Origin: Candidatus Aenigmatarchaeota archaeon
Lineage (GTDB): Archaea > Aenigmatarchaeota > Aenigmatarchaeia > GW2011-AR5
Length of the DNA: 64,000 nucleotides
Direction of reading: 5' to 3'
Assembly (NCBI GenBank): GCA_016198685.1
Contig: JACQID010000006.1
Span: 1 to 64,000 of the forward strand
Shown here: in pieces, positions 1 through 64,000 of the stretch
Layout of the letters: each line of letters begins with the position of its first letter
Position numbering within the stretch: the first letter of the stretch is position 1
The notes under the pieces: generated by a model
The model's input: only the letters and a program-made list of their open reading frames with translations
What the model was told of the DNA's origin: nothing
Databases searched by the model: none
Position numbers and translations under genes: made by a program

Positions 1-75
1 AAATAAAAGTATATATTCTATAAAACATATATAGAATCATATATGAAAAAACATATATAAAAAATGCTCATATCT
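1..75. repeat. AT-rich low-complexity TATA/CTATA tract
   Basis: Repeated ATATAT units. TATATATTCTATAAAA (10-25) is the exact reverse complement of 1952-1967. Confidence 0.55.
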
Positions 76-80
76 CTCAC

Positions 81-623
81 CTAAAATTCGTCATTTTCAT
101 CAGGCGCCCGGGCCTCCCCGCCCTGTATTTTAGGCTCTTCAGGAGCAAAACTCTCCTTATTTTCTGTCGAATCCTTGCGTATTACGCCTATAGTCATTAA
201 ATCGTCAAAATCTTTGCTTATTCGGCGTGTTTTACGTAAAAATGCCTTCATTGAGGATTCTACTTTATCCAAAAGACGATTGGTAGTATTCGCCGTCAAT
301 AAATACCCTTTTGTAAATCCATTACCCATAGGAATCTTGACAAATTCTACAAGCCCCAAAGATCGCCATTTCCTTAGCTCTTCATATGTTTGTGACTGGG
401 AAATCGACAAAATATCAGATATTTTATCCACAGTAAGCGGAATATTGTCTTTTCGGTATTTTAAAAGCTCTAATAAAAGCTTTGAGTGATTTGCACGGCT
501 TTCTTTACGTTTTAGACCCAAACGCTTAACCCATACATCTGCCATGAGTTCAGGAGTTAAACTATCCATATGATCCGGCGGAGAAATCCGCTGAAAAACC
601 ATGTCAGAAAGCTTCTTCTTCAT
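81..623 (-). CDS. winged-helix DNA-binding protein
   Basis: LTVDKISDILSISQSQTYEELRKWRSLGLVEF fits a wHTH helix2-helix3-wing pattern. Confidence 0.6.
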   Translation of the reverse strand: MKKKLSDMVFQRISPPDHMDSLTPELMADVWVKRLGLKRKESRANHSKLLLELLKYRKDNIPLTVDKISDILSISQSQTYEELRKWRSLGLVEFVKIPMGNGFTKGYLLTANTTNRLLDKVESSMKAFLRKTRRISKDFDDLMTIGVIRKDSTENKESFAPEEPKIQGGEARAPDENDEF

Positions 624-1060
624 ACTCTTATCAACTCCACTCCGGCTTCTTTCAGGAGCCGCGTGCCTAAATCGTCGGGATAATCTTCCTTAGCAACCAC
701 TTTCGTTATTCCCGCATTGATTATCATCTTGGCGCATTGCGTGCACGCCGTAAGGGTAGTATACAAAGTGGCGCCTTCAGTACGCATGCCGTGCCGTGCC
801 GCCTGGACAATTGCATTCTCCTCGGCATGGGAGCAGCTGCATTTATCTAAAGACGTGCCTGATGGCACAGTCGAAGCGCAGCGAACGCAAGATCCTTCAA
901 AGCAATTCTTGATGCCTCGCGGCGTTCCATTATAGCCCGTGGATATAATCTGCTTATCCCTAACTAAAACAGCGCCTATTTGCCTTCGTATGCAGTTAGC
1001 CCGGCCAGCAACCTCTTTTGCTATGTTCATGAAATAGGTATCCCAGTCAGGCCGTTGCAC
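620..1060 (-). CDS. dCMP deaminase (ComEB-like, Zn-dependent)
   Basis: C..RQIGAVLV, STGYNGTPRG, HAEENAI and ACTQCAKMIINAGI motifs. GTG start preceded by GGTGG. Confidence 0.92.
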   Translation of the reverse strand: MQRPDWDTYFMNIAKEVAGRANCIRRQIGAVLVRDKQIISTGYNGTPRGIKNCFEGSCVRCASTVPSGTSLDKCSCSHAEENAIVQAARHGMRTEGATLYTTLTACTQCAKMIINAGITKVVAKEDYPDDLGTRLLKEAGVELIRV

Positions 1061-1305
1061 TATAGCCCACCCTTTAATGATATATTTGTAGCCTCATGGG
1101 TCACCCATTTGCCATAAAATATAGCCTCAGAAGGCCACTTTTTTCTTGTGTTTGGCTGATTTTTTATGTTAGCGCTCAGGCCTAGCATATCACATGAAAA
1201 ATAGCTGCTTTCATTTTCTATCCGGAATAAACCGCCAAATATGCTGCTTTGCACTTCTTTCACAAATAACCTTGGTGACATACTAACCTCTTTGGTCCCG
1301 CTCAC
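1060..1305 (-). CDS. possible small hypothetical protein
   Basis: Its stop overlaps the start of the deaminase gene. No recognisable motif. Confidence 0.3.
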   Translation of the reverse strand: MSGTKEVSMSPRLFVKEVQSSIFGGLFRIENESSYFSCDMLGLSANIKNQPNTRKKWPSEAIFYGKWVTHEATNISLKGGL

Positions 1306-1453
1306 TTTTATATTTTACGGTATTAGAGAATAATTCCCGTCTTTAACCGGAGTAAGGTCATTTTTCATAAATATAGAGAAGGAAAGACTGAAAAATTTTC
1401 AGAATTAAAGCGGAATAAAATTTTAGTAAAAATAGATCAAAAATGCTCATATT

Positions 1454-1831
1454 TCATAAATCATTTTCTATAAAATATGTTGGTAATTGCTTACGTCTCA
1501 AAGAAAATCCCTTGAAATAGTTCTTGTCATCATCAGATATCCCTGCACTGAAATCCAGCCAAGGATCGCGGTAGCCGGCAATTACTCTGCCCACATCAAA
1601 AGGATATAATCCCTTATACTCCTCATGCGGCGCGTTTACGCCAAAGGATCCGTCATCATATTGCGTGATTATTATTCTACTTTTTGGAGTAGTTTTTACA
1701 GGAGATGTCATAAGATCCACAAATATGCTTTTCATTTTTATGTAGCTAATTAATTTAAAATTTGGCGATCTTTTGTTAAGCGTAAGCGGATTTTGCATGG
1801 GTGTTTTTCGGCTATTTTTATGGGGTTTCAA
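1454..1831 (-). CDS. hypothetical protein
   Basis: Longest ORF in the interval. The true start may be a downstream Met. Confidence 0.5.
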   Translation of the reverse strand: MKPHKNSRKTPMQNPLTLNKRSPNFKLISYIKMKSIFVDLMTSPVKTTPKSRIIITQYDDGSFGVNAPHEEYKGLYPFDVGRVIAGYRDPWLDFSAGISDDDKNYFKGFSLRRKQLPTYFIENDL

Positions 1832-1869
1832 GGATATTTTATTACGGCTTTTGGCCGGAATTTTTTATG

Positions 1870-2015
1870 TTAGATTTCGAGGGAGTTTTTTGTATAGTAT
1901 TTTTATATAGTTTTTATAGTATATTTTTTATAATATTATTTGTATTTTATATTTTATAGAATATATATACTGCCTGATCCCTAACATAGAATATATTTTA
2001 ACTTATAATATAGCT
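1870..2015. repeat. AT-rich TATAG-containing low-complexity tract
   Basis: TATAG at 1893, 1906, 1915, 1955 and 2009. Includes the 16-bp inverted copy of positions 10-25. Confidence 0.55.
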
Positions 2016-2086
2016 AGAGCTTTATACGAATAAATTCATGGGAATAGTAGGGAGACAAAAATTATATCAAAAATAAAAGAAATTGT

Positions 2087-2317
2087 TTATCGCTTCTTTC
2101 TTTTCTTAGGTTCAGATTCGTTCATGCAGTGCGACTGTGCCTTGTAGTATTTTGCCGTGCCCAATAATGCGAGGCCTGCGAAATACTGCAATGCCAGGAT
2201 GCCTGTGGCCATATCGAGACCTATCTCAGGCATCTTCAGTTGCTGTCCGATCCCGCTTACGAGAAGGACTAATGCAAGAGCTCCGAATACTGAATACATG
2301 ATGCAATTGGAGCACAT
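2087..2317 (-). CDS. small two-TM membrane protein
   Basis: Two hydrophobic stretches and a basic C-terminal tail. Confidence 0.6.
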   Translation of the reverse strand: MCSNCIMYSVFGALALVLLVSGIGQQLKMPEIGLDMATGILALQYFAGLALLGTAKYYKAQSHCMNESEPKKRKKR

Positions 2318-2415
2318 AGAATAAATTGAAAAGGCCGGTATATATAGTTAACCAAGCAGGTAGTATGATTTAATTCGCTATGCACAATTTTTGTAATATA
2401 CCAACTATAAGCTTT

Positions 2416-2730
2416 TTAGACCGGATCGTAACCGCCACCTGTTATGGGATTGCAACGGAGCAGGCGGAACGCGCCCAGCAGCATTCCGATAACCGGGCCC
2501 CTCTTCTTGACGGCCACTTTGGCATATTGCGAGCATGTTGGCATGAATGAGCACATCTTTTTTACGCCGAACTCTTTTTTCAACTGCGGATCTATCTGCT
2601 TTTGATAATAATTTATACTGTCAAGAATGAAACTATCTTTTCTAGGCATACTATGAACGTTGCGAGCCCAGATTACAACTGCGCGACCAAAGCCTCCCGG
2701 ACCGCAGCAACAGTCAACCTGTCCCTTCAT
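2416..2730 (-). CDS. yidD: membrane protein insertion efficiency factor YidD-like
   Basis: [11 protein letters not shown]...G...[17 protein letters not shown] matches the YidD three-Cys signature. Confidence 0.85.
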
Positions 2731-3038
2731 CTAGCTCCCCTGGGTTTAAGCTTTGAGAATTTACGAAGAACGGCTTCAAAATTATCGGCCAGCTCTTCGC
2801 CGTCCTTTGTGAGCTTTACATATTTGATTCGCCCTTCCTTGTCGAAATCAACAAGACCCATTTCTTCAAACATTTCAAGAAGCTTGACCGTGTGCGAATA
2901 CGTGCAATCGGTCTCTTTTGCAAGAACTGATACATATTTTGCATTACCCATCTTTATGCACATGAGAAGCTTAACTGGCTTCTTTCTGAGGAAGAGATAC
3001 TCGAGCTCGTTTTTAACGCTCATATAGAGTCTATGCAT
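2727..3038 (-). CDS. MarR-like winged-helix protein
   Basis: [43 protein letters not shown]. Confidence 0.75.
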
Positions 3039-3080
3039 GCGCCTGCTTAAATATGCGATATATCTATTTCGGTATATATG

Positions 3081-3560
3081 TCACTTTTCAAGGCCTCGTT
3101 TTTTCGCCAGCATTGAAAAGGAAAACGCGTATATTAAGGACCATAATATGGTCGATAACATCGAGAGCGTATAATTGTAAAGACCTGCAATCATACCAAG
3201 CCCTATGATCAGCAAGCTCCCTGATATCCAGATAACTCCGGCAAACAGAAAAGTTACTATAAGCGACTTGAGAAAAATGCCTGAGCCCGGTATTTTTTCT
3301 GCAAATAGCATGACTAGAATGGCAAAAAAGCCCCCGCGCATCGCCTCATTTATTATGGCAGGTGGCGAACTCAGGATAATGCTCCCTAATGCGTTTTGCA
3401 AAACCTCAGGATATAAGTACGCTATACTTATTATCCCGGCGAAACTCACAGCAAAGTAAGCTATGATGCCTGAAATCACACCTGTCTTCATCCATTCCCT
3501 GCCGGAATCTGCGTAACGATCCTTCATAATCATATTTAGGCTAGAGCATTTTAAATACAA
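3081..3560 (-). CDS. multi-pass membrane protein
   Basis: About four hydrophobic helices. Confidence 0.65.
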   Translation of the reverse strand: MYLKCSSLNMIMKDRYADSGREWMKTGVISGIIAYFAVSFAGIISIAYLYPEVLQNALGSIILSSPPAIINEAMRGGFFAILVMLFAEKIPGSGIFLKSLIVTFLFAGVIWISGSLLIIGLGMIAGLYNYTLSMLSTILWSLIYAFSFSMLAKKRGLEK

Positions 3561-3578
3561 TCCAAGCGTTATTGTTAT

Positions 3579-3797
3579 ATGTCCGAACTTACTCTGCAGC
3601 CGATACGCAGGCTTTTCTTCAGGACCGGGGCGAAGCGCGTTTCTGACAAGGCCGCCGAGGCGCTTATAAACAATATGGAAGAGCGAGCGCTAAGAATAGC
3701 CGAAGAAGCGTGGAATCTCGCTCGTCATGCGGGCCGAAGCACGGTCATGAAGCAGGACATCAGAATGGCGGAAAAACTCGTAAAGGAAAAGAAATAA
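3579..3797 (+). CDS. archaeal histone (HMf family)
   Basis: 72 aa. EL...PIRRL, GAKRVS..A..AL and ARHAGRSTV...DI histone-fold motifs. Confidence 0.92.
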   Translation: MSELTLQPIRRLFFRTGAKRVSDKAAEALINNMEERALRIAEEAWNLARHAGRSTVMKQDIRMAEKLVKEKK

Positions 3798-3804
3798 TCG
3801 CCTT

Positions 3805-4755
3805 CTAGTCCCTGATACCGTCTTCAGTGACGCTGAATACTGCTTCACCTTCAGGCAAATTAGGAGAATCAATCAGCCGCGCGACTCTCTTAGTCTGTTT
3901 GCTTTTTCTCAGGTACATACGGTATGTCGATGCATGACCGAGTATGTGACCTCCTATTGCAGTTGTAGGATCTCCGAAAAGCATGTCAGGCTTGGCCATG
4001 ACTTGGTTTGTCATGTATACAGCAACGTTGAATGAATCCGCAATTTTTTGCAGCGAATGGAGATGCCTGTTCAATTTCTGCTGTCTTGGCGCAAGTTCGC
4101 CCCTGCCCGTGTAATCAGAACGGAAGTGAGACATCATGGAATCAATGACAATAAGCTTCACGTTTCTTTCTTTTATGATATCACGCGCTTTTTCAACAAG
4201 CACCACTTGGTGATCTGAATTGTAAGCCTTGGCTACGAATATGTTCTTGAGAACTTCTTCGGGCTCGAGGCCCTGCGCCTTTGCAAGCTGCACAATTCTC
4301 TCAGGACGGAATGTGCTTTCCGTATCTATGAATATACAATTGCCACCAAGTCCTCCTTTTTCGACAGGCATCTGCACATTGACAGAAAGTTGGAAACCAA
4401 GCTGCGATTTTCCGGAACCGAAAGCTCCGAATCCTTCTGTTATGGCCTGAGTTTCCACTCCGCCACCTAGCAATGCATTAAGAGAATTACTGCCAGTCGT
4501 TACTTTTCCTATTTCTTTTCTTCGTTCCATCACGTCGGCAGCTGACTTGAATCCCATGTCAAGTTTGTCGCGCGCAGCTTCTATTATTTTTTCAGCAGTC
4601 GCCTGACCTATCTCGCAGGCCGTAACAATTTCTCCTGCCGATGCCGCGGCTATGCTCATGAGATCCTCATATCCCGCTTCCCTAAGTTTCTGCGCTCCCT
4701 TAGGTCCGATGCCCGGCAAATCCTCTATTGAAATCATTTCAGTCATGCGTTTCAC
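3805..4755 (-). CDS. radA: DNA repair and recombination protein RadA
   Basis: N-terminal HhH (LPGIGP), Walker [43 protein letters not shown]. No intein. Confidence 0.97.
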
Positions 4756-4759
4756 CCTT

Positions 4760-5737
4760 TTACGCCGTGCCCCGAGGCAACAGCCTGTTTATCTCTTCCT
4801 TTATGTCAACGCTCTTCACAGAATTCGTAACGAATTCAAGTCTGTCAAAGAAAGTATTACGCCTCACTTTTCCGGAGAACACGTATTCCCGGCCGAGTTC
4901 CGCTTTTTCATAGACATGCTTTAAGTCCCTCTTCATATCGAAGATTCTCTTCGCTTCGTTCTTCGTCATTCCAAGAACGAATTCCGCCTGCTCGTTAAAC
5001 AGGACGACGCGTATGCTTTCTGTGCCGTCGTCTATTATTCCTGTGAGAACTATGTTGTGTTCCGGCGAGACTTCTCCGTGCTCTTCACACTTGAAGCCGT
5101 TCGCTTCCTTCAGGCTGGCCCTGCATTGCGGGCATACCGGATAAAACATATTGGAATTGAAAAGCTGCATAAGACAGGCACGAACTTCTCTTCTATATCC
5201 TTCCTGCAGATCTTTTATCGAAGATCTTTCAATTTGAGCTGTTGGCTCTTCTGCAACGTCTATTTTTTCCGAGCTTCTCTGCAGAAGACCATATTTGCCT
5301 ATGCGAAGTTCGGCATAACCATCATATCCTTCTCTTGAAAATCCCTTGAAATGGATAACATCCCCGATCTTGGTTTGTTCAAGAACTTGCAATTCCTCAT
5401 TCCACAAACTGAGCCTTACCGAACCTGTGTGATCGGCAATAATAATGTTAACAACTTTTCCTTCTGCCTTATCGGTTTTGAATTCTTTGACAGGGAAAAT
5501 CTTTGTTATTTTCCCTACGACATCGACATTCTTCATCCCCGGCACGATGCTGCCGATGTAGAGTCGCTCTTTTTTCTTAAGAAGCTGAACGCCAAGTTCC
5601 TTGGCCACTATGTATACTGCTCCTTCTTCGGATATAAGACCCGAAAGTTCTTCTTGCTTTTCCTGAACACGGGCCTTTATTTCGCTTTCATTAAGGCCTG
5701 AATCTGCGGCAATCTTGGTTATCATTTCGCTTATCAT
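4760..5737 (-). CDS. rpa: replication protein A (OB folds + Zn finger)
   Basis: [11 protein letters not shown] and [14 protein letters not shown] motifs. CPQC...CEEH zinc finger. Confidence 0.9.
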
Positions 5738-5801
5738 GCGAGAAACTATATCGGAAAAATGTTTAAAGAAATAGAGAGCGAAAGAAAAGTGCGGAAAGTG
5801 C

Positions 5802-6056
5802 TCAGATTATTTCCTTCTCGGATATTATCACGAAGTCGCCCACGGACTTCACTGCCGAGAAAGGCACAAGCGTCCTGCTTCCTTCATCCCTTTCGAGATT
5901 GAGTTCAGAGGAGTGTCTTGTGGGCTCAACCATTACTATGCTAAGAAGTTCTCCGGATTCGGCCACGAAGTTTAAGTCGCCGACTACGCCGAATTTTCTG
6001 CCGGTTTCTTCGGAAACTATGACTTTGCCGATGAGATCTCTTCCTCTTGTAGCCAT
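5802..6056 (-). CDS. PRC-barrel protein (CdpB-like)
   Basis: LIGKVIVSEETGRKFGVVGDL...G.L..I...VPFSAVKSVGDFVII. Confidence 0.85.
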   Translation of the reverse strand: MATRGRDLIGKVIVSEETGRKFGVVGDLNFVAESGELLSIVMVEPTRHSSELNLERDEGSRTLVPFSAVKSVGDFVIISEKEII

Positions 6057-6172
6057 GTTACCACCTCGTTATATGGCTATATAATTCACTAGCAATCTTA
6101 AATACGTTTTTATCAGAAAAGCGCACTTTGATACGGTCATTAGGTCTTCTATCATAAATTTTATGTTAGTGA

Positions 6173-7336
6173 TCAGGCCTTGACTACAAGCGTCTTGAGC
6201 TTCGCTGCCAGATGGTAAACGAAAGCCCTGTCTTTTCTTGTTCTTTCTACCATCTTATCGGCCATCATCCTGATCAATATGTTGTTGACGCTCCTTACAG
6301 CGTGCTGACGGGTCTTGTATTTCTCAAGTGGCAGGCGGTTCGCTATGTCGCCTGGAGATGCGGGACCGGTAGCAAGGACTTCTATGACGTCTCTCTGCAT
6401 AGGTGTTAGGGCTTCTATTGCGCTCACAGAAATGCTCTTCTCCTCTTCCTTGCGGGCCGAGACCATATCAACCGTAATCGTAGGGCGGCCCTGGCGTGCT
6501 GCAGCATTGATAAGTTCTGTGCAAACACGTAGCACTTCCCTTGGAAATCCGCCGGTCTTCTCGTATATAGCATCTATTGCGTCTTGATCAAACGGAGCAT
6601 GCCCCTTGCCGCCGACGCTCTCTATACGCATGGTTATCATCTGCTGCATCTCGTGCTTCGTGAGAGCAAGCACTTCAATTCTTGTGACTATTCTTTTCCT
6701 TAGTGTTTCCAGTTTATCGCGTATCTTCGATTCAAAGACAGGTAAACCGGATAATATTATAGTCATGTTTTCTATCTGGTCACTAAGTACCCTAATCCAT
6801 TCAAGCATCTCCAGTTCAGCTTCATGAGCCTCGTCAAGGAAGAATATGAGATGCTTGCCCCGTAATTTCTTGTTCATGAAATCGGGTATTTGGTACGGAT
6901 TTTTTATGTTAGGTATAAAGAGCCTCAGGAACCATGGTGCGCCGTATTTGTTGTTGAAAATATCCAGTAGTTCCTGCGTATTGGCAGGCGGTTTTCCTGT
7001 ATATAGAACTTCAAAATTTTTAGGAACATTCATAGCTGACCATTTTAATAGAGTGGTTTTACCAGATCCTGTCGGGCCTGTCACCAAAGAAATATTATGC
7101 TTTTCTTCTATCGCTGAAAGAAGCGCAGCTTTCTGATCACCGTATCCAACATAGAGATCGGGTTTTATACTGAATGTAAAAGGGCTCTGAAACCAGCCAT
7201 TTTCGGTTATCCACTCTTTCACTCTTTTGGGCCAGCCTATGGAGCTATTTTTGCCCTCTAAAGAGGGGTTTTCGGAGCCTTTTTCCTGTGTAAAAGGAGC
7301 TTCGGGAACCGGTATATCTTCCTCAGGCGGGGCCAT
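6173..7336 (-). CDS. ExeA/AAA_22-like ATPase with C-terminal winged helix
   Basis: SPFTFSIKPD N-motif, Walker A GPTGSGKT, Walker B FLDEAH, R-finger LRKRI, GGFPREV. C-terminal LTPMQRDVIEVL...DIANRL...VERTRKDRAFVYHL wHTH. Confidence 0.85.
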   Translation of the reverse strand: MAPPEEDIPVPEAPFTQEKGSENPSLEGKNSSIGWPKRVKEWITENGWFQSPFTFSIKPDLYVGYGDQKAALLSAIEEKHNISLVTGPTGSGKTTLLKWSAMNVPKNFEVLYTGKPPANTQELLDIFNNKYGAPWFLRLFIPNIKNPYQIPDFMNKKLRGKHLIFFLDEAHEAELEMLEWIRVLSDQIENMTIILSGLPVFESKIRDKLETLRKRIVTRIEVLALTKHEMQQMITMRIESVGGKGHAPFDQDAIDAIYEKTGGFPREVLRVCTELINAAARQGRPTITVDMVSARKEEEKSISVSAIEALTPMQRDVIEVLATGPASPGDIANRLPLEKYKTRQHAVRSVNNILIRMMADKMVERTRKDRAFVYHLAAKLKTLVVKA

Positions 7337-7350
7337 CTATTCATATCTGC

Positions 7351-7635
7351 TTCACGGCTTAAAAAGATTTAGGTAGTGAAGTTCACGGGATCTTCACGCG
7401 ATTTTTGCTTTGTTCACGCATCTATTCACGGATTTTTTAATATTTTTCGTGAAGTTCACGTTTTTTGGCATTATGAATTCATGTGAAGATCTGTGAACTT
7501 CACGTGAAACAAGATCTTCACGAAGGTATTCACGTGAAGCCCGTGAAGGTCTTGTGAAGGGTTCGTGAAGCTTGCGTGAATAGTTGGTGAAGTATATGTG
7601 AAGAGTTGTTGAATAGTTAGTGAAGCTCAATGAAA
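7351..7635. repeat. helically phased TTCAC/GTGAA array 1
   Basis: 22 exact pentamers counted. GTGAA (one TTGAA variant) starts every 11 bp at 7543, 7554, 7565, 7576, 7587, 7598, 7609 and 7620. Confidence 0.92.
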
Positions 7636-7804
7636 GCGTATGGGATTTTATTATGATTTGTGACTTACTATTCCGGTTTTTGAGAGGAATATCATCAGTT
7701 TGTGAGCTTTTTTATGTATTTTTCTGACCTAATGGGGCCTATTGTGAGGGAAGAATATGAAACTTAAATATCTTCTCAAAAATGTGTGAGTTTGTCCAAA
7801 GACG

Positions 7805-7968
7805 TTCATATAACTTCACGTGAACTTCACGGCGTATTCACGGATCTTCACAGATGTTCACGGACTTTCACGTGAACTTCATAACATATCTATGAAGTTC
7901 ACGTGAACTTCACGAAGCCACCCGTGAATATTCACAGACACGTGAGTAAAATGTGAGTATTTTGTGAG
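7805..7968. repeat. helically phased TTCAC/GTGAA array 2
   Basis: TTCAC at 7815, 7826, 7837, 7847, 7857, 7867, 7898, 7909 and 7931. TTCACGTGAA palindromes. GTGAG at 7942, 7953 and 7964. Confidence 0.92.
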
Positions 7969-8061
7969 TTTTAGAAAACTAACATATTTTAATTTTTCTG
8001 TCTTTATGGCAAAAAACCTTATATTTAGACGATTGGAAATATTTTAGGCTATTTTTAGCCT

Positions 8062-8370
8062 TTAATTGCTCTGTGCATTGCTCAAAATCTTTAACATTTT
8101 TAGAATTTCGCCTATGCTACGACCTTCCGCTATCTTCTGAAGTACATACGGCTTTAAACGGATCACTCGAAGCATCGGACGGCTTCCACTGCCAAGGCTT
8201 GTCTCCTCCAAAAGAGGTTCCAGTATGCCACCTATGTAAGTTCCGACCGTAGTTGCAGACAATCCCGTATCTCTGGATAGCTGCCTTAGCCACAATCCGT
8301 CAGGATTTCTCGCAAGAGCAGATATTATACTAGATATCTTCTTGCCATCAAACCCTTTCTTTCTGCCCAT
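8062..8370 (-). CDS. small winged-helix DNA-binding protein
   Basis: IISALARNPDGLWLRQLSRDTGLSATTVGTYI HTH. Confidence 0.75.
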   Translation of the reverse strand: MGRKKGFDGKKISSIISALARNPDGLWLRQLSRDTGLSATTVGTYIGGILEPLLEETSLGSGSRPMLRVIRLKPYVLQKIAEGRSIGEILKMLKILSNAQSN

Positions 8371-8557
8371 GATAAAATAAATTGGACAATTGTACGTTTA
8401 AAGGTTTCATGGCCTTCAAATGGCTGGGAAATGCAGAATTTTGAACAATTCAAGGATTTTGCTATTTTATCCCTCACATACAGGTGTTGAACACGAAATC
8501 GGGGCCTAATAACGCCGTTATATCATCTATATATCTAAACCCGCGCCAACAATAGAT

Positions 8558-9049
8558 ATGCATTTTCTGGCCATAGAGGCAGCTCCCCATATAAAAGAAA
8601 AAATGATGTACATTCAAGAACGCCTCATAGAACTGCCAGGCGTTGTAGCCGTGAAAGAACCCCGCTTTATACTGGCACGTTTGAAGGAAGAAAAACATAT
8701 CCAAGAAAGGCTCAAAAAAGCTGTCGCTGATTTCTGTTCATTTAATATAGACGTGAAAGGCATAGGCGTATTCCCGCATCATCGACACGTAAAATCCGTA
8801 TGGGCAGGAGCACCGGCTCTAAAAAATCTGCAAGCCGCTATTGAGCAAGAGTTCGGCCCGCTAGCGCTGCCCGTTCATTCCGTTATAGCCGGAGTAAAGA
8901 ACGGAAAAGTTAGGGAAGATGTGCTGAAACATGTAAGACAACTTGAAAACCATAGCTTTGGTTCCATGAAGGTAGACATAATAAACATACTGGTCCGGCA
9001 TAATGCCGAAGAGCCGTGGAGAGCAGAAGGTTTCGTGAGGCTTGAGTGA
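8558..9049 (+). CDS. 2H phosphoesterase (ThpR/LigT-like), catalytic motifs degenerate
   Basis: FLAIE...IKE, F.I.VKGIGVFP...SVWAG and GSMKVD.I match ThpR. The HxT positions read PRFIL and VHSVI. Confidence 0.7.
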   Translation: MHFLAIEAAPHIKEKMMYIQERLIELPGVVAVKEPRFILARLKEEKHIQERLKKAVADFCSFNIDVKGIGVFPHHRHVKSVWAGAPALKNLQAAIEQEFGPLALPVHSVIAGVKNGKVREDVLKHVRQLENHSFGSMKVDIINILVRHNAEEPWRAEGFVRLE

Positions 9050-9168
9050 TGCGGCTTTTTGTCGCAGTCGACTTGGATGAAAAGATAAAAGAAGAACTGG
9101 CAGTTCATGACATCCCTCATGCGACGATTGCCCCTCAAGCAAACCGGATTCTAGGCTCCTTGACATAA
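9049..9168 (+). pseudogene. 39-aa ThpR-like fragment
   Basis: Read manually: MRLFVAVDLDEKIKEELAVHDIPHATIAPQANRILGSLT*. Its start overlaps the upstream stop (TGATG). Confidence 0.6.
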
Positions 9169-9345
9169 CTTCACGGTATAAGAATGCTTCATTCGGAGTC
9201 ATGCATGTGAAATCCGTGAAGCTCAAAAACTCGATTATTGGTCTGGCGGACCCGTATATTCTGGCATAGCATCCTTTGACTTGGCATAACTTCACAAAGG
9301 CTTCACAAAACCTTCACATGAATTCATTTGTTTCACGGCTGTGAA
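9165..9345. repeat. satellite TTCAC/GTGAA cluster (array 3)
   Basis: TTCAC at 9170, 9291, 9302, 9313 and 9332. GTGAA at 9207, 9216 and 9341. Confidence 0.75.
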
Positions 9346-9663
9346 TTAGCCGCTCTTACGGACGTGCCATATCACTTTTCCTGTTATTTCATCTCTCTTC
9401 ACAGGGCCGAATTGCCGGCTATCCGTGCCGATCGGGTTATCGCTAAGAACGAAATATTCGCCGTCTTTGATCAGGCCTGGCACGGTGTTTTGTCCCGGGG
9501 CCGCGGCTATGCGCTTCAGCATGCTCTGGCCGCCCTTGTTTATTACCACCGTATCCCCAACAGAAAGGGCAGCAGTTTTTGTAAGGACGACAACATAATC
9601 GCCGTCACGATAAAACGGTTCCATGCTCCTGCCCTGCACAGCAAACCTTCGCAGGAAGAACAT
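9346..9663 (-). CDS. sodX: Ni-SOD maturation protease (S26 family)
   Basis: R..V.GRSMEP...DGD.VVV (Ser), MLKRI (Lys), YFVLSDNP...DSRQFGPV. sodN lies nearby. Confidence 0.8.
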   Translation of the reverse strand: MFFLRRFAVQGRSMEPFYRDGDYVVVLTKTAALSVGDTVVINKGGQSMLKRIAAAPGQNTVPGLIKDGEYFVLSDNPIGTDSRQFGPVKRDEITGKVIWHVRKSG

Positions 9664-9666
9664 TTT

Positions 9667-10170
9667 TTACCCCTCCAAATACCTAACTATCTCTCTGCAA
9701 AAATCCGGCAAATCGGCCGGTTTTCGCGAAGTTATGAGGTTATTATCAACTACCACCGATTCATCCGTGTACGCCGCCCCTGCATTTATCACATCATCCT
9801 TTATCGCAGGCGCGCACGTGACCTTCCTGCCCTTCAGGATACCTGCAGATATCAAGACCTGAGGACCGTGGCATATGGAAGCTATCAATTTTTTTTCATC
9901 ATCAGCCGACTTGACCAGATCAAGAATTGCCTTAAGCTGCCTGAGCTTGTCAGGCGCCCAGCCACCTGGTATTATCAACACATCAAAAGTCGCGCCGAAG
10001 TCCTCAATAGTCCCGTCGGATTTTATCGGCACGCCGTGCTTTCCCGTGTACACGGCCTCGCCCAGCCCGGCAACTTTCACATCGCCCCCGGCTTCCTGAA
10101 GCCTGTAATATGGATAAAGCAGCTCACTGTCCTCGAAACTATCTGCCGCAAGAATGAGGATTTTTTTCAT
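9667..10170 (-). CDS. pfpI: PfpI/DJ-1 family protein
   Basis: FEDSEL.YPYYRL, IIPGGWAPDKLR, SICHGPQVLISAG, LITSRKPADL. Confidence 0.92.
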   Translation of the reverse strand: MKKILILAADSFEDSELLYPYYRLQEAGGDVKVAGLGEAVYTGKHGVPIKSDGTIEDFGATFDVLIIPGGWAPDKLRQLKAILDLVKSADDEKKLIASICHGPQVLISAGILKGRKVTCAPAIKDDVINAGAAYTDESVVVDNNLITSRKPADLPDFCREIVRYLEG

Positions 10171-10224
10171 ATTATATATGTACGTCGAAGTTATAAATTA
10201 GTTTCATAAAGAGAAGCCATTTAA

Positions 10225-10626
10225 TTGTCCGCCTCATATATAATACTCATGGAATTGCTAAAAATAGACAGCGTCATGTTTAGAGTAAGCAATCTTGATG
10301 AGGCTGCCAAGTTCTATCAGGAAGTTTTAGGCCTGAAAAAGGCATGGCGGGACTCTCAGAATGCCATGATGGGATTTATTTTTCCCGAAAGCGATTCAGA
10401 GATCGTCATTCACAGCAATTCTGATATACCCACTCCTGCATTCAGCTTTCTTGTGAAGGATGTAGAAAATTTTTGCAGGGATTACCGCAAAACCGGAAAT
10501 AAAATCCTGACAGAGCCCTTTGAAGTAAGGACGGGAAAGTTTGCCATAGTCTCGGATCCCGACGGCAACGCCATCCCTATAATAGATCTTAGTAAATTCG
10601 GCGGCCACCCGAGATATGACTATTAA
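10225..10626 (+). CDS. VOC/glyoxalase family protein
   Basis: VSNLDEAAKFYQEVLGL and DPDGNAI motifs. Confidence 0.85.
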   Translation: MSASYIILMELLKIDSVMFRVSNLDEAAKFYQEVLGLKKAWRDSQNAMMGFIFPESDSEIVIHSNSDIPTPAFSFLVKDVENFCRDYRKTGNKILTEPFEVRTGKFAIVSDPDGNAIPIIDLSKFGGHPRYDY

Positions 10627-10698
10627 CAACAGACGACAAAATCAACCGTATCGAATAATTCACGACTCGTAGGCAGCCCTTGTTTTTCCGGAGGCGCT

Positions 10699-11334
10699 TC
10701 ACAGCTTCGTTTCCTCGCCACTCAGGTAATTAGCAAGCGTCAAACGGTGCTGTACAGACCCGCGGTCTCTGGGGGTTTCGCCAACTGCCCTGCATAGATA
10801 AGGAAAATATTTTTGCGGGAACGTGCCATCTCTTATAGCATCCGGCCGATCGGGAAATCTATATCCTTCACGATAAACATTTTCGCCATCCCTTAAATCG
10901 TGCCCGGATCCATATAACACATTATGCTCCGATCTCATTGATAATTCAAACCCTTGTATTGCTAAATCGCGGTTCGCCCCTGTGAGTCTCTGATTATCCA
11001 CCAAACTTAGCATAACAACGCTAATCCAGTCGGGATTTTCCGTCACTAATCTATATTGCGTGTCGCCTTGTGCGGTTATAAGACCGTATTTCAATCGGCG
11101 ACCATCAACATGAGTCTTGTTGTCAGCACTAACCCACAACTGGCTCGTCGGCTCGCCACGTTTGTCAAACGCCGCATATACGGCCCACGGATGCTCTAAA
11201 CTACTAACAGTATTATTAATATCACGGGCAACTTCCCCAGAAACGTGGCTGCTTACGTTCAAAACCACATCCGGCCCGCCTATGCCATCCGGTAAAATTA
11301 TTTTATTTCTTATACCATACGACATATTCATCAT
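10699..11334 (-). CDS. orphan protein, paralog of 11331..12236
   Basis: Shares the GFEL.MR, D..G.PT and FP.....IR....YF motifs with its neighbour. Confidence 0.6.
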   Translation of the reverse strand: MMNMSYGIRNKIILPDGIGGPDVVLNVSSHVSGEVARDINNTVSSLEHPWAVYAAFDKRGEPTSQLWVSADNKTHVDGRRLKYGLITAQGDTQYRLVTENPDWISVVMLSLVDNQRLTGANRDLAIQGFELSMRSEHNVLYGSGHDLRDGENVYREGYRFPDRPDAIRDGTFPQKYFPYLCRAVGETPRDRGSVQHRLTLANYLSGEETKL

Positions 11335-12236
11335 CCTCTTTTTTGCGCAGGAGGAAGCAGTATTGCGCCGCCGCTCTGCCGCTCATAGAACGGAGATTGC
11401 CGGCCCCTGTTATCCAGTTGTTTGTTATCACGACCCGGCGAACCGAGCTCATGCCCATCCAAAGCGCCTGTCACCAATCTCACGGCATTAAAGTACCTTC
11501 CCGGCGCCCTGCGTATTGTGTTCGGATACGGGAAGGCAAACGGATTAAACTCATAACGTGGGTACGAACCGTCCATTCTCATTTGCAATTCAAAACCATC
11601 TATGATATATTTGCGTTCTCCGTCAGGCAACTCAAATTGATGTCCTTGGCTTTCTGCAAACAACTTTATAGGCACATAACCAAGCGTCTTATCTAACCAA
11701 TTTCCGGCATTAGGAATGTCTGCACTAGATGGCGATCTGTCATACGTTTTTTCAGAACCTGGCACTGCTTTCGTAATTCTATCATCCGGTGATGCATACG
11801 GTTGCTGGAGATCGGAACGATTTCTAGGACCTGACAGCGCCGTGTAATTTGGAATACTTACATTCCTGTTATAGAAACCGCGAAACCCAACATCGGGATC
11901 TAACTCTTCATGAAAAACATTCAACATTCCACCATCTCTACTACGCTGAACAGAAATTACCATAGGCACGTCGGTCGGTCTTCCAACCATATCATAACTC
12001 ATGCCCAAAGCTGCGATATAACGATTTCCGTGACCATCATTACTAATGGGCACGTTACTTCCTACATACCGTTCTATATAATCACGTGCTCCTGATGTAA
12101 GAAATTCTGTAACATCTGTTATCAGACCCGTTGTTCTAAACCCTGGCCTCAATGCAAATTTGGGTCTGTCGGTTGCACCGGGAATGATACTTCCTCGCAT
12201 GTATTGATTATCGCCTGTACCGCCTTGCAATACCAT
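11331..12236 (-). CDS. orphan protein, paralog of 10699..11334
   Basis: 4-bp overlap with the downstream gene. Shared motifs as above. Confidence 0.6.
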   Translation of the reverse strand: MVLQGGTGDNQYMRGSIIPGATDRPKFALRPGFRTTGLITDVTEFLTSGARDYIERYVGSNVPISNDGHGNRYIAALGMSYDMVGRPTDVPMVISVQRSRDGGMLNVFHEELDPDVGFRGFYNRNVSIPNYTALSGPRNRSDLQQPYASPDDRITKAVPGSEKTYDRSPSSADIPNAGNWLDKTLGYVPIKLFAESQGHQFELPDGERKYIIDGFELQMRMDGSYPRYEFNPFAFPYPNTIRRAPGRYFNAVRLVTGALDGHELGSPGRDNKQLDNRGRQSPFYERQSGGAILLPPAQKRG

Positions 12237-12272
12237 AGTCTTTTGATTGACAGAAAACTATTTAAATCTTTA

Positions 12273-12770
12273 CTAAACAGTGACAATTCCCTTCTTGGAA
12301 ACCGGATAAACCGTCTCCCGTTCCGTGGGATAAGGCGCCTTGAACCTTGCCGTGCCCATGCCTTTGGCTTCCCAGAATATTTCCGCGACCTTGTTCACGG
12401 ATTCCAGAAGCTCGTCTGCCGCCTTTACGTCGGCTTCCTGCCGCGCTTTTGAAGCGAGTTTCAGGGTCTTCCAAACCAGATCGTGCAGGTTGGGATATTT
12501 CTGGATGTGCTCGGGCTTGAAATAGTCACCCCACAACACGCGAATCTCGTGCTTGCAAATCTCGGCGTGCTGCTCCTTCACCGCGGTGAAACGGGCGACC
12601 TTGTGCGCATCGTCCTTGTTCTCGTTTATCAGCGTGACCATGCGTATGACCGTGTGCGCGGCCATCTGCGCAATATGAGGATCATATATGCCACAAGGAA
12701 TGTCGCAGTGCGCGCTTGCCTTCGCAGCAGGCACTATTCTATCAAGTATTTTCATGATCGCGTATTTCAT
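12273..12770 (-). CDS. sodN: nickel superoxide dismutase precursor
   Basis: Ni-hook HCDIPCGIYDP after a 20-aa leader. KEQHAE.CK.E..VLWGDYFKPEH and VAEIFWE match SodN. Confidence 0.95.
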   Translation of the reverse strand: MKYAIMKILDRIVPAAKASAHCDIPCGIYDPHIAQMAAHTVIRMVTLINENKDDAHKVARFTAVKEQHAEICKHEIRVLWGDYFKPEHIQKYPNLHDLVWKTLKLASKARQEADVKAADELLESVNKVAEIFWEAKGMGTARFKAPYPTERETVYPVSKKGIVTV

Positions 12771-12830
12771 ATAACCACCTGATTATTTTTCTCTTGAAGT
12801 CTTTTATTTCTATCTTGACTATTATGGAAG

Positions 12831-13772
12831 ATGCCTAAAGCAGATAGAGGTTTCTTTCTGGGTGCGGATTGCGGCGCCACCAAGGCTACAGTAGTCATTA
12901 TAGATAGCAAAGGCGAGATAGTTTCTCTTGCCGAAGGTCCCGGAACAACCCATGAGACGCTCGAAAGCAAAGAATTCTGGGCAGGCATGGTAAAGGTAAT
13001 ATCGCAGGCCCTGCATGGATGCCGCGGGAAGATAAAATATGCCTGCTTTGGCATGGCTGGAATTGACACTGCAAACGATATGCGAGCGGCCAAACACTGG
13101 ATGAGCAAATCCGGGATGGAAGCTCTGCTCAAGTGCCCCATAGATATATTCAATGATATACAGATTGTTCTACCCGCAATAGGCGTAACTGAGGGCGTAG
13201 TTGCGATAGCCGGGACAGGCTCGGCATTTTATGGCGTCAGGAACGGCAAAAACGCAAAAGCAGGCGGACTTGATTGTGTGCTTACAGATGAAGGAAGCGC
13301 CTATGATATTGGGGTTACAGCTCTCCGTGCGGCAGTACGCTCATGGGATGGTCGCGGCCATAAAACGATGCTTGAAAGAATGGTTTTTGCCAAGACTGGG
13401 GCAAGCAACGGGTTTGAGCTCAAAGACAAGATGCATGGAAGTTCCAAATCCGTCATTGCATCGTTTGCCAAGCTTGTTTCCGAAGCTGAAGCTAAAGGAG
13501 ACAACGTTGCGAAAAAAATACTGGATTCCGCCGGCACAGAGTGCGTCATGGGAATAAATGCTGTCATAAAGAGGCTTAATTTCAGCGGCAGCTTCGACAT
13601 TGCCCTGACGGGTAAGCTTTTCTCAAAAGGAGTGCTTAATGAAAGAGTGAGGGCAAATCTTGACCAGAATCATCCTCAAGTCAAAATACGCATCGTAAAA
13701 GAGCCTGCAATAGGTGCGGCAAAGCTAGCCATGGATCTTTCGAAACAGAATAAAGCAAGGAAAAAACCCTAA
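12831..13772 (+). CDS. BadF/NagK-like sugar kinase
   Basis: LGADCGATKA, FGMAGID, IFNDI, IAGTGS, GG....LTDEGSAYDIG. Confidence 0.85.
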   Translation: MPKADRGFFLGADCGATKATVVIIDSKGEIVSLAEGPGTTHETLESKEFWAGMVKVISQALHGCRGKIKYACFGMAGIDTANDMRAAKHWMSKSGMEALLKCPIDIFNDIQIVLPAIGVTEGVVAIAGTGSAFYGVRNGKNAKAGGLDCVLTDEGSAYDIGVTALRAAVRSWDGRGHKTMLERMVFAKTGASNGFELKDKMHGSSKSVIASFAKLVSEAEAKGDNVAKKILDSAGTECVMGINAVIKRLNFSGSFDIALTGKLFSKGVLNERVRANLDQNHPQVKIRIVKEPAIGAAKLAMDLSKQNKARKKP

Positions 13773-13792
13773 CAAACCGAAAACCGTATATA

Positions 13793-15967
13793 GTGGACGG
13801 GTTAAGGATGTATATGTCTTATCATAAAGTATTGATTGCAGTCGCGCTTATTGCCCTTGTAGTAATTGCAGCAGCTCCAAAATCGTCTGATGCTAATGGT
13901 CTTAAGAAATTCTCCTCGATTGAAGAATTAACAAGCTTCCTTGAAGAAAGGGGAACTGATTCCACAATGCTTTATGACAGGGCTGCTGCTGAAAGCATTG
14001 CTCCTGCATCTCAGGATGCCAAAACTTCAGCTGCAGATTATTCGTCAACTAATGTGCAAGTACAAGACGTTGATGAGGCCGACATAGTCAAGAACGATGG
14101 CAAGTATATTTACTCGGTTTCCGGAACCAGGCTTTTCATAACAGAAGCATACCCTCCTGAAGATATGAAATTGGTTTCCACGATAGAATTCGCCAACGCA
14201 TCGGCGCAGGAAATTTATGTCATCGGTGACAGGCTCGTAGTCTTCGGCAACAGCTACGAGCCGCACCCATTTCCTGCGATGGATATTGACACGAAAATCG
14301 GCATCATAGCGCCTTTGTACCAGAAGTCGTTCATCAATGTCTATGACATATCCGACCGGGCGAATCCCGTCCTCAAAAGAAACCACGTATTGGATGGATA
14401 CTACGCGAAGTCCAGAATGACCGACGGCTACGTTTATGCAATAATCAACGTGCCGGCAAACGGCAAAGAGGTTCCCGTCTTCAGCCCGCAGCAGGAAGCG
14501 TTCCCTGAAATATATTACTTTGATGTGCCGGATTATTCGTACACATACACGAACATAATTTCCTTCGACCCCCAAGCCGATGAGGGCATGGATAATCAGG
14601 TTTATCTTACAGGCTATTCCACTGCCCTATATGTTTCACAAGATAACATCTATATCGGTTATCAAAAACAGCTTGAGTCGAACTATGTACTGAAGCGTAC
14701 AGTAAATGAAATAATCATACCGTCAGTCGATAGCGAAACGGGTACAAAGGTCAGGCAAATAATGGATTCTGATATGCCTGACTATGAAAAGGAATATACA
14801 GTTCAGAACGCGATTGAAAACTGGACTAATTCGCTCACTCAAGAAGAGCAGAAAAATCTAGCGGAAAAGGCCATGGCAATTTACCGCGATGCATTTATGG
14901 AGTCTCAAAAAACCGTAATTCACAGAATATCGATAGACAATGGCAATATTCAATATGCGGCCAACGGCGAAGTTCCCGGCATGCCGCTCAATCAGTTTTC
15001 AATGGACGAGCATGACGGCTACTTCAGGATAGCCACGACGACAAACAACTTCTGGGGAGGCTGGGGATTCGGGGGCATAGCAGTCAGATCTACCGAAGTT
15101 GTTTCAAGCACAGGCGGTAGCTCAGGCATTGCATCTACAGAAACCGCAAGTTCGCCCGTCATGAAAACTACTGAAGATACCATCGAAAGCGGCGTAGAGG
15201 AGCCTGTCCAAGAACTTCTGCCAGATCGATTGCCTCGAGACAGCAGCAAGAATAATGTGTACGTGCTTGATATGGGCATGAACGTAGTCGGAAAGATCGA
15301 AGGTCTTGCCGAGGGCGAAACCATTCATTCTGCAAGGTTCATGGGAGACCGCGCTTATCTTGTGACATTCAGGCAGACCGATCCGCTCTTTGCAATCGAC
15401 CTCAGCGAGCCTGCGAACCCAAAAGTTCTCGGTGAATTGAAGGTGCCCGGAGTCTCTCAGTATCTCCATCCTTACGGCGAGAATTATCTCATAGGTATTG
15501 GACATGACGCCACAGATGAAGGAAGGCTCATGGGTCTGAAGCTCTCGCTATTTGACATTTCAGATATGAGCAATCCGAAGGAAGTGTCCACGCAAATACT
15601 AGGAGACAAAGGATCATTCTCCTATGCTACATACGACCACAAGGCATTCCTGTTCAGCGCCGGCAAGGGTCTTCTTGTCATTCCGGTCTACCTCACGGAA
15701 AGTGATTACAAATACGTGTGGCAGGGTGCGTATGTCTTCGCTGTAAGCGAAGCAGGGTTTGAACTCAAAGGCAAGATAGCACACCAGTATAACGGCACCG
15801 AATACGATTATTATCAATCCGAGGATTCAGTCAACCGTGCCTTATACATGGACAATGCATTGTATACGCTCTCCCAGAGCGAGATAAAGGCCACGGATTT
15901 AACAACAATGGAAGAAATCAACAGCCTGAAACTACCCGTCGATCGGCCAGTTTATTACATCATGTAA
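13793..15967 (+). CDS. secreted beta-propeller domain protein
   Basis: Signal anchor, YSSTNVQVQDVDEADIVKNDGKYIY, NQFSMDEHDGYFRIATT, RFMGDRAYLVTFRQTDPLF. Confidence 0.85.
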   Translation: MDGLRMYMSYHKVLIAVALIALVVIAAAPKSSDANGLKKFSSIEELTSFLEERGTDSTMLYDRAAAESIAPASQDAKTSAADYSSTNVQVQDVDEADIVKNDGKYIYSVSGTRLFITEAYPPEDMKLVSTIEFANASAQEIYVIGDRLVVFGNSYEPHPFPAMDIDTKIGIIAPLYQKSFINVYDISDRANPVLKRNHVLDGYYAKSRMTDGYVYAIINVPANGKEVPVFSPQQEAFPEIYYFDVPDYSYTYTNIISFDPQADEGMDNQVYLTGYSTALYVSQDNIYIGYQKQLESNYVLKRTVNEIIIPSVDSETGTKVRQIMDSDMPDYEKEYTVQNAIENWTNSLTQEEQKNLAEKAMAIYRDAFMESQKTVIHRISIDNGNIQYAANGEVPGMPLNQFSMDEHDGYFRIATTTNNFWGGWGFGGIAVRSTEVVSSTGGSSGIASTETASSPVMKTTEDTIESGVEEPVQELLPDRLPRDSSKNNVYVLDMGMNVVGKIEGLAEGETIHSARFMGDRAYLVTFRQTDPLFAIDLSEPANPKVLGELKVPGVSQYLHPYGENYLIGIGHDATDEGRLMGLKLSLFDISDMSNPKEVSTQILGDKGSFSYATYDHKAFLFSAGKGLLVIPVYLTESDYKYVWQGAYVFAVSEAGFELKGKIAHQYNGTEYDYYQSEDSVNRALYMDNALYTLSQSEIKATDLTTMEEINSLKLPVDRPVYYIM

Positions 15968-16004
15968 GGCAGGCTCTGGATAACTTTATATCCCAGATGA
16001 GAGA

Positions 16005-16394
16005 ATGATTATTATGAAACTTCTTGTGCCACTGCTGCTTGGCATTGTACTTGTGACAGGGTGCGCCGCCGGCAATTCAAGCTCTGAGACCACGACAACC
16101 ACCGTATCGTCAGGCAGCGATATCAAAGAATTTGAAATGACGGCCAAGCAGTTCGAGTTTGTGCCTTCCACAATCACTGTCAATGAAGGCGATACAGTCC
16201 GCCTTCGCATAACCAGTACAGACGTTGACCACGGTTTTTCCATTCCTGCGTTCGCTGTGAATGCTCAGTTGTCCGTCGGCGAGACTAAAGATATAGAATT
16301 CGTTGCCGACAAAAAAGGAACCTACACTTTTGCATGCAGCGTCATGTGCGGTTCAGGCCACAGCGGCATGAAAGGCACGCTCGTTGTAGAATAA
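16005..16394 (+). CDS. lipoprotein-like cupredoxin with CuA-type motif
   Basis: Signal ending in LVTGC. DVDHGF and CSVMCGSGHSGM. Confidence 0.85.
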   Translation: MIIMKLLVPLLLGIVLVTGCAAGNSSSETTTTTVSSGSDIKEFEMTAKQFEFVPSTITVNEGDTVRLRITSTDVDHGFSIPAFAVNAQLSVGETKDIEFVADKKGTYTFACSVMCGSGHSGMKGTLVVE

Positions 16395-16631
16395 ATTCAT
16401 GGGTTTTCTTGTCTAAGTATTTTTGTTCCAATTATTGTCGCGTATTCCGGCATGAATAAGTAAATCAATGGCGTGGCGTTTTTTAATTGCACTTCATAAC
16501 CTCGCACGGGTTTTAATTTTGTGCTTATATCCAATTTGTCGCGTGAGTTGTTAAAACGATAAGAACATTTCACATCAAAAGGAATTTCTTAGGCCCCTAC
16601 CTTTATGCTTGTCCGGATTACTGTATTTTTA

Positions 16632-16946
16632 TTAGGTCTGTGCATCATATTCGCCCCATGATAAGTAGTCGTTACTTTGTACGCGTGTGTTATTAAGGCC
16701 CGGACTTGCCGCCATATTTACAGCTTGTACGATAAGTTCATATTGCCTGTCCATATCGTCAAAAACAGATTCATAAGCTCTCTTAGGCAGAACGTCGATG
16801 ATTTTGATATCGCATCTGCCTCTTGCCGAAGGTCCCATTTTCAAGTCAAAATGAGCACTTATTGTCACTTTTTGAGGCATGCCATCGTATATAACCGTAG
16901 TTTTGACTTCAATATAGCCGTCTGACGTATAATTAACCGGAAACAT
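16632..16946 (-). CDS. hypothetical protein
   Basis: ORF fills the gap with plausible composition. Confidence 0.5.
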   Translation of the reverse strand: MFPVNYTSDGYIEVKTTVIYDGMPQKVTISAHFDLKMGPSARGRCDIKIIDVLPKRAYESVFDDMDRQYELIVQAVNMAASPGLNNTRVQSNDYLSWGEYDAQT

Positions 16947-16995
16947 CGAAAAAATAACATAAAAATCAATTTAAGCCTTCCAGAACGTATTTATT

Positions 16996-17325
16996 ATGAT
17001 AACTGATACTCAGGTTATGAAAATATCATTTATATGCGCCATTCTGGGCATAATAGGCCTCATTGTAGTCGTTTACACCTATCAAGCGCCGCATCTTGCC
17101 AGTTTTAGCGATGCCAAACCAGGAGAAATTGTGAGCATAGGCGGTGTTGCAGAAGATGTCAAGAGAATCGGCGAAACGACTATTATAACTGTTAATGGGA
17201 CAAAAATAGTTATCTTTTCTGTTGACAATAATATAAAGAAGGACGACAGAATACAAGCTACCGGACGCATAGAAATATACGAAGGAAAAACGGAAATGAT
17301 CGCCAATAGCATAAGGAAGGTATGA
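16996..17325 (+). CDS. membrane-anchored OB-fold protein
   Basis: N-terminal TM. V.I.G.V..V and RIQATGRIEIYEGKTEMIAN OB strands. Confidence 0.7.
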   Translation: MITDTQVMKISFICAILGIIGLIVVVYTYQAPHLASFSDAKPGEIVSIGGVAEDVKRIGETTIITVNGTKIVIFSVDNNIKKDDRIQATGRIEIYEGKTEMIANSIRKV

Positions 17326-18074
17326 ATATGAAGGTCATAGTTCTTGCAGGCGGGATGGCTGAAAGGTTAAAGCCGCTAACCGAAAATACCGCAAAGCCTT
17401 TGATCGATATCGCAGGAAAGCCCATGATAAATTATGTGATCGAGAGCCTGGATGCTGCAGGCATCGAAGATATCTGCGTCTCCACTAATGAAAAGTTTGC
17501 CGACGAATTCGAGCAATGGCGCGATGAATACGGGCTTAACGTTAGTATGGTCATTGAGAAAATGCCCGGAGGCCAGAAGCTCGGCGCCATAGCAGGCCTT
17601 GCATTCGTCCTTGAAAAAAAGAAGATAGACGATGACTGCCTTGTAATTGCCGGCGATAATTTATTCGGTTTCTCTATAGCCGACTTCGTTTCATTTTACA
17701 AGAAAAAAAGAGCGCCTGTCGTGGGCGCATATGATGTCGGAGATCCTAACGAAGCCATGCGCTTTGGCGTGATAACCGCATCCAAGGACGGCAGGATAAC
17801 GGATTTTGAAGAGAAACCTGAGAAGCCCAAAAGCTCTCTTGTTGCCACGGCATGCTACATTTTGCCTAAAGCTACGCTGAAGATGATACCGGTGTACCTC
17901 AAAGAGGGGAATTCCCGCGATTCGCCGGGCCATTTTCTTGCATGGCTCACAAAGAAGACTGCCGTGTATGCGTATCCCTTTAACAGCTACTGGTTCGATG
18001 TGGGTACGTTTGCGTCTCTCGAAGCCGCCAAAAATTTCATGTCCATGCGTACAGAACGCGTCCGCCTTCTTTAA
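17322..18074 (+). CDS. NDP-sugar pyrophosphorylase/nucleotidyltransferase
   Basis: VIVLAGG...RLKPLTENTAKPLI, IAGDNLF, FEEKPEKP, WFDVGT. Confidence 0.92.
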   Translation: MNMKVIVLAGGMAERLKPLTENTAKPLIDIAGKPMINYVIESLDAAGIEDICVSTNEKFADEFEQWRDEYGLNVSMVIEKMPGGQKLGAIAGLAFVLEKKKIDDDCLVIAGDNLFGFSIADFVSFYKKKRAPVVGAYDVGDPNEAMRFGVITASKDGRITDFEEKPEKPKSSLVATACYILPKATLKMIPVYLKEGNSRDSPGHFLAWLTKKTAVYAYPFNSYWFDVGTFASLEAAKNFMSMRTERVRLL

Positions 18075-18098
18075 TAATTTTTCTGGATTATTACCAGA

Positions 18099-18551
18099 AT
18101 GGAATATCTGGGCGACTTGGCGCACAGGGCTGTTGAACTAAATAACGGCGGGCGGAAGAGGCTCGCCCAAGAATATGATTACGACTTAATAAGCTACTCC
18201 CCTTATCCGCTTGCAGGAAACAGGTACCCGCTAGTATTTTTCCGGCGGAAGACCGACAAAGGCGATTTATCATCAGTTTATCCGCAATCCGTAGACGCAG
18301 GGCTGTCTTTCCTCAGAATACCGGAGATGGCCGGAAGATCAACTCAATATGTACTTTGCCAGTATGGCCTTGGGAATGAACTGGGTCCTATTGCCGTCAT
18401 ATCCGAGAAAAATGGCACTCGTCTTTTCGGCATAAACCCGTCAACGACTAAATATGACATGACGGCCATTATTTCAATAGCCGAGAATTGGACATGCAGC
18501 CCCACGAATATCTTTTTCCAGGCATCGCCACGGACATCGAAAGGATATTGA
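18099..18551 (+). CDS. hypothetical protein
   Basis: ORF in series with its neighbours. Confidence 0.5.
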   Translation: MEYLGDLAHRAVELNNGGRKRLAQEYDYDLISYSPYPLAGNRYPLVFFRRKTDKGDLSSVYPQSVDAGLSFLRIPEMAGRSTQYVLCQYGLGNELGPIAVISEKNGTRLFGINPSTTKYDMTAIISIAENWTCSPTNIFFQASPRTSKGY

Positions 18552-18605
18552 AACGCAGGCGATGATATTCTAAAAAGCTTTTATATAGATCAGGTAAATT
18601 AGCAG

Positions 18606-18932
18606 ATGAACTTCGAAAGAATCCAAAAATATTATCCTATCTGGACGTTGATATGGGCGGTAGTGCTTGTGCATGCGTTCAATTACGCGCCCGGCTTCTT
18701 GCTTCCGGCAGTGGCATTGCTCCTCGTCAAGGACCTTGCTATTGATATTCTCCTTAGATACGGCTCGTTCCCCGTCTGGTTTGAGCATGCGCCTCTGACG
18801 GCGATGATAACAATTGTAGGAATAATCGGCATTTTTATTCCCGCCTTTTCCGGTCTTGTCGATATGCCGACATTCGCACTTGCTGCTCTGGATACTGTCA
18901 TAGATGTTGCTGATGACATTGAAGTCATCTAA
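18606..18932 (+). CDS. membrane protein
   Basis: Several hydrophobic helices. Confidence 0.6.
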   Translation: MNFERIQKYYPIWTLIWAVVLVHAFNYAPGFLLPAVALLLVKDLAIDILLRYGSFPVWFEHAPLTAMITIVGIIGIFIPAFSGLVDMPTFALAALDTVIDVADDIEVI

Positions 18933-19048
18933 TATCAAAGGCAGCACGAAAAATAATCGCAGGGTTAGATGGCATGCGCTCATAGGTGCAGGAAATTTTT
19001 ATAAACAAAAATATGCGACACGCACCTTGCTGTCTTTTAAAGACTCAT

Positions 19049-19918
19049 ATGAAAAAAATATTCATGCAACCTCTTTATGACCTTGAACGACCTATGCGTG
19101 TTGCAATATTATTCAGTGGTGGTGCCAGCGCCGCCCTGTCTATGCTCGATGATCCCAATCATGGAAAATTATATATGATTACGGGAGCGGCAACACATAA
19201 TCCCATGGCAAGCGGAATATCTAAGCTGCAGCCGTATATGCAGGTTCTAACATATTCTTCAGAGAACGAGTATTACGAAAGGAATGGCTTGAATCCTAAA
19301 CAACAATCGTCAAAATACAAGTATTGGGATCACGTTATCGACACTCTTGAAGTTTTTCAAGCTGATGCCGTCGCCCTTTCCGGGCTTTTCCAAATAGTAA
19401 GATACCCGGTCATAAGCGAAGTTGGCGTTAAAGGCGAGAGGCATATAGGCCGTTATGCGGACAGAACATTGAACGTGCATCCTGCAGATCTTTCTGTGTT
19501 GTCCGATGGAACAGAATTAATCCGCGCCGGGGATCTTAATCCATATGCAATAAGAAATTTGTCAGGTTGTGAAAGAAAATTCAAGGGTGACAACGCCGTT
19601 TATGATGCATTGAAAGCGGGCGAACAAAGAACGCAATCGACGGTTCACATGGCAACGCGGCAAATAGACGAAGGTCCGATTGTAGTCAGATCGCCTTATG
19701 TAGACGCTACCGGGATCGAGCCGGAGCAATATCAGAAACTTCAGGATTTCATGAAAACTCATTGCGACGGTCCTGCATTCCAGAAGGCAATTGCACTAAT
19801 GGCATCAGGGAGCCTCGCAATAGAAAATTCCGCACTATTTTTGAAAGAAAATAATGTATGGCAGCAATTGCCTTACGGCGGATATCTGATGGACGGTATT
19901 CTTGATCCAAGAGCATGA
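19049..19918 (+). CDS. purN: formyltransferase, PurN-like (extended)
   Basis: VAILFSGGAS, LNVHP (N,H), STVH.....DEGPIV (D). Adjacent to purQLM. Start moved to the downstream ATG. Confidence 0.7.
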   Translation: MKKIFMQPLYDLERPMRVAILFSGGASAALSMLDDPNHGKLYMITGAATHNPMASGISKLQPYMQVLTYSSENEYYERNGLNPKQQSSKYKYWDHVIDTLEVFQADAVALSGLFQIVRYPVISEVGVKGERHIGRYADRTLNVHPADLSVLSDGTELIRAGDLNPYAIRNLSGCERKFKGDNAVYDALKAGEQRTQSTVHMATRQIDEGPIVVRSPYVDATGIEPEQYQKLQDFMKTHCDGPAFQKAIALMASGSLAIENSALFLKENNVWQQLPYGGYLMDGILDPRA

Positions 19919-20692
19919 TCAGAGATTTTTCTTGACATATTCTACTGCATTTCTAAAGATTTCCAGACCTATAGGCTCTTTGCGCTTTCTTGTCCAGAGT
20001 GGATGCTGTTCTGCGAACATGAAGCCTTCAGGATGCGGCATTATTCCCATCACGTTTCCTCTCTCATTGCATATTGCAGCTATATCATCCAGCGAACCGT
20101 TCGGGTTATATGGCATCGAATAATCCCCATCTTTAGGCGCATATCTCAATACTACCATATCGCGCGCGTTCAATTCGGCCACAGTTTCCGGAGGCGCGTC
20201 AAATTTACCCTCACCATGCCGCACCGGAAGTTCAAGTCTATCCATGCCGCGAGTAAACGGGCATTTATTTGAATATACCTTGAGGTCTACCCATGTATCA
20301 ACGAACCTGCCCGACTCATTGTATGTAAGGGTAACTTCCTGCTCTCGTTGCCCGTTTAAATCCGGAAGAAAGCCGCCCTTTACAAGCGCTTGATAACCGT
20401 TGCATATGCCGATCAGTGGCTTTCCGTCTTCGATAAAATTATACATAAATTCGCCCAGGTCCTTTTTCATCTTGACCGCCAGAACTTTGCCGGCAGAAAT
20501 TTCATCGCCGTATGAAAATCCCCCCGGAACCGCCAATATGTCGTATTGTTCAAGCATCCGAGGACTATTTATGATATCTGTAAGATGAACTCTGTACGCA
20601 TCCGCACCCGCCATATTGAATGCATGTTGCGTCTCCCGATCGCAATTGAGACCAAACCCATATATTACGCATGCACGAACATTCCTTGTCAT
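19919..20692 (-). CDS. purQ: FGAM synthase glutaminase subunit
   Basis: GLNCDRET, PGGFSYGD, GICNGYQ, MPHPE. Confidence 0.95.
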   Translation of the reverse strand: MTRNVRACVIYGFGLNCDRETQHAFNMAGADAYRVHLTDIINSPRMLEQYDILAVPGGFSYGDEISAGKVLAVKMKKDLGEFMYNFIEDGKPLIGICNGYQALVKGGFLPDLNGQREQEVTLTYNESGRFVDTWVDLKVYSNKCPFTRGMDRLELPVRHGEGKFDAPPETVAELNARDMVVLRYAPKDGDYSMPYNPNGSLDDIAAICNERGNVMGIMPHPEGFMFAEQHPLWTRKRKEPIGLEIFRNAVEYVKKNL

Positions 20693-20693
20693 G

Positions 20694-23684
20694 TCAATAA
20701 CCTCTGAAGGGCGCCTTCCATGACGACTTCAATTCGTTTATGTCTGCGTTCACGATCTCTCTCCCGTCTATTCCCCTTATTTTCAGGTATGGCGCCCCGG
20801 TAACATGCCCCGCCTGCGAATAGGGAATTCCTCTCATGGAATTCTCGAATTCTACTCCATTGTCGGCAGGCACTGTGACAACAAACCTTCCTGCAGACTG
20901 GGAAAATAATATTTTGTCATCCCGTTCGACGCCGTATGTCGGGACATGCGCAAGGTCTATATCCATCCCGTATCCTCCGGCAAAAGACGACTGCGCCAAA
21001 GCAACGCCGAGCCCGCCCCTGTATACTCCGTGAACAGAGGCAACAAGACCTTTGCTTATGGCATCTGCCACGGATTTGTAGATATTCAGGAACTCCTTAG
21101 CATCTACTTTCGGCACATTAGTTCCTTTGTGTCCCGTCATCTGATAGTATTCAGATCCCCCAAGTTCATCTCTTGTATTACCTATGACATAAACTAGGTC
21201 ACCAGGCTTCTTGACATCCATAGTAACTGCTCTCTTTATATCATCCACCTTGGCTACCGCCGAGATTTGCAGCGTAGGAGGCGCTGATATCCTGTGTTTC
21301 TTTCCTTCATTGTCCACTATCGTGCCGTCCATTGACATACTGTCTTTGCCGGAAACGAAAGGCGTTTGGAATGCAAGACTGTAATCTCGCAGTGCCTTGT
21401 TTGCTCTCACAAGCTGCGCCATTTTGTATTCGGCATCCGGGTTGTCAGCCGAAGGCAAGGGACTCGGCCAGCAGAAATTGTCATTCAGTGGCACTTGGTC
21501 CGGTTTCCCTCCGACAGCTATTGACTTTCTTATAGCTTCGTCTATCGCTATCGCCGCCATATGGTATGTGTCAATGTCAGAGTAAGAAGGATCCAATCCC
21601 GCGGATATCGTTATTCCCTCGTCAGACTCGAGATCCGGCCTTATCATCGCCGCATCGCTGAAAACATCACTCTTTTCGCCTACAAGAGGCTTTATGACGC
21701 TGCTTCCCTGAACTTCATGGTCAAACTGCCTTGCGATGTACTCCTTGCTTGCTATATTCGGTCTTGCGAGTATCGCATAAAGAGCTGCAGTATAATCTTC
21801 AGGAAGGTCCATTACCGGTTCGGATAATCCACGCTGTTCAGGCGGAATCCATGTTGCTTTCAAGTGCATCTTTGGCACGCCATTATGAACAAAATTCATA
21901 TCCAGATAAACGGCAGGCGTTCCGTTATAAAACACTGCAAATTTTCCGGAATTATTGAAGGTTCCTATGTTGCTGACCTCAACACCATGTTTCTTTGCAA
22001 GACGCTGGAGCTCTCCATAGCGAGATGGATCCACGGCAAGCGTCATCCTCTCCTGCGATTCCGACACAAGTATCTGCCATGGATCTAAGCCATAATATTT
22101 TAACGGCACTGCATCAAGATGCATTTCAAAGCCGCCGCTTTTTTGCGCCATCTCGCCTACGGACGAACTAAGTCCGCCCGCGCCGTTGTCCGTGATGCAC
22201 CTGTAAAGTCCTGCATCACGAGCCTCATTCAGGAAATCCATCATCTTCTTCTGTGTATAAGGCGAGCCTATCTGCACATGGCCTGCAGTAATGTTATCTC
22301 CTGCTTCCATGGATGACTGGGTCGCGCCATGGATTCCGTCTATGCCTACGCGGCCTCCTGTCATCACTATAAGATCCCCCGGCAAAACGCTGTTTACATA
22401 TCCAGGCTCGCCGTTTATTTCCGCAGGAATAAGGCCTCCGGCAAAAACATATATCGCCGGTTTTCCCATAAATCCATCATGGAAAAATGTATTGCCATAC
22501 GGAGTAGGAACGCCCATCTTGTTTCCTGCGCTCTCGACCCCGCTTCTTACGCCTTCAAAGATCCTTCCAGGATGCAACCGTGGTTTCAAATTTCCATCAT
22601 ATTGAGGGTTTCCTGTGCAAAATCCGTAAGCTCCAAATATTATTCTGGCACCCTTGCCTGTTCCTCCCGGATCACGCTGCACGCCCAATAAGCCTGTCTC
22701 CGAACCGCCGAATGGCTCTACGTTTGATGGGCTGTTGTGAGTTTCAGCTTTCAGCGCAAGAAGATATTTTTCGTTAAATCCTACTGTTCCTGCGTTATCG
22801 CCTAGTGTGGCCTTGACCCAAGGAAGCTTTGCTTCAAGCTCCTTTGTCGGGGCTTTTATGTAATTATCAAATAATCCGTTTATTACTTCTGTCACATCCG
22901 ACTCTCGATATTCCACGGTTGCGTTGAATATTTTATGCTTGCAATGTTCGGACCACGTCTGCGCGAGAACTTCTATCTCTACATCTGTAAGTTCCCCCGG
23001 AAGCCCCATCATTTTTCTTACCCGTTGTACATCTTCTCTTTGTACATACTGCTGTATGAGGTTCATTTCCTCTGCGTTAAGCGCGAGAGACATCTCACTG
23101 CTCAGGCGCCGTAATCCTGCTTCATCCAAATTAAGATTTACTGTCCCGATAGAGGGCGTTCTGCTTATTTTCACCCTCGGCGGATCATAGGAATACTTTC
23201 CGTCTGCAACATCAGAGTAAGGCACTATATGCCATCTTTGTATGTTGTCATTTGCCAAATATTCTGAAACCAGCCTTTCCACATTCTCCTGACTGATTGC
23301 GCCTCTCAGTAGATACTGAGTCGACGTGTACACCATGCCGTTTTTTCCTCTGGAGTTTCCTGTGATATCACCTATAGCTTCCAAGGCAGTTTCACCTGCC
23401 GTGTCCATGACACCAGGCTTATACCCGATTTCCACAAGATAGTCAAAACTCCTGCCTTGTGCCAACGGGGAGTCAACAGAAGAAACCTCAACTATCGGAT
23501 CTGTAAATAAATCCCGGCACAGACCTTGGATTTCATTAGGAGCCATGTCACTATCTATAGTGTAAGCACGTATCCTTTCCACGCCTTCCAGCGGAATTCC
23601 CGCGCTCTTTGACAAATTAAGTATGCCTTCTGCAATAGGATCTTTCTTGCCTTCCTTAAATCCTACTTCGATTCTGTTGACCAA
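20694..23684 (-). CDS. purL: FGAM synthase PurL with N-terminal PurS-like region
   Basis: QTWSEHCKHKIF, KAETHNSPS, TDNGAGGLSSS, SESQERM, DNFCWP, SGKDSM. Confidence 0.95.
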   Translation of the reverse strand: MVNRIEVGFKEGKKDPIAEGILNLSKSAGIPLEGVERIRAYTIDSDMAPNEIQGLCRDLFTDPIVEVSSVDSPLAQGRSFDYLVEIGYKPGVMDTAGETALEAIGDITGNSRGKNGMVYTSTQYLLRGAISQENVERLVSEYLANDNIQRWHIVPYSDVADGKYSYDPPRVKISRTPSIGTVNLNLDEAGLRRLSSEMSLALNAEEMNLIQQYVQREDVQRVRKMMGLPGELTDVEIEVLAQTWSEHCKHKIFNATVEYRESDVTEVINGLFDNYIKAPTKELEAKLPWVKATLGDNAGTVGFNEKYLLALKAETHNSPSNVEPFGGSETGLLGVQRDPGGTGKGARIIFGAYGFCTGNPQYDGNLKPRLHPGRIFEGVRSGVESAGNKMGVPTPYGNTFFHDGFMGKPAIYVFAGGLIPAEINGEPGYVNSVLPGDLIVMTGGRVGIDGIHGATQSSMEAGDNITAGHVQIGSPYTQKKMMDFLNEARDAGLYRCITDNGAGGLSSSVGEMAQKSGGFEMHLDAVPLKYYGLDPWQILVSESQERMTLAVDPSRYGELQRLAKKHGVEVSNIGTFNNSGKFAVFYNGTPAVYLDMNFVHNGVPKMHLKATWIPPEQRGLSEPVMDLPEDYTAALYAILARPNIASKEYIARQFDHEVQGSSVIKPLVGEKSDVFSDAAMIRPDLESDEGITISAGLDPSYSDIDTYHMAAIAIDEAIRKSIAVGGKPDQVPLNDNFCWPSPLPSADNPDAEYKMAQLVRANKALRDYSLAFQTPFVSGKDSMSMDGTIVDNEGKKHRISAPPTLQISAVAKVDDIKRAVTMDVKKPGDLVYVIGNTRDELGGSEYYQMTGHKGTNVPKVDAKEFLNIYKSVADAISKGLVASVHGVYRGGLGVALAQSSFAGGYGMDIDLAHVPTYGVERDDKILFSQSAGRFVVTVPADNGVEFENSMRGIPYSQAGHVTGAPYLKIRGIDGREIVNADINELKSSWKAPFRGY

Positions 23685-23693
23685 AAGAACACC

Positions 23694-24833
23694 TTATGCA
23701 AATTCCAGAACATTATTTTTTGCGGCATTGACGCCTTTACTATGCATTCTTATTCCGGGCTTTGTCGAGATTTGTCCAATAATCTTAGAGCCTATGTTGT
23801 GCGCCTCGGCTATTTCAATAACCTTCTCCGGCTCAGGTGTGACTATTATCATTCCTTGCCCCATGTTCCACGTCCTATATGCTTCGGCGTCTGTGACATT
23901 ACCTTTGTCTTGAACGTAACGCATTATATCAGCGGGTTCGAGTGGCTCGGTTATTTCCGCGCCGTATCCTGTGGGTTTTAGAACCCTGCCGAGCTTACCG
24001 GGTACGCCGCCTCCTGTAATATGCGCAACGCCGTGAAGGGTCGCTTTCGGTTCGCCATCAAAACCGCCGAACATTTCCGAGACCGCTCTGCTGTATATTT
24101 TTGAGGGATGGAGCACAAGTTCGCCCAATTTTTTTCCATCGTAAGTTTCTTCGTGCCATTCATTCCCGTGAGCGGAACCCAGAGCCTTTCTTACAAGAGA
24201 AAGCCCATTGGATCTGAAGCCGTTCTCTCTTAACGCGACTAAGTAATCACCAGGCCTTATGGCTTTTCCTGTTATCAACCTTCCTTTTCTTCCAAACCAT
24301 ACGAGACCGGCTCCCCAGTTATAGTTGAAAGGACTGTATCCTCGCACACGCGCCCCCAGCTCAGCAATTTCGCCGTTCACTATAGCTACATTGGCATCTC
24401 CTGCCGCGCCAATATAGCCTTTTGCAAGCTCTTTTACAAGGCCTATATAAGATTTGTCGTTTTCTTCCAGCGTTCTGACATCAAGAACAGAACCTATCAG
24501 CACCGGCTCGGCGCCGTATCTCACTGCATCGTCACATACCATTGCGAAAAGGTCGTAGGCTGCCGTGTCATGCCTTCCCATTCTTTCTGCAATCTCGGTT
24601 TTAGTCCCGATACCGTCGAAACCCATGTTCATGTAAGCATCGGATGGCAAACCGCCTACATGGACTGCGCGCAGTCCTGAAAAATCATCGAAAAGTTCCA
24701 CAACCTGGCCTAATCTGCCTTCCCTGTTTTGCCACGTGTACTTGGCAGCTTCGTAAAGAACTCTAGACGCATCATCGCCGAGGTCGATGTTGACTCCCGC
24801 ACTTCGGTACTCCATACCCTGCGACATGTCCAA
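23694..24833 (-). CDS. purM: AIR synthase
   Basis: YRSAGVNID, DGIGTK, GFRSNGLSL, AHITGGG, RTWNMGQGM. Confidence 0.93.
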   Translation of the reverse strand: MDMSQGMEYRSAGVNIDLGDDASRVLYEAAKYTWQNREGRLGQVVELFDDFSGLRAVHVGGLPSDAYMNMGFDGIGTKTEIAERMGRHDTAAYDLFAMVCDDAVRYGAEPVLIGSVLDVRTLEENDKSYIGLVKELAKGYIGAAGDANVAIVNGEIAELGARVRGYSPFNYNWGAGLVWFGRKGRLITGKAIRPGDYLVALRENGFRSNGLSLVRKALGSAHGNEWHEETYDGKKLGELVLHPSKIYSRAVSEMFGGFDGEPKATLHGVAHITGGGVPGKLGRVLKPTGYGAEITEPLEPADIMRYVQDKGNVTDAEAYRTWNMGQGMIIVTPEPEKVIEIAEAHNIGSKIIGQISTKPGIRMHSKGVNAAKNNVLEFA

Positions 24834-24902
24834 TTAATATCATAAGTCTTTTTATTTCTTAATCAACGATAGGAAAATATCGCTACCACATGATGTTTGT
24901 CG

Positions 24903-25262
24903 CTATTTCTTCCGGTATCCAAAAATCTTGTCGTAGTGTTTATGGTCTATGATTTCCAGAACGAAGCATATTATCTCTACTGCACTGCCTTTCATGGTAT
25001 AAAGCATTCTCCAGTATCCCGTAAGGTCAACAACCCACAAGTTGTCTATATTGTATCCGCTTCTTTTCGCTATCGCTTTCGGAACGGCGTCACCGTATTG
25101 CGGGTTGACTTTTATCAGTTCGATTTTCTGCTTTATGGATTTGAGCAGTTGCTGATGTTCCGAATTCCCTACGTTCTTTGCCTGTTCCTCGCCTACGAGT
25201 CTATTGAGACTCTCAAATTCCTCAGCGGCATTTCCTATTAGCTGAACCCGCACAGGCTTCAT
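24903..25262 (-). CDS. RelE/ParE-like toxin
   Basis: KIELIKVNPQYGDAVPK...NLWVVDLTGYWRMLYT. Coupled to the upstream wHTH gene. Confidence 0.6.
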   Translation of the reverse strand: MKPVRVQLIGNAAEEFESLNRLVGEEQAKNVGNSEHQQLLKSIKQKIELIKVNPQYGDAVPKAIAKRSGYNIDNLWVVDLTGYWRMLYTMKGSAVEIICFVLEIIDHKHYDKIFGYRKK

Positions 25263-25591
25263 ATCTCAATTACCTTGCTCCTCTCGATGAAGTCGATGAA
25301 TCTAGAATCATTATTTTCTATCCACGATATGCCTTTAGGACCTATCATGACAGACCCCTTGTCTTCCAGATAAGCAAGTATGAGCCGCAAGGTCTGATCC
25401 ATTACCTTGTTCCTCAGATTCCTTTTCAACCCTTCCATTGAAATCGGTCCGTCCGCTTCCTTGAGAGTCTTTTCGACCATAAGAACTGTTTTGAGGGTGG
25501 GCCAGTGGTGTATATTGCCGCCTAGCCTGATGTTCACAGGACTTTTTTCCTTGTATGCAGCGTTCATCTTTTTACTTATCCAAGAATACAT
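25259..25591 (-). CDS. winged-helix putative antitoxin
   Basis: PTLKTVLMVEKTL...SMEGLKRNL...LRLILAYLEDKGSV. 4-bp overlap with the toxin-like gene. Confidence 0.6.
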   Translation of the reverse strand: MYSWISKKMNAAYKEKSPVNIRLGGNIHHWPTLKTVLMVEKTLKEADGPISMEGLKRNLRNKVMDQTLRLILAYLEDKGSVMIGPKGISWIENNDSRFIDFIERSKVIEI

Positions 25592-25619
25592 ATAAATCTA
25601 TATGCATATAGATTTATAT
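25590..25619. promoter_or_regulatory. perfect 30-bp palindrome (putative operator)
   Basis: ATATAAATCTATATG-CATATAGATTTATAT overlaps the start codon of the wHTH gene. Confidence 0.75.
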
Positions 25620-25667
25620 ATAAGCATAACGCATTTGCTTTTAGCGCAATTGGAATTACCAGATGCA

Positions 25668-26023
25668 TCAAATCCTTAGCCACATCTTCCTGTCGGCTTT
25701 CAGCGCCTTGATGATGCGCCTGTCTCCGATAAGATGGCTAACGAAAGACATGGTGCCTGCAATCGTAAGAATGATTGAAGATGTCGCAAAGAAGAGAAGC
25801 GCACACTCAATAATTCTGAAAGTGAACGTATGCGGAAACCTTCTGTGAAAATGGTTCTCTTTGCGTAATTCCTATGCAAGAAAAAGGCATAGCTTGCTAA
25901 TATGACTTTTATCAGATTGAGAGCTGTGGAACTCCTATACAATTCAACGAGCGACACTATCAGTATATAGATGACGACAATCATGAATATTACGCTTATC
26001 CTAGACATGGAATGAAAAAACAT
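25668..26023 (-). pseudogene. possible frameshifted membrane protein gene
   Basis: The 5' frame has TM helices. A second frame from about 25875 gives ELRKENHF...IIECALLFFATSSIILTIAG...WLRI*. Confidence 0.35.
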
Positions 26024-26229
26024 TTAATGAGATGCTTGACATTGACGGTCATTACGAACTATTGACTCATATATTGGCAATAGGCAAAAAATAACCTGAA
26101 AGTCGTTTCTATGTAAAAGTCTAAATAATGTGTTATAACTGAGATAAATAGAGAATATGTCTCGGACATGGATCAAGAAGAATGATTTTACGTGAAATCT
26201 CGTCTATGTGTATAACATAAAATCTAATA

Positions 26230-26721
26230 TTAAATTTCCCTTGCCTGGACGCCGTGACCGTATCGGTTTATGTCCCAGGTCTCCATGCCGCCGCCAAGGA
26301 CAGGCATGTGAGTTCCGTAATCCCATGCAAAGGTAGCATCCTCAAGCAATTTTTCTGATGAAGCGGGCTCGGAATCTTGTTTATCATAAGCCTGCCTGAA
26401 GGCATCTATATCTGCCGGCGAATAACTGCCGCTCTCATCAAGGTAAAATGCAACGTCTATTTCCCCTGAAGCAGCTCTTTCTATATGAGAAATCCTTATT
26501 TTTTCTCCATCGAGCACGGCATTGCATCTATATTCTCCGCTGGGAAACCTGAATTCAAAGAGAATTTTTCCGGCTCTGCTGTTTTCCAGCATATCCTTTA
26601 CCGTCCTATAGACATCCTGCCTGCTCGTTATTTTGTCTATCTCCCCAATATCCTCGTTCAGACGATCGAAAGGGCCTGGATGGTACATATGAATAAAACG
26701 CAACAAATCATTATATAACAA
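26230..26721 (-). CDS. hypothetical protein
   Basis: 163-aa ORF. Confidence 0.55.
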   Translation of the reverse strand: MLYNDLLRFIHMYHPGPFDRLNEDIGEIDKITSRQDVYRTVKDMLENSRAGKILFEFRFPSGEYRCNAVLDGEKIRISHIERAASGEIDVAFYLDESGSYSPADIDAFRQAYDKQDSEPASSEKLLEDATFAWDYGTHMPVLGGGMETWDINRYGHGVQAREI

Positions 26722-26793
26722 GTCCCATGCCCGATAATTTCAATCAGATAGCTGATTGAAAACATATTTTTCAGGAAACAAAAGCTTATATAG

Positions 26794-27594
26794 TTGCTAC
26801 TGATTAATAGTAAAATGATGTCTATAAAATCACCTGAATACGCGGCAAAAATCTCAGGAAAATACAACGGTTACATCGCCAAGCTGAATGATGCAATGAA
26901 CGCCGTAAAGGGCGTCCCTAGCATGAGCCATACTGTTGATGAAATGGCAAAACAAATAACCCTATATCAGGACAAGCTAAGAAAAATACAGGCTTACGCT
27001 CAAAATTTTGCATCCGTTAACAATTCCATGGCGGACAATGTTATGGGTCTCAGGTCGCAGCTAAAGGATGGCGAATATGTAAAGGCTACGCGCGACCTTT
27101 ACGATGGCAACTTTCTTGTTGAGATGTTCCCGGTATCATATGCTCAGATGAGCCGTCCTATTGAACAAATAAAACGGTCGCCAGGCGAAACCGTTTACAT
27201 GCTTAATGATGACGGCCACTATCCTACTGTAGGCAATATGCGAAATCTGATTGATGCGGCTTCGCAGATGCCGGAATTCACCATGAAGGAGCTGATGAGC
27301 TGCAAGAATCTCGGCGTAAAGGGCGATGTTCTCACCAGGGCCGTAAACGAACTGATACGCTGCGGCATTATAGTCCCGATAGAAGTGCATAAGGCCACTG
27401 GGCCTGAAATATCAGCCGCATATACTGCTCCGGCTCAAGCATCGACAAATACTGAAATTCATCAAGGCAATGATGGTGACGATACACTCTTATTTGACGG
27501 AAGCGGCGTCCTCATCGGCAGGGCACGCAATGTCTCTGCTGAAATGAGGCAGCAAGTGAATGCTGAATATGCCCGCGAGAGAAGGGGCCGGTAA
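26794..27594 (+). CDS. coiled-coil protein with possible C-terminal wHTH
   Basis: N-terminal heptad pattern. EFTMKELM...LTRAVNELIRCGIIVP. Confidence 0.55.
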   Translation: MLLINSKMMSIKSPEYAAKISGKYNGYIAKLNDAMNAVKGVPSMSHTVDEMAKQITLYQDKLRKIQAYAQNFASVNNSMADNVMGLRSQLKDGEYVKATRDLYDGNFLVEMFPVSYAQMSRPIEQIKRSPGETVYMLNDDGHYPTVGNMRNLIDAASQMPEFTMKELMSCKNLGVKGDVLTRAVNELIRCGIIVPIEVHKATGPEISAAYTAPAQASTNTEIHQGNDGDDTLLFDGSGVLIGRARNVSAEMRQQVNAEYARERRGR

Positions 27595-27789
27595 TTTCGA
27601 AAGCTAAAATTTCTTATTTCGTGGAATTTTAAAATATATTATTTGGTGTCTATGACATTCCCCGGATGACCGCTACTGAAGTGGCATCGTATGCCCCAAC
27701 AATGCCTGAACATCGCGGTGGCTGCCGCCAGAAAATCCGGAATTTGCATCTTAGATCACCGACTGATGCGGGATTATTTTCAGCCAGAT

Positions 27790-28533
27790 TCAACGCTTTA
27801 TTATCTTGCCATGTTCCTTCAGAAGGATTAACGAACCCGCAGCCATTGCTGCCAATGGCATGAATACTGCCAGCCTCTGGAGGAGCCCCGCAAGTGCGCC
27901 GCTGTTCGTCAGGTAAAGGTATCCGAATATCACAGAAAGAAGCGCCGACAGTAGAAGATACAGACTGTACTTTCCTATTTCGCTCCCTTTTATCCCTGCA
28001 TAGAACAAGAACATCGCTATTATGCCAAAAATTACAGGCATCATGTTTATCGCATTATGGGTAAGCCCTGTGTTAGTTGTGTTGACACAACCAACGTCGC
28101 ACGGAAAGACGCCAAGAAGAAATGTGAAGGCTCCGCTCAGAACAAGCGCAACTGCGCCTGCCTTGTCCGCATGGTTCTTGGCAACATTCCTGAAGAGCCC
28201 TGCGCCAAAACCTGCTATCGAAAGCCCGAGCATGAAGAAAACGCTGTTCATGACCGCAGCAACCGGGCTTCCTTTGGCGCCAAGCTCGCTTATGGCATTA
28301 CTTGCATGATCATACCCCGGCACAGCCGCTCCCAAAACAACGAGAGATATCGCAAACAGCAAAGGCCCTGCTGCCCCAAACGCGAGCAAAGTCCTGTCAA
28401 CATCAATCCTATCCGTCTTCATGTTGATAATACGGCGAAGGCGGGATATAAAGAATTCAGTCATTGGCAAGCTCTTGCTCCTTTCGACCTTAGCCACTAA
28501 GAAAGCTTGACCATATTCTTCTGTCAGTGTCAA
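27790..28533 (-). CDS. DUF998-like membrane protein
   Basis: PGYDHASNAISELGAKGSP, GVFPCD, H, GLLQRL. Confidence 0.8.
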   Translation of the reverse strand: MTLTEEYGQAFLVAKVERSKSLPMTEFFISRLRRIINMKTDRIDVDRTLLAFGAAGPLLFAISLVVLGAAVPGYDHASNAISELGAKGSPVAAVMNSVFFMLGLSIAGFGAGLFRNVAKNHADKAGAVALVLSGAFTFLLGVFPCDVGCVNTTNTGLTHNAINMMPVIFGIIAMFLFYAGIKGSEIGKYSLYLLLSALLSVIFGYLYLTNSGALAGLLQRLAVFMPLAAMAAGSLILLKEHGKIIKR

Positions 28534-28870
28534 AACCTCTTTCTATATGCGTATCGCTTCACAAATGACTCAGAAATAATATAGCGCCTACGATGGTTAT
28601 GAGAACTGAGTATATTTGCTAAATTGGAAAAGCCTAAATTATTTGTCAACGCAAACAAAAATGTTGCAAACATATCAACAAAAATGAGACTGAAAATCGT
28701 ACTGATATGGGATGTAGAATGGTCTATATCCAGCAAAATACCGAAAACATAAATTACGGCTATCAAAGGAAATAATATATGATATCCCAAATTAAGCGGA
28801 ATTAATGCCCTAAGACGAAAATAAATACTACGTTAAGAAATCCTCCAATCCTATGTGTTCCATATAGCGC
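28495..28870 (-). pseudogene. degraded YdjM-like membrane metal-dependent hydrolase
   Basis: YGTHRIGG, GILLDIDHS and FLSHL*SD lie in different frames with stops. Boundaries approximate. Confidence 0.35.
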
Positions 28871-28944
28871 ATAATTATGCGAGTCTTGCCTCTTTATGAG
28901 GATTCAGATAGTGAAGAGAACGTGAAAGATACTGTCAATTCATA

Positions 28945-29742
28945 TTATTTCTGCGGAAACTTGCCGTTAAACGCGTCTTCTGCTATCTTTTTCGCATCTT
29001 GTTTGAAATCTTTTGTCAGCATCCAGCTAAAAAAATCCGCGTCTGTTTCATATACCTCTTTTATTGGTTTGCCGTTGTGCTTTTTACCAAAATTTACACA
29101 TGGGACGCCGCCTGCCCATACAAATTTTCCATCGGTATCTATCCCGTGTGGATTTCTCTTATCGTAGCATTCGCTAAGCTCCTTGACGGTCTTCGGCAGG
29201 CTCGAATGGATATCAAGCTGGGCGTTCAAAACTGCAATAGTCGCCTTTACGTCATTTTCCGACCTATGCGCCCCCTCCAGTTCTTTCTTGCAGTATTTTC
29301 TATGAGCCGAAGGCAGATCTCTCGGGTCGAGGAAATGATACAAAGACTTTACGTCAAGCGTTCTTATGCCGTTCATTTCCAGAATCAGTCCTGCTCTGTT
29401 TAATTCCTCTTTCAAGAGCGGTATGTCAAAACTGTCGATATTAAAGCCGGCCAGATCACAATCTTTGAGAAACCCGATTATTTCTTTGGCGTAATGATCA
29501 AACGTTGGCTTGCCTGCCACGTCTTCATTCGTGATGCCGTGTATGCTCGTGGCTTCGCCCGGAATTGGCATTCCGGGATTTATCAGAATGTTCTTTGTTT
29601 CTTCCCTTTCGTCCGGATGAACCTTGGTAAGAGCTATATCAATTATCCTGTCAATCCTGAAATTAAGCCCCGTAGTCTCCGTATCAATAAAAACTATCGG
29701 TCTTTCAAGCCTCAAATTCATTCTATCGCCTTGACTACTCAT
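28945..29742 (-). CDS. DEDDh 3'-5' exonuclease (DnaQ-like)
   Basis: IDTETTG, FNIDSFD, AHRSENDV. C-terminal FGKKH.GK...V...D..FF.WML. Confidence 0.9.
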   Translation of the reverse strand: MSSQGDRMNLRLERPIVFIDTETTGLNFRIDRIIDIALTKVHPDEREETKNILINPGMPIPGEATSIHGITNEDVAGKPTFDHYAKEIIGFLKDCDLAGFNIDSFDIPLLKEELNRAGLILEMNGIRTLDVKSLYHFLDPRDLPSAHRKYCKKELEGAHRSENDVKATIAVLNAQLDIHSSLPKTVKELSECYDKRNPHGIDTDGKFVWAGGVPCVNFGKKHNGKPIKEVYETDADFFSWMLTKDFKQDAKKIAEDAFNGKFPQK

Positions 29743-29906
29743 TCCAGCGCATTTTTAAGCGTTTGGAGTCCGGGGCGAATATGAGGAAAGTGCCAAATAA
29801 AGAATATGATCTAGTTTGCTGTAGAACACCACGCTCGGAAGATGTACGAAGTATTCAAAATAAGTAAACAAAAATCGGTAGTAAATCCGGGAAAGCGAAG
29901 ATAATA

Positions 29907-30299
29907 CTATGCTACTTGGCATACTACTTTTGCTTTTGATTCCGGCATTTCATCTTCTATAGGCTTAACCACAATGGGCTCTTTTTCAATTGCTTTATTT
30001 CTATAAACTGCCTGGAATGACACCCGAACTTCTATTTCCTTATTTTCTATCTTGGCCTCAAACTGCCATTTCTTTACATTTTTAAGGGAAATTTTTGGCA
30101 ATCTAAAGAATTTTGAGGCGTCTTCTATCTGCAATCCCGTGATAAAATCCTCCTCGTCTATATCCAAGGTAAGCTGACCCACTTCTATTGATTTGACATA
30201 ATTTCTGTTCTTTGTTTTGAAAAATAATATGTCATTTAGATAGTCGTAGTCAAACTCTCCCTTCCCCCTCAAAACTTTACTTTCCGTCATAAAAATCAT
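29907..30299 (-). CDS. DUF2283-like protein (putative antitoxin)
   Basis: DYDYLNDILFF...SIEVGQLTLDIDEEDFITGLQIEDAS. Confidence 0.75.
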   Translation of the reverse strand: MIFMTESKVLRGKGEFDYDYLNDILFFKTKNRNYVKSIEVGQLTLDIDEEDFITGLQIEDASKFFRLPKISLKNVKKWQFEAKIENKEIEVRVSFQAVYRNKAIEKEPIVVKPIEDEMPESKAKVVCQVA

Positions 30300-30622
30300 C
30301 TTGGTAGCTGTTTTTTGTCCAGCACTTTCATCGTAATCATATCTATTCTTGCAGCCTTAAAACTTAAAACAACTTTCAGTGCCAATTGCCCCTTATAATC
30401 ATAGAAGGCGGCATAGTTGCTATTGGCCTGATATGTCACCTTTATTGGTATAGAATTAAAAAGAAACCCTTTAATAGTCTCTTTAAAATCCGGCTTTTGT
30501 TTTTCGTTTAACCTAAATAACGAATGATTTGTGGGATTGAATTGATCCTCTTTGTATCCTTTGACGAGCGCTACAAACTGATCGATATCTATGGATTTAA
30601 CCTTTGCATAGCCCTTAACCAT
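30296..30622 (-). CDS. putative toxin partner (DUF4258-like)
   Basis: TNHSLFRL motif. 4-bp overlap with the DUF2283 gene. Confidence 0.45.
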   Translation of the reverse strand: MVKGYAKVKSIDIDQFVALVKGYKEDQFNPTNHSLFRLNEKQKPDFKETIKGFLFNSIPIKVTYQANSNYAAFYDYKGQLALKVVLSFKAARIDMITMKVLDKKQLPR

Positions 30623-30763
30623 CTCTATGATTAGGCGATAATACGATTAAATATCTTAAGCCGTCAATATCTGCACGATTTACAAAATTGCACTATAACT
30701 ATTCTGAATAACCACTCTTCACTGCTATCCCATCCAATAAAAAGCCTCCCCGCCACTATTCTT

Positions 30764-31426
30764 ATGGATTTTCAGTTATCCCCTTCTTCCATCAACCTCA
30801 TGTTCGAGTGCCAGAAATGCTTCTGGCTTCAAATAGTCAAAAAGCAAAGGCGACCTTCCGGGGCGTTTCCGTCCCTGCCTTCGGGCATGGACAGGATTCT
30901 CAAGGAGCATTTCGACCGCTTCGCGACCAAAGGCGAACTGCCGCCGGAACTCAGGGGCAACGGGCACGCCAATGGCATGACGCTGTTCAACGACATGTCT
31001 ACCTTGAATGCATGGCGAAACAACAGGAAGGGGATCATGCACACGGACGCAGCGTCAGGCGTCCTGCTCCGCGGAGCCGTGGATAACATACTCACAAAAG
31101 ACGGAAAGCTCATAGTTCTGGACTACAAAACCCGCGGCTACCCCCTGAAAGACGACACCCACGAGCACTATGCCAGCCAGATGCACTTATACAACTTCCT
31201 GCTCACCCAGAACGGCCACGATACCGAGGATTTTGCGCTCCTGCTTTTCTACCACCCCAAGACCGTGACGGAGGCCGGAGAAGTTCTGTTCAACACCGAC
31301 CTTGTCCGGATGCCTTCAAGCGCCAAGGAGGGGGAGCGGATATTTCGGAGGGCGATTTCTCTTCTTGGAAGCGACGAGCCGGGCTCCGCCCAGGATTGCG
31401 GGTTTTGCGGGTGGCGGGGCAATTGA
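30764..31426 (+). CDS. PD-(D/E)XK nuclease (RecB-like)
   Basis: LSPSSINL..CQKCFW, LRGAVDNI...LIVLDYKT, QMHLY, C-terminal CGFC. Confidence 0.85.
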   Translation: MDFQLSPSSINLMFECQKCFWLQIVKKQRRPSGAFPSLPSGMDRILKEHFDRFATKGELPPELRGNGHANGMTLFNDMSTLNAWRNNRKGIMHTDAASGVLLRGAVDNILTKDGKLIVLDYKTRGYPLKDDTHEHYASQMHLYNFLLTQNGHDTEDFALLLFYHPKTVTEAGEVLFNTDLVRMPSSAKEGERIFRRAISLLGSDEPGSAQDCGFCGWRGN

Positions 31427-31460
31427 AAGGCTTAAAGAATAATTATTATATATTCTTTAT

Positions 31461-34241
31461 ATGACAATAGCACGCCCTGAGGATAAGGCTCGACATGATA
31501 TTATAAATCCCGCATTAAAAGCGGCGGGTTGGGAAATACAACACTATAAGACTGCGAATCCGCGCAGTTCAAAGGGTGTGGTCATAGAATTCTTTCAGAT
31601 GGGCAAAGATGTGGGAGAAGCAGACTATGTTCTATTCGTCAACGGCGTTGCTGTAGGTATTTTAGAAGCCAAGAAAGAAGGAGAGACTCTCACAGGCAAG
31701 GAATTTCAGTCTAAGAAGTATGCCACGGGCTTTCCAGAAGATTTCAGGTGCATAGACACCCCCTTGCCATTTGTATATGAGTCCAGCGGCAATGAGATCA
31801 GATTCACAAATTTATGGGACATTAAGCCTCGAAGTCGAGAATTATTTGCTTTCCATAAACCAGAAACTCTAGAAACGTGGGTGAAACAAGGAAGAGAGAC
31901 CCTTCGCAGTCGTCTTTCTAAAAAATACCCTATGGAGAACAAAAGACTTTGGCCCGTACAAAAAGAAGCCGTAGTGAATACCGAAAAATCTTTGAGTTGG
32001 GCAAAACCGCGTGCGTTAATACAAATGGCCACTGGTTCCGGAAAAACGTATACGGCCGTCGAGCTTTGCTATCGTCTCGTAAAAAATGTCAGAGCCAAAC
32101 GAATCCTGTTTCTTGTAGATAGAAGAAATTTAGGGGAACAAACACTCCAAGAATTCCAAAATTATGAAGCACCTAATGACAGGAGAAAATTTACAGAGCT
32201 ATATCCTGTTCAGCATTTATCAACAAATAAAATAGACGACTCAAGCAAAATATGCATAGCGACCATTCAACGTGTTTATTCTATGCTGAAGGGGGAGAAA
32301 GATTTCGATACTGAAAACGAGGAAAAAACGTCATTTGACGACAGTTATCCTACAGAGCCCGTATCTGTCGCCTACAACCGCAGAATACCTATAGAAACTT
32401 TTGATTTTATTATAGTTGATGAGTGCCACCGATCTATATACAACTTATGGAGACAGGTTCTGGAATACTTCGATGCATTCACTATAGGTCTCACTGCAAC
32501 ACCTTCTAAAACCACTATCGGCTTCTTTAACAATAATCTTGTCATGGAATATGGCCATGAACAGGCCGTTGCGGACCAGATAAACGTAGATTTCAGCGTT
32601 TATGACATACGGACAAAGATAACAAAACAGGGATCTAGGATTCCTAAAGGCGAAACCGTACTGAAAAGGGACATGAGAACGAGAAAGAAGCGATGGGAAT
32701 CGCTGGAGGACGACGTGGTTTATACCAAAGAACAGCTCGACCGAGCGGTGGTAGCCCGGGATCAGATAAGAACTATTATACGGACGTTCAGGGATAAAGT
32801 AAAAACCGAGATATTCCCGGGAAGAAAACATGTGCCAAAAACCTTGATATATGCCAAAGACGACAATCATGCGGATGAAATCGTCCAGATTATAAGGGAA
32901 GAGTTTAACGAAGGCAATGATTTTGCCATAAAAATTACGTATAAAACAGAGGGTCAGAAACCGGAAGATCTTATCAGGCAATTTAGGAATGAGTTCAATC
33001 CAAGAATAGCAGTTACGGTAGATATGATCGCCACCGGTACTGACATCAAACCGCTGGAAATTGTCTTCTTTATGCGTCAAGTAAAAAGCAGGAACTACTT
33101 CGAGCAGATGAAGGGAAGAGCCGTGAGGGTAATGAAGAATGATGACTTTATGACGGTTACTCCAGATGCCACCGCGAAAGAACGGTTTGTAATTGTAGAC
33201 GCGGTAGGGGTGTGCGACAACGAAAATTTGAATGAAACAACACCACTAGAACAATACCCCGGGATGTCATTCTCCAAACTAGTAAAGATACTACAGTACG
33301 GTAAACCCAAAAAAGAGCATATGTCATCCATGGCTAGCAGGCTGTCTAGGCTGCAAAAGAAGCTTACGGAAACGCAAATAAATGAAATCACGAGCTTGAC
33401 CGGTGGGAAAGCACTGACAGATTTTGCCAGAGCTTTTGTTGACTCCATAGACGAAGATAAAATATACGAGGCGGCGCAACAACAATTCGGAAAAGAAGGT
33501 GAGAAAGACGCGTATACGCCTCTAAAAAGGGAATTAGACGAGGTTACTGGAAAGAGAATCCTCGATTCCCTTAAACCGTTTATAGGAAATGCCAAATTGA
33601 TGTCCAGACTTCCGGAAATTAAGAAGGAAGTAGAACAGATAATAGACACCGTTTCTCTGGATGTCGTAGAAGAAGCCGCATATTCTCCCATCGCCACGGA
33701 AAAAGCCAAGGAAATTGTAACATCATTTAGAAGCTTCATCCAAAACAATAGAAAAGAATTAACCGCTATTCAGATATTCCATAATAAGGGCAAACTTCAT
33801 TGGAAAGACCTGAGAGAACTTTCTGACAAGATAAGGACTCACCCTTATTTCCTGACAGAATCGAAGCTCTGGCAAGCATACCAACAACTGGAACACAAAA
33901 AAGTAAAGGGAGCTAGCACTAATAAAATAGCGGATTTCATCTCACTTCTAAGCTTTGAACTGAAGAAAACGCCAGAGCTGGAACCGTATTTAGACACAGT
34001 AGACAAACGCTTTGCCGAATGGCTCGGACGACAGAAAGAAGCAGGCGTGGAATTCACCCAAGAACAGCTAACATGGCTGAAAAAACTAAAAGACCATATA
34101 TCAACATCAATAGAAGTCCTGCCGGAAGACCTTGAAGACCCGCCTTTCAATCAGATGGGCGGCTTAGGCAAAGCCAGCAAGGTTTTCAAGAACCTGAACG
34201 ACACACTGGAGGACTTGAATGAGGAAGTTGGTGGAGTATGA
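31461..34241 (+). CDS. hsdR: type I restriction enzyme R subunit (EcoEI/EcoAI-like)
   Basis: ADYVL...ILEAKK, MATGSGKT, VDECHRS, GLTATP, TVDMIATGTD, EQMKGR. Confidence 0.95.
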   Translation: MTIARPEDKARHDIINPALKAAGWEIQHYKTANPRSSKGVVIEFFQMGKDVGEADYVLFVNGVAVGILEAKKEGETLTGKEFQSKKYATGFPEDFRCIDTPLPFVYESSGNEIRFTNLWDIKPRSRELFAFHKPETLETWVKQGRETLRSRLSKKYPMENKRLWPVQKEAVVNTEKSLSWAKPRALIQMATGSGKTYTAVELCYRLVKNVRAKRILFLVDRRNLGEQTLQEFQNYEAPNDRRKFTELYPVQHLSTNKIDDSSKICIATIQRVYSMLKGEKDFDTENEEKTSFDDSYPTEPVSVAYNRRIPIETFDFIIVDECHRSIYNLWRQVLEYFDAFTIGLTATPSKTTIGFFNNNLVMEYGHEQAVADQINVDFSVYDIRTKITKQGSRIPKGETVLKRDMRTRKKRWESLEDDVVYTKEQLDRAVVARDQIRTIIRTFRDKVKTEIFPGRKHVPKTLIYAKDDNHADEIVQIIREEFNEGNDFAIKITYKTEGQKPEDLIRQFRNEFNPRIAVTVDMIATGTDIKPLEIVFFMRQVKSRNYFEQMKGRAVRVMKNDDFMTVTPDATAKERFVIVDAVGVCDNENLNETTPLEQYPGMSFSKLVKILQYGKPKKEHMSSMASRLSRLQKKLTETQINEITSLTGGKALTDFARAFVDSIDEDKIYEAAQQQFGKEGEKDAYTPLKRELDEVTGKRILDSLKPFIGNAKLMSRLPEIKKEVEQIIDTVSLDVVEEAAYSPIATEKAKEIVTSFRSFIQNNRKELTAIQIFHNKGKLHWKDLRELSDKIRTHPYFLTESKLWQAYQQLEHKKVKGASTNKIADFISLLSFELKKTPELEPYLDTVDKRFAEWLGRQKEAGVEFTQEQLTWLKKLKDHISTSIEVLPEDLEDPPFNQMGGLGKASKVFKNLNDTLEDLNEEVGGV

Positions 34242-35509
34242 TAGAAGCTATCTTAGTGTCTAAAGACTATGGTCTAAAGCTATGGGATATACCTTCCTCG
34301 TGGAATTGGAAAATAATGAAGGAAATATCTATAATAAAATCCGGTTCTACACCTTCTACTATCCGTCCCTTTTATTGGGGAGGTGAAATAGCTTGGATTA
34401 CTCCCGACGATTTATCGAAGCTGAAGGGCAAGTATATATCTAAAGGTAAAAGAAACATAACAAAAAAAGGGTATGAAAATTGTTCTACGCAACTTCTTCC
34501 AAAAGGCGCAGTAATTTTATCATCAAGAGCCCCTATAGGCTACGTTGCTATAGCGTCTAATGAGCTATGCACAAATCAAGGATGTAAAAGTTTCATATTA
34601 AACGAAGATGTCTTATCTGAATATGTTTATTATTACTTAATTCTCGGAAAAGAATTTGCTGAAAAGCTGGGCAGCGGAACAACGTTTAAAGAGATAACGT
34701 CTAAGAGGTCAGAACTTATTCCTATACCCATACCTTCTACATATGAAGAACAACAACTAATCGTTTCCGAAATAGAAAAGCACTTTTCCCGTTTGGACCA
34801 GTCCATAGCGGCGCTGAAGGCGGTAAAGCGAAAGCTGGCGGTTTACAGAAAGAGTGTGCTGAAGACGGCTTTTGAAGGGAAGTTGATAGAGTTTGATAAG
34901 AACCATATAGCCAAACTCCAAGATATAATTAATGACATTTGCTCTGGCTATGCTTGCGGTAAGTATAAAATATCAGGAGATGGTATAATTCACTTTAGAC
35001 CTTATAACATTACTGCACAAGGTGAAATGTCACTCGAAAGGAAAAAAATAGTAGACCCACAGTTCTCATTAAAAAGGTTGGAATATGGAGACGTGGTCTT
35101 CAACAATACGAATAGCCAAGAGCTTGTAGGGAAAACATGTTTTTATGACGGAAAGGAAAAGGTGGGGTTCTCTAATCATATGACAAGGATACAAACAAAT
35201 CTAAACCGTATAGACCCTAACTTTTTATCACTTTATCTTCATCAGCTTTATGTCAAAGGCTTTTATTATAGCGTTATGAAGAATCATGTTAACCAATCAA
35301 GTGTAGGCATTGATATCTTAAAAAATATAGACGTTCCCACCCCGTCCGTTGATATTCAAAATAAAGTTGTCCAAGAAATAGAATCCCACTTCTCGATAAT
35401 AGACAAAATAGAAGAAGTTGTGGAAAACTCATTAAATAAAGCACAAACTCTCAGAAAGGCGATACTAAAACAGGCTTTTGAAGGTAAGTTAGTGAAGGTG
35501 GAAGAATGA
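34238..35509 (+). CDS. hsdS: type I RM specificity subunit
   Basis: Two TRDs with repeated P.P....Q..IV.EIE..FS and LKxAFEGKL spacers. Confidence 0.95.
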   Translation: MIEAILVSKDYGLKLWDIPSSWNWKIMKEISIIKSGSTPSTIRPFYWGGEIAWITPDDLSKLKGKYISKGKRNITKKGYENCSTQLLPKGAVILSSRAPIGYVAIASNELCTNQGCKSFILNEDVLSEYVYYYLILGKEFAEKLGSGTTFKEITSKRSELIPIPIPSTYEEQQLIVSEIEKHFSRLDQSIAALKAVKRKLAVYRKSVLKTAFEGKLIEFDKNHIAKLQDIINDICSGYACGKYKISGDGIIHFRPYNITAQGEMSLERKKIVDPQFSLKRLEYGDVVFNNTNSQELVGKTCFYDGKEKVGFSNHMTRIQTNLNRIDPNFLSLYLHQLYVKGFYYSVMKNHVNQSSVGIDILKNIDVPTPSVDIQNKVVQEIESHFSIIDKIEEVVENSLNKAQTLRKAILKQAFEGKLVKVEE

Positions 35510-36078
35510 ACAATCCTGTTTATGCGAAAATAAAAGAAGATATAGCGGAAGAACTAGAACATAACAAAAAATATCTAAATGACTTAGAATCTGAGCCTAT
35601 AGAAGTTTCAAAGACTTTAGTACAAAAATCAAAAGAGATAATGGTTATTGTGTGTAAAATTCTTGAGGATGATACAGATAAGACAATAATAGTTAATCCT
35701 ATGATAGGAGTATCCTACGAGTTATTAATTAAAGCAATTTTACTACGAAAGGGGTTGAATATTAAAAAAGACAATAATATAACAATTTCTTTTCGAGATT
35801 GTAGAAATGAATTAAGTCAATTTCTTAACAACTTTAACCCAAGACAAATAGAAAGAATATTAGATGTGATAGATTTAGTGATAGCACGCCGAAATAATGA
35901 CGCACACTTATTTTATTCTGGATTTTCATTTTATAGGCAACCGTACCAGATATTTTGTACTTATAGCGTTTTACTGAAAACATTCTTCCCGGAGTACTAC
36001 TCCGAATCCGACTTTAGTAGATGCCTTGAGATTTTTAAAGTAAAAGACGCTATTGATTATGAAGAGGTTTTTTTATGA
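35506..36078 (+). CDS. HEPN-domain protein
   Basis: GVSYELLIKAIL helix and RRNNDAH (Rx4H) motif. Confidence 0.7.
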   Translation: MNNPVYAKIKEDIAEELEHNKKYLNDLESEPIEVSKTLVQKSKEIMVIVCKILEDDTDKTIIVNPMIGVSYELLIKAILLRKGLNIKKDNNITISFRDCRNELSQFLNNFNPRQIERILDVIDLVIARRNNDAHLFYSGFSFYRQPYQIFCTYSVLLKTFFPEYYSESDFSRCLEIFKVKDAIDYEEVFL

Positions 36079-36260
36079 GCTTAACCGACTTTGCACAGGC
36101 TACATTCTGGGGGGCAGTAGTGATATTCGCAGGATTAACTTACTATTTTTGGTTCGTTGCTGAACCGAGATCCTTAATTAACGGACTTGGTTCCTTAGGT
36201 TTTATGCTATTCATAGCTTGGCTTGGTCTCAAAATCAAAAGTAATGGGGGTAGCGCATGA
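36075..36260 (+). CDS. 61-aa two-TM membrane protein
   Basis: Two hydrophobic helices. ATGA overlaps at both ends. Confidence 0.65.
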   Translation: MSLTDFAQATFWGAVVIFAGLTYYFWFVAEPRSLINGLGSLGFMLFIAWLGLKIKSNGGSA

Positions 36261-37717
36261 CCGACTCAAAACAAATCGTCCAGAAATTATGGAACTACTG
36301 CAACATATTGCGAGATGATGGCCTGTCCTACGGAGATTACGTAGAACAACTCACATATCTGCTGTTCCTAAAGATGGATGATGAGAGGACAAAGGCTCCT
36401 TACAACAAAAAGTCGGATATTCCTAAAAAATACAACTGGCAGTCACTTCTTGAAAAAGAAGGCACTGAGTTGGAAACTCATTATATAGAAACTTTGCAGG
36501 AGCTGGGCAAAGAAGAAGGTATTATAGGCGTCATATTCCGAAAAGCCCAGAATAAGATACAAGACCCTGCCAAGCTCAGAAAGCTTATAGTGGAGCTGAT
36601 AAATAAGGAAAACTGGCTTAGCCTTGAAGCTGACGTCAAGGGGGATGCTTACGAAGGGCTTCTGGAAAAGAACGCTGCTGACACAAAAGGCGGGGCGGGG
36701 CAATACTTTACGCCAAGGCCTCTCATTAACACTATTGTAGAAGTGATGAAGCCGAAACACGGCATGAAAATACATGACCCGGCTTGCGGAACAGGCGGTT
36801 TTCTGCTGTCGGCGTATAATTACATCGTTAAAAACTACAGAATGGACCGGGATCAGAAAGAAGAATTAAAGCACAGAACATTTAGCGGTAACGAAATAGT
36901 ACCCATGGCCGCTAGGTTGTGCGTAATGAACCTATATTTGCATGGGGTGAATGGGGAGGAAAATCCCATCAGTCTGGACGATTCGTTGAAGAAAAATTCT
37001 GGCCCTATATACGATATGGTGCTCACCAATCCCCCATTCGGTAAAAAGTCTTCTGAAACTATCGTAACTGACGAAGGAGAAAGTAGAAAACAGACTCTTA
37101 CTATCCTAAGAGATGACTTCTGGGCAAAGACCGCCAATAAACAGCTGAATTTCCTCCAGCATGTAAGAAGTATACTAAAGATCAACGGCAGAACAGCAAT
37201 AATTTTGCCCGATAATGTTCTTTTTGAGGGTGGTGCCGGAGAAACGGTTCGCAGAAAGCTCATGGAAACCTGTGATTTGCACACGCTTCTTAGACTGCCT
37301 ACTGGTATATTCTATGCGCAGGGCGTCAAGGCTAATGTCTTGTTTTTTGATAAAAAGGCGGCTTCGAAAGATCATATCACTTCAAAAATATGGATATACG
37401 ACATGAGGACTAACAAGCATTTCACGCTAAAGGAAAGTACACTAAAATATGAAGATTTGGACGATTTCGTGAAGTGTTATAATCCTGATAACCGCCATGC
37501 CCGGAAAGAAACCGAGCGCTTCAAATGTTTTACATACGAGGATATAACAAAAAGAGATAAAGCGAATTTAGATATAATCTGGATTAAAGATGAAAGTTTA
37601 GATGATTTGGATAAGCTTCCGGAGCCGGACGTGGTCGCCAACGAAATTGCAGAAGATCTGGAAGATGCTTTGGAGCAATTGAACGAGATACGAAGTGATT
37701 TGAATGCGAAAAAATAA
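36257..37717 (+). CDS. hsdM: type I RM N6-adenine methyltransferase
   Basis: GQYFTPRP, HDPACGTGGFL, TNPPFG, LRLPTGIFYAQGVKAN. Confidence 0.96.
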   Translation: MTDSKQIVQKLWNYCNILRDDGLSYGDYVEQLTYLLFLKMDDERTKAPYNKKSDIPKKYNWQSLLEKEGTELETHYIETLQELGKEEGIIGVIFRKAQNKIQDPAKLRKLIVELINKENWLSLEADVKGDAYEGLLEKNAADTKGGAGQYFTPRPLINTIVEVMKPKHGMKIHDPACGTGGFLLSAYNYIVKNYRMDRDQKEELKHRTFSGNEIVPMAARLCVMNLYLHGVNGEENPISLDDSLKKNSGPIYDMVLTNPPFGKKSSETIVTDEGESRKQTLTILRDDFWAKTANKQLNFLQHVRSILKINGRTAIILPDNVLFEGGAGETVRRKLMETCDLHTLLRLPTGIFYAQGVKANVLFFDKKAASKDHITSKIWIYDMRTNKHFTLKESTLKYEDLDDFVKCYNPDNRHARKETERFKCFTYEDITKRDKANLDIIWIKDESLDDLDKLPEPDVVANEIAEDLEDALEQLNEIRSDLNAKK

Positions 37718-38072
37718 AGTCGCCAATGGAACAAGTTTTCCGTCTAAATCTGATGTTATAGCTGCGTTAAAAGACGGGGAGAAATTATCGGGCTTCAAAC
37801 AGCATATACTCGTCATAGAGTATAAACGCATTAATCATCATCTTGGTGTTATAATAGGCGAATTACAAGAGAACGGACGTACTATACTGAGAGGCAAAGT
37901 AACCCAATCTCCTTCATCGTCGCAAAATACTTTTGATTGGAATATAATTCCCGATGGGAAAAGCTTCTTCACGGCTTTTGCGCTTGACAGCAAGGAAGAA
38001 ACACTCATAGAGACCCTCCGTCAGGGGCTCGATCAAAGTTTAAAAGAAGGCAGGCTCCCATTTTTGAGGTGA
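37704..38072 (+). CDS. hypothetical protein
   Basis: Follows hsdM in the same direction. Confidence 0.5.
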   Translation: MRKNKVANGTSFPSKSDVIAALKDGEKLSGFKQHILVIEYKRINHHLGVIIGELQENGRTILRGKVTQSPSSSQNTFDWNIIPDGKSFFTAFALDSKEETLIETLRQGLDQSLKEGRLPFLR

Positions 38073-38073
38073 T

Positions 38074-38286
38074 ATGATGGGCGGAAAAAGTATAGCTGCG
38101 CGGGCTGCCAATGAGAAGGCAAGATATAGAATAGCCAATCAGTCTATGAAGACTTATATGGAAGAGAAAGCTGCTCATGAACGAGGGCCTATAACTACGG
38201 ATAAGGTGGAATGTAAGGCGTGCGGGTTTAAGGCCCGGTACCAGTTCGTGCGGTGCCCGGAGTGTGGGGAAGTTCGAAAGGACTAA
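38074..38286 (+). CDS. small zinc-ribbon protein
   Basis: CKAC...CPEC. GAGGTGA ribosome-binding site upstream. Confidence 0.65.
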   Translation: MMGGKSIAARAANEKARYRIANQSMKTYMEEKAAHERGPITTDKVECKACGFKARYQFVRCPECGEVRKD

Positions 38287-38927
38287 AAACGGTGTTTCCA
38301 ATATCAAATGTTGCTATATTTCTAAGAACGCAGGCGTGTCGTAATTATTTTCGTGATTTAATTTTGAAATTAATAGATAGTAAAATTGGAAATGACATAA
38401 TACTTTGTTCTGGATTTTTCCAAGAACAGCATGGTAAAAGTTTGTATAAAATTTCAACAGAGGGTGATTTGGCAACTAGACTACATAGAAGCAATGTGAG
38501 CATTTCGGTTCTAGGTATATATAACAATATGTGGTTGCAATCTTACATATATTTCGTTTCCTCTTTAAGAGGTGCGGGAGTGAAAGTAAATGCCTATAAA
38601 ACCAGCAATTTGCGCTGGCACGCCAAATTATTCATTTTCAAACGCAATAATTCGCCGCTATTGGCTATCATAGGAAGTAGTAATATGACTAGGCCGGCAT
38701 TCGGCCTGTCACATACCTTATTTAATTATGAATGCGATGTCGTACTGTGGGATTCCAATCATGTAGCTCTGAATAAATTTATCACTAATTTTTTCCAAGA
38801 ATCTGAAGGTAAGCAAGATATTGTTTTAAGCGAATACGACTCTAGTTTTAGTGGTCTATCCATTCCGGATATATTAAAACGCTTAGAGAATGAATTGAAC
38901 ATTGAACAATATGAAATACTCCCTTAA
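38253..38927 (+). CDS. PLD-superfamily (HKD) nuclease
   Basis: WHAKLFIF...IIGSSNMT...NYECDV. The true start is probably slightly downstream. Confidence 0.8.
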   Translation: MPGVWGSSKGLKTVFPISNVAIFLRTQACRNYFRDLILKLIDSKIGNDIILCSGFFQEQHGKSLYKISTEGDLATRLHRSNVSISVLGIYNNMWLQSYIYFVSSLRGAGVKVNAYKTSNLRWHAKLFIFKRNNSPLLAIIGSSNMTRPAFGLSHTLFNYECDVVLWDSNHVALNKFITNFFQESEGKQDIVLSEYDSSFSGLSIPDILKRLENELNIEQYEILP

Positions 38928-38932
38928 TTTAA

Positions 38933-39793
38933 TCATGTGTGAGCACAAATGGGAATATTTTGCATATTTTCAATATTCATATTATTTGAAAATATCATCA
39001 ATTCGATTCCTTTTGTAGTTTTTCCGGCGGTATAATTCAACTTGAATGACCGTTTCCTATACAATCTATAGAGTTTTGATATTGCATTCACATTATCGTA
39101 TGTAATAATCCATTTGTGATTAGTTATATTTTTCATCTTTTCAGATATTTTAGCATGATCGTCCTGATCATAGTGATTCATGTATAGATTCTCACCTTTG
39201 ATGTAATAAGGGGGGTCAAAATAAATAAGTGTCTTAGACGGCAAACTGTCACTGAGATTTTCAATGAGTTCGATCGCATCTATATTGTAGAGCTTTATTT
39301 TATCTTTAAAATCTTCAATGCGTTTTATACGTTTTATTAGATCCGATTTATTATAACGCGCATCTATTTTCCATTTACCATTTTGTGCTATGCCACCTAT
39401 TGGTCCGCCATTTAATATTCCAGAAATATTAGTTCTATTAAGGAAAAACGTGGAGAACCCCAATTTTAAAACATCGTCAGTTTTCGCGGACTGGATATTT
39501 TTTTGTCTTTTCCATTCGTCTACTGTGACTGGGAGTTTCTTAATCATACTACAAAATTCTTCTGTTTTATTCAGTACGGAGTACCAAAACGCGTATATTG
39601 AAGAGTCTATGTCATTTATTATTATATTTTGAACAACACCGTCAAAAAGAAGTGATAAGGCCGCGCCGGCCCCGCCCGCGTATGGTTCGACATACGTACC
39701 ACCCACTAAATCATTTTCTGCGATTAGCTTTCTTATGAATGGTACTATCTTGGTTTTACCACCAGGATATCTAAGAGGCGAATAATATGTCAT
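38933..39793 (-). CDS. Dam-like DNA adenine methyltransferase
   Basis: SPLRYPGGK, YVEPYAGG, IYFDPPY. Start set at MTYYSP, giving an ATGA overlap with the upstream gene. Confidence 0.92.
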   Translation of the reverse strand: MTYYSPLRYPGGKTKIVPFIRKLIAENDLVGGTYVEPYAGGAGAALSLLFDGVVQNIIINDIDSSIYAFWYSVLNKTEEFCSMIKKLPVTVDEWKRQKNIQSAKTDDVLKLGFSTFFLNRTNISGILNGGPIGGIAQNGKWKIDARYNKSDLIKRIKRIEDFKDKIKLYNIDAIELIENLSDSLPSKTLIYFDPPYYIKGENLYMNHYDQDDHAKISEKMKNITNHKWIITYDNVNAISKLYRLYRKRSFKLNYTAGKTTKGIELMIFSNNMNIENMQNIPICAHT

Positions 39794-41130
39794 GAGTTGG
39801 ATGCCTCCCATAGTTTTTCTATGAACTCTTGTATATTGTCCCATGTCGTAGTTAGATATTGCGCTGTTGGTGCAAAGTCCTTATTGTGTAGAAATGCTTG
39901 CCATGTCTTTATTCCAAGAACTCCATACTGTTCCGAAGCAGCGGTTCTTATACCCTTCAACTTATAGGAATTAACTTTGTGTTGTTTTTCTAACATTTCG
40001 GCTACTGCTGACGCCTTGTCTTTGAGTGATATAAATTTTCCAGTCTTTTCTGTAGGAATCTCATTTTTTTCGCAAAAATGATCTATACTTAATTCCACAA
40101 AAACTCGAAATAATGCTGCGGTTGCATTAACATAATTTTCTATTGGAATTTTTTTTAATTCGTGGTATATACTGTTAATTTTTGGATTATCTATGCTGAT
40201 ATTACACGTTTTTGGTATTAATTTTTGACGATTTTTTGGATTCACCTTTATCTTTTTAGCTACCGTACCGGTATTATTCGTAGGTTGTAATAATGCCCAC
40301 AGTTTCTCGCTTGTTTTAGATTTATCTGGCAATGCATCTTTCGGGAGTGATTTAATGTAATCTTGCCTGTCTTTTTTGCTATATATGGTTTTTACTGTGA
40401 AATTGGGGTCTATACAATCCGTGACAATCTTTTCGAGAGTCTTTGCAATCTCTTTTCCATCTATCTCTGTCTTAAGCTCTCCGTCGGAATAATTGATCCC
40501 GATAGCATTTCGTATATCTGGATCTGAAAGAAGCCTATCGAGATTCGTTAATTTTACATCCTTCATTTTGTCTTTTGTATCAGTAGATATATACGGAGAG
40601 CTTTCCAGGAATGACAAAACTTGCAAAGCTATACTGGGTGTTCCATTATTTTTCTGTTCGTAACGATTTTTTTGCACAGAAGTCCATTTTTCTGTACCCG
40701 CACCTTCGTTTCCTAGTCCGTGCTTTAATGCAATCCAGTGATCGGCCTCTTTAGGATCATCATAATAAATGCATTCAACATTTGTTATAATTTTATTCTG
40801 ATGCTGTTTTTTTAAATCTTCAAATTTTTTCTTCAGGCCATTGTCACGTATCCTATCGGGATTCACTAAAAATTTTAATACGACGGCACGTCTATTTCCT
40901 TCCAAAACTATATATTTTGTTTTATCGTGTTGCCATGGAGAAATAATTATTTGATCCGTGGGGTTTAAGTTATATGTCATTATATCCAGTGCAAGAGAGT
41001 ACAACTTTTTATTGCCTTGATCATCTACTATATTTTTTATAGCGGCTTCTTCATCTCCAACCGGCTCGTAACGATAGTTCTCGGGATTTATCAATAAATC
41101 TTCTATCTTCACAGTCTTAGTGTTTGTCAT
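39790..41130 (-). CDS. ParB/Srx-like N-terminal domain protein with helical (HEPN-like) C-terminus
   Basis: NPENYR, VLEGNRR, H...G.GT.KW. C-terminal LFRVFVELSID...AFLHN. Confidence 0.65.
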   Translation of the reverse strand: MTNTKTVKIEDLLINPENYRYEPVGDEEAAIKNIVDDQGNKKLYSLALDIMTYNLNPTDQIIISPWQHDKTKYIVLEGNRRAVVLKFLVNPDRIRDNGLKKKFEDLKKQHQNKIITNVECIYYDDPKEADHWIALKHGLGNEGAGTEKWTSVQKNRYEQKNNGTPSIALQVLSFLESSPYISTDTKDKMKDVKLTNLDRLLSDPDIRNAIGINYSDGELKTEIDGKEIAKTLEKIVTDCIDPNFTVKTIYSKKDRQDYIKSLPKDALPDKSKTSEKLWALLQPTNNTGTVAKKIKVNPKNRQKLIPKTCNISIDNPKINSIYHELKKIPIENYVNATAALFRVFVELSIDHFCEKNEIPTEKTGKFISLKDKASAVAEMLEKQHKVNSYKLKGIRTAASEQYGVLGIKTWQAFLHNKDFAPTAQYLTTTWDNIQEFIEKLWEASNS

Positions 41131-41174
41131 GTTAAAATTCTGGTAACACTACTATTTATTGCCTTAAATCATAC

Positions 41175-41415
41175 CTATCTCCCGCCCCCCTTCAAAAAAT
41201 ACTTCGGAAAGACGGCGGTGCACCGCTCGGGATAGTTTATTGTCCAGAGGCGGTAGTGGTCTTCTGTTTTCCCGGCGCCGCCGAGCTTGGTTTGGAGGCA
41301 GGCGTCGGCTTCCGAGAAGAGGAGCTTGACGGCGGGCTCGTCGGCTTTGTCCACTTCCACGGGCCTTGCCGGGAGGTCTTTACGTATGAAGTTTCGGACG
41401 GTATGGGCAGGCGGC
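41175..41415 (-). pseudogene. GC-rich 3' remnant of an unidentified gene
   Basis: An open frame ...TVRNFIRKDLPARPVEVDKADEP...YRLWTINYPERC...* runs up to the AAA_14 gene without a clear start. Confidence 0.35.
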
Positions 41416-42858
41416 TCAGCACATGAACAGGAAGAACTTCAGCGGGATTTGCAGCACTTTGCCTTCCAGGTCCAGCGTATTTTTTGTCACCATGATGCCG
41501 AAGGGCGATTTGTACTTGGTCATGAACCGCGGCATTGCCCTTGATTCCTCCCGGCTGTTGCGGAATTTGACCTCTATTGGGATGGGCGTTCCTGCGTCGA
41601 GCACTACGTCTATCTCGCCTTCCTTGCACATCCAGTAAAAAACTTCCGCATCCTGGCTTCCGTTCAGGAAAAATTTCAGCCGCTTGACGTGGTCAAAAAC
41701 GAGCGTTTCGGCCGCTATGCCCATTTCCACCGGCTCCTTCAACAGGGATTCATTCATCATTCCCACCATGCTGTTCCTCATCCCAACATCGTTGAGATAG
41801 TATTTCTTCTCCTTGCGCTCCCGCACAGGAAGCCTTTTTGAATAAAAGCTGGACTTTGACACCAGAAACACATCTTCAAGATATCCGATGTGCGATATCA
41901 CGGTAGGGCGCTCAACACCTATGTCCTGAGATATTCCAGCATACGTCAGCCTGCTCCCGGATTTTGCGGCTATCAGCGACATGAAATACCGTATTATATC
42001 GACGCGCCTTACCCGGTGCCTCTCTATTATGTCCAGAATGGACTTCGACAATATCGTATCCTTGAGCTCGGAACTGCATTCCGCCAGGTCGTGATTCTTC
42101 TGTATTTCGGGATAGCCGCCTTTTATCATGAAGGCCGAAAGGCCCCTCTCGATTTCATTTTCATGTTTCACCAACTCGTGCGACATGCCGCCAAAAGCTT
42201 TGCGCAGTTCCGCCGGACTGCCCTTTCTTATGGACGCGCAAAGCGCGTCCCTCAATGCAAGGCTCAACTCGTAATATTCCTGCGTCTTGCCGCCGAAGTC
42301 CATGATATCGCTGAATTTCAACGGCAGGACTATCCGTTCCTTTATCCTGCCCACGAGGCGGCCGGCGCCTTTCTGTATCATGGCGCTGGACGAGCCGGAA
42401 ACTATGAATTTTATGTTGTATCCGTAATCAAACCACGTCTTCAGCTTCTTTTCCCAGTCTTCCAGATACTGTATCTCATCCAATAGAACGTATATCTTTT
42501 GCGCAATCTTCCGATAGTCTTCTTTCAATATATTGCGGGAATAGACCTCAATTATAGACTCCAGCGGCTCCTTAGCGGACGATGCCAGATATGCATTATC
42601 CATGGACGCATAAATTATATGCACGGGATCTATATTTCTGTTTTTTATCATGTGTTCAATAAGCTGGAACAGCAAAGTCGTTTTGCCTACCCGTCTCGGA
42701 CCTATTATAGACGTTATTTTTTCAGAATCAAGTTCCTTCCATAACGTATAGAAATCCCGCCGCCTGAAATCGGGCGCCTTGCTTTTAGGTAGCGCCATTC
42801 CTTCCCAATGGGGGTTGTACTCGTTCGTCAATACGCGCAATACTTGTAATTCATCCAT
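41416..42858 (-). CDS. AAA_14 ATPase with DUF4143
   Basis: GPRRVGKTT, LLDEIQ, SGSSS, GGYPE, KKYY.ND.G, EIDVV...IEVKF. Confidence 0.9.
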   Translation of the reverse strand: MDELQVLRVLTNEYNPHWEGMALPKSKAPDFRRRDFYTLWKELDSEKITSIIGPRRVGKTTLLFQLIEHMIKNRNIDPVHIIYASMDNAYLASSAKEPLESIIEVYSRNILKEDYRKIAQKIYVLLDEIQYLEDWEKKLKTWFDYGYNIKFIVSGSSSAMIQKGAGRLVGRIKERIVLPLKFSDIMDFGGKTQEYYELSLALRDALCASIRKGSPAELRKAFGGMSHELVKHENEIERGLSAFMIKGGYPEIQKNHDLAECSSELKDTILSKSILDIIERHRVRRVDIIRYFMSLIAAKSGSRLTYAGISQDIGVERPTVISHIGYLEDVFLVSKSSFYSKRLPVRERKEKKYYLNDVGMRNSMVGMMNESLLKEPVEMGIAAETLVFDHVKRLKFFLNGSQDAEVFYWMCKEGEIDVVLDAGTPIPIEVKFRNSREESRAMPRFMTKYKSPFGIMVTKNTLDLEGKVLQIPLKFFLFMC

Positions 42859-42951
42859 GTATAGTATACTATACGTAGAGTATTTAAATACATGTATAGT
42901 ATACTATACACCATTGGTTATGTGCCTGTTGGTATAAACGGTGATCATGTA

Positions 42952-45063
42952 TCACGCTTTCGCAGTCCTGCGCGAATTTATCATGGCGCGGACTATCCGC
43001 AGTTCATCATAGGAATATCCATCGCCCAGCTTTTCCTTCAGCGCCCCGAGTCCCTGCGTGGCAAGTCCCGACATCTCGCGTTCTATCGCATCCTGCCTCT
43101 CTTTCGGGATTATATTGTCTATGTTCACGTCGTTCCCGAGCATGAAAAGGCTTTCTATGTGGGATGCTATCGTGCTTTCGGCAAGGCCACGCCTTGTCGC
43201 TATCTCCCGGAGCGATAACCCTTGCTTTGCAAGGAAAAGTGTTTGCTTGTAATCACCGTTTGCGGAAATTCTTGGGACTTCATCGGACTTCTGTTTCTCA
43301 GCGATGTTATGCTCCTTGCAGTAGTCCAGTATTTTCCGAAGGAACGCACGGCCGTACTTCTGCAACTTGTGCTCGCCTACTCCGTGTATCTTTGCCATGG
43401 CATCTATGGTCTGGGGATAATAGGTTGCCATCTCCTTCAAGGTGGAGTCAGGGAATATTATGTAAGGCGGAACTCTCTCGGCGTCTGCCATGACTTTTCT
43501 TAACTGGCGCAATATGTCGAAGAGCGCTGTTATCGGCTCTTCTTTCTTGGTCAGCTTGATCTTTGCAGGCTTTGTGAGTTTCACTGTTACTATACCGCGC
43601 AAGACATCCATGCCGCTCTGGGTTATCTTAAGGATAGGATATTTGTCGCCTTCGGCCTTAAGGAAGCCCTGCGGCTGAAGCTCGCGGATGAAAGATGTCC
43701 ATTGCTTTGCAGGATAGTCCTTTCCTGCCCCGCAACTCTTGAGCATGGAATGGGCATAGCTCTTGGATTTCCCTGTAAGAAGCGATGAGACGTAGGTTGC
43801 GCCGAAGCGCTGCTCTAAATCAAGAACGCAGCGCAGGATCTTTTTCGCAATGTCAGTCCCGTCTATCACTTCGTGAGGCATTATGCAGTTGTCGCACTTT
43901 ATGCATATTCCGTCAAACGTTTCGCCGAAGTAGTCAAGAAGGAATCTTCGCCTGCATTCCCGGCTTTCACAATATTCAAGCATCTCGGCAAGCTTCTTTC
44001 TTGCAGTCTCCTGCTTTTTCGTACTTCTAAGCTTCTCTATGAAGTAGTCAACTTTGCGCTTGTCGGCATATGTATAGAAGAGTATGCAATCGCTCTCAAG
44101 CCTGTCGCGCCCTGCGCGGCCGGTTTCCTGGTAATAGCCTTCTATGCTCCTTGGAAGGTCGTAGTGTATCACGTATCTTACATTCGTCTTGTTGATGCCC
44201 ATTCCAAAGGCTATCGTTGCAACGATTATTTCCGCATCATCCTTGATGAACGCCTCTTGATTCGCTTCACGTGCGTCTGTTGAAAGACCTGCATGATAGG
44301 AAAGGGCGCGAAAGCCCTCCTGCCTGAGACGCGATGTTATCCGGTCTGCGGTCTTCCTGCCCTGACAATAGATTATGCCGGAGTCTTTGGACCGTGCGCG
44401 GATATAATCGACGATCTGCGATATGCTGTCCTTCTTGGGCCGGACATAATACGTAAGATTCTCGCGGTTGAAGCTTCGGCGGTGTATCACCGGGCTTTTT
44501 AACATAAGATTATGGACTATATCGTCCTGGACTTCGGGTATTGCAGTTGCAGTCAGGGCAATAATAGGAACATCAGGGAAATTATCGCGCAAAAGACGAA
44601 GCCTTCGGTATTCAGGTCTGAAATCATGGCCCCATTCCGAGATGCAATGCGCTTCATCTATAGCGAACAAGGATATTTTCAGCATCTTGAGGAATGGAAG
44701 GAAATCATAAGATGCAAAACGTTCAGGCGCAACATACAAGAGCTTGTCCTTGCCCGTAAGCAGGCGGACTTTCACGTTCTCGGCCTCGACCGGCGCCATG
44801 GAACTGTTGATGCACGAGGCTCCTATGCCGTTGATGCGAAGAGCATCCACTTGATCTTTCATAAGAGCTATCAACGGCGATACCACGACTGTAATCCCGG
44901 GCTTCATCAAAGCTGGAAGCTGGTAGCAGAGCGACTTGCCGCTGCCTGTAGGCATGAGTACAAATACGTCTCTTCCTGAAACCACATCATTGATGATGCT
45001 TTCCTGGCCGGGGTTGAAGGAAGAATATCCGAAATGCTTCTGCAGCAGCTCGAGCGCTTGCAT
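42952..45063 (-). CDS. recQ: ATP-dependent DNA helicase RecQ
   Basis: MPTGSGKSLCYQ, DEAHCISEWGHDFRP, YYQETGRAGRD, Zn-Cys cluster, RQC, HRDC, C-terminal HTH. Confidence 0.96.
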   Translation of the reverse strand: MQALELLQKHFGYSSFNPGQESIINDVVSGRDVFVLMPTGSGKSLCYQLPALMKPGITVVVSPLIALMKDQVDALRINGIGASCINSSMAPVEAENVKVRLLTGKDKLLYVAPERFASYDFLPFLKMLKISLFAIDEAHCISEWGHDFRPEYRRLRLLRDNFPDVPIIALTATAIPEVQDDIVHNLMLKSPVIHRRSFNRENLTYYVRPKKDSISQIVDYIRARSKDSGIIYCQGRKTADRITSRLRQEGFRALSYHAGLSTDAREANQEAFIKDDAEIIVATIAFGMGINKTNVRYVIHYDLPRSIEGYYQETGRAGRDRLESDCILFYTYADKRKVDYFIEKLRSTKKQETARKKLAEMLEYCESRECRRRFLLDYFGETFDGICIKCDNCIMPHEVIDGTDIAKKILRCVLDLEQRFGATYVSSLLTGKSKSYAHSMLKSCGAGKDYPAKQWTSFIRELQPQGFLKAEGDKYPILKITQSGMDVLRGIVTVKLTKPAKIKLTKKEEPITALFDILRQLRKVMADAERVPPYIIFPDSTLKEMATYYPQTIDAMAKIHGVGEHKLQKYGRAFLRKILDYCKEHNIAEKQKSDEVPRISANGDYKQTLFLAKQGLSLREIATRRGLAESTIASHIESLFMLGNDVNIDNIIPKERQDAIEREMSGLATQGLGALKEKLGDGYSYDELRIVRAMINSRRTAKA

Positions 45064-45172
45064 TTCATTAGAATGTAGGGGAAGCTTTTATGCGTGCACT
45101 ATGCATCCTTGAACTTTATAGCGTGAACATCATGCTATTCCCGAATACTGCAGGGAACTTTTCACTTTCGCC

Positions 45173-46072
45173 ATGCGCGGCAGTCTTTTATATATCCCCT
45201 GCCGGAATCTTATTATGGAAAGCCGGTTGTTAAACAGGCAGAAGGTCCTTATGTTGATGCTTGAAGAACTGCAGAACCGTGGTATTGCATCAAAGACTTT
45301 CCTTGTAAAGTCCCTGTTCCTTCTCGGACAGGAAGGAAATGCGGATTCTGGCGGCGGTAATAAATTAAAATTGTATTCCTTTTACCCATACAAATACGGA
45401 CCGTTCTCTTCGCTTTCCTATGACGACTTGATAGCGCTTGAGAAGCGTGGTTATATTACAAAGGACCGAAATGTCACGGAGAGAGGGAGGTTTGCCAGCC
45501 AGAAAATTAGGAAAACGCTCATGCCCAAGATAAAGAGCATAGTGGAACGATTCAATTCACAGGAAGAAATCAAGAGTTATGTTTACAAAAAATATCCCGA
45601 ATATACTGTAAGGAGCGAGCTACTGCCGAAAACGACAGTTAGGGAAAAAGGTATATGCACGATAGGATACGAAGGAAAGGACATAGATGAATTTCTCAAT
45701 ATGCTGATAAAGAACAACGTTACGGTATTGGCGGACATACGGCATAACCCATTCAGCATGAACCCAAGCTACAGGCGGGAAAGTCTTAAAAGCAAGTTGG
45801 AAAGTGCCGGAATACGCTATATCCACATCAAGAATCTTGGCATAGAAGGGAGCATGAGGAAAGGTCTCGTATCGACGGAAGCTTATACGACCCTTTTCAG
45901 GGAGTATAGCGACAGAATCCGCAAAAATCCAGCGGAGATAGAACAACTCACCCAACTCGGCGGCAATGAAAAGGTAGCGTTGCTCTGCTTCGAGAACGAC
46001 AAGAATATGTGCCACAGAGGAATAGTTGCCGAAGAACTTGAGAAGAAAGGTATCGCTGCGGTTCACTTATAG
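45173..46072 (+). CDS. SocA/Panacea-like domain fused to DUF488
   Basis: K.LFLL...F.PYKYGPFS N-domain. TIGYEG, LADIR..P.S, LLCFE.....CHR DUF488 motifs. Confidence 0.85.
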   Translation: MRGSLLYIPCRNLIMESRLLNRQKVLMLMLEELQNRGIASKTFLVKSLFLLGQEGNADSGGGNKLKLYSFYPYKYGPFSSLSYDDLIALEKRGYITKDRNVTERGRFASQKIRKTLMPKIKSIVERFNSQEEIKSYVYKKYPEYTVRSELLPKTTVREKGICTIGYEGKDIDEFLNMLIKNNVTVLADIRHNPFSMNPSYRRESLKSKLESAGIRYIHIKNLGIEGSMRKGLVSTEAYTTLFREYSDRIRKNPAEIEQLTQLGGNEKVALLCFENDKNMCHRGIVAEELEKKGIAAVHL

Positions 46073-46158
46073 CAAATTGCAATAATAATGGAGCATTTGC
46101 CTGCAATTTGTTATATGTAAATAACATTATAGAATGCTCCAAAATAAACGTTATTTAC
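46068..46158 (+). ncRNA. predicted two-hairpin kissing-loop element
   Basis: Three interleaved 9-bp inverted repeats in A-B-A'-C-B'-C' order. Confidence 0.45.
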
Positions 46159-46165
46159 TATTATA

Positions 46166-46911
46166 GTGAAAGAAAAAGTTTTGGTCCTCACCCGGGCCAC
46201 GCCTGAAGAAAGCAGGAAATACGGATACAAGGTATGCGTAGCAGGCATTACAGAGAATGGAGGAGGCTCTATCCGTTTACGTTTCAGTACGGAAAAGTTT
46301 CCCTGCCGTTTGGGAAGAAAGATATAATAGAAGTCGAAACCGAGAAAAATTCTGAAGATGCCAGAAAGGAAAGCAGAAAAGTCAGAAGCTTTGAGAAAAT
46401 TCCTTTGCCGAAAGATGATAGAGAAATAGTACGCCTGCTAAACGGACTTGTATGCACAGTAGAAAATATGAAAAACAAAGGCGACAGCTTATGCGTTATA
46501 AAACCTGAAATAGCAGGATTGGACGTTATTATAAATGACATGAATATTTGTGATGAACAAACATATTTTTCCCTTTCCGCCGGCCTTGGAAAACGCGAGA
46601 AGACTAAGATCCCTATCGAATGCTCATACATTTTCACATGCGGCGGCGAATGCTGCGGCAGCAGATCCCACAAGATGATAATTATAGATTGGGAAGTAAA
46701 TGAACTCGCAAGAAACGTACTCAAGTCAGAACCGAATAAGACGGAAGCGGAACGAAAAATAAGAGCAAAACTCTTCCATTGGATGAAGACGCGCGAAGTA
46801 TATTTCATATTAGGCACGCATTTCAAATGGAAAACGCCTATGATAATAGGAATTTACTATCCTTCCTCGGTTGCAGCAGGACAGAGCATGCTGAAAGAAT
46901 TTCAAAAATGA
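46166..46911 (+). pseudogene. dual-OB-domain-like protein gene, frameshifted near 46260
   Basis: Frame 1: MKEKVLVLTRATPEESRKYGYKVCVAGITENG. Frame 2: EWRRLYPFTF... Later segment: IIDWEV...FILGT...IIGIYYP. Confidence 0.7.
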
Positions 46912-46920
46912 GGTGAAATT

Positions 46921-48144
46921 ATGCCAAGGAAGTTGAAGAAACTGGACATCTTAATGCTGTTGGAAACAATCGGAGATACTGTAGAGAACAGGATCATGGA
47001 TTTCTTAATCGAAGGCCGGGGAATAGACTATAGCAAAACCGATATAGCGGATAACTGTGAAGTTTCAAGGCCTGCTCTTTATCGTGTCCTGCCAAGCCTT
47101 GTCAGGCAGGGCGTAGTCAAGCCTACAAGAGTTATAGGAAGGGTGCAGCTTTATTCTCTTGATAGCGAAAATGAAAGGGTGAAAGCCCTGCATAAAGAGT
47201 GGTTTTTAATAATAAGAGGGCAAATGCATAGCATGAGAATTATAATTGTCACTATGCTCTTGGCGGCACTTGTCGCAGGATGCGTGCAAAGAGGCGTTGA
47301 AACCGAGCCCCCTAAGTTGAGTACGCCGCCGGCGGCACTGAATGTCTATGGCGAGCTTATTGGGCAGGAAAACAGCGGCATCGACACGATTTTTACAATC
47401 CGCACGGATTTCGTGGATTATGAAACGAATAGTTCAGTAATAGAAGTGGCAACCGAGCCCTTTCCGCTGAATCTAACGGTGGGTATGAAATACGCATTCG
47501 CCTTTGAGGACTCAGGATTTGAAAGAATCGGGTTGTGGGATAGCATAAGTGTTTCCGAGGATTTCACGAAATATCAGAAAGACGGGGAATTTATTCATAA
47601 ATACGACATGTCATTCGGGGACATTTACAGCAATGCATCGTCGGATCTCGTGCAAATTAAAGAAGACCGGGTTGCTGCTAACGGAGAAACGACCCTTCAG
47701 GCCATGATCATAAACAATCAGAACGTGCCTATAGCATTTGAGATATCAAATGTCATGCTAATAGACAAAGAGATCGCCATGCTCGATTTGAGGGAATGCG
47801 GGCAGGGTGAAGAAGAATTCCGCGAAATCTCGATCCCGAAGGTTATGGGAGATAATGACACAGGTGACGGCACGGAAATAGAGCACGTATGCTCAAAAAT
47901 TCCTCGTAGCGAGAGGCTGGCAAATTCCATAATATCGGGATGCACCGCCAACGGCACTGAGGGCATGGTAGATGCTGGAAGCAGCTACGCGATCAGCTTC
48001 GATGTTTCCTGCCAAACCCCGATAATATGCGAGGATGGCCAGTGCAGCATTGCGCTCATAGGTGACCGCAAATTTACCGATGAACTCGGCAATATGCACG
48101 TTATGGCAAACGCTTACCTAAAACAACACCTGACACTAGAATAG
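46921..48144 (+). CDS. ArsR-like wHTH in frame with a lipoprotein-type secreted protein
   Basis: wHTH in aa 12-90. Internal MRIIIVTMLLAALVAGC signal at 47233. Confidence 0.6.
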   Translation: MPRKLKKLDILMLLETIGDTVENRIMDFLIEGRGIDYSKTDIADNCEVSRPALYRVLPSLVRQGVVKPTRVIGRVQLYSLDSENERVKALHKEWFLIIRGQMHSMRIIIVTMLLAALVAGCVQRGVETEPPKLSTPPAALNVYGELIGQENSGIDTIFTIRTDFVDYETNSSVIEVATEPFPLNLTVGMKYAFAFEDSGFERIGLWDSISVSEDFTKYQKDGEFIHKYDMSFGDIYSNASSDLVQIKEDRVAANGETTLQAMIINNQNVPIAFEISNVMLIDKEIAMLDLRECGQGEEEFREISIPKVMGDNDTGDGTEIEHVCSKIPRSERLANSIISGCTANGTEGMVDAGSSYAISFDVSCQTPIICEDGQCSIALIGDRKFTDELGNMHVMANAYLKQHLTLE

Positions 48145-48172
48145 ACCAAAAGTGAAATTCTAGAATATACTA

Positions 48173-48790
48173 TCATTCTCGCAGAGGTGCAGGCAGATCG
48201 GAATTTTCCGGCAGTTCTCCTATTGCATCAACGAGCGAAGCGTATTTCCATGGATACGTGAGGTTCACTGAATAAGGACCATGCGGGTTCCTTTTGGTCG
48301 CCCGCTCAATTACAGCATTTGCTATTGCCATCACATGCGCTTTGGTTTCAGGATGTATGCTTCCATGATGCAAATAGCCCTTCATTGTACCGAAAACATC
48401 AACATCATCACTCAGAAGATCCGCAGAACCATAGGTCTCGCCTGGAAGCCTTTCATATACGCCTTGATCGTTCAATACCCACCCGCTATCGTGGATTCTG
48501 AATCTGTCAGGATGGCGTTCCACATCCAGCACAGTCACTTGAACACGTCCTTTGGGAATGCAGAAACTGGAATTCGCAAGGCCCATGTAAGCTTTCTCCC
48601 TAAGGTTAAGCGTTATTCCTGTTTCATTGTCGGGAACCACCTGTACGACAGGAGCACGAGTATAACGCATGCTATCCGGCACGGCAGGGCCATACACGAC
48701 GCCTGATGCTGGCGTTTCGTATGCCGCATCTGCACGGGGCGCGCTACTTTTATTTCGCCCAAAGAGTCCATTCAAATCAATTTTGACCAT
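48173..48790 (-). CDS. hypothetical protein
   Basis: 205-aa ORF. Confidence 0.55.
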   Translation of the reverse strand: MVKIDLNGLFGRNKSSAPRADAAYETPASGVVYGPAVPDSMRYTRAPVVQVVPDNETGITLNLREKAYMGLANSSFCIPKGRVQVTVLDVERHPDRFRIHDSGWVLNDQGVYERLPGETYGSADLLSDDVDVFGTMKGYLHHGSIHPETKAHVMAIANAVIERATKRNPHGPYSVNLTYPWKYASLVDAIGELPENSDLPAPLRE

Positions 48791-48835
48791 GTTTCAACGT
48801 TATTACTAAGAAGTAAACATATTTAAAGTTTATTT

Positions 48836-49198
48836 CTAGCCTTCTGGATTCCCGTCAGTGTCCCTGTAAGACGAATTTCTTCTGTCCCGTTTTCTCATCT
48901 TATTTACGCCGCATACGCATTCAGTGCCCATAGTCCTGAAAAACGCGTAAGCTACAGCCGAAGAGATGTACACTGGTATTTCGGGAAGCTCTCGCATCTC
49001 CGGAATAAATCGATATGCGAAAGGAAATACTAAGGACGCAACCGTGAATGCCTTTCTCATAAGCTCATGGTTATAGAGGACGGCCTGCTCGCCTTTCGGC
49101 ATGTTAGGCTGCGGTTCATAGTCGCCTATAACATTGCAGAGAATCGTTCGGCCATTCAGGCGTTTGCCGGGAAAAGTTGCCGTATCATTCACTTTCAT
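48836..49198 (-). CDS. hypothetical protein
   Basis: 120-aa ORF in series. Confidence 0.45.
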   Translation of the reverse strand: MKVNDTATFPGKRLNGRTILCNVIGDYEPQPNMPKGEQAVLYNHELMRKAFTVASLVFPFAYRFIPEMRELPEIPVYISSAVAYAFFRTMGTECVCGVNKMRKRDRRNSSYRDTDGNPEG

Positions 49199-49787
49199 CG
49201 GCCGAAGAAAGAACTGCTCTTAGGTCATCTATTTTGAGATTTGTCCCCCCTGTCTGCGATAACAAATTGGTCAGGGGATTCAAAACAGGCATACCCCATG
49301 TGAATTTGCTTGCAGGCGGTTCTGCCGTATCCATCGCATAATGATAACGAATTTCCTCCAGCCTTTGGGTATTGAGGCCTTCCAAAAGCCGTATATACCA
49401 ATCCAAATCACTTAGAATTATCCCGGCGTAACAGTTGCCGCGGAATTCTGGTTGAGCTGCGGGGTATAACTCCTGCTCCTTTGCCAATGCACAAATGGCT
49501 CCTTGGCGCGCTTTCTCACGGGCTTCAGAATTGCTTGATCGGGCAGAATTATAAAGAGCCAGCAATGCAGCTGTCCTGCAGATGTTCAGAGCGCCCATAT
49601 AGCCTTCATGGCCTGAGTGACGGAGCTGTTCAGCCATTAACGGCGCGGCTGCTATTATCTTCTGATAATTTCCATGTCGGTTGTAAAGAAGCCTGCCTTC
49701 TACAGCCGCCTCGGCAAGATCTATGTCCAAATGCTCAAGCCCGAGCGATTCGGCTACGTCCAGAATATACGGCTTGAAATATCCCAT
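49185..49787 (-). CDS. hypothetical protein
   Basis: 200-aa ORF in series. Confidence 0.55.
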   Translation of the reverse strand: MGYFKPYILDVAESLGLEHLDIDLAEAAVEGRLLYNRHGNYQKIIAAAPLMAEQLRHSGHEGYMGALNICRTAALLALYNSARSSNSEAREKARQGAICALAKEQELYPAAQPEFRGNCYAGIILSDLDWYIRLLEGLNTQRLEEIRYHYAMDTAEPPASKFTWGMPVLNPLTNLLSQTGGTNLKIDDLRAVLSSADESE

Positions 49788-49964
49788 AGTTGCACTTCAC
49801 ACAAAAGAATTAAACCGTATCAATTCAATGTTCGGCAGAAATAGGAGCAGCTATTATTTTCATGCGTAGTTCTAATTATAGTAACTCGATTTCCTTAACC
49901 CCAAAAATCGCATTCTTTTGGCAACACTTCGTTGAACAACGTCTAATAACGAGGCAAGAGTAAA

Positions 49965-51287
49965 TTATCCTTTTATCGCGTTCTCAACAACTTCTGTGAA
50001 GTCGTTTTTGAGCCTTTCAAATGCCCCTTCTTCCTTGGCTTCAACTGTGAGGCGGATCATAGGAGAAGTATTCGATGCGCGTATCAGAACCCATGCATCG
50101 CCAAAATCTATCCTGAGGCCGTCCATGGTGGTTATGTTATAGCCGGAAAACTCGTTTTTGAGTCGCTCGACAATTGCGAATTTTCTGTCGTCGGCACAAT
50201 CAAAGTTCACGCGGCCCGAAGGGTAACGCTGCACAGGTTTCACAATTTCTGAAAGAAGTGCATTGCTGCGCGAAAGCGCAACGGCGGCGTAGAGGCTTAC
50301 TGCCAGGGCATCATCAAAAGGCAGGAGAGGCGGAATGACGTAATGACCCGCACTCTCAGCGCCAAGACATGCTTTTCTTTCATTTGCATTCTCCACAAGA
50401 AACGTATGGCCCACAGGCTGGCGATGCACTTTACGGTTGAATGCAGCGGCCACATCGTCCATCGCCAAGGAACATTCAATATTCGCAACGATGTCCCCCG
50501 CGTGCTCGGAAGCAAGCCGGGATAATATGAGATATGAGGATTGCTCGGCTGTAAGTATGTTTCCCTTCTCATCAACGAGTATCATGCGGTCTGCATCGCC
50601 GTCATATGCTATTCCTATGTCTTTCTTTGCGTTTCTTAATTCAGTAAGGGGATCAATATTAGGCTCGGAATTTCGCTGGGGAATTTCGCGCATATCGCCG
50701 TAGATGGCATCGGCAGAAAATCCTGCTTTTTCAAAAAGCATTTTTGCTGCAACAGAAGCCATCCCGTTTCCGCAGTCAAGTGCAACCTTCATCGGTTTAG
50801 CTGCTTTCAGCTTTTCCGCAAGATAAGAAACATAATCATTTATTGCATCTTCAGAATTTTTCTTTTCCATCTTTCCATTGCCTTTTTCCATCGATTTCAA
50901 CGAAAAGAATTCATCACGTATTGCATAATTCTCCTTCTCAGAAAAACCTAGGCCGCTTTCATGGAAAAACTTAACTCCGGCCCATTCTTTCGGCAGATGC
51001 GAGGCCGTAATATATGCGAGAGGTAGGCCCTTCTTCCATGCATAAAACATCGCAACGCCCATCGGCACTAATCCGACGTCCTCAATGTCAAATCCTGCAC
51101 GCATTATGCCCGCAGAAAGTTTTTCTTTCATCAAAGAACTGGACGAGCGCATGTCCATGCCGACAATTATATTTTTTGCCGCATGCTTGGCAAGAACAAA
51201 GCCTATTTTTTCGGCGTCATCAGGAGTTAAATCCTTATTGAATATGCCCCTTATATCGTAGCTTCTGAAGGAATGAAAGGATGCCAT
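49965..51287 (-). CDS. phosphomannomutase/phosphoglucomutase
   Basis: FRSYDIRG, TASHLP, DGDADR, AESAGH, RASNTSP. Confidence 0.93.
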   Translation of the reverse strand: MASFHSFRSYDIRGIFNKDLTPDDAEKIGFVLAKHAAKNIIVGMDMRSSSSLMKEKLSAGIMRAGFDIEDVGLVPMGVAMFYAWKKGLPLAYITASHLPKEWAGVKFFHESGLGFSEKENYAIRDEFFSLKSMEKGNGKMEKKNSEDAINDYVSYLAEKLKAAKPMKVALDCGNGMASVAAKMLFEKAGFSADAIYGDMREIPQRNSEPNIDPLTELRNAKKDIGIAYDGDADRMILVDEKGNILTAEQSSYLILSRLASEHAGDIVANIECSLAMDDVAAAFNRKVHRQPVGHTFLVENANERKACLGAESAGHYVIPPLLPFDDALAVSLYAAVALSRSNALLSEIVKPVQRYPSGRVNFDCADDRKFAIVERLKNEFSGYNITTMDGLRIDFGDAWVLIRASNTSPMIRLTVEAKEEGAFERLKNDFTEVVENAIKG

Positions 51288-51531
51288 GTTATCTGTGGGA
51301 ATCTAATCCCAAGAATGATTTAAATATATGCGTCCCGCTATATCTTTATGAGATGCATAGTTGCTTCTAAGGACGCAACAGTCCTGTGGTTGTCCTATGC
51401 GATGTTTTTCCTGAAACTGAACCAGATATCTATCGTGCAGTAATCTGGGATGATTCTGTTTTTGCAGAGGACCTCGCGGTTCATGTAAATTACATATTAT
51501 GTTTTTTCCCATAAAAAGGAGGTTGAGAAAA

Positions 51532-51684
51532 ATGCAAGAATTGCCGTCGTGCTGCGGTAGGCCTATGGTTGCCAACCTGGAATTAGGCAGATTCCTTGAA
51601 GCAAAATGTGAAAAATGCGGCGACCTCGTTTATGTAAAACAAAGGTCGACTGAAGGCGGAAGACCCGTGCTGTTGGATGACTAG
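51532..51684 (+). CDS. small zinc-finger protein
   Basis: CCGRPM...CEKC. AGGAGG upstream of ATG 51532. Confidence 0.7.
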   Translation: MQELPSCCGRPMVANLELGRFLEAKCEKCGDLVYVKQRSTEGGRPVLLDD

Positions 51685-52895
51685 ACGAAATCTTCCTCTG
51701 TAAAGATTGTGATATTGCCCTTTGTCACCCGCTCCTTGTAGCCCGTTCCTACTATAACGGCTATCTTTCTCTGTATAGCCATATCAACGAGCGACTGGTT
51801 CACCTTTCCGTCAAACACTATCCCATATGCACGCTGGTATTCATCCAGCGCATTGGATAGCTCGCTTAGAGGGACCTTGGTCATGACCTGCATGCTCCTG
51901 TCAACAAGATAGGCTGCCCTTGTGCCTGTAAGTTCTTCAAGAAGTATCCTGAAGGCTTCCTTGTCCGGAGAAGAAGATGCTTCTTCTGCCTGCTCCTCAA
52001 CTTCAGAATCCTGAACAGGCGGCCTGGCCCTCTCAGAGACATTGCGGCTCATGCTTTCACGTTTAGCTTCTGCACGAGCCTGATCAACAGGCACTTTCTC
52101 GCGCAGCGCCTTGAAAATCTGCTTCTTCGTAAGCTCTTCAACTTCCTTGCCTTCCTCGGCGTGGGCGATATACTCTATCTCGGCAACTGTCATGAGCTTC
52201 TTGAGATCGAGTTCGCCACCTCTATCGCCATCGAGGAATGCTGTAGTTATCTTTTCCTTCGTGAGCTCGATCAGCGCGTCAGGAACCTTTGACCCTTCGC
52301 TTGCAACAACGTTCCTTATTCCGTTTTTAAGCAGATTTATGACGTCAGCACGGCCTTCGACGATTATTATCTCGTCAGATGTCATAATATCCGGTCCGCA
52401 GCTGAGCCCTTTGTATGTCGTGATTTCTGCCGTGCGCACTGACTCCTTTATGCTCTCGGATAATGTCTGGGAATCAGGCACGCCGGCTTCCATCATGGCC
52501 GCAAGTATGCTCTTTGCCCTGTCTATAACGTATTTTCTCTTCTGGCTTCGTACATCCTCAACGTTGCTGACCTCAATTGTAGCATCGCAAGGGCCTACTT
52601 TTTCAATCGTTTCGAGAGATGCTGCTATCAAGCTTGTTTCTGCAGCATCAAGGCTCGAAGGTATGATTATATCAGCAAACGCCCGGCCTTTATTGCTCTT
52701 GACGTCGACTTCTATGCGTCCTATCCTTCCGGTACGCTGAAGCTCGCGCAGATCAAGGTCGCTGCCCAAGAGCCCTTCGGTCTGGCCGAAGACGGCACCT
52801 ATGACGTCCGGCCTTTCGACTAGTCCCTTTGCCTGCATCTTTGCATGAATGAGATACTTCGCGAAATTTTGAGCCAATTTGGCCATATATACCAC
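51681..52895 (-). CDS. dnaG: archaeal DnaG (primase-like, exosome-associated)
   Basis: VGAVFGQTEGLLG pattern (IGAVFGQTEGLLG), TOPRIM VEGRADV, DGDRGGE. Confidence 0.95.
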   Translation of the reverse strand: MVYMAKLAQNFAKYLIHAKMQAKGLVERPDVIGAVFGQTEGLLGSDLDLRELQRTGRIGRIEVDVKSNKGRAFADIIIPSSLDAAETSLIAASLETIEKVGPCDATIEVSNVEDVRSQKRKYVIDRAKSILAAMMEAGVPDSQTLSESIKESVRTAEITTYKGLSCGPDIMTSDEIIIVEGRADVINLLKNGIRNVVASEGSKVPDALIELTKEKITTAFLDGDRGGELDLKKLMTVAEIEYIAHAEEGKEVEELTKKQIFKALREKVPVDQARAEAKRESMSRNVSERARPPVQDSEVEEQAEEASSSPDKEAFRILLEELTGTRAAYLVDRSMQVMTKVPLSELSNALDEYQRAYGIVFDGKVNQSLVDMAIQRKIAVIVGTGYKERVTKGNITIFTEEDFV

Positions 52896-53050
52896 CTCTT
52901 TTTTAAGTGGCAGAACTAGGCATCACTTGCTTGGCTCTGTAACTCCATTACAAGCCGTGAATTATGATTATACATGCTACCTATCTGCCCGGATAGGCAT
53001 AAGCGCCATATCCTAAATATTGTATCAGAAGTAACGGATTTAAAGACCCT

Positions 53051-53251
53051 TCAGGGCACAAGTTCCAGTGTCTTTTTCCTCGAGGAAGCGCCGCGCAATA
53101 TACGAACCGACGAGTATTCACGCGAAAGCTCTTTGATAATTTGCCTGTTGGCACGGTTATTTTCCATGGGTTCGGTGACATGGATAATCCAAGTTTCGCC
53201 TCTGGTGACATTAAATTCATCGGCTTCTTTAACAACGCAATTAATTATCAC
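53051..53251 (-). CDS. DUF167/YggU family protein
   Basis: IHVTEPMENNRANRQIIKEL...VRILRGASSRKK. Confidence 0.75.
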   Translation of the reverse strand: MIINCVVKEADEFNVTRGETWIIHVTEPMENNRANRQIIKELSREYSSVRILRGASSRKKTLELVP

Positions 53252-53322
53252 GCAAATACGTCATCTTTCCCGGCTTAATGCCTTTTTAAAACACTTAAAT
53301 AGCTACTGAAAAGTAAAAAATT

Positions 53323-54060
53323 ATGAAAATGCATGACCTCCACGATTACGGCATGAGCGAGTTTCTCCAAAACCATAAGGGCTACTACAGGAAAGACCTC
53401 AATGCGCAAGGCGATGTTGATGTGCTCACGCTCTCTCCTAAAAAACCGGGTCGGGAGGACAGGGATAACATAGCTATATACGTGGCATACCAGAACGGGA
53501 ATATCGTATGCACCAAGTCTGAGTTTCCTTCTGAAAAGCCTGAGATAATAAGGCTTGCAATGCCATCTGACCGCGGCTTGACGCTCGTGAGGCTCGATCT
53601 GACAGAACCGTATCTATCCGCCAGGATACCGGGAAAGCAACCTGCGCAGTTCCTTGATATGATACGTTTTTCGGAAAACCAGACGCTAGGCGATATAGAT
53701 GCGCTCTACACTCCTGACAGCGTTATGCTGCGAACTCGCCTTGTGAATGGCAAAACGATATCGATCACCCCTAAGGGCGTTGAATGCTTAACATCCGACG
53801 GATGGAGAAAAATAGGCTATCCTGAATGGGAATTGAACGGCCTACAATACGAGTTCGGCGCTGACAAACAGAACGGCCGAAAAGTTCCGTTCATGAGAAC
53901 CCGAAACCGGAATGATATAACCACAGTAAGAGCATCAGGCGAAGACTATGCGCTTCTTGCAATCCATACGATTCAAGGAAACAAATGGCATGAGCTTAAC
54001 CCTTCTCCGCTTATCGAATATTCCGCTCCCTTTGCGCATCCAATGGGATCGTACTTATGA
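53323..54060 (+). CDS. hypothetical protein
   Basis: 245-aa ORF. Confidence 0.55.
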   Translation: MKMHDLHDYGMSEFLQNHKGYYRKDLNAQGDVDVLTLSPKKPGREDRDNIAIYVAYQNGNIVCTKSEFPSEKPEIIRLAMPSDRGLTLVRLDLTEPYLSARIPGKQPAQFLDMIRFSENQTLGDIDALYTPDSVMLRTRLVNGKTISITPKGVECLTSDGWRKIGYPEWELNGLQYEFGADKQNGRKVPFMRTRNRNDITTVRASGEDYALLAIHTIQGNKWHELNPSPLIEYSAPFAHPMGSYL

Positions 54061-54112
54061 TTGACTATGACTTTTCGCATACTCTGAAATGCTTCCGCCG
54101 CAACAATAAATC

Positions 54113-54180
54113 AACCCGCCAGTAACACCTCATTTCATCCTTCGCCGAAGCGACGTCTAGAGGCTGAGGGCTGGCGGGTT
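54113..54180 (-). ncRNA. candidate structured RNA hairpin with cUUCGg loop
   Basis: AACCCGCCAG/CTGGCGGGTT, CCTCA/TGAGG and TCGC-TTCG-GCGA helices on the minus strand. Confidence 0.4.
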
Positions 54181-54204
54181 ATAGCTATAATCAGAAGCAA
54201 AGCG

Positions 54205-54657
54205 TTAAATCTCTTTCAGTGTGAACTCCTGCTTCAGAAATTCCCGAAGCTTTACCATCGCCGAATCGACCGAATGTTCTGCTATGTCTTTGACGCGCGG
54301 GCGCATATGAGACAGGTAGAAGGCAATATAACTATCGTAAGCCGGACCTGTCGTATCCGGAAACTCCAATTCCAGTTTCGCTTCAAGACGTATTTTCATC
54401 GTAGGCTGCTGCATGATTCTTGAGATGCCCTCGGCACTGAAATGAAGCCGCAAGGATGCGTTCTTGTCGAGTTTTTCTGTGACGATTATCTTGGCGATTG
54501 TGCGTTTTTCCGGTCCGTCCGTCTGATATATATTTTCCTCTTCTTCGGCGCTGCCGAGGGAGAACACGAATTCCGTAAAATTTGCAGTAGAGCCGTATAT
54601 GTCTGCAGCCTGGAAATCCTTTTCCCACTCGTGCAGGTCCTCTACGACCCGTTCCAT
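54205..54657 (-). CDS. hypothetical protein
   Basis: 150-aa ORF. Confidence 0.6.
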   Translation of the reverse strand: MERVVEDLHEWEKDFQAADIYGSTANFTEFVFSLGSAEEEENIYQTDGPEKRTIAKIIVTEKLDKNASLRLHFSAEGISRIMQQPTMKIRLEAKLELEFPDTTGPAYDSYIAFYLSHMRPRVKDIAEHSVDSAMVKLREFLKQEFTLKEI

Positions 54658-54695
54658 AGGATAATCTTATTTAGCCCGCTATAAATAAGTAGGGT

Positions 54696-55067
54696 ATGCG
54701 AAACTACGCCAAAGGCTACAGGGCAGAACGCGACATGGTCCATGAGCTCGCCCGCAGAGGCTTTGTGGCCATACGCGCGCCGCACTCGGGAAGCATAGGC
54801 TTAGCCTCGCCTGATGTCATAGCCGCCAAGAACGGGAAACTGATAGTCCTTGAATGCAAATCGCGCGAAGAAGCGTTCACTGTTCCGCCTGAACAGCTCG
54901 AGGAATTAAAGAAATGGCAGGAAGTTGCGCCTGCGCACGCCTATATCGCATGGAAATTGAACAGGAAAGGCTGGACATTCCTGCGCCTTGACGATGTTGC
55001 GGCCAATGCCGGCCATATAGGCAAGAAATTTGCCGAAGAGAAGGGCATAACCATCGAAGATATCTGA
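54696..55067 (+). CDS. hjc: Holliday junction resolvase
   Basis: KG..AER.....L...GF..IRAP.SG....PDVIA.KNG....LECKS. Confidence 0.92.
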   Translation: MRNYAKGYRAERDMVHELARRGFVAIRAPHSGSIGLASPDVIAAKNGKLIVLECKSREEAFTVPPEQLEELKKWQEVAPAHAYIAWKLNRKGWTFLRLDDVAANAGHIGKKFAEEKGITIEDI

Positions 55068-55125
55068 TTTTTATAGTTTTCCGGCCTTGCCAAGGCTTAA
55101 ATATCCCAATCCAGAAGTGATTGCA

Positions 55126-56445
55126 ATGGGATCCGATATCTCTGGCTTCTACTCCCTTTCAGTTGAGGAAAGAATCCGGCTCGTAAAAAAGCATGCGGGA
55201 CTCTCTGCAGCAGAAGCAGCCCTGCTCAGGAGGAGCGGAGCTCTTGACATCAGGAAGGCCGACATGATGGTAGAGAATGTTATAGGCACGACGCAAGTTC
55301 CGATGGGCCTTGCAACTAATTTTTTAATTAACGGCAAGGACTATCTCATTCCTATGGCGATAGAGGAGCCGTCTGTAGTTGCGGCGGCGTCGTATGCAGC
55401 GAAGCTCGCAAGAAAGGGCGGCGGTTTCATATCCAGCGCCGACCCCCCTGTCATGATAGGCCAGCTGCAGCTTGTTTCGGACAAGGCAAGCATCTTATAC
55501 AAGGCAAAGGAAAGGATACTGCGCGCCAAGCATGAAATAATAGCCATGGCCAATGGCAATGACTCGATAATGCTGAAACTAGGTGGAGGCGCAAAGGACA
55601 TTACTGCTGAGATAATAGGAACAAAGCGCGGCAGGATGCTCATAGTCAAATTGCATGTCGACGTCAGGGATGCGATGGGCGCAAATGCCGTCAATACCAT
55701 GCTTGAGACGATAACGCCTCATATACTTGAGATGACCGGAACCGAATCCCGGCTAAGAATAATATCCAATCTTTCAACCGGCAGAGTAGCCCGCGCAAAG
55801 GCTGTATGGCCAAAGGAAGTTCTTGGCGAAGATATCATTGAAGGAATACTCGACGCTTATGCTTTTGCTGAAGCGGATAAGCACAGGTGCACAACCCACA
55901 ACAAAGGCATAATGAACGGCATGGATTCTGTGGCTATTGCAACCGGCAATGATTTTCGCGCCCTTGAAGCAGGGGCGCATGCGTATTCTGCGCTCAAAGG
56001 ATTCAAGCCTTTGACAAAATACGAGAAAGCTAAGAATGGCGACCTAATAGGAACTATAGAAGTGCCGGTAGCCGTAGGCCTTGTCGGAGGCGCAACAAAG
56101 ACTCATCCGATTGCACAGATTTCACTTAAGATACTCAACGTCAAAACCGCGCAGGAACTCGCTGAAGTCATTGCAGCGGTAGGCCTCGCCCAAAACTTTG
56201 CTGCGCTGCGCGCCATGATTGCAGAAGGCATACAGAGGGGGCACATGAAGCTGCATGCAAAGAATATAGCCGTGATGGCAGGGGCTAAGGGGCGGCTGAT
56301 TGATCGCGTTGCCAAGGCTATTATCAAGCAGCAACAGATATCGGTAACCGCGGCAAAGGAAATCATTGCAAAACTCAAGCGCCGCGGGAGAAAAGATGTT
56401 CAAAGTGATTCCCAAAGCCAAGGAAAGCCTGGCAATAAAAAATAA
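55126..56445 (+). CDS. mvaA: HMG-CoA reductase, class II
   Basis: SGFYSLS.EER, ENVIG, EEPSVVAAAS, DAMGAN, THNKGIMNG, GIQRGHMKLHA. Confidence 0.95.
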   Translation: MGSDISGFYSLSVEERIRLVKKHAGLSAAEAALLRRSGALDIRKADMMVENVIGTTQVPMGLATNFLINGKDYLIPMAIEEPSVVAAASYAAKLARKGGGFISSADPPVMIGQLQLVSDKASILYKAKERILRAKHEIIAMANGNDSIMLKLGGGAKDITAEIIGTKRGRMLIVKLHVDVRDAMGANAVNTMLETITPHILEMTGTESRLRIISNLSTGRVARAKAVWPKEVLGEDIIEGILDAYAFAEADKHRCTTHNKGIMNGMDSVAIATGNDFRALEAGAHAYSALKGFKPLTKYEKAKNGDLIGTIEVPVAVGLVGGATKTHPIAQISLKILNVKTAQELAEVIAAVGLAQNFAALRAMIAEGIQRGHMKLHAKNIAVMAGAKGRLIDRVAKAIIKQQQISVTAAKEIIAKLKRRGRKDVQSDSQSQGKPGNKK

Positions 56446-56508
56446 CTAATCCTTCACATGCCATGCATGGCTCATTGTTTTCGAGGGTCTGGATTTTTCA
56501 AGATCCTC

Positions 56509-57147
56509 CTATTCAATTACGCGCCTGTCGCAGATCGAATTGAAGCGGCACGGCCTGCATTTGAACGCCTTGTCTGTAGAGATGAAATCTATTTCTTTTC
56601 TCGCAAGCTTTTTGACCCTCTCGATTATTTCAATGATGTTTGATTTTACGCCGTCTGTGAATTCCTCCATCCATAAAGCTTCGCCTGTGTTGCGGTCGCG
56701 AACTGCGGAGATGACAGGCTTCGCAGGCGAATATTCGGAGACGAACGCAAGTGCATAGGCGCGCGCCTGATTCATCGATGAAGGATAAACTTTCCCTGGA
56801 GGTTTGTCATCAATTATGAATATCATGTTTTCCGCAAATTGTATTTCGTCTATCTTCCCATAGATAAAATGATGGCCTGATTTTATTCGCAATTCGCGGC
56901 CCGATCCTTTAATTCCAAGACGCAATGCTTCTTCGACGCTCATCTTTGGGGCATCTTTCATGCGTTCCGCGTGCTCGGTCTCAAGCTCAGCGTGTCGTAT
57001 CGTGCCTGCAAGCATCGCTTCGCTCTTCGGGTTTATTCCCTGCCATGAAAATTTGAGCTGATATTCGCAGTATGCCTGGGTGTGTATATCCGAGATCTTT
57101 ATCCAAACGTTGCCGTCCGAATCCCAGTGCATAGAATCGCTTGCCAA
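56509..57147 (-). CDS. Cas4-like PD-(D/E)XK exonuclease (solo)
   Basis: YCE, G...H, GKIDEI...IIDDK, Q...YAL, CRPCRFNSIC Fe-S cysteines. Confidence 0.8.
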   Translation of the reverse strand: MASDSMHWDSDGNVWIKISDIHTQAYCEYQLKFSWQGINPKSEAMLAGTIRHAELETEHAERMKDAPKMSVEEALRLGIKGSGRELRIKSGHHFIYGKIDEIQFAENMIFIIDDKPPGKVYPSSMNQARAYALAFVSEYSPAKPVISAVRDRNTGEALWMEEFTDGVKSNIIEIIERVKKLARKEIDFISTDKAFKCRPCRFNSICDRRVIE

Positions 57148-57269
57148 AAGAACACTTAAAGAATCACCGAGCGGAAGGAAAGTGAATGATCATGAAAAAG
57201 TATGAACATTTGCTATGAACTTTTTCAGAAGAGTGGCTTAAATCATGCGAAAGTGAAGGCGCTTTAGAG

Positions 57270-58385
57270 GTGGTTCGCGTGATCGTAGGAACCGTTAAGG
57301 AAATAAAGATAGGCGAGAATCGCGTGGGGCTCACGCCCATAGGCGCGAATGCACTCGTCAAAGACGGGCATACCGTGCTCATAGAGCATGGGGCGGGCAT
57401 TAATTCCGGTTTTGCGGATGATGAATATGAGAAGCAAGGCGCAAAAATAATCGGAACTGCCAAGGAAGTCTGGGACAAAAGCGAGACTGTGGTTAAAGTA
57501 AAGGAACCTCAGAAATCCGAATTTCCTATGATGAAAGAAGGCCAAGTGCTCTATACATATTTGCACTTGGCAGCAGAACTGGAAGTGACCAAAGCACTTC
57601 TCGAAAGAAAAGTGACTTCAATAGCTTACGAGACCGTGGAGCTTGCCGACGGCACCTTGCCGTTGCTTGCGCCGATGAGCGAAGTTGCGGGCAGAATGGC
57701 AGTCCAGGTGGGCATGCACTATCTTGAGAAAACGCATGGAGGCTCCGGCCGTCTTCTTTCAGGCGTTCCTGGAGTTCTGCCGGGCAAGGTAGTTGTTCTG
57801 GGAACCGGGATTGTAGGCATCAATGCCGCAAAGATTGCGATGGGCGCAGGAGCACGCGTGACGATAATAGGAAGAAATGCTGCGCAATTGCGTTACATCG
57901 ACGATGTATTCGGAGGAAAAATCCGAACACTCTTCTCAAACCCTTATAACATAGAACGCGCAGTTGAAAAGGCGGACCTGCTTGTAGGTGGGGTGCTTAT
58001 CACAGGACTCAAGGCACCCAAGCTCGTCACGCGGGAGATGGTCGGGAAAATGAAGATGGGCTCTGTAATCGTGGATGTGGCCATAGATCAGGGAGGGTGC
58101 ATGGAAACTTCAAGGCCCACCAGCCATGCAAATCCCGTGTATGTTGAAGAGGGCGTCATTCATTACTGCGTGACCAATATGCCAGGCGCAGTGCCGCATA
58201 CTTCAACTCTTGCGTTGACCAGCACTACGTTGCCATATCTGCTTAAGCTGGCAAAGCATGGCACTGAATCCGCTGCTCGCAATGATGAAGCGCTTTTCAA
58301 GGGAATAAACACGCATAAAGGCAGGCTCACGAACAAGGAAGTCGCCGATTCTCTTGGAATAGAATACCAGAAAATGACATTCTAA
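57270..58385 (+). CDS. ald: alanine dehydrogenase (bacterial type)
   Basis: KEIKIGENRVGLTP, KVKEP, YLHLAA, MSEVAGR, DVAIDQGGC, CVTNMPG. Confidence 0.95.
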   Translation: MVRVIVGTVKEIKIGENRVGLTPIGANALVKDGHTVLIEHGAGINSGFADDEYEKQGAKIIGTAKEVWDKSETVVKVKEPQKSEFPMMKEGQVLYTYLHLAAELEVTKALLERKVTSIAYETVELADGTLPLLAPMSEVAGRMAVQVGMHYLEKTHGGSGRLLSGVPGVLPGKVVVLGTGIVGINAAKIAMGAGARVTIIGRNAAQLRYIDDVFGGKIRTLFSNPYNIERAVEKADLLVGGVLITGLKAPKLVTREMVGKMKMGSVIVDVAIDQGGCMETSRPTSHANPVYVEEGVIHYCVTNMPGAVPHTSTLALTSTTLPYLLKLAKHGTESAARNDEALFKGINTHKGRLTNKEVADSLGIEYQKMTF

Positions 58386-58466
58386 TATTTATTTTATATT
58401 TTTCCTTATATTTTTTTAAAAATATATATTACAAGCTTTAATTACTATCTTCCCATATGAATATTC

Positions 58467-58730
58467 ATGGAGGTCTTCCTTGCCGGCTTCATGGGCGGCG
58501 TAATCAGGGGACTTGTAGGCATGACAAAATATCTTACAAATTCGCCGTCAAAGAAAAGGAAACTTTGGGACGGCTATATTTTCCTTACATTGCTTTCTTC
58601 CGGCGGCATGGGGGTGCTTGCCGGAGTATTCATCGCAGAAGACCCGCGATTCGCACTTTTGGCAGGATACGCAGGAACGGATTTTGTTGAGAGCCTGTTC
58701 AAAATAAAAATGAAGCAGTATTCGTGGTAA
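58467..58730 (+). CDS. small membrane protein
   Basis: Hydrophobic helices. GG..RG..G and AGYAG motifs. Confidence 0.65.
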   Translation: MEVFLAGFMGGVIRGLVGMTKYLTNSPSKKRKLWDGYIFLTLLSSGGMGVLAGVFIAEDPRFALLAGYAGTDFVESLFKIKMKQYSW

Positions 58731-58733
58731 GCC

Positions 58734-59120
58734 ATGCGCATACTCGTTCTTCTTGCGATATCGACATCATTCGGATTCGTCGCTGAAGCGCACGGCAGCT
58801 GCGGGGAATTCCTGATCATAATCACGGGAAATGAAACTGGGTGCTGGGACGCCAAAGTTGATGCGCCCGGCGTAATTTTAGACGAAGAATGGAAAAGTTC
58901 CTTCTTCTATGCGAAGGACGCATATTGCAACGGATTTGGCGCAGTCCGGTTCAGGGCAGCCATGGATGCGGATGTGACTGTGAAAATACGCCAGAAAACA
59001 ACAATAATTGAAGCGCCCATTGTGATACAGCAGTACTGTAATTCCCAAACGCCTGATTTTTTCATCGTGATTATTCTTGCGTCGGCATTATTTGCGGGAA
59101 TCATGGCCGTGAAGACCTGA
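58734..59120 (+). CDS. exported protein with C-terminal TM anchor
   Basis: N-terminal signal and C-terminal hydrophobic helix. Confidence 0.5.
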   Translation: MRILVLLAISTSFGFVAEAHGSCGEFLIIITGNETGCWDAKVDAPGVILDEEWKSSFFYAKDAYCNGFGAVRFRAAMDADVTVKIRQKTTIIEAPIVIQQYCNSQTPDFFIVIILASALFAGIMAVKT

Positions 59121-59681
59121 TGCCCTCCGCGCGTCTCTGATCAATGACGCAAATTGTAAATCTGTTATGGGATCCGTTTCGCCCGCATTTATTTCAGGCA
59201 ACTTGATGTCATAAGACTTGAGGCACTGCAGCAGCACAGCCGGGTGGTGCGCTGATTCTGTGGCCGTGTTCTCGAAAAGGTCGAGTTCGTCCACCGGCGC
59301 TGTGCGCCTTTTTTTGGCTTCTTCGAGTATTTCTAGCGCTTCCACAGGGCCTATCGCGGCATGCGTGTACGGCAGCGTCCATGTCTTGATTCCTGCTATG
59401 TACGGCGTGCCTCCCATGTCCTGCACATAATAGATCACATCTTTCGCGCCTTCATAGCTGTCTGCACAGAGCAGGCGCCTGTTCGCAAGATCGTATATGA
59501 TCCTGCCGCCGTCTGCAAGAATATATCCCTTGCTGTCGTATCTTGCAGACGCACGCTGCACAAGCAGATCCAGAGGATTGTAAACGGCGAGTTCGCAGAT
59601 AGGTCCGTTGGTTTCAATACTTGCCCAGCATGCCTCGCTTTCGGGATTGGGGGGAATAACGTATAGTTCCGGCATGCCCAA
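59088..59681 (-). CDS. orphan protein, paralog of 59817..60248
   Basis: G..IIY......LL.ADS, LEILE and AGETDP shared. Confidence 0.55.
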   Translation of the reverse strand: MGMPELYVIPPNPESEACWASIETNGPICELAVYNPLDLLVQRASARYDSKGYILADGGRIIYDLANRRLLCADSYEGAKDVIYYVQDMGGTPYIAGIKTWTLPYTHAAIGPVEALEILEEAKKRRTAPVDELDLFENTATESAHHPAVLLQCLKSYDIKLPEINAGETDPITDLQFASLIRDARRASGLHGHDSRK

Positions 59682-59816
59682 TATAATATGGAAAAGTTTT
59701 AATTCGCTATGCGTCTCCTCTTGTTAGCGCTTCTTGCTGTCATGCCATACTCCTTTAACATATCTTCGCGGGCGTTACTGTTTTCAGAATCTGCCATCCT
59801 CATTCCAGGAACGAGG

Positions 59817-60248
59817 TTACTCGAAGGCTCTCTTGAATCCGGCATATGAAACGGGATCCGTTTCGCCCGCCGGTATAATGCCTTTTCTCTCAAGAATTTC
59901 CAGTGTGCACGCTTCTATGACTTCGTAAACAGCGAGCGCTTTGCCGAGGTCGAACGTTGACCGTCGCGCCCCATTCTCATCGTAACTCGCCATGGCATTG
60001 TGGATGGCATCGGGGGAATTCGCCCATAGCACCATGTCCATACAGGGGATGTAAAGAACGCCGCTTCCTTCCACATGGATATAATCGTTCCCAGACCACT
60101 TGTGGCTTCTGCGGTGCCTGATCCTGCCGCGTGCATCGCGCTTAATAATATCGTACTGGCCGTCCGCGTAGTCGACTTCAAGTATGTAATACCCATCGGC
60201 CGCATCTCTGCTGGGCACAATGAAAGCCGAAACATGCTTCTCCGCCAT
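59817..60248 (-). CDS. orphan protein, paralog of 59088..59681
   Basis: Same motifs. Start set at MAEKHV to avoid overlap with the MATE gene. Confidence 0.55.
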   Translation of the reverse strand: MAEKHVSAFIVPSRDAADGYYILEVDYADGQYDIIKRDARGRIRHRRSHKWSGNDYIHVEGSGVLYIPCMDMVLWANSPDAIHNAMASYDENGARRSTFDLGKALAVYEVIEACTLEILERKGIIPAGETDPVSYAGFKRAFE

Positions 60249-60277
60249 CCGTTCATTATATGCGAAAACGATAAAAA

Positions 60278-61645
60278 TCATACATGCTCTTCTATCAGGC
60301 GTTTGTGCTTCCACGTGCCCCGGAAGAACCAAGCAACAGCTATCATAGCGCCAATAATTGTCGAGACGGGGAACGCCCACCATATGCCTTCAAAGGATAG
60401 TGACGTATGATAAGCAAGTATGTAAGCTAACGGGAATCGCATTAACCATAAAACAGTCAGAGTAATCACCATAGACCGGAATGTGTGGCCCGATCCTTTG
60501 AATGCGCCGATAATTACTTCCAGAATCGCAATAAAACCGAAACTCAAAGCCGTGGCATTGAGGAAATGCGCTGCCATGGAAACAACAGACTGATCTTCTA
60601 TGAACAGTGCGGCTATGGGAACTGAAAATACGAACATCAGAATGCCAATAAGTGTCAGGACAGAAAATCCGGTTATCATGCCGATCTTCGCCGCACTTTC
60701 GGCGCGCTCAGGCTTGCCGGCTCCCATGTTCTGGCCGACAAGGGTGGATGTGGCCATCCCTAACCCGACTGCGGGTATGATTATCATGGAAAGTATGCGT
60801 GTTCCTATCCCGTAGGCTGCCGTGATATCTGTGCCAAAGGGCGTCACCAGGAAAAGCATGACCATGAAGCTGAGGGATATTGAACCGAGTTCAATTGAAG
60901 AAGGTGCGCCAAGCTTGGTCAGTTTAACCAAGGTTTCAATGTGAGGCGTCATGCAAGAGAGCTTAAGATGGATTCCGCTCTTTCCTCGAAGAAGGATTGC
61001 AAGCCCTATTATCGCTCCTATTGCCTGCGAGATCACTGTGGCTATGGCGGCGCCTGCCACGCCCATTGCCGGTACAGGGCCATAACCAAATATGAATAAC
61101 GGATCAAGCACAAGATTCAGGAATATGGAAACTACGACAACATAAAGCGGGGTCGTGACGTTTCCGGTTGCGCGAAGCAGGGACTGAAAAACAAAATAGA
61201 AGAACACGAACGGAAGGCCTGTGAATGTTATGCTAAGATAATCTGATGCCATGGTAAATACGGATTCTTCAAGCGACATGAATCCCAACAGCCCAGGCGA
61301 AAGGGCATAACCGAGTACCGCAAGGACAATGGACAACAAGATAACGCTTGAAACGGTCTGAGAAGCTATGAAATCCGACTTCTCATGGTCTTTGCGCCCC
61401 TTGTACTGGGACACAAGTATGGTTCCGGCGACAGATATTCCCATGCCAAGCATTATCATGAGGAACATAGGCGGAAAGCTGAGCGAAACTGCGGCGACAG
61501 CGGCAGCGCCGAGCTTGCCGACCCAGAACATGTCTATGACATTATACAAGCCTTGCAAGAAACTGCTGAATATTATGGGCAGAGACAGAAAAACCATGGC
61601 TTTGAGCAGGTTTCCGTCTGTGATCTCATTGTGCATTTTATTCAT
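60278..61645 (-). CDS. MATE family efflux transporter
   Basis: PII....LQ..YN.ID..WVGKLG..AVAAV, LN..LDPLFIFG, GVAGAAIATV. Confidence 0.93.
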   Translation of the reverse strand: MNKMHNEITDGNLLKAMVFLSLPIIFSSFLQGLYNVIDMFWVGKLGAAAVAAVSLSFPPMFLMIMLGMGISVAGTILVSQYKGRKDHEKSDFIASQTVSSVILLSIVLAVLGYALSPGLLGFMSLEESVFTMASDYLSITFTGLPFVFFYFVFQSLLRATGNVTTPLYVVVVSIFLNLVLDPLFIFGYGPVPAMGVAGAAIATVISQAIGAIIGLAILLRGKSGIHLKLSCMTPHIETLVKLTKLGAPSSIELGSISLSFMVMLFLVTPFGTDITAAYGIGTRILSMIIIPAVGLGMATSTLVGQNMGAGKPERAESAAKIGMITGFSVLTLIGILMFVFSVPIAALFIEDQSVVSMAAHFLNATALSFGFIAILEVIIGAFKGSGHTFRSMVITLTVLWLMRFPLAYILAYHTSLSFEGIWWAFPVSTIIGAMIAVAWFFRGTWKHKRLIEEHV

Positions 61646-61678
61646 TATCTCAAAATTCTCCGGAAGCCTTTTAAGGCG

Positions 61679-62488
61679 TTAGAAAGCCGCTTCAAGCCAT
61701 GCCGCGCTGATTATCAGGATTTGCGCCAGCGCAAGGAGTTTAATGGAATCCATGAAGATTTTCTTGAACCTCAAGCTCCCTATGCGTTCGCGCGCTATTC
61801 CTACGGATAAAATCCCGCCTGCTATGCCTGCAATGAAATATGCAAGTATCTCAGGCACCCCGTGCAGCGCTATCGAAAAGAGACCGGACTGCACGCCGTA
61901 GAAGAATGCTGTCGCCGAATCAACTCCGGCAGATGTGAATGCGCGCGCTATCATGCCGAGATAAACTCCAATCACTGAAGCATTCCACGCGAGTATGAGA
62001 ACGGCGCCGGCGCCGAAGATTGTAGATAATATGAACATGAGCAGCATGACCTGCGTGTTGTTGGCCATGAGCAAAAGCATCGTTCCCATGTCAGTGACCC
62101 TGCCTGTTGCGAAGGACTGCAGAGTTGACGTTTGCAGTGTGAACACGCCGTCATACTGCGGGAAGAAATAGTAGCTTACTGTTATTGCGAGAGTAGTTCC
62201 GATGAAGAACAATGAAAACGCCTTTATCGTGGCTTCGTGCCTTAGGAAAACGTTGTCCTTCAGCTTCTTGAGCGAAAGAATCTCCGAAACTTCGTCCTGC
62301 TCGAAAAGCTTCTGAAAGAAGGGTATGAATATTATCGTTATCAGCGCCACCGCAAGCATGGATGACTGGGCGGGAAACAGGTGATGCGAAAATGATATGG
62401 CTACAATGGAATATACGAAAGACAGAACAAGTATCTTGAGGGGCCGGTTTTTCACATTCTTAGGCACAAGAACAGCTTCGAGAACCAT
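61679..62488 (-). CDS. SpoIIM-like membrane protein
   Basis: NN.QV, WNA..IG, LHG.PEI.AY..AG..GG, AA.LEA. Confidence 0.8.
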   Translation of the reverse strand: MVLEAVLVPKNVKNRPLKILVLSFVYSIVAISFSHHLFPAQSSMLAVALITIIFIPFFQKLFEQDEVSEILSLKKLKDNVFLRHEATIKAFSLFFIGTTLAITVSYYFFPQYDGVFTLQTSTLQSFATGRVTDMGTMLLLMANNTQVMLLMFILSTIFGAGAVLILAWNASVIGVYLGMIARAFTSAGVDSATAFFYGVQSGLFSIALHGVPEILAYFIAGIAGGILSVGIARERIGSLRFKKIFMDSIKLLALAQILIISAAWLEAAF

Positions 62489-62582
62489 TCTAATTATTTG
62501 ACGTGAAGGGTAAATAAGGTTTCATTATAATATGCCTCCGTGCGATACCGTTAAAAACCTTTACGCGCCTTAGGTTATTGGT

Positions 62583-64000
<1,418 letters not shown>

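Follow-up and report, generated by a model that had tools for sequence, protein, structure and literature searches.

Plasmid centromeres include parC of R1 (parC/ParR), in which two sets of five 11-bp iterons flank the promoter, and tubC (tubC/TubR), which is served by the winged-helix (wHTH) adaptor of type III partition, a protein of about 100 aa. MuB and TnsC polymerise on DNA. The bacterial origin oriC reportedly has two opposed arrays of close, low-affinity DnaA boxes that guide DnaA oligomers. The putative origin of Methanothermobacter carries multiple 13-bp mini-ORBs described as cooperatively bound by Cdc6-1 (Capaldi and Berger 2004, as cited in PMC1904270); the Pyrococcus mini-ORB is quoted in PMC1904270 as TTCCAGTGGAACT. 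No published description of the ATPase-array module presented below was found in the literature.

The module lies in the window (the whole stretch of DNA analysed, 64,000 nucleotides). On the cis side, the module is proposed to consist of an array of (Y)RTGAA half-sites in helical phase; as trans factor, the AAA+ ATPase beside them is the most likely candidate, a protein with three domains in the Orc1/Cdc6 style and an AAA_22/ExeA-type core. The features are given by position in the window, except the last, which is given by position in contig C1 of the same genome.

2727-3038, minus strand: HTH_27 wHTH; neighbouring block
3579-3797, plus strand: histone (Pfam); neighbouring block
3805-4755, minus strand: RadA (Pfam Rad51, 1.6e-92); neighbouring block
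4760-5737, minus strand: RPA (Pfam Rep_fac-A_C plus OB); neighbouring block
5802-6056, minus strand: PRC-barrel protein, 84 aa (PF05239, 24.9 bits; Pfam cut-off, 21.2)
6173-7336, minus strand: AAA+ ATPase, 387 aa; AAA_22/ExeA-type core, lid, C-terminal winged helix
7340-7640, no strand: array 1; TTCAY run (7340-7533) converging on an RTGAA run (7449-7634), spacing 10-11 bp
7641-7809, no strand: spacer, 67% AT
7805-7935, no strand: array 2; mostly TTCAY, spacing 10-11 bp, three TTCACGTGAA palindromes
7942-7968, no strand: GTGAG triplet; sites 7942, 7953 and 7964, 11-bp spacing, invariant in four same-genus genomes
8062-8370, minus strand: winged-helix protein, 102 aa; MarR/ArsR/Lrs14-like fold, basic N-terminal tail MGRKKGFD
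9165-9345, no strand: satellite mini-array; about 11 pentamers, with TTCAC at 9291, 9302 and 9313 in 11-bp phase
C1:65185-66849: canonical orc1, with three ORB-like boxes alongside

An earlier note on this DNA had placed the PRC (5802-6056), ATPase (6173-7336) and wHTH (8062-8370) genes at these coordinates, and its positions stand. Its domain calls of PRC, RPA, RadA and histone were confirmed by Pfam, with AAA_22 for the ATPase.

Like type II/III plasmid centromeres, where a small dimeric adaptor binds iterons around the operon promoter, the module has helically phased sites around a TATA-like box, a small wHTH gene alongside, one site cluster per replicon and, as proposed here, binding coupled to autoregulation. 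Unlike them, it is chromosomal and core, its gene order is different, and its NTPase is an AAA+ protein with its own DNA-binding domain, not an actin-, tubulin- or ParA-like one. The view that the ATPase is not of the ParM or TubZ type is retained: the protein is AAA+, and no ParM or TubZ family match was found in the Pfam scan. With Orc1/Cdc6 and ORB/mini-ORB elements the module shares AAA+, lid and C-terminal winged-helix domains, a gene adjoining many short repeats of the presumed site in opposed orientations, a palindromic core recalling the mini-ORB dyad and, probably, cooperative binding. It differs from them in that its ATPase lacks sequence membership of the family, its sites are 5-bp half-sites with strict one-turn spacing and no G-strings, and a genuine orc1/ORB origin coexists nearby. 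The likeness to DnaA-oriC includes an AAA+ protein with a C-terminal DNA-binding domain, a spacing of about 11 bp, two opposed arrays and, as proposed here, autoregulation of the own gene; the differences are the lack of Bac_DnaA homology, a winged helix in place of DnaA domain IV, many more sites and no identified unwinding element.

Like ParB-parS, the module is origin-proximal, and SMC is present in this genome. The 10 bp at the centre of the 16-bp parS consensus TGTTTCACGTGAAACA are the same as the palindrome TTCACGTGAA, whose flanks do not follow GTTT..AAAC; since the palindrome contains the common CACGTG core, this identity may be coincidence. Unlike parS, most sites of the module are isolated half-sites. 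Membership of ParB-parS, considered for the 10-bp identity, was rejected because ParB_N was not found in this genome (93.7% complete). HTH_ParB gave a sub-threshold match only, on another contig; a lone ParA/MinD-like gene is found on contig C3.

The phased array and its second motif

The gap between the ATPase and wHTH genes (725 bp, 7337-8061) contains 43 TTCAY/RTGAA pentamers, 35 of them strict. Their density is 59 per kb, versus 6.7 per kb window-wide (about nine-fold). TTCACG has 56 matches in the window, 26 of them within 7351-7928; none of 100 shuffles reaches 56. The best period of the pentamers is 10.3-10.5 bp (p<=2e-4 in each of three sub-arrays, versus random placement), and the phased repeat lattice announced beside the ATPase is thus real. 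It is non-uniform: array 1 gives way to a spacer of 170 bp, after which come array 2 and an AT-rich tail devoid of sites. Where the two runs of array 1 overlap, they carry palindromic TTCACGTGAA and GTGAAnTTCAC sites. Array 1 overlaps the ATPase promoter region, with a TATA-like TTTTTAAG box about 25-35 nt upstream of the ATG. The spacer includes a conserved inverted repeat, TATTCC..GGAATA (7669-7691), and GTGAC/GTGAG sites at 7660, 7702, 7744 and 7786, which share one orientation and recur at intervals of exactly 42 bp, or four helical turns.

In the 935-kb genome, the gap array is the sole such cluster besides the small satellite (9165-9345); 14 of the 19 phased triplets of this genome are found at 7473-7857 and 9291-9302. 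No regulon was found: strong sites elsewhere in this genome are at chance level. An ncRNA gene within the array was rejected: Rfam and tRNA scans of 5500-9600 and 1-15000 gave chance miRNA-like hairpins only, which are due to the palindromes of the array. No integrase, tRNA or compositional break was found at the locus.

The second phased motif, TGTGAG, has 76 sites versus 15 on the opposite strand, and 87% of the spacings between neighbours are whole turns. It probably serves the small wHTH. Across the class, wHTH presence as detected by tblastn shows a suggestive association with TGTGAG count; HMM searches found weaker wHTH homologues in further families, which blurred the association and makes it a lead only. 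A PDB search with the profile of the 102-aa wHTH gave weak IclR/MarR HTH matches only.

Family relationships of the ATPase

The ATPase is AAA_22/ExeA-like by sequence and Orc1/Cdc6-like by fold. Walker A (GPTGSGKT) and Walker B (DEAHE) are both intact; invariant Arg residues are found within GGFPRE and at R215. Intact Walker A/B motifs and invariant Arg residues are the features cited for ATP-dependent AAA+ contacts. Class-wide, the recognition helix hardly varies (YK(S/T)RQHAVRSVNNIL). The AAA_22 (PF13401) match is above the Pfam gathering cut-off (47 bits; cut-off, 27). The canonical Orc1 of this genome is also above it, so AAA_22 alone cannot separate the two proteins. The label 'ExeA-like' given in the earlier note holds, with a match to TIGR03015 (PEP-CTERM/ExeA ATPase; 5e-23, 81.8 bits) that is under the cut-off of 324.5 and does not reach equivalog level. 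The N-terminal motif PF..P..F.GY is shared by the ATPase and its ExeA/MuB/TnsC/TniB kin. No secretion, exopolysaccharide, PEP-CTERM or transposase genes were found near the ATPase, whose neighbours are RPA, RadA, histone, PRC and wHTH. PDB sequence searches with the ATPase and with its profile gave P-loop level matches only.

The AF2 model (pLDDT 84.8) contains the C-terminal winged helix that had been read from the sequence (H312-359 plus wing 363-376) and has the three parts of the Orc1/Cdc6 architecture (AAA+ base, lid, C-terminal winged helix). Foldseek and VIA comparisons of the fold agree with the Orc1/Cdc6-type architecture named in the earlier note. The best Foldseek match is A. pernix ORC2 (1.8e-14); the whole model gives VIA Z values of 19.6 to ORC1-DNA 2v1u (323 residues aligned), 19.5 to 2qby and 19.4 to 1w5t, with a high rmsd (about 10 Å) because the domain arrangement differs. 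The AAA+ core alone gives its best low-rmsd match to MuB (Z 17.3, rmsd 3.8) and TnsC (Z 17.1). MuB/TnsC/TniB and ExeA/GspA are the best sequence-level kin and the best low-rmsd core match (Z 17.1-17.3). They lack the C-terminal winged helix, and their DNA binding is not sequence-specific, as that of the ATPase is proposed to be.

By sequence, the Orc1/Cdc6 tests failed. Cdc6_C (PF09079) and Cdc6_lid (PF22703) gave no Pfam match in the ATPase, TIGR02928 (Orc1/Cdc6) gave 16.7 bits (cut-off, 181.3), and hhalign with the Orc1 of this genome gave a probability of 1.6%, at the P-loop only. This genuine Orc1 passes every Orc1/Cdc6 sequence test that the ATPase fails. Bac_DnaA and Bac_DnaA_C are absent from the Pfam matches of the ATPase at E<=0.01. 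Complex prediction for the ATPase and the 102-aa wHTH gave a score of 0.00, which is no verdict and counts neither way on binding.

Distribution in the class and distance to the origin

Of 41 relatives, 37 have the ATPase as a single-copy gene, as do 205 of 301 genomes of the phylum. The synteny on which the earlier note let its proposal depend is found: ATPase, array and small wHTH occur together at all order-level loci (20/20), the wHTH gene being the conserved partner across the array, and the ATPase-array pair occurs at about 17 of 20 class-level loci, with the array upstream of the ATPase. Since this pair is conserved, orthologous loci do not lack arrays, which is what the earlier note would have held against the module. 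Same-strand site distances pooled over 21 loci peak at 11, 21-22, 31-32, 42, 52 and 62-63 bp. In four same-genus genomes, the pentamer cores are 66% invariant versus 35% for intervening bases, a pattern like that of a footprint; the GTGAA core is invariant class-wide. The module is chromosomal and vertically inherited through most of class Aenigmatarchaeia.

Arrays were searched genome-wide as three phased TTCAY in the 301 genomes, with the reversed motif as control. Matches were found in 200 of them, the reversed control giving about 0. The phased triplets are almost exclusively upstream of the ATPase; among the matches listed, at least 27 genomes have them no more than 1.2 kb upstream of its start. 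Where the ATPase is missing, in families f18 and f20, triplet matches are sporadic and single; tested for an extra canonical Orc1 as replacement, these families gave weak Cdc6_C matches only. Between families, arrays vary in size from about 8 to about 50 sites, a range compatible with an expandable operator and a structural platform alike. 'Thin' lineages have 5-8 phased sites around a TATA-like box immediately upstream of the ATPase gene; several families have just 100-170 bp between the genes, where the sites surround nothing but the TATA-like box. One genome of family f17 (G308) keeps ATPase and PRC without an adjoining array or wHTH, so the ATPase may function without a large array.

The canonical orc1/ORB origin is 58 kb from the ATPase-array pair in this genome and 6-58 kb from it in about 45 relatives (genomes of 0.6-1.2 Mb). 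The ORB-like boxes beside orc1 are longer than the array sites, contain a G-string (GGGGT) and have a different sequence. No ORB elements (dyad plus G-string) were found beside the ATPase; the adjoining sites are RTGAA pentamers without G-strings. The orc1-ATPase distance is nearly constant inside families and varies tenfold between genomes; given this constancy, origin proximity may be no more than a by-product of synteny that rearranges slowly. In families f17 and f22, sites linked to the ATPase lie at a distance from orc1, and the ATPase locus of G308 is 295 kb from it; family f14 has additional phased triplets about 4 kb from orc1. GC skew shows no clean switch at the array or orc1 in the window, the contigs of this genome or the complete 742-kb contig of G308; it was rejected as uninformative either way.

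Proposed role and rival explanations

The reading proposed here, held with about even confidence, is that the ATPase builds an autoregulatory complex on the array and that this complex handles the origin-proximal region. The winged helix of the ATPase would read one RTGAA per helical turn, which would put all protomers on one DNA face. ATP-dependent head-to-tail AAA+ contacts would make binding cooperative and directional; on opposed site runs, directional binding would give two oppositely oriented oligomers, which would meet at the palindromic sites. The ATPase would polymerise along the array, from which a single large complex of protein and DNA would probably arise on each chromosome. This complex would cover the ATPase promoter and so repress it. 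The 102-aa wHTH would be a second component, probably on the separately phased TGTGAG sites. Co-occurrence and conservation in the sequences suggest RTGAA for the ATPase and TGTGAG for the small wHTH; this assignment may be reversed, or canonical Orc1 may be on the sites.

Handling of the origin-proximal region (marking, organising or segregating it, or modulating initiation) is favoured over the role of a second origin, because the module is 6-58 kb from the sole orc1/ORB origin in most families and its sites are unique genome-wide. A chromosomal centromere or organising centre is a possible, rather unlikely form of it: an AAA+-winged-helix polymer, built on some 40 phased sites beside oriC, would mark the origin region, condense it (e.g. 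by loading SMC) or segregate it, perhaps with a link to division via the adjacent PRC-barrel protein. As a centromere, it would be a functional analogue of ParB-parS derived from an initiator-type ATPase, with a core site equal to the bacterial parS core; any of the three roles, centromere, organiser or replication control, would put the initiator-type ATPase build to a new use. The module bears on chromosome organisation and segregation in archaea that lack ParB or SegAB, and on the roles of the many non-canonical AAA+-winged-helix proteins of archaea. It consists of one defined protein and one defined site with strict one-turn geometry in reduced genomes; recombinant proteins make it testable in vitro although the hosts are uncultured.

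A purely autoregulatory operator is rather unlikely: the ATPase, the small wHTH or both would be a transcription factor tuning the ATPase (perhaps PRC), with no chromosome-level role. Sites overlap the promoter in every lineage (5-8 around a TATA-like box in the minimal form), there is no regulon, array size is plastic in evolution, and the small wHTH has the generic fold of MarR/ArsR/Lrs14-type regulators. However, 30-50 phased sites over 600 bp are far above repression needs and are yet kept order-wide with invariant cores; a single-copy core gene in 0.5-1.2-Mb genomes would be purposeless if solely self-regulating, and its intact ATPase motifs imply work beyond binding. Even an operator only would be unusually large and regular. 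That the locus is a second replication origin, where the AAA+-wHTH protein as a non-Orc initiator would assemble on the phased sites in the manner of DnaA at oriC or Cdc6-1 at mini-ORB arrays, melt nearby DNA and recruit MCM, is unlikely. This explanation draws on the Orc1/Cdc6-like build (archaeal ORC1/ORC2/Cdc6 are the best structural matches), on an initiator-type gene adjoining its sites as at archaeal origins, on the spacer flanked by opposed site runs, on the RPA, RadA and histone genes close by and on the similarity of TTCACGTGAA to the Pyrococcus mini-ORB. It is at odds with the failed Orc1/Cdc6 sequence tests, with the short intergenic regions of several families (100-170 bp, sites around the TATA-like box only) and with orc1 and G-string ORB boxes at a distance of 6-58 kb in about 45 genomes sized 0.6-1.2 Mb, since two origins so close bring no replication advantage. 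With canonical orc1 and its ORB boxes at 58 kb and a spacer of merely 67% AT, thus no clear unwinding element, the origin-like role considered in the earlier note is weakened; the likeness to partition systems drawn there may or may not reflect function.

Initiator titration sites have precedents in the dp1 ORB cluster of Thermococcales and in datA of E. coli. Pentamers that are degenerate mini-ORB half-sites of canonical Orc1/Cdc6, forming an origin-proximal titration or auxiliary site to which the ATPase is incidental, would explain the resemblance of the palindrome to the mini-ORB dyad, the module near orc1 in most families and the f14 triplets about 4 kb from orc1. This is very unlikely: the arrays track the ATPase and abut its start codon in dozens of genomes, whereas their distance to orc1 varies tenfold and f17 and f22 have ATPase-linked sites away from it; genuine ORBs are longer, with a G-string and another sequence. 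An integrated plasmid or viral replication-partition cassette is hardly credible. An NTPase, a small DNA-binding protein and iterons are combined as in plasmid par and rep loci, and AAA_22 ATPases are known in transposons (TniB, TnsC, MuB), but the module is single-copy in a class-wide chromosomal context (RadA, RPA, histone), tracks host families and has no integrase, tRNA or compositional break.

Under the favoured reading, an ATPase-built complex at the origin-proximal region, the neighbouring genes are candidate partners at most; RPA, RadA, histone and PRC form a conserved synteny block. The stretch 2727-5737 (HTH_27 wHTH, histone, RadA, RPA) is kept in most orthologous loci. Recruitment to FtsZ/SepF rings has been published solely for haloarchaeal CdpB1-3, in a paper according to which some stand-alone PRC proteins have no part in division. 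The PRC-barrel protein scores 29.9, under the cut-off, with TIGR02888 (YlmC/YmxH). Its gene follows or neighbours the ATPase gene in all orthologous loci examined (40/40; 57-100% identical).

Gene layout and the site array

The genome (935 kb, 8 contigs, completeness 93.7%; the window comprises the initial 64 kb of its contig C1) belongs to the Aenigmarchaeota, DPANN, according to the source names on close homologues. Sites are TTCAY or RTGAA pentamers (strict: TTCAC or GTGAA).

Features of the locus and of the orc1 region
5802-6056, minus strand: 84-aa PRC-barrel gene
6173-7336, minus strand: 387-aa AAA+ ATPase gene
725 bp between the 387-aa and 102-aa genes: gap carrying the array
From 7340: sub-array 1, TTCAY run
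To 7634: sub-array 2, RTGAA run, converging on the TTCAY run via palindromes (TTCACGTGAA, GTGAAnTTCAC)
7499, 7529, 7815, 7867, 7898: palindrome TTCACGTGAA
170 bp, 67% AT: spacer
7805-7935: sub-array 3, mainly TTCAY, past the spacer
8062-8370, minus strand: 102-aa winged-helix gene
9165-9345: satellite mini-array, about 11 pentamers, including three TTCAC (9291, 9302, 9313)
C1:65185-65580 (L001:171-567): AT-rich 400 bp upstream of orc1, three ORB-like boxes with G-strings (TTACAGGAAATAAGGGGGT, TTCCATAGGAAATGAAGGGGT, TTCATAAGAAACGGGGGT)

Beyond the PRC gene are found RPA, RadA and histone genes, then another small winged-helix gene. The latter (2727-3038; 103 aa, HTH_27/HVO_A0114-like) ends the conserved block; its product shows 63-95% identity over the order and is more conserved than the winged-helix protein adjoining the array.

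The repeat lattice reported beside the ATPase gene in the earlier note is borne out. The gap contains 43 pentamers (35 strict), i.e. 59 per kb versus 6.7 per kb in the window. TTCACG hexamers number 56 in the window, a total that no shuffle reaches, and 26 of them are in the gap. Each of the three sub-arrays is phased at 10.4-10.5 bp (p ≤ 2e-4 each). The whole-genome search found no second such cluster, the small satellite excepted, which lies between a LigT-like gene and an S26-type peptidase gene, 1.2 kb past the main array. The spacer carries an inverted repeat, TATTCCGG-(9 nt)-GGAATA (7669-7691), nearly invariant in four same-genus genomes and matching neither the RTGAA nor the GTGAG site type.

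A second motif, GTGAC/GTGAG, occurs at 7660, 7702, 7744 and 7786 (spacing exactly 42 bp) and at 7942, 7953 and 7964. All seven sites have a single orientation and are invariant genus-wide. In the 21 order-level loci, GTGAG is found 76 times and CTCAC 15 times, and 87% of neighbour spacings are whole helical turns. As a lead only, this motif is the likely site of the small winged-helix protein.

Conservation of the array with the ATPase gene

The ATPase is single-copy in 37/41 close relatives and is found in 205 of the 301 phylum genomes sampled; the families that lack it are f18 (1/58) and f20 (0/17). The order HTH27, histone, RPA, RadA, PRC, ATPase, array, wHTH, LigT-like is kept in 20/20 order-level loci, which answers the synteny check proposed in the earlier note. 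Orthologous loci lacking arrays, named there as counter-evidence, are not the rule: in the wider class-level set, the array lies upstream of the ATPase in about 17/20 loci (PRC gene nearby in 20/20).

YRTGAA sites are present in the gap of every order-level locus; ATGAA prevails in AT-rich genomes. Same-strand site distances (21 loci pooled) peak at 11, 21-22, 31-32, 42, 52 and 62-63 bp, a period of 10.45 bp. In four same-genus genomes, 66% of positions are invariant in pentamer cores versus 35% in intervening bases, which is the pattern of protein-binding sites. Three phased TTCAY are matched in 200/301 genomes (reversed control, about zero); among the matches listed, at least 27 genomes have triplets upstream of the ATPase at a distance of ≤1.2 kb. 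In families lacking the ATPase, matches are only sporadic and single. Neither the recognition helix nor the GTGAA core varies within the class. Taken together, conservation, phasing and triplet results tie the candidate sites to the ATPase gene, whichever protein binds them.

In G308 (family f17, C1:329093-330490), ATPase and PRC genes are kept and a neighbouring gene lies 45 bp from the ATPase start; no array next to the gene and no homologue of the 102-aa protein were found at this locus, and 8.5 kb of the contig is masked as N. The single-contig genome G277 carries two full ATPase-PRC-RadA-RPA blocks (L098 and L099; C1:457-467 kb and 251-261 kb). One is f19-like and has a wHTH and a big array; the second is f16-like and its array is thin. 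Either the block has been duplicated or the assembly is chimeric.

The proteins and the reading of the module

The designation ExeA-like holds: the ATPase passed AAA_22 and matched TIGR03015 (ExeA-like) at 5e-23, though under the model cut-off. The C-terminal winged helix also announced is present in the AF2 model (pLDDT 84.8). The P-loop apart, no stretch in an alignment of 32 homologues is more conserved than its recognition helix, YK(S/T)RQHAVRSVNNIL; Walker A, Walker B, the GGFPRE arginine and R215 are invariant. The best full-length structural matches are archaeal ORC2, ORC1 and Cdc6 (Foldseek 1.8e-14; VIA Z 19.4-19.6). When the ATPase core is compared by itself, the best superpositions are with MuB and TnsC, ATPases that form filaments on DNA (Z 17.1-17.3, rmsd about 4 Å). 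Membership of Orc1/Cdc6 by sequence was rejected (no match to the Cdc6_C and Cdc6_lid models; 16.7 bits on TIGR02928; hhalign probability 1.6% against the genome's own Orc1); the comparison with Orc1/Cdc6 architecture made in the earlier note has the support of the fold. The 102-aa protein has a MarR/ArsR/Lrs14-type winged-helix fold (model pLDDT 84.6). The 84-aa protein is a PRC barrel, a family of which some members, not all as its authors stress, work in haloarchaeal division.

There is about an even chance that the module forms a nucleoprotein platform with a role in the origin region. Each helical turn would take one winged helix, placing every protomer on one DNA face; head-to-tail, ATP-dependent AAA+ contacts would make the filling of each run directional and cooperative, opposed runs would meet where the palindromes lie, and the complex would cover the ATPase promoter. 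One-turn geometry is also that of DnaA-oriC and of the parC and tubC centromeres. A centromere or organiser, as a part of the platform reading, is unlikely. The palindrome TTCACGTGAA has the same sequence as the 10 bp at the centre of the bacterial parS consensus, TGTTTCACGTGAAACA, which may be a coincidence (common CACGTG core inside); ParB_N was not found in this 93.7% complete genome, which carries SMC and one ParA/MinD-like gene. Families f16, f17, f22 and f33 have only 5-8 phased sites round a TATA-like box (gap 100-170 bp). That the array is an operator and nothing else is improbable.

The earlier note's origin-like role for the array loses ground, canonical orc1 and ORB boxes both being present 6-58 kb away in about 45 genomes. 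On a genome of about 1 Mb there would be little point in two origins at such short range, and the spacer is just 67% AT, so a second origin, decidedly improbable, is ranked below the origin-proximal platform. Auxiliary sites for Orc1 itself are very improbable, and a mobile cassette is scarcely credible. The nearest system in print is the 13-bp mini-ORB array of the putative Methanothermobacter origin, to which a true Cdc6 binds cooperatively (work cited in PMC1904270). The literature search found no paper describing the ATPase-array module.

The orc1 gene and its surroundings

The single canonical Orc1/Cdc6 (Cdc6_C, Cdc6_lid) is encoded at C1:65581-66849, just past the window end, with a Metallophos_2 gene downstream. 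C1:65185-65580 is likely the true oriC. The ATPase-orc1 distances of 6-58 kb cover 15 families; this proximity is possibly inherited synteny, because distances are near-fixed inside families. The two genes are on separate contigs in f17 and f22, and 295 kb apart in G308.

In each of four family f14 genomes (G046:C8, G050:C11, G104:C19, G109:C11), a further phased TTCAY triplet is found about 4 kb from orc1, besides matches about 20 kb away; satellite arrays may populate the orc1-ATPase interval there. In the f18 and f20 genomes without the ATPase, Cdc6_C matches too are only weak (E-values 1e-4 to 1e-10, in ORFs about 350-367 aa long), and the replication initiators appear strongly diverged.
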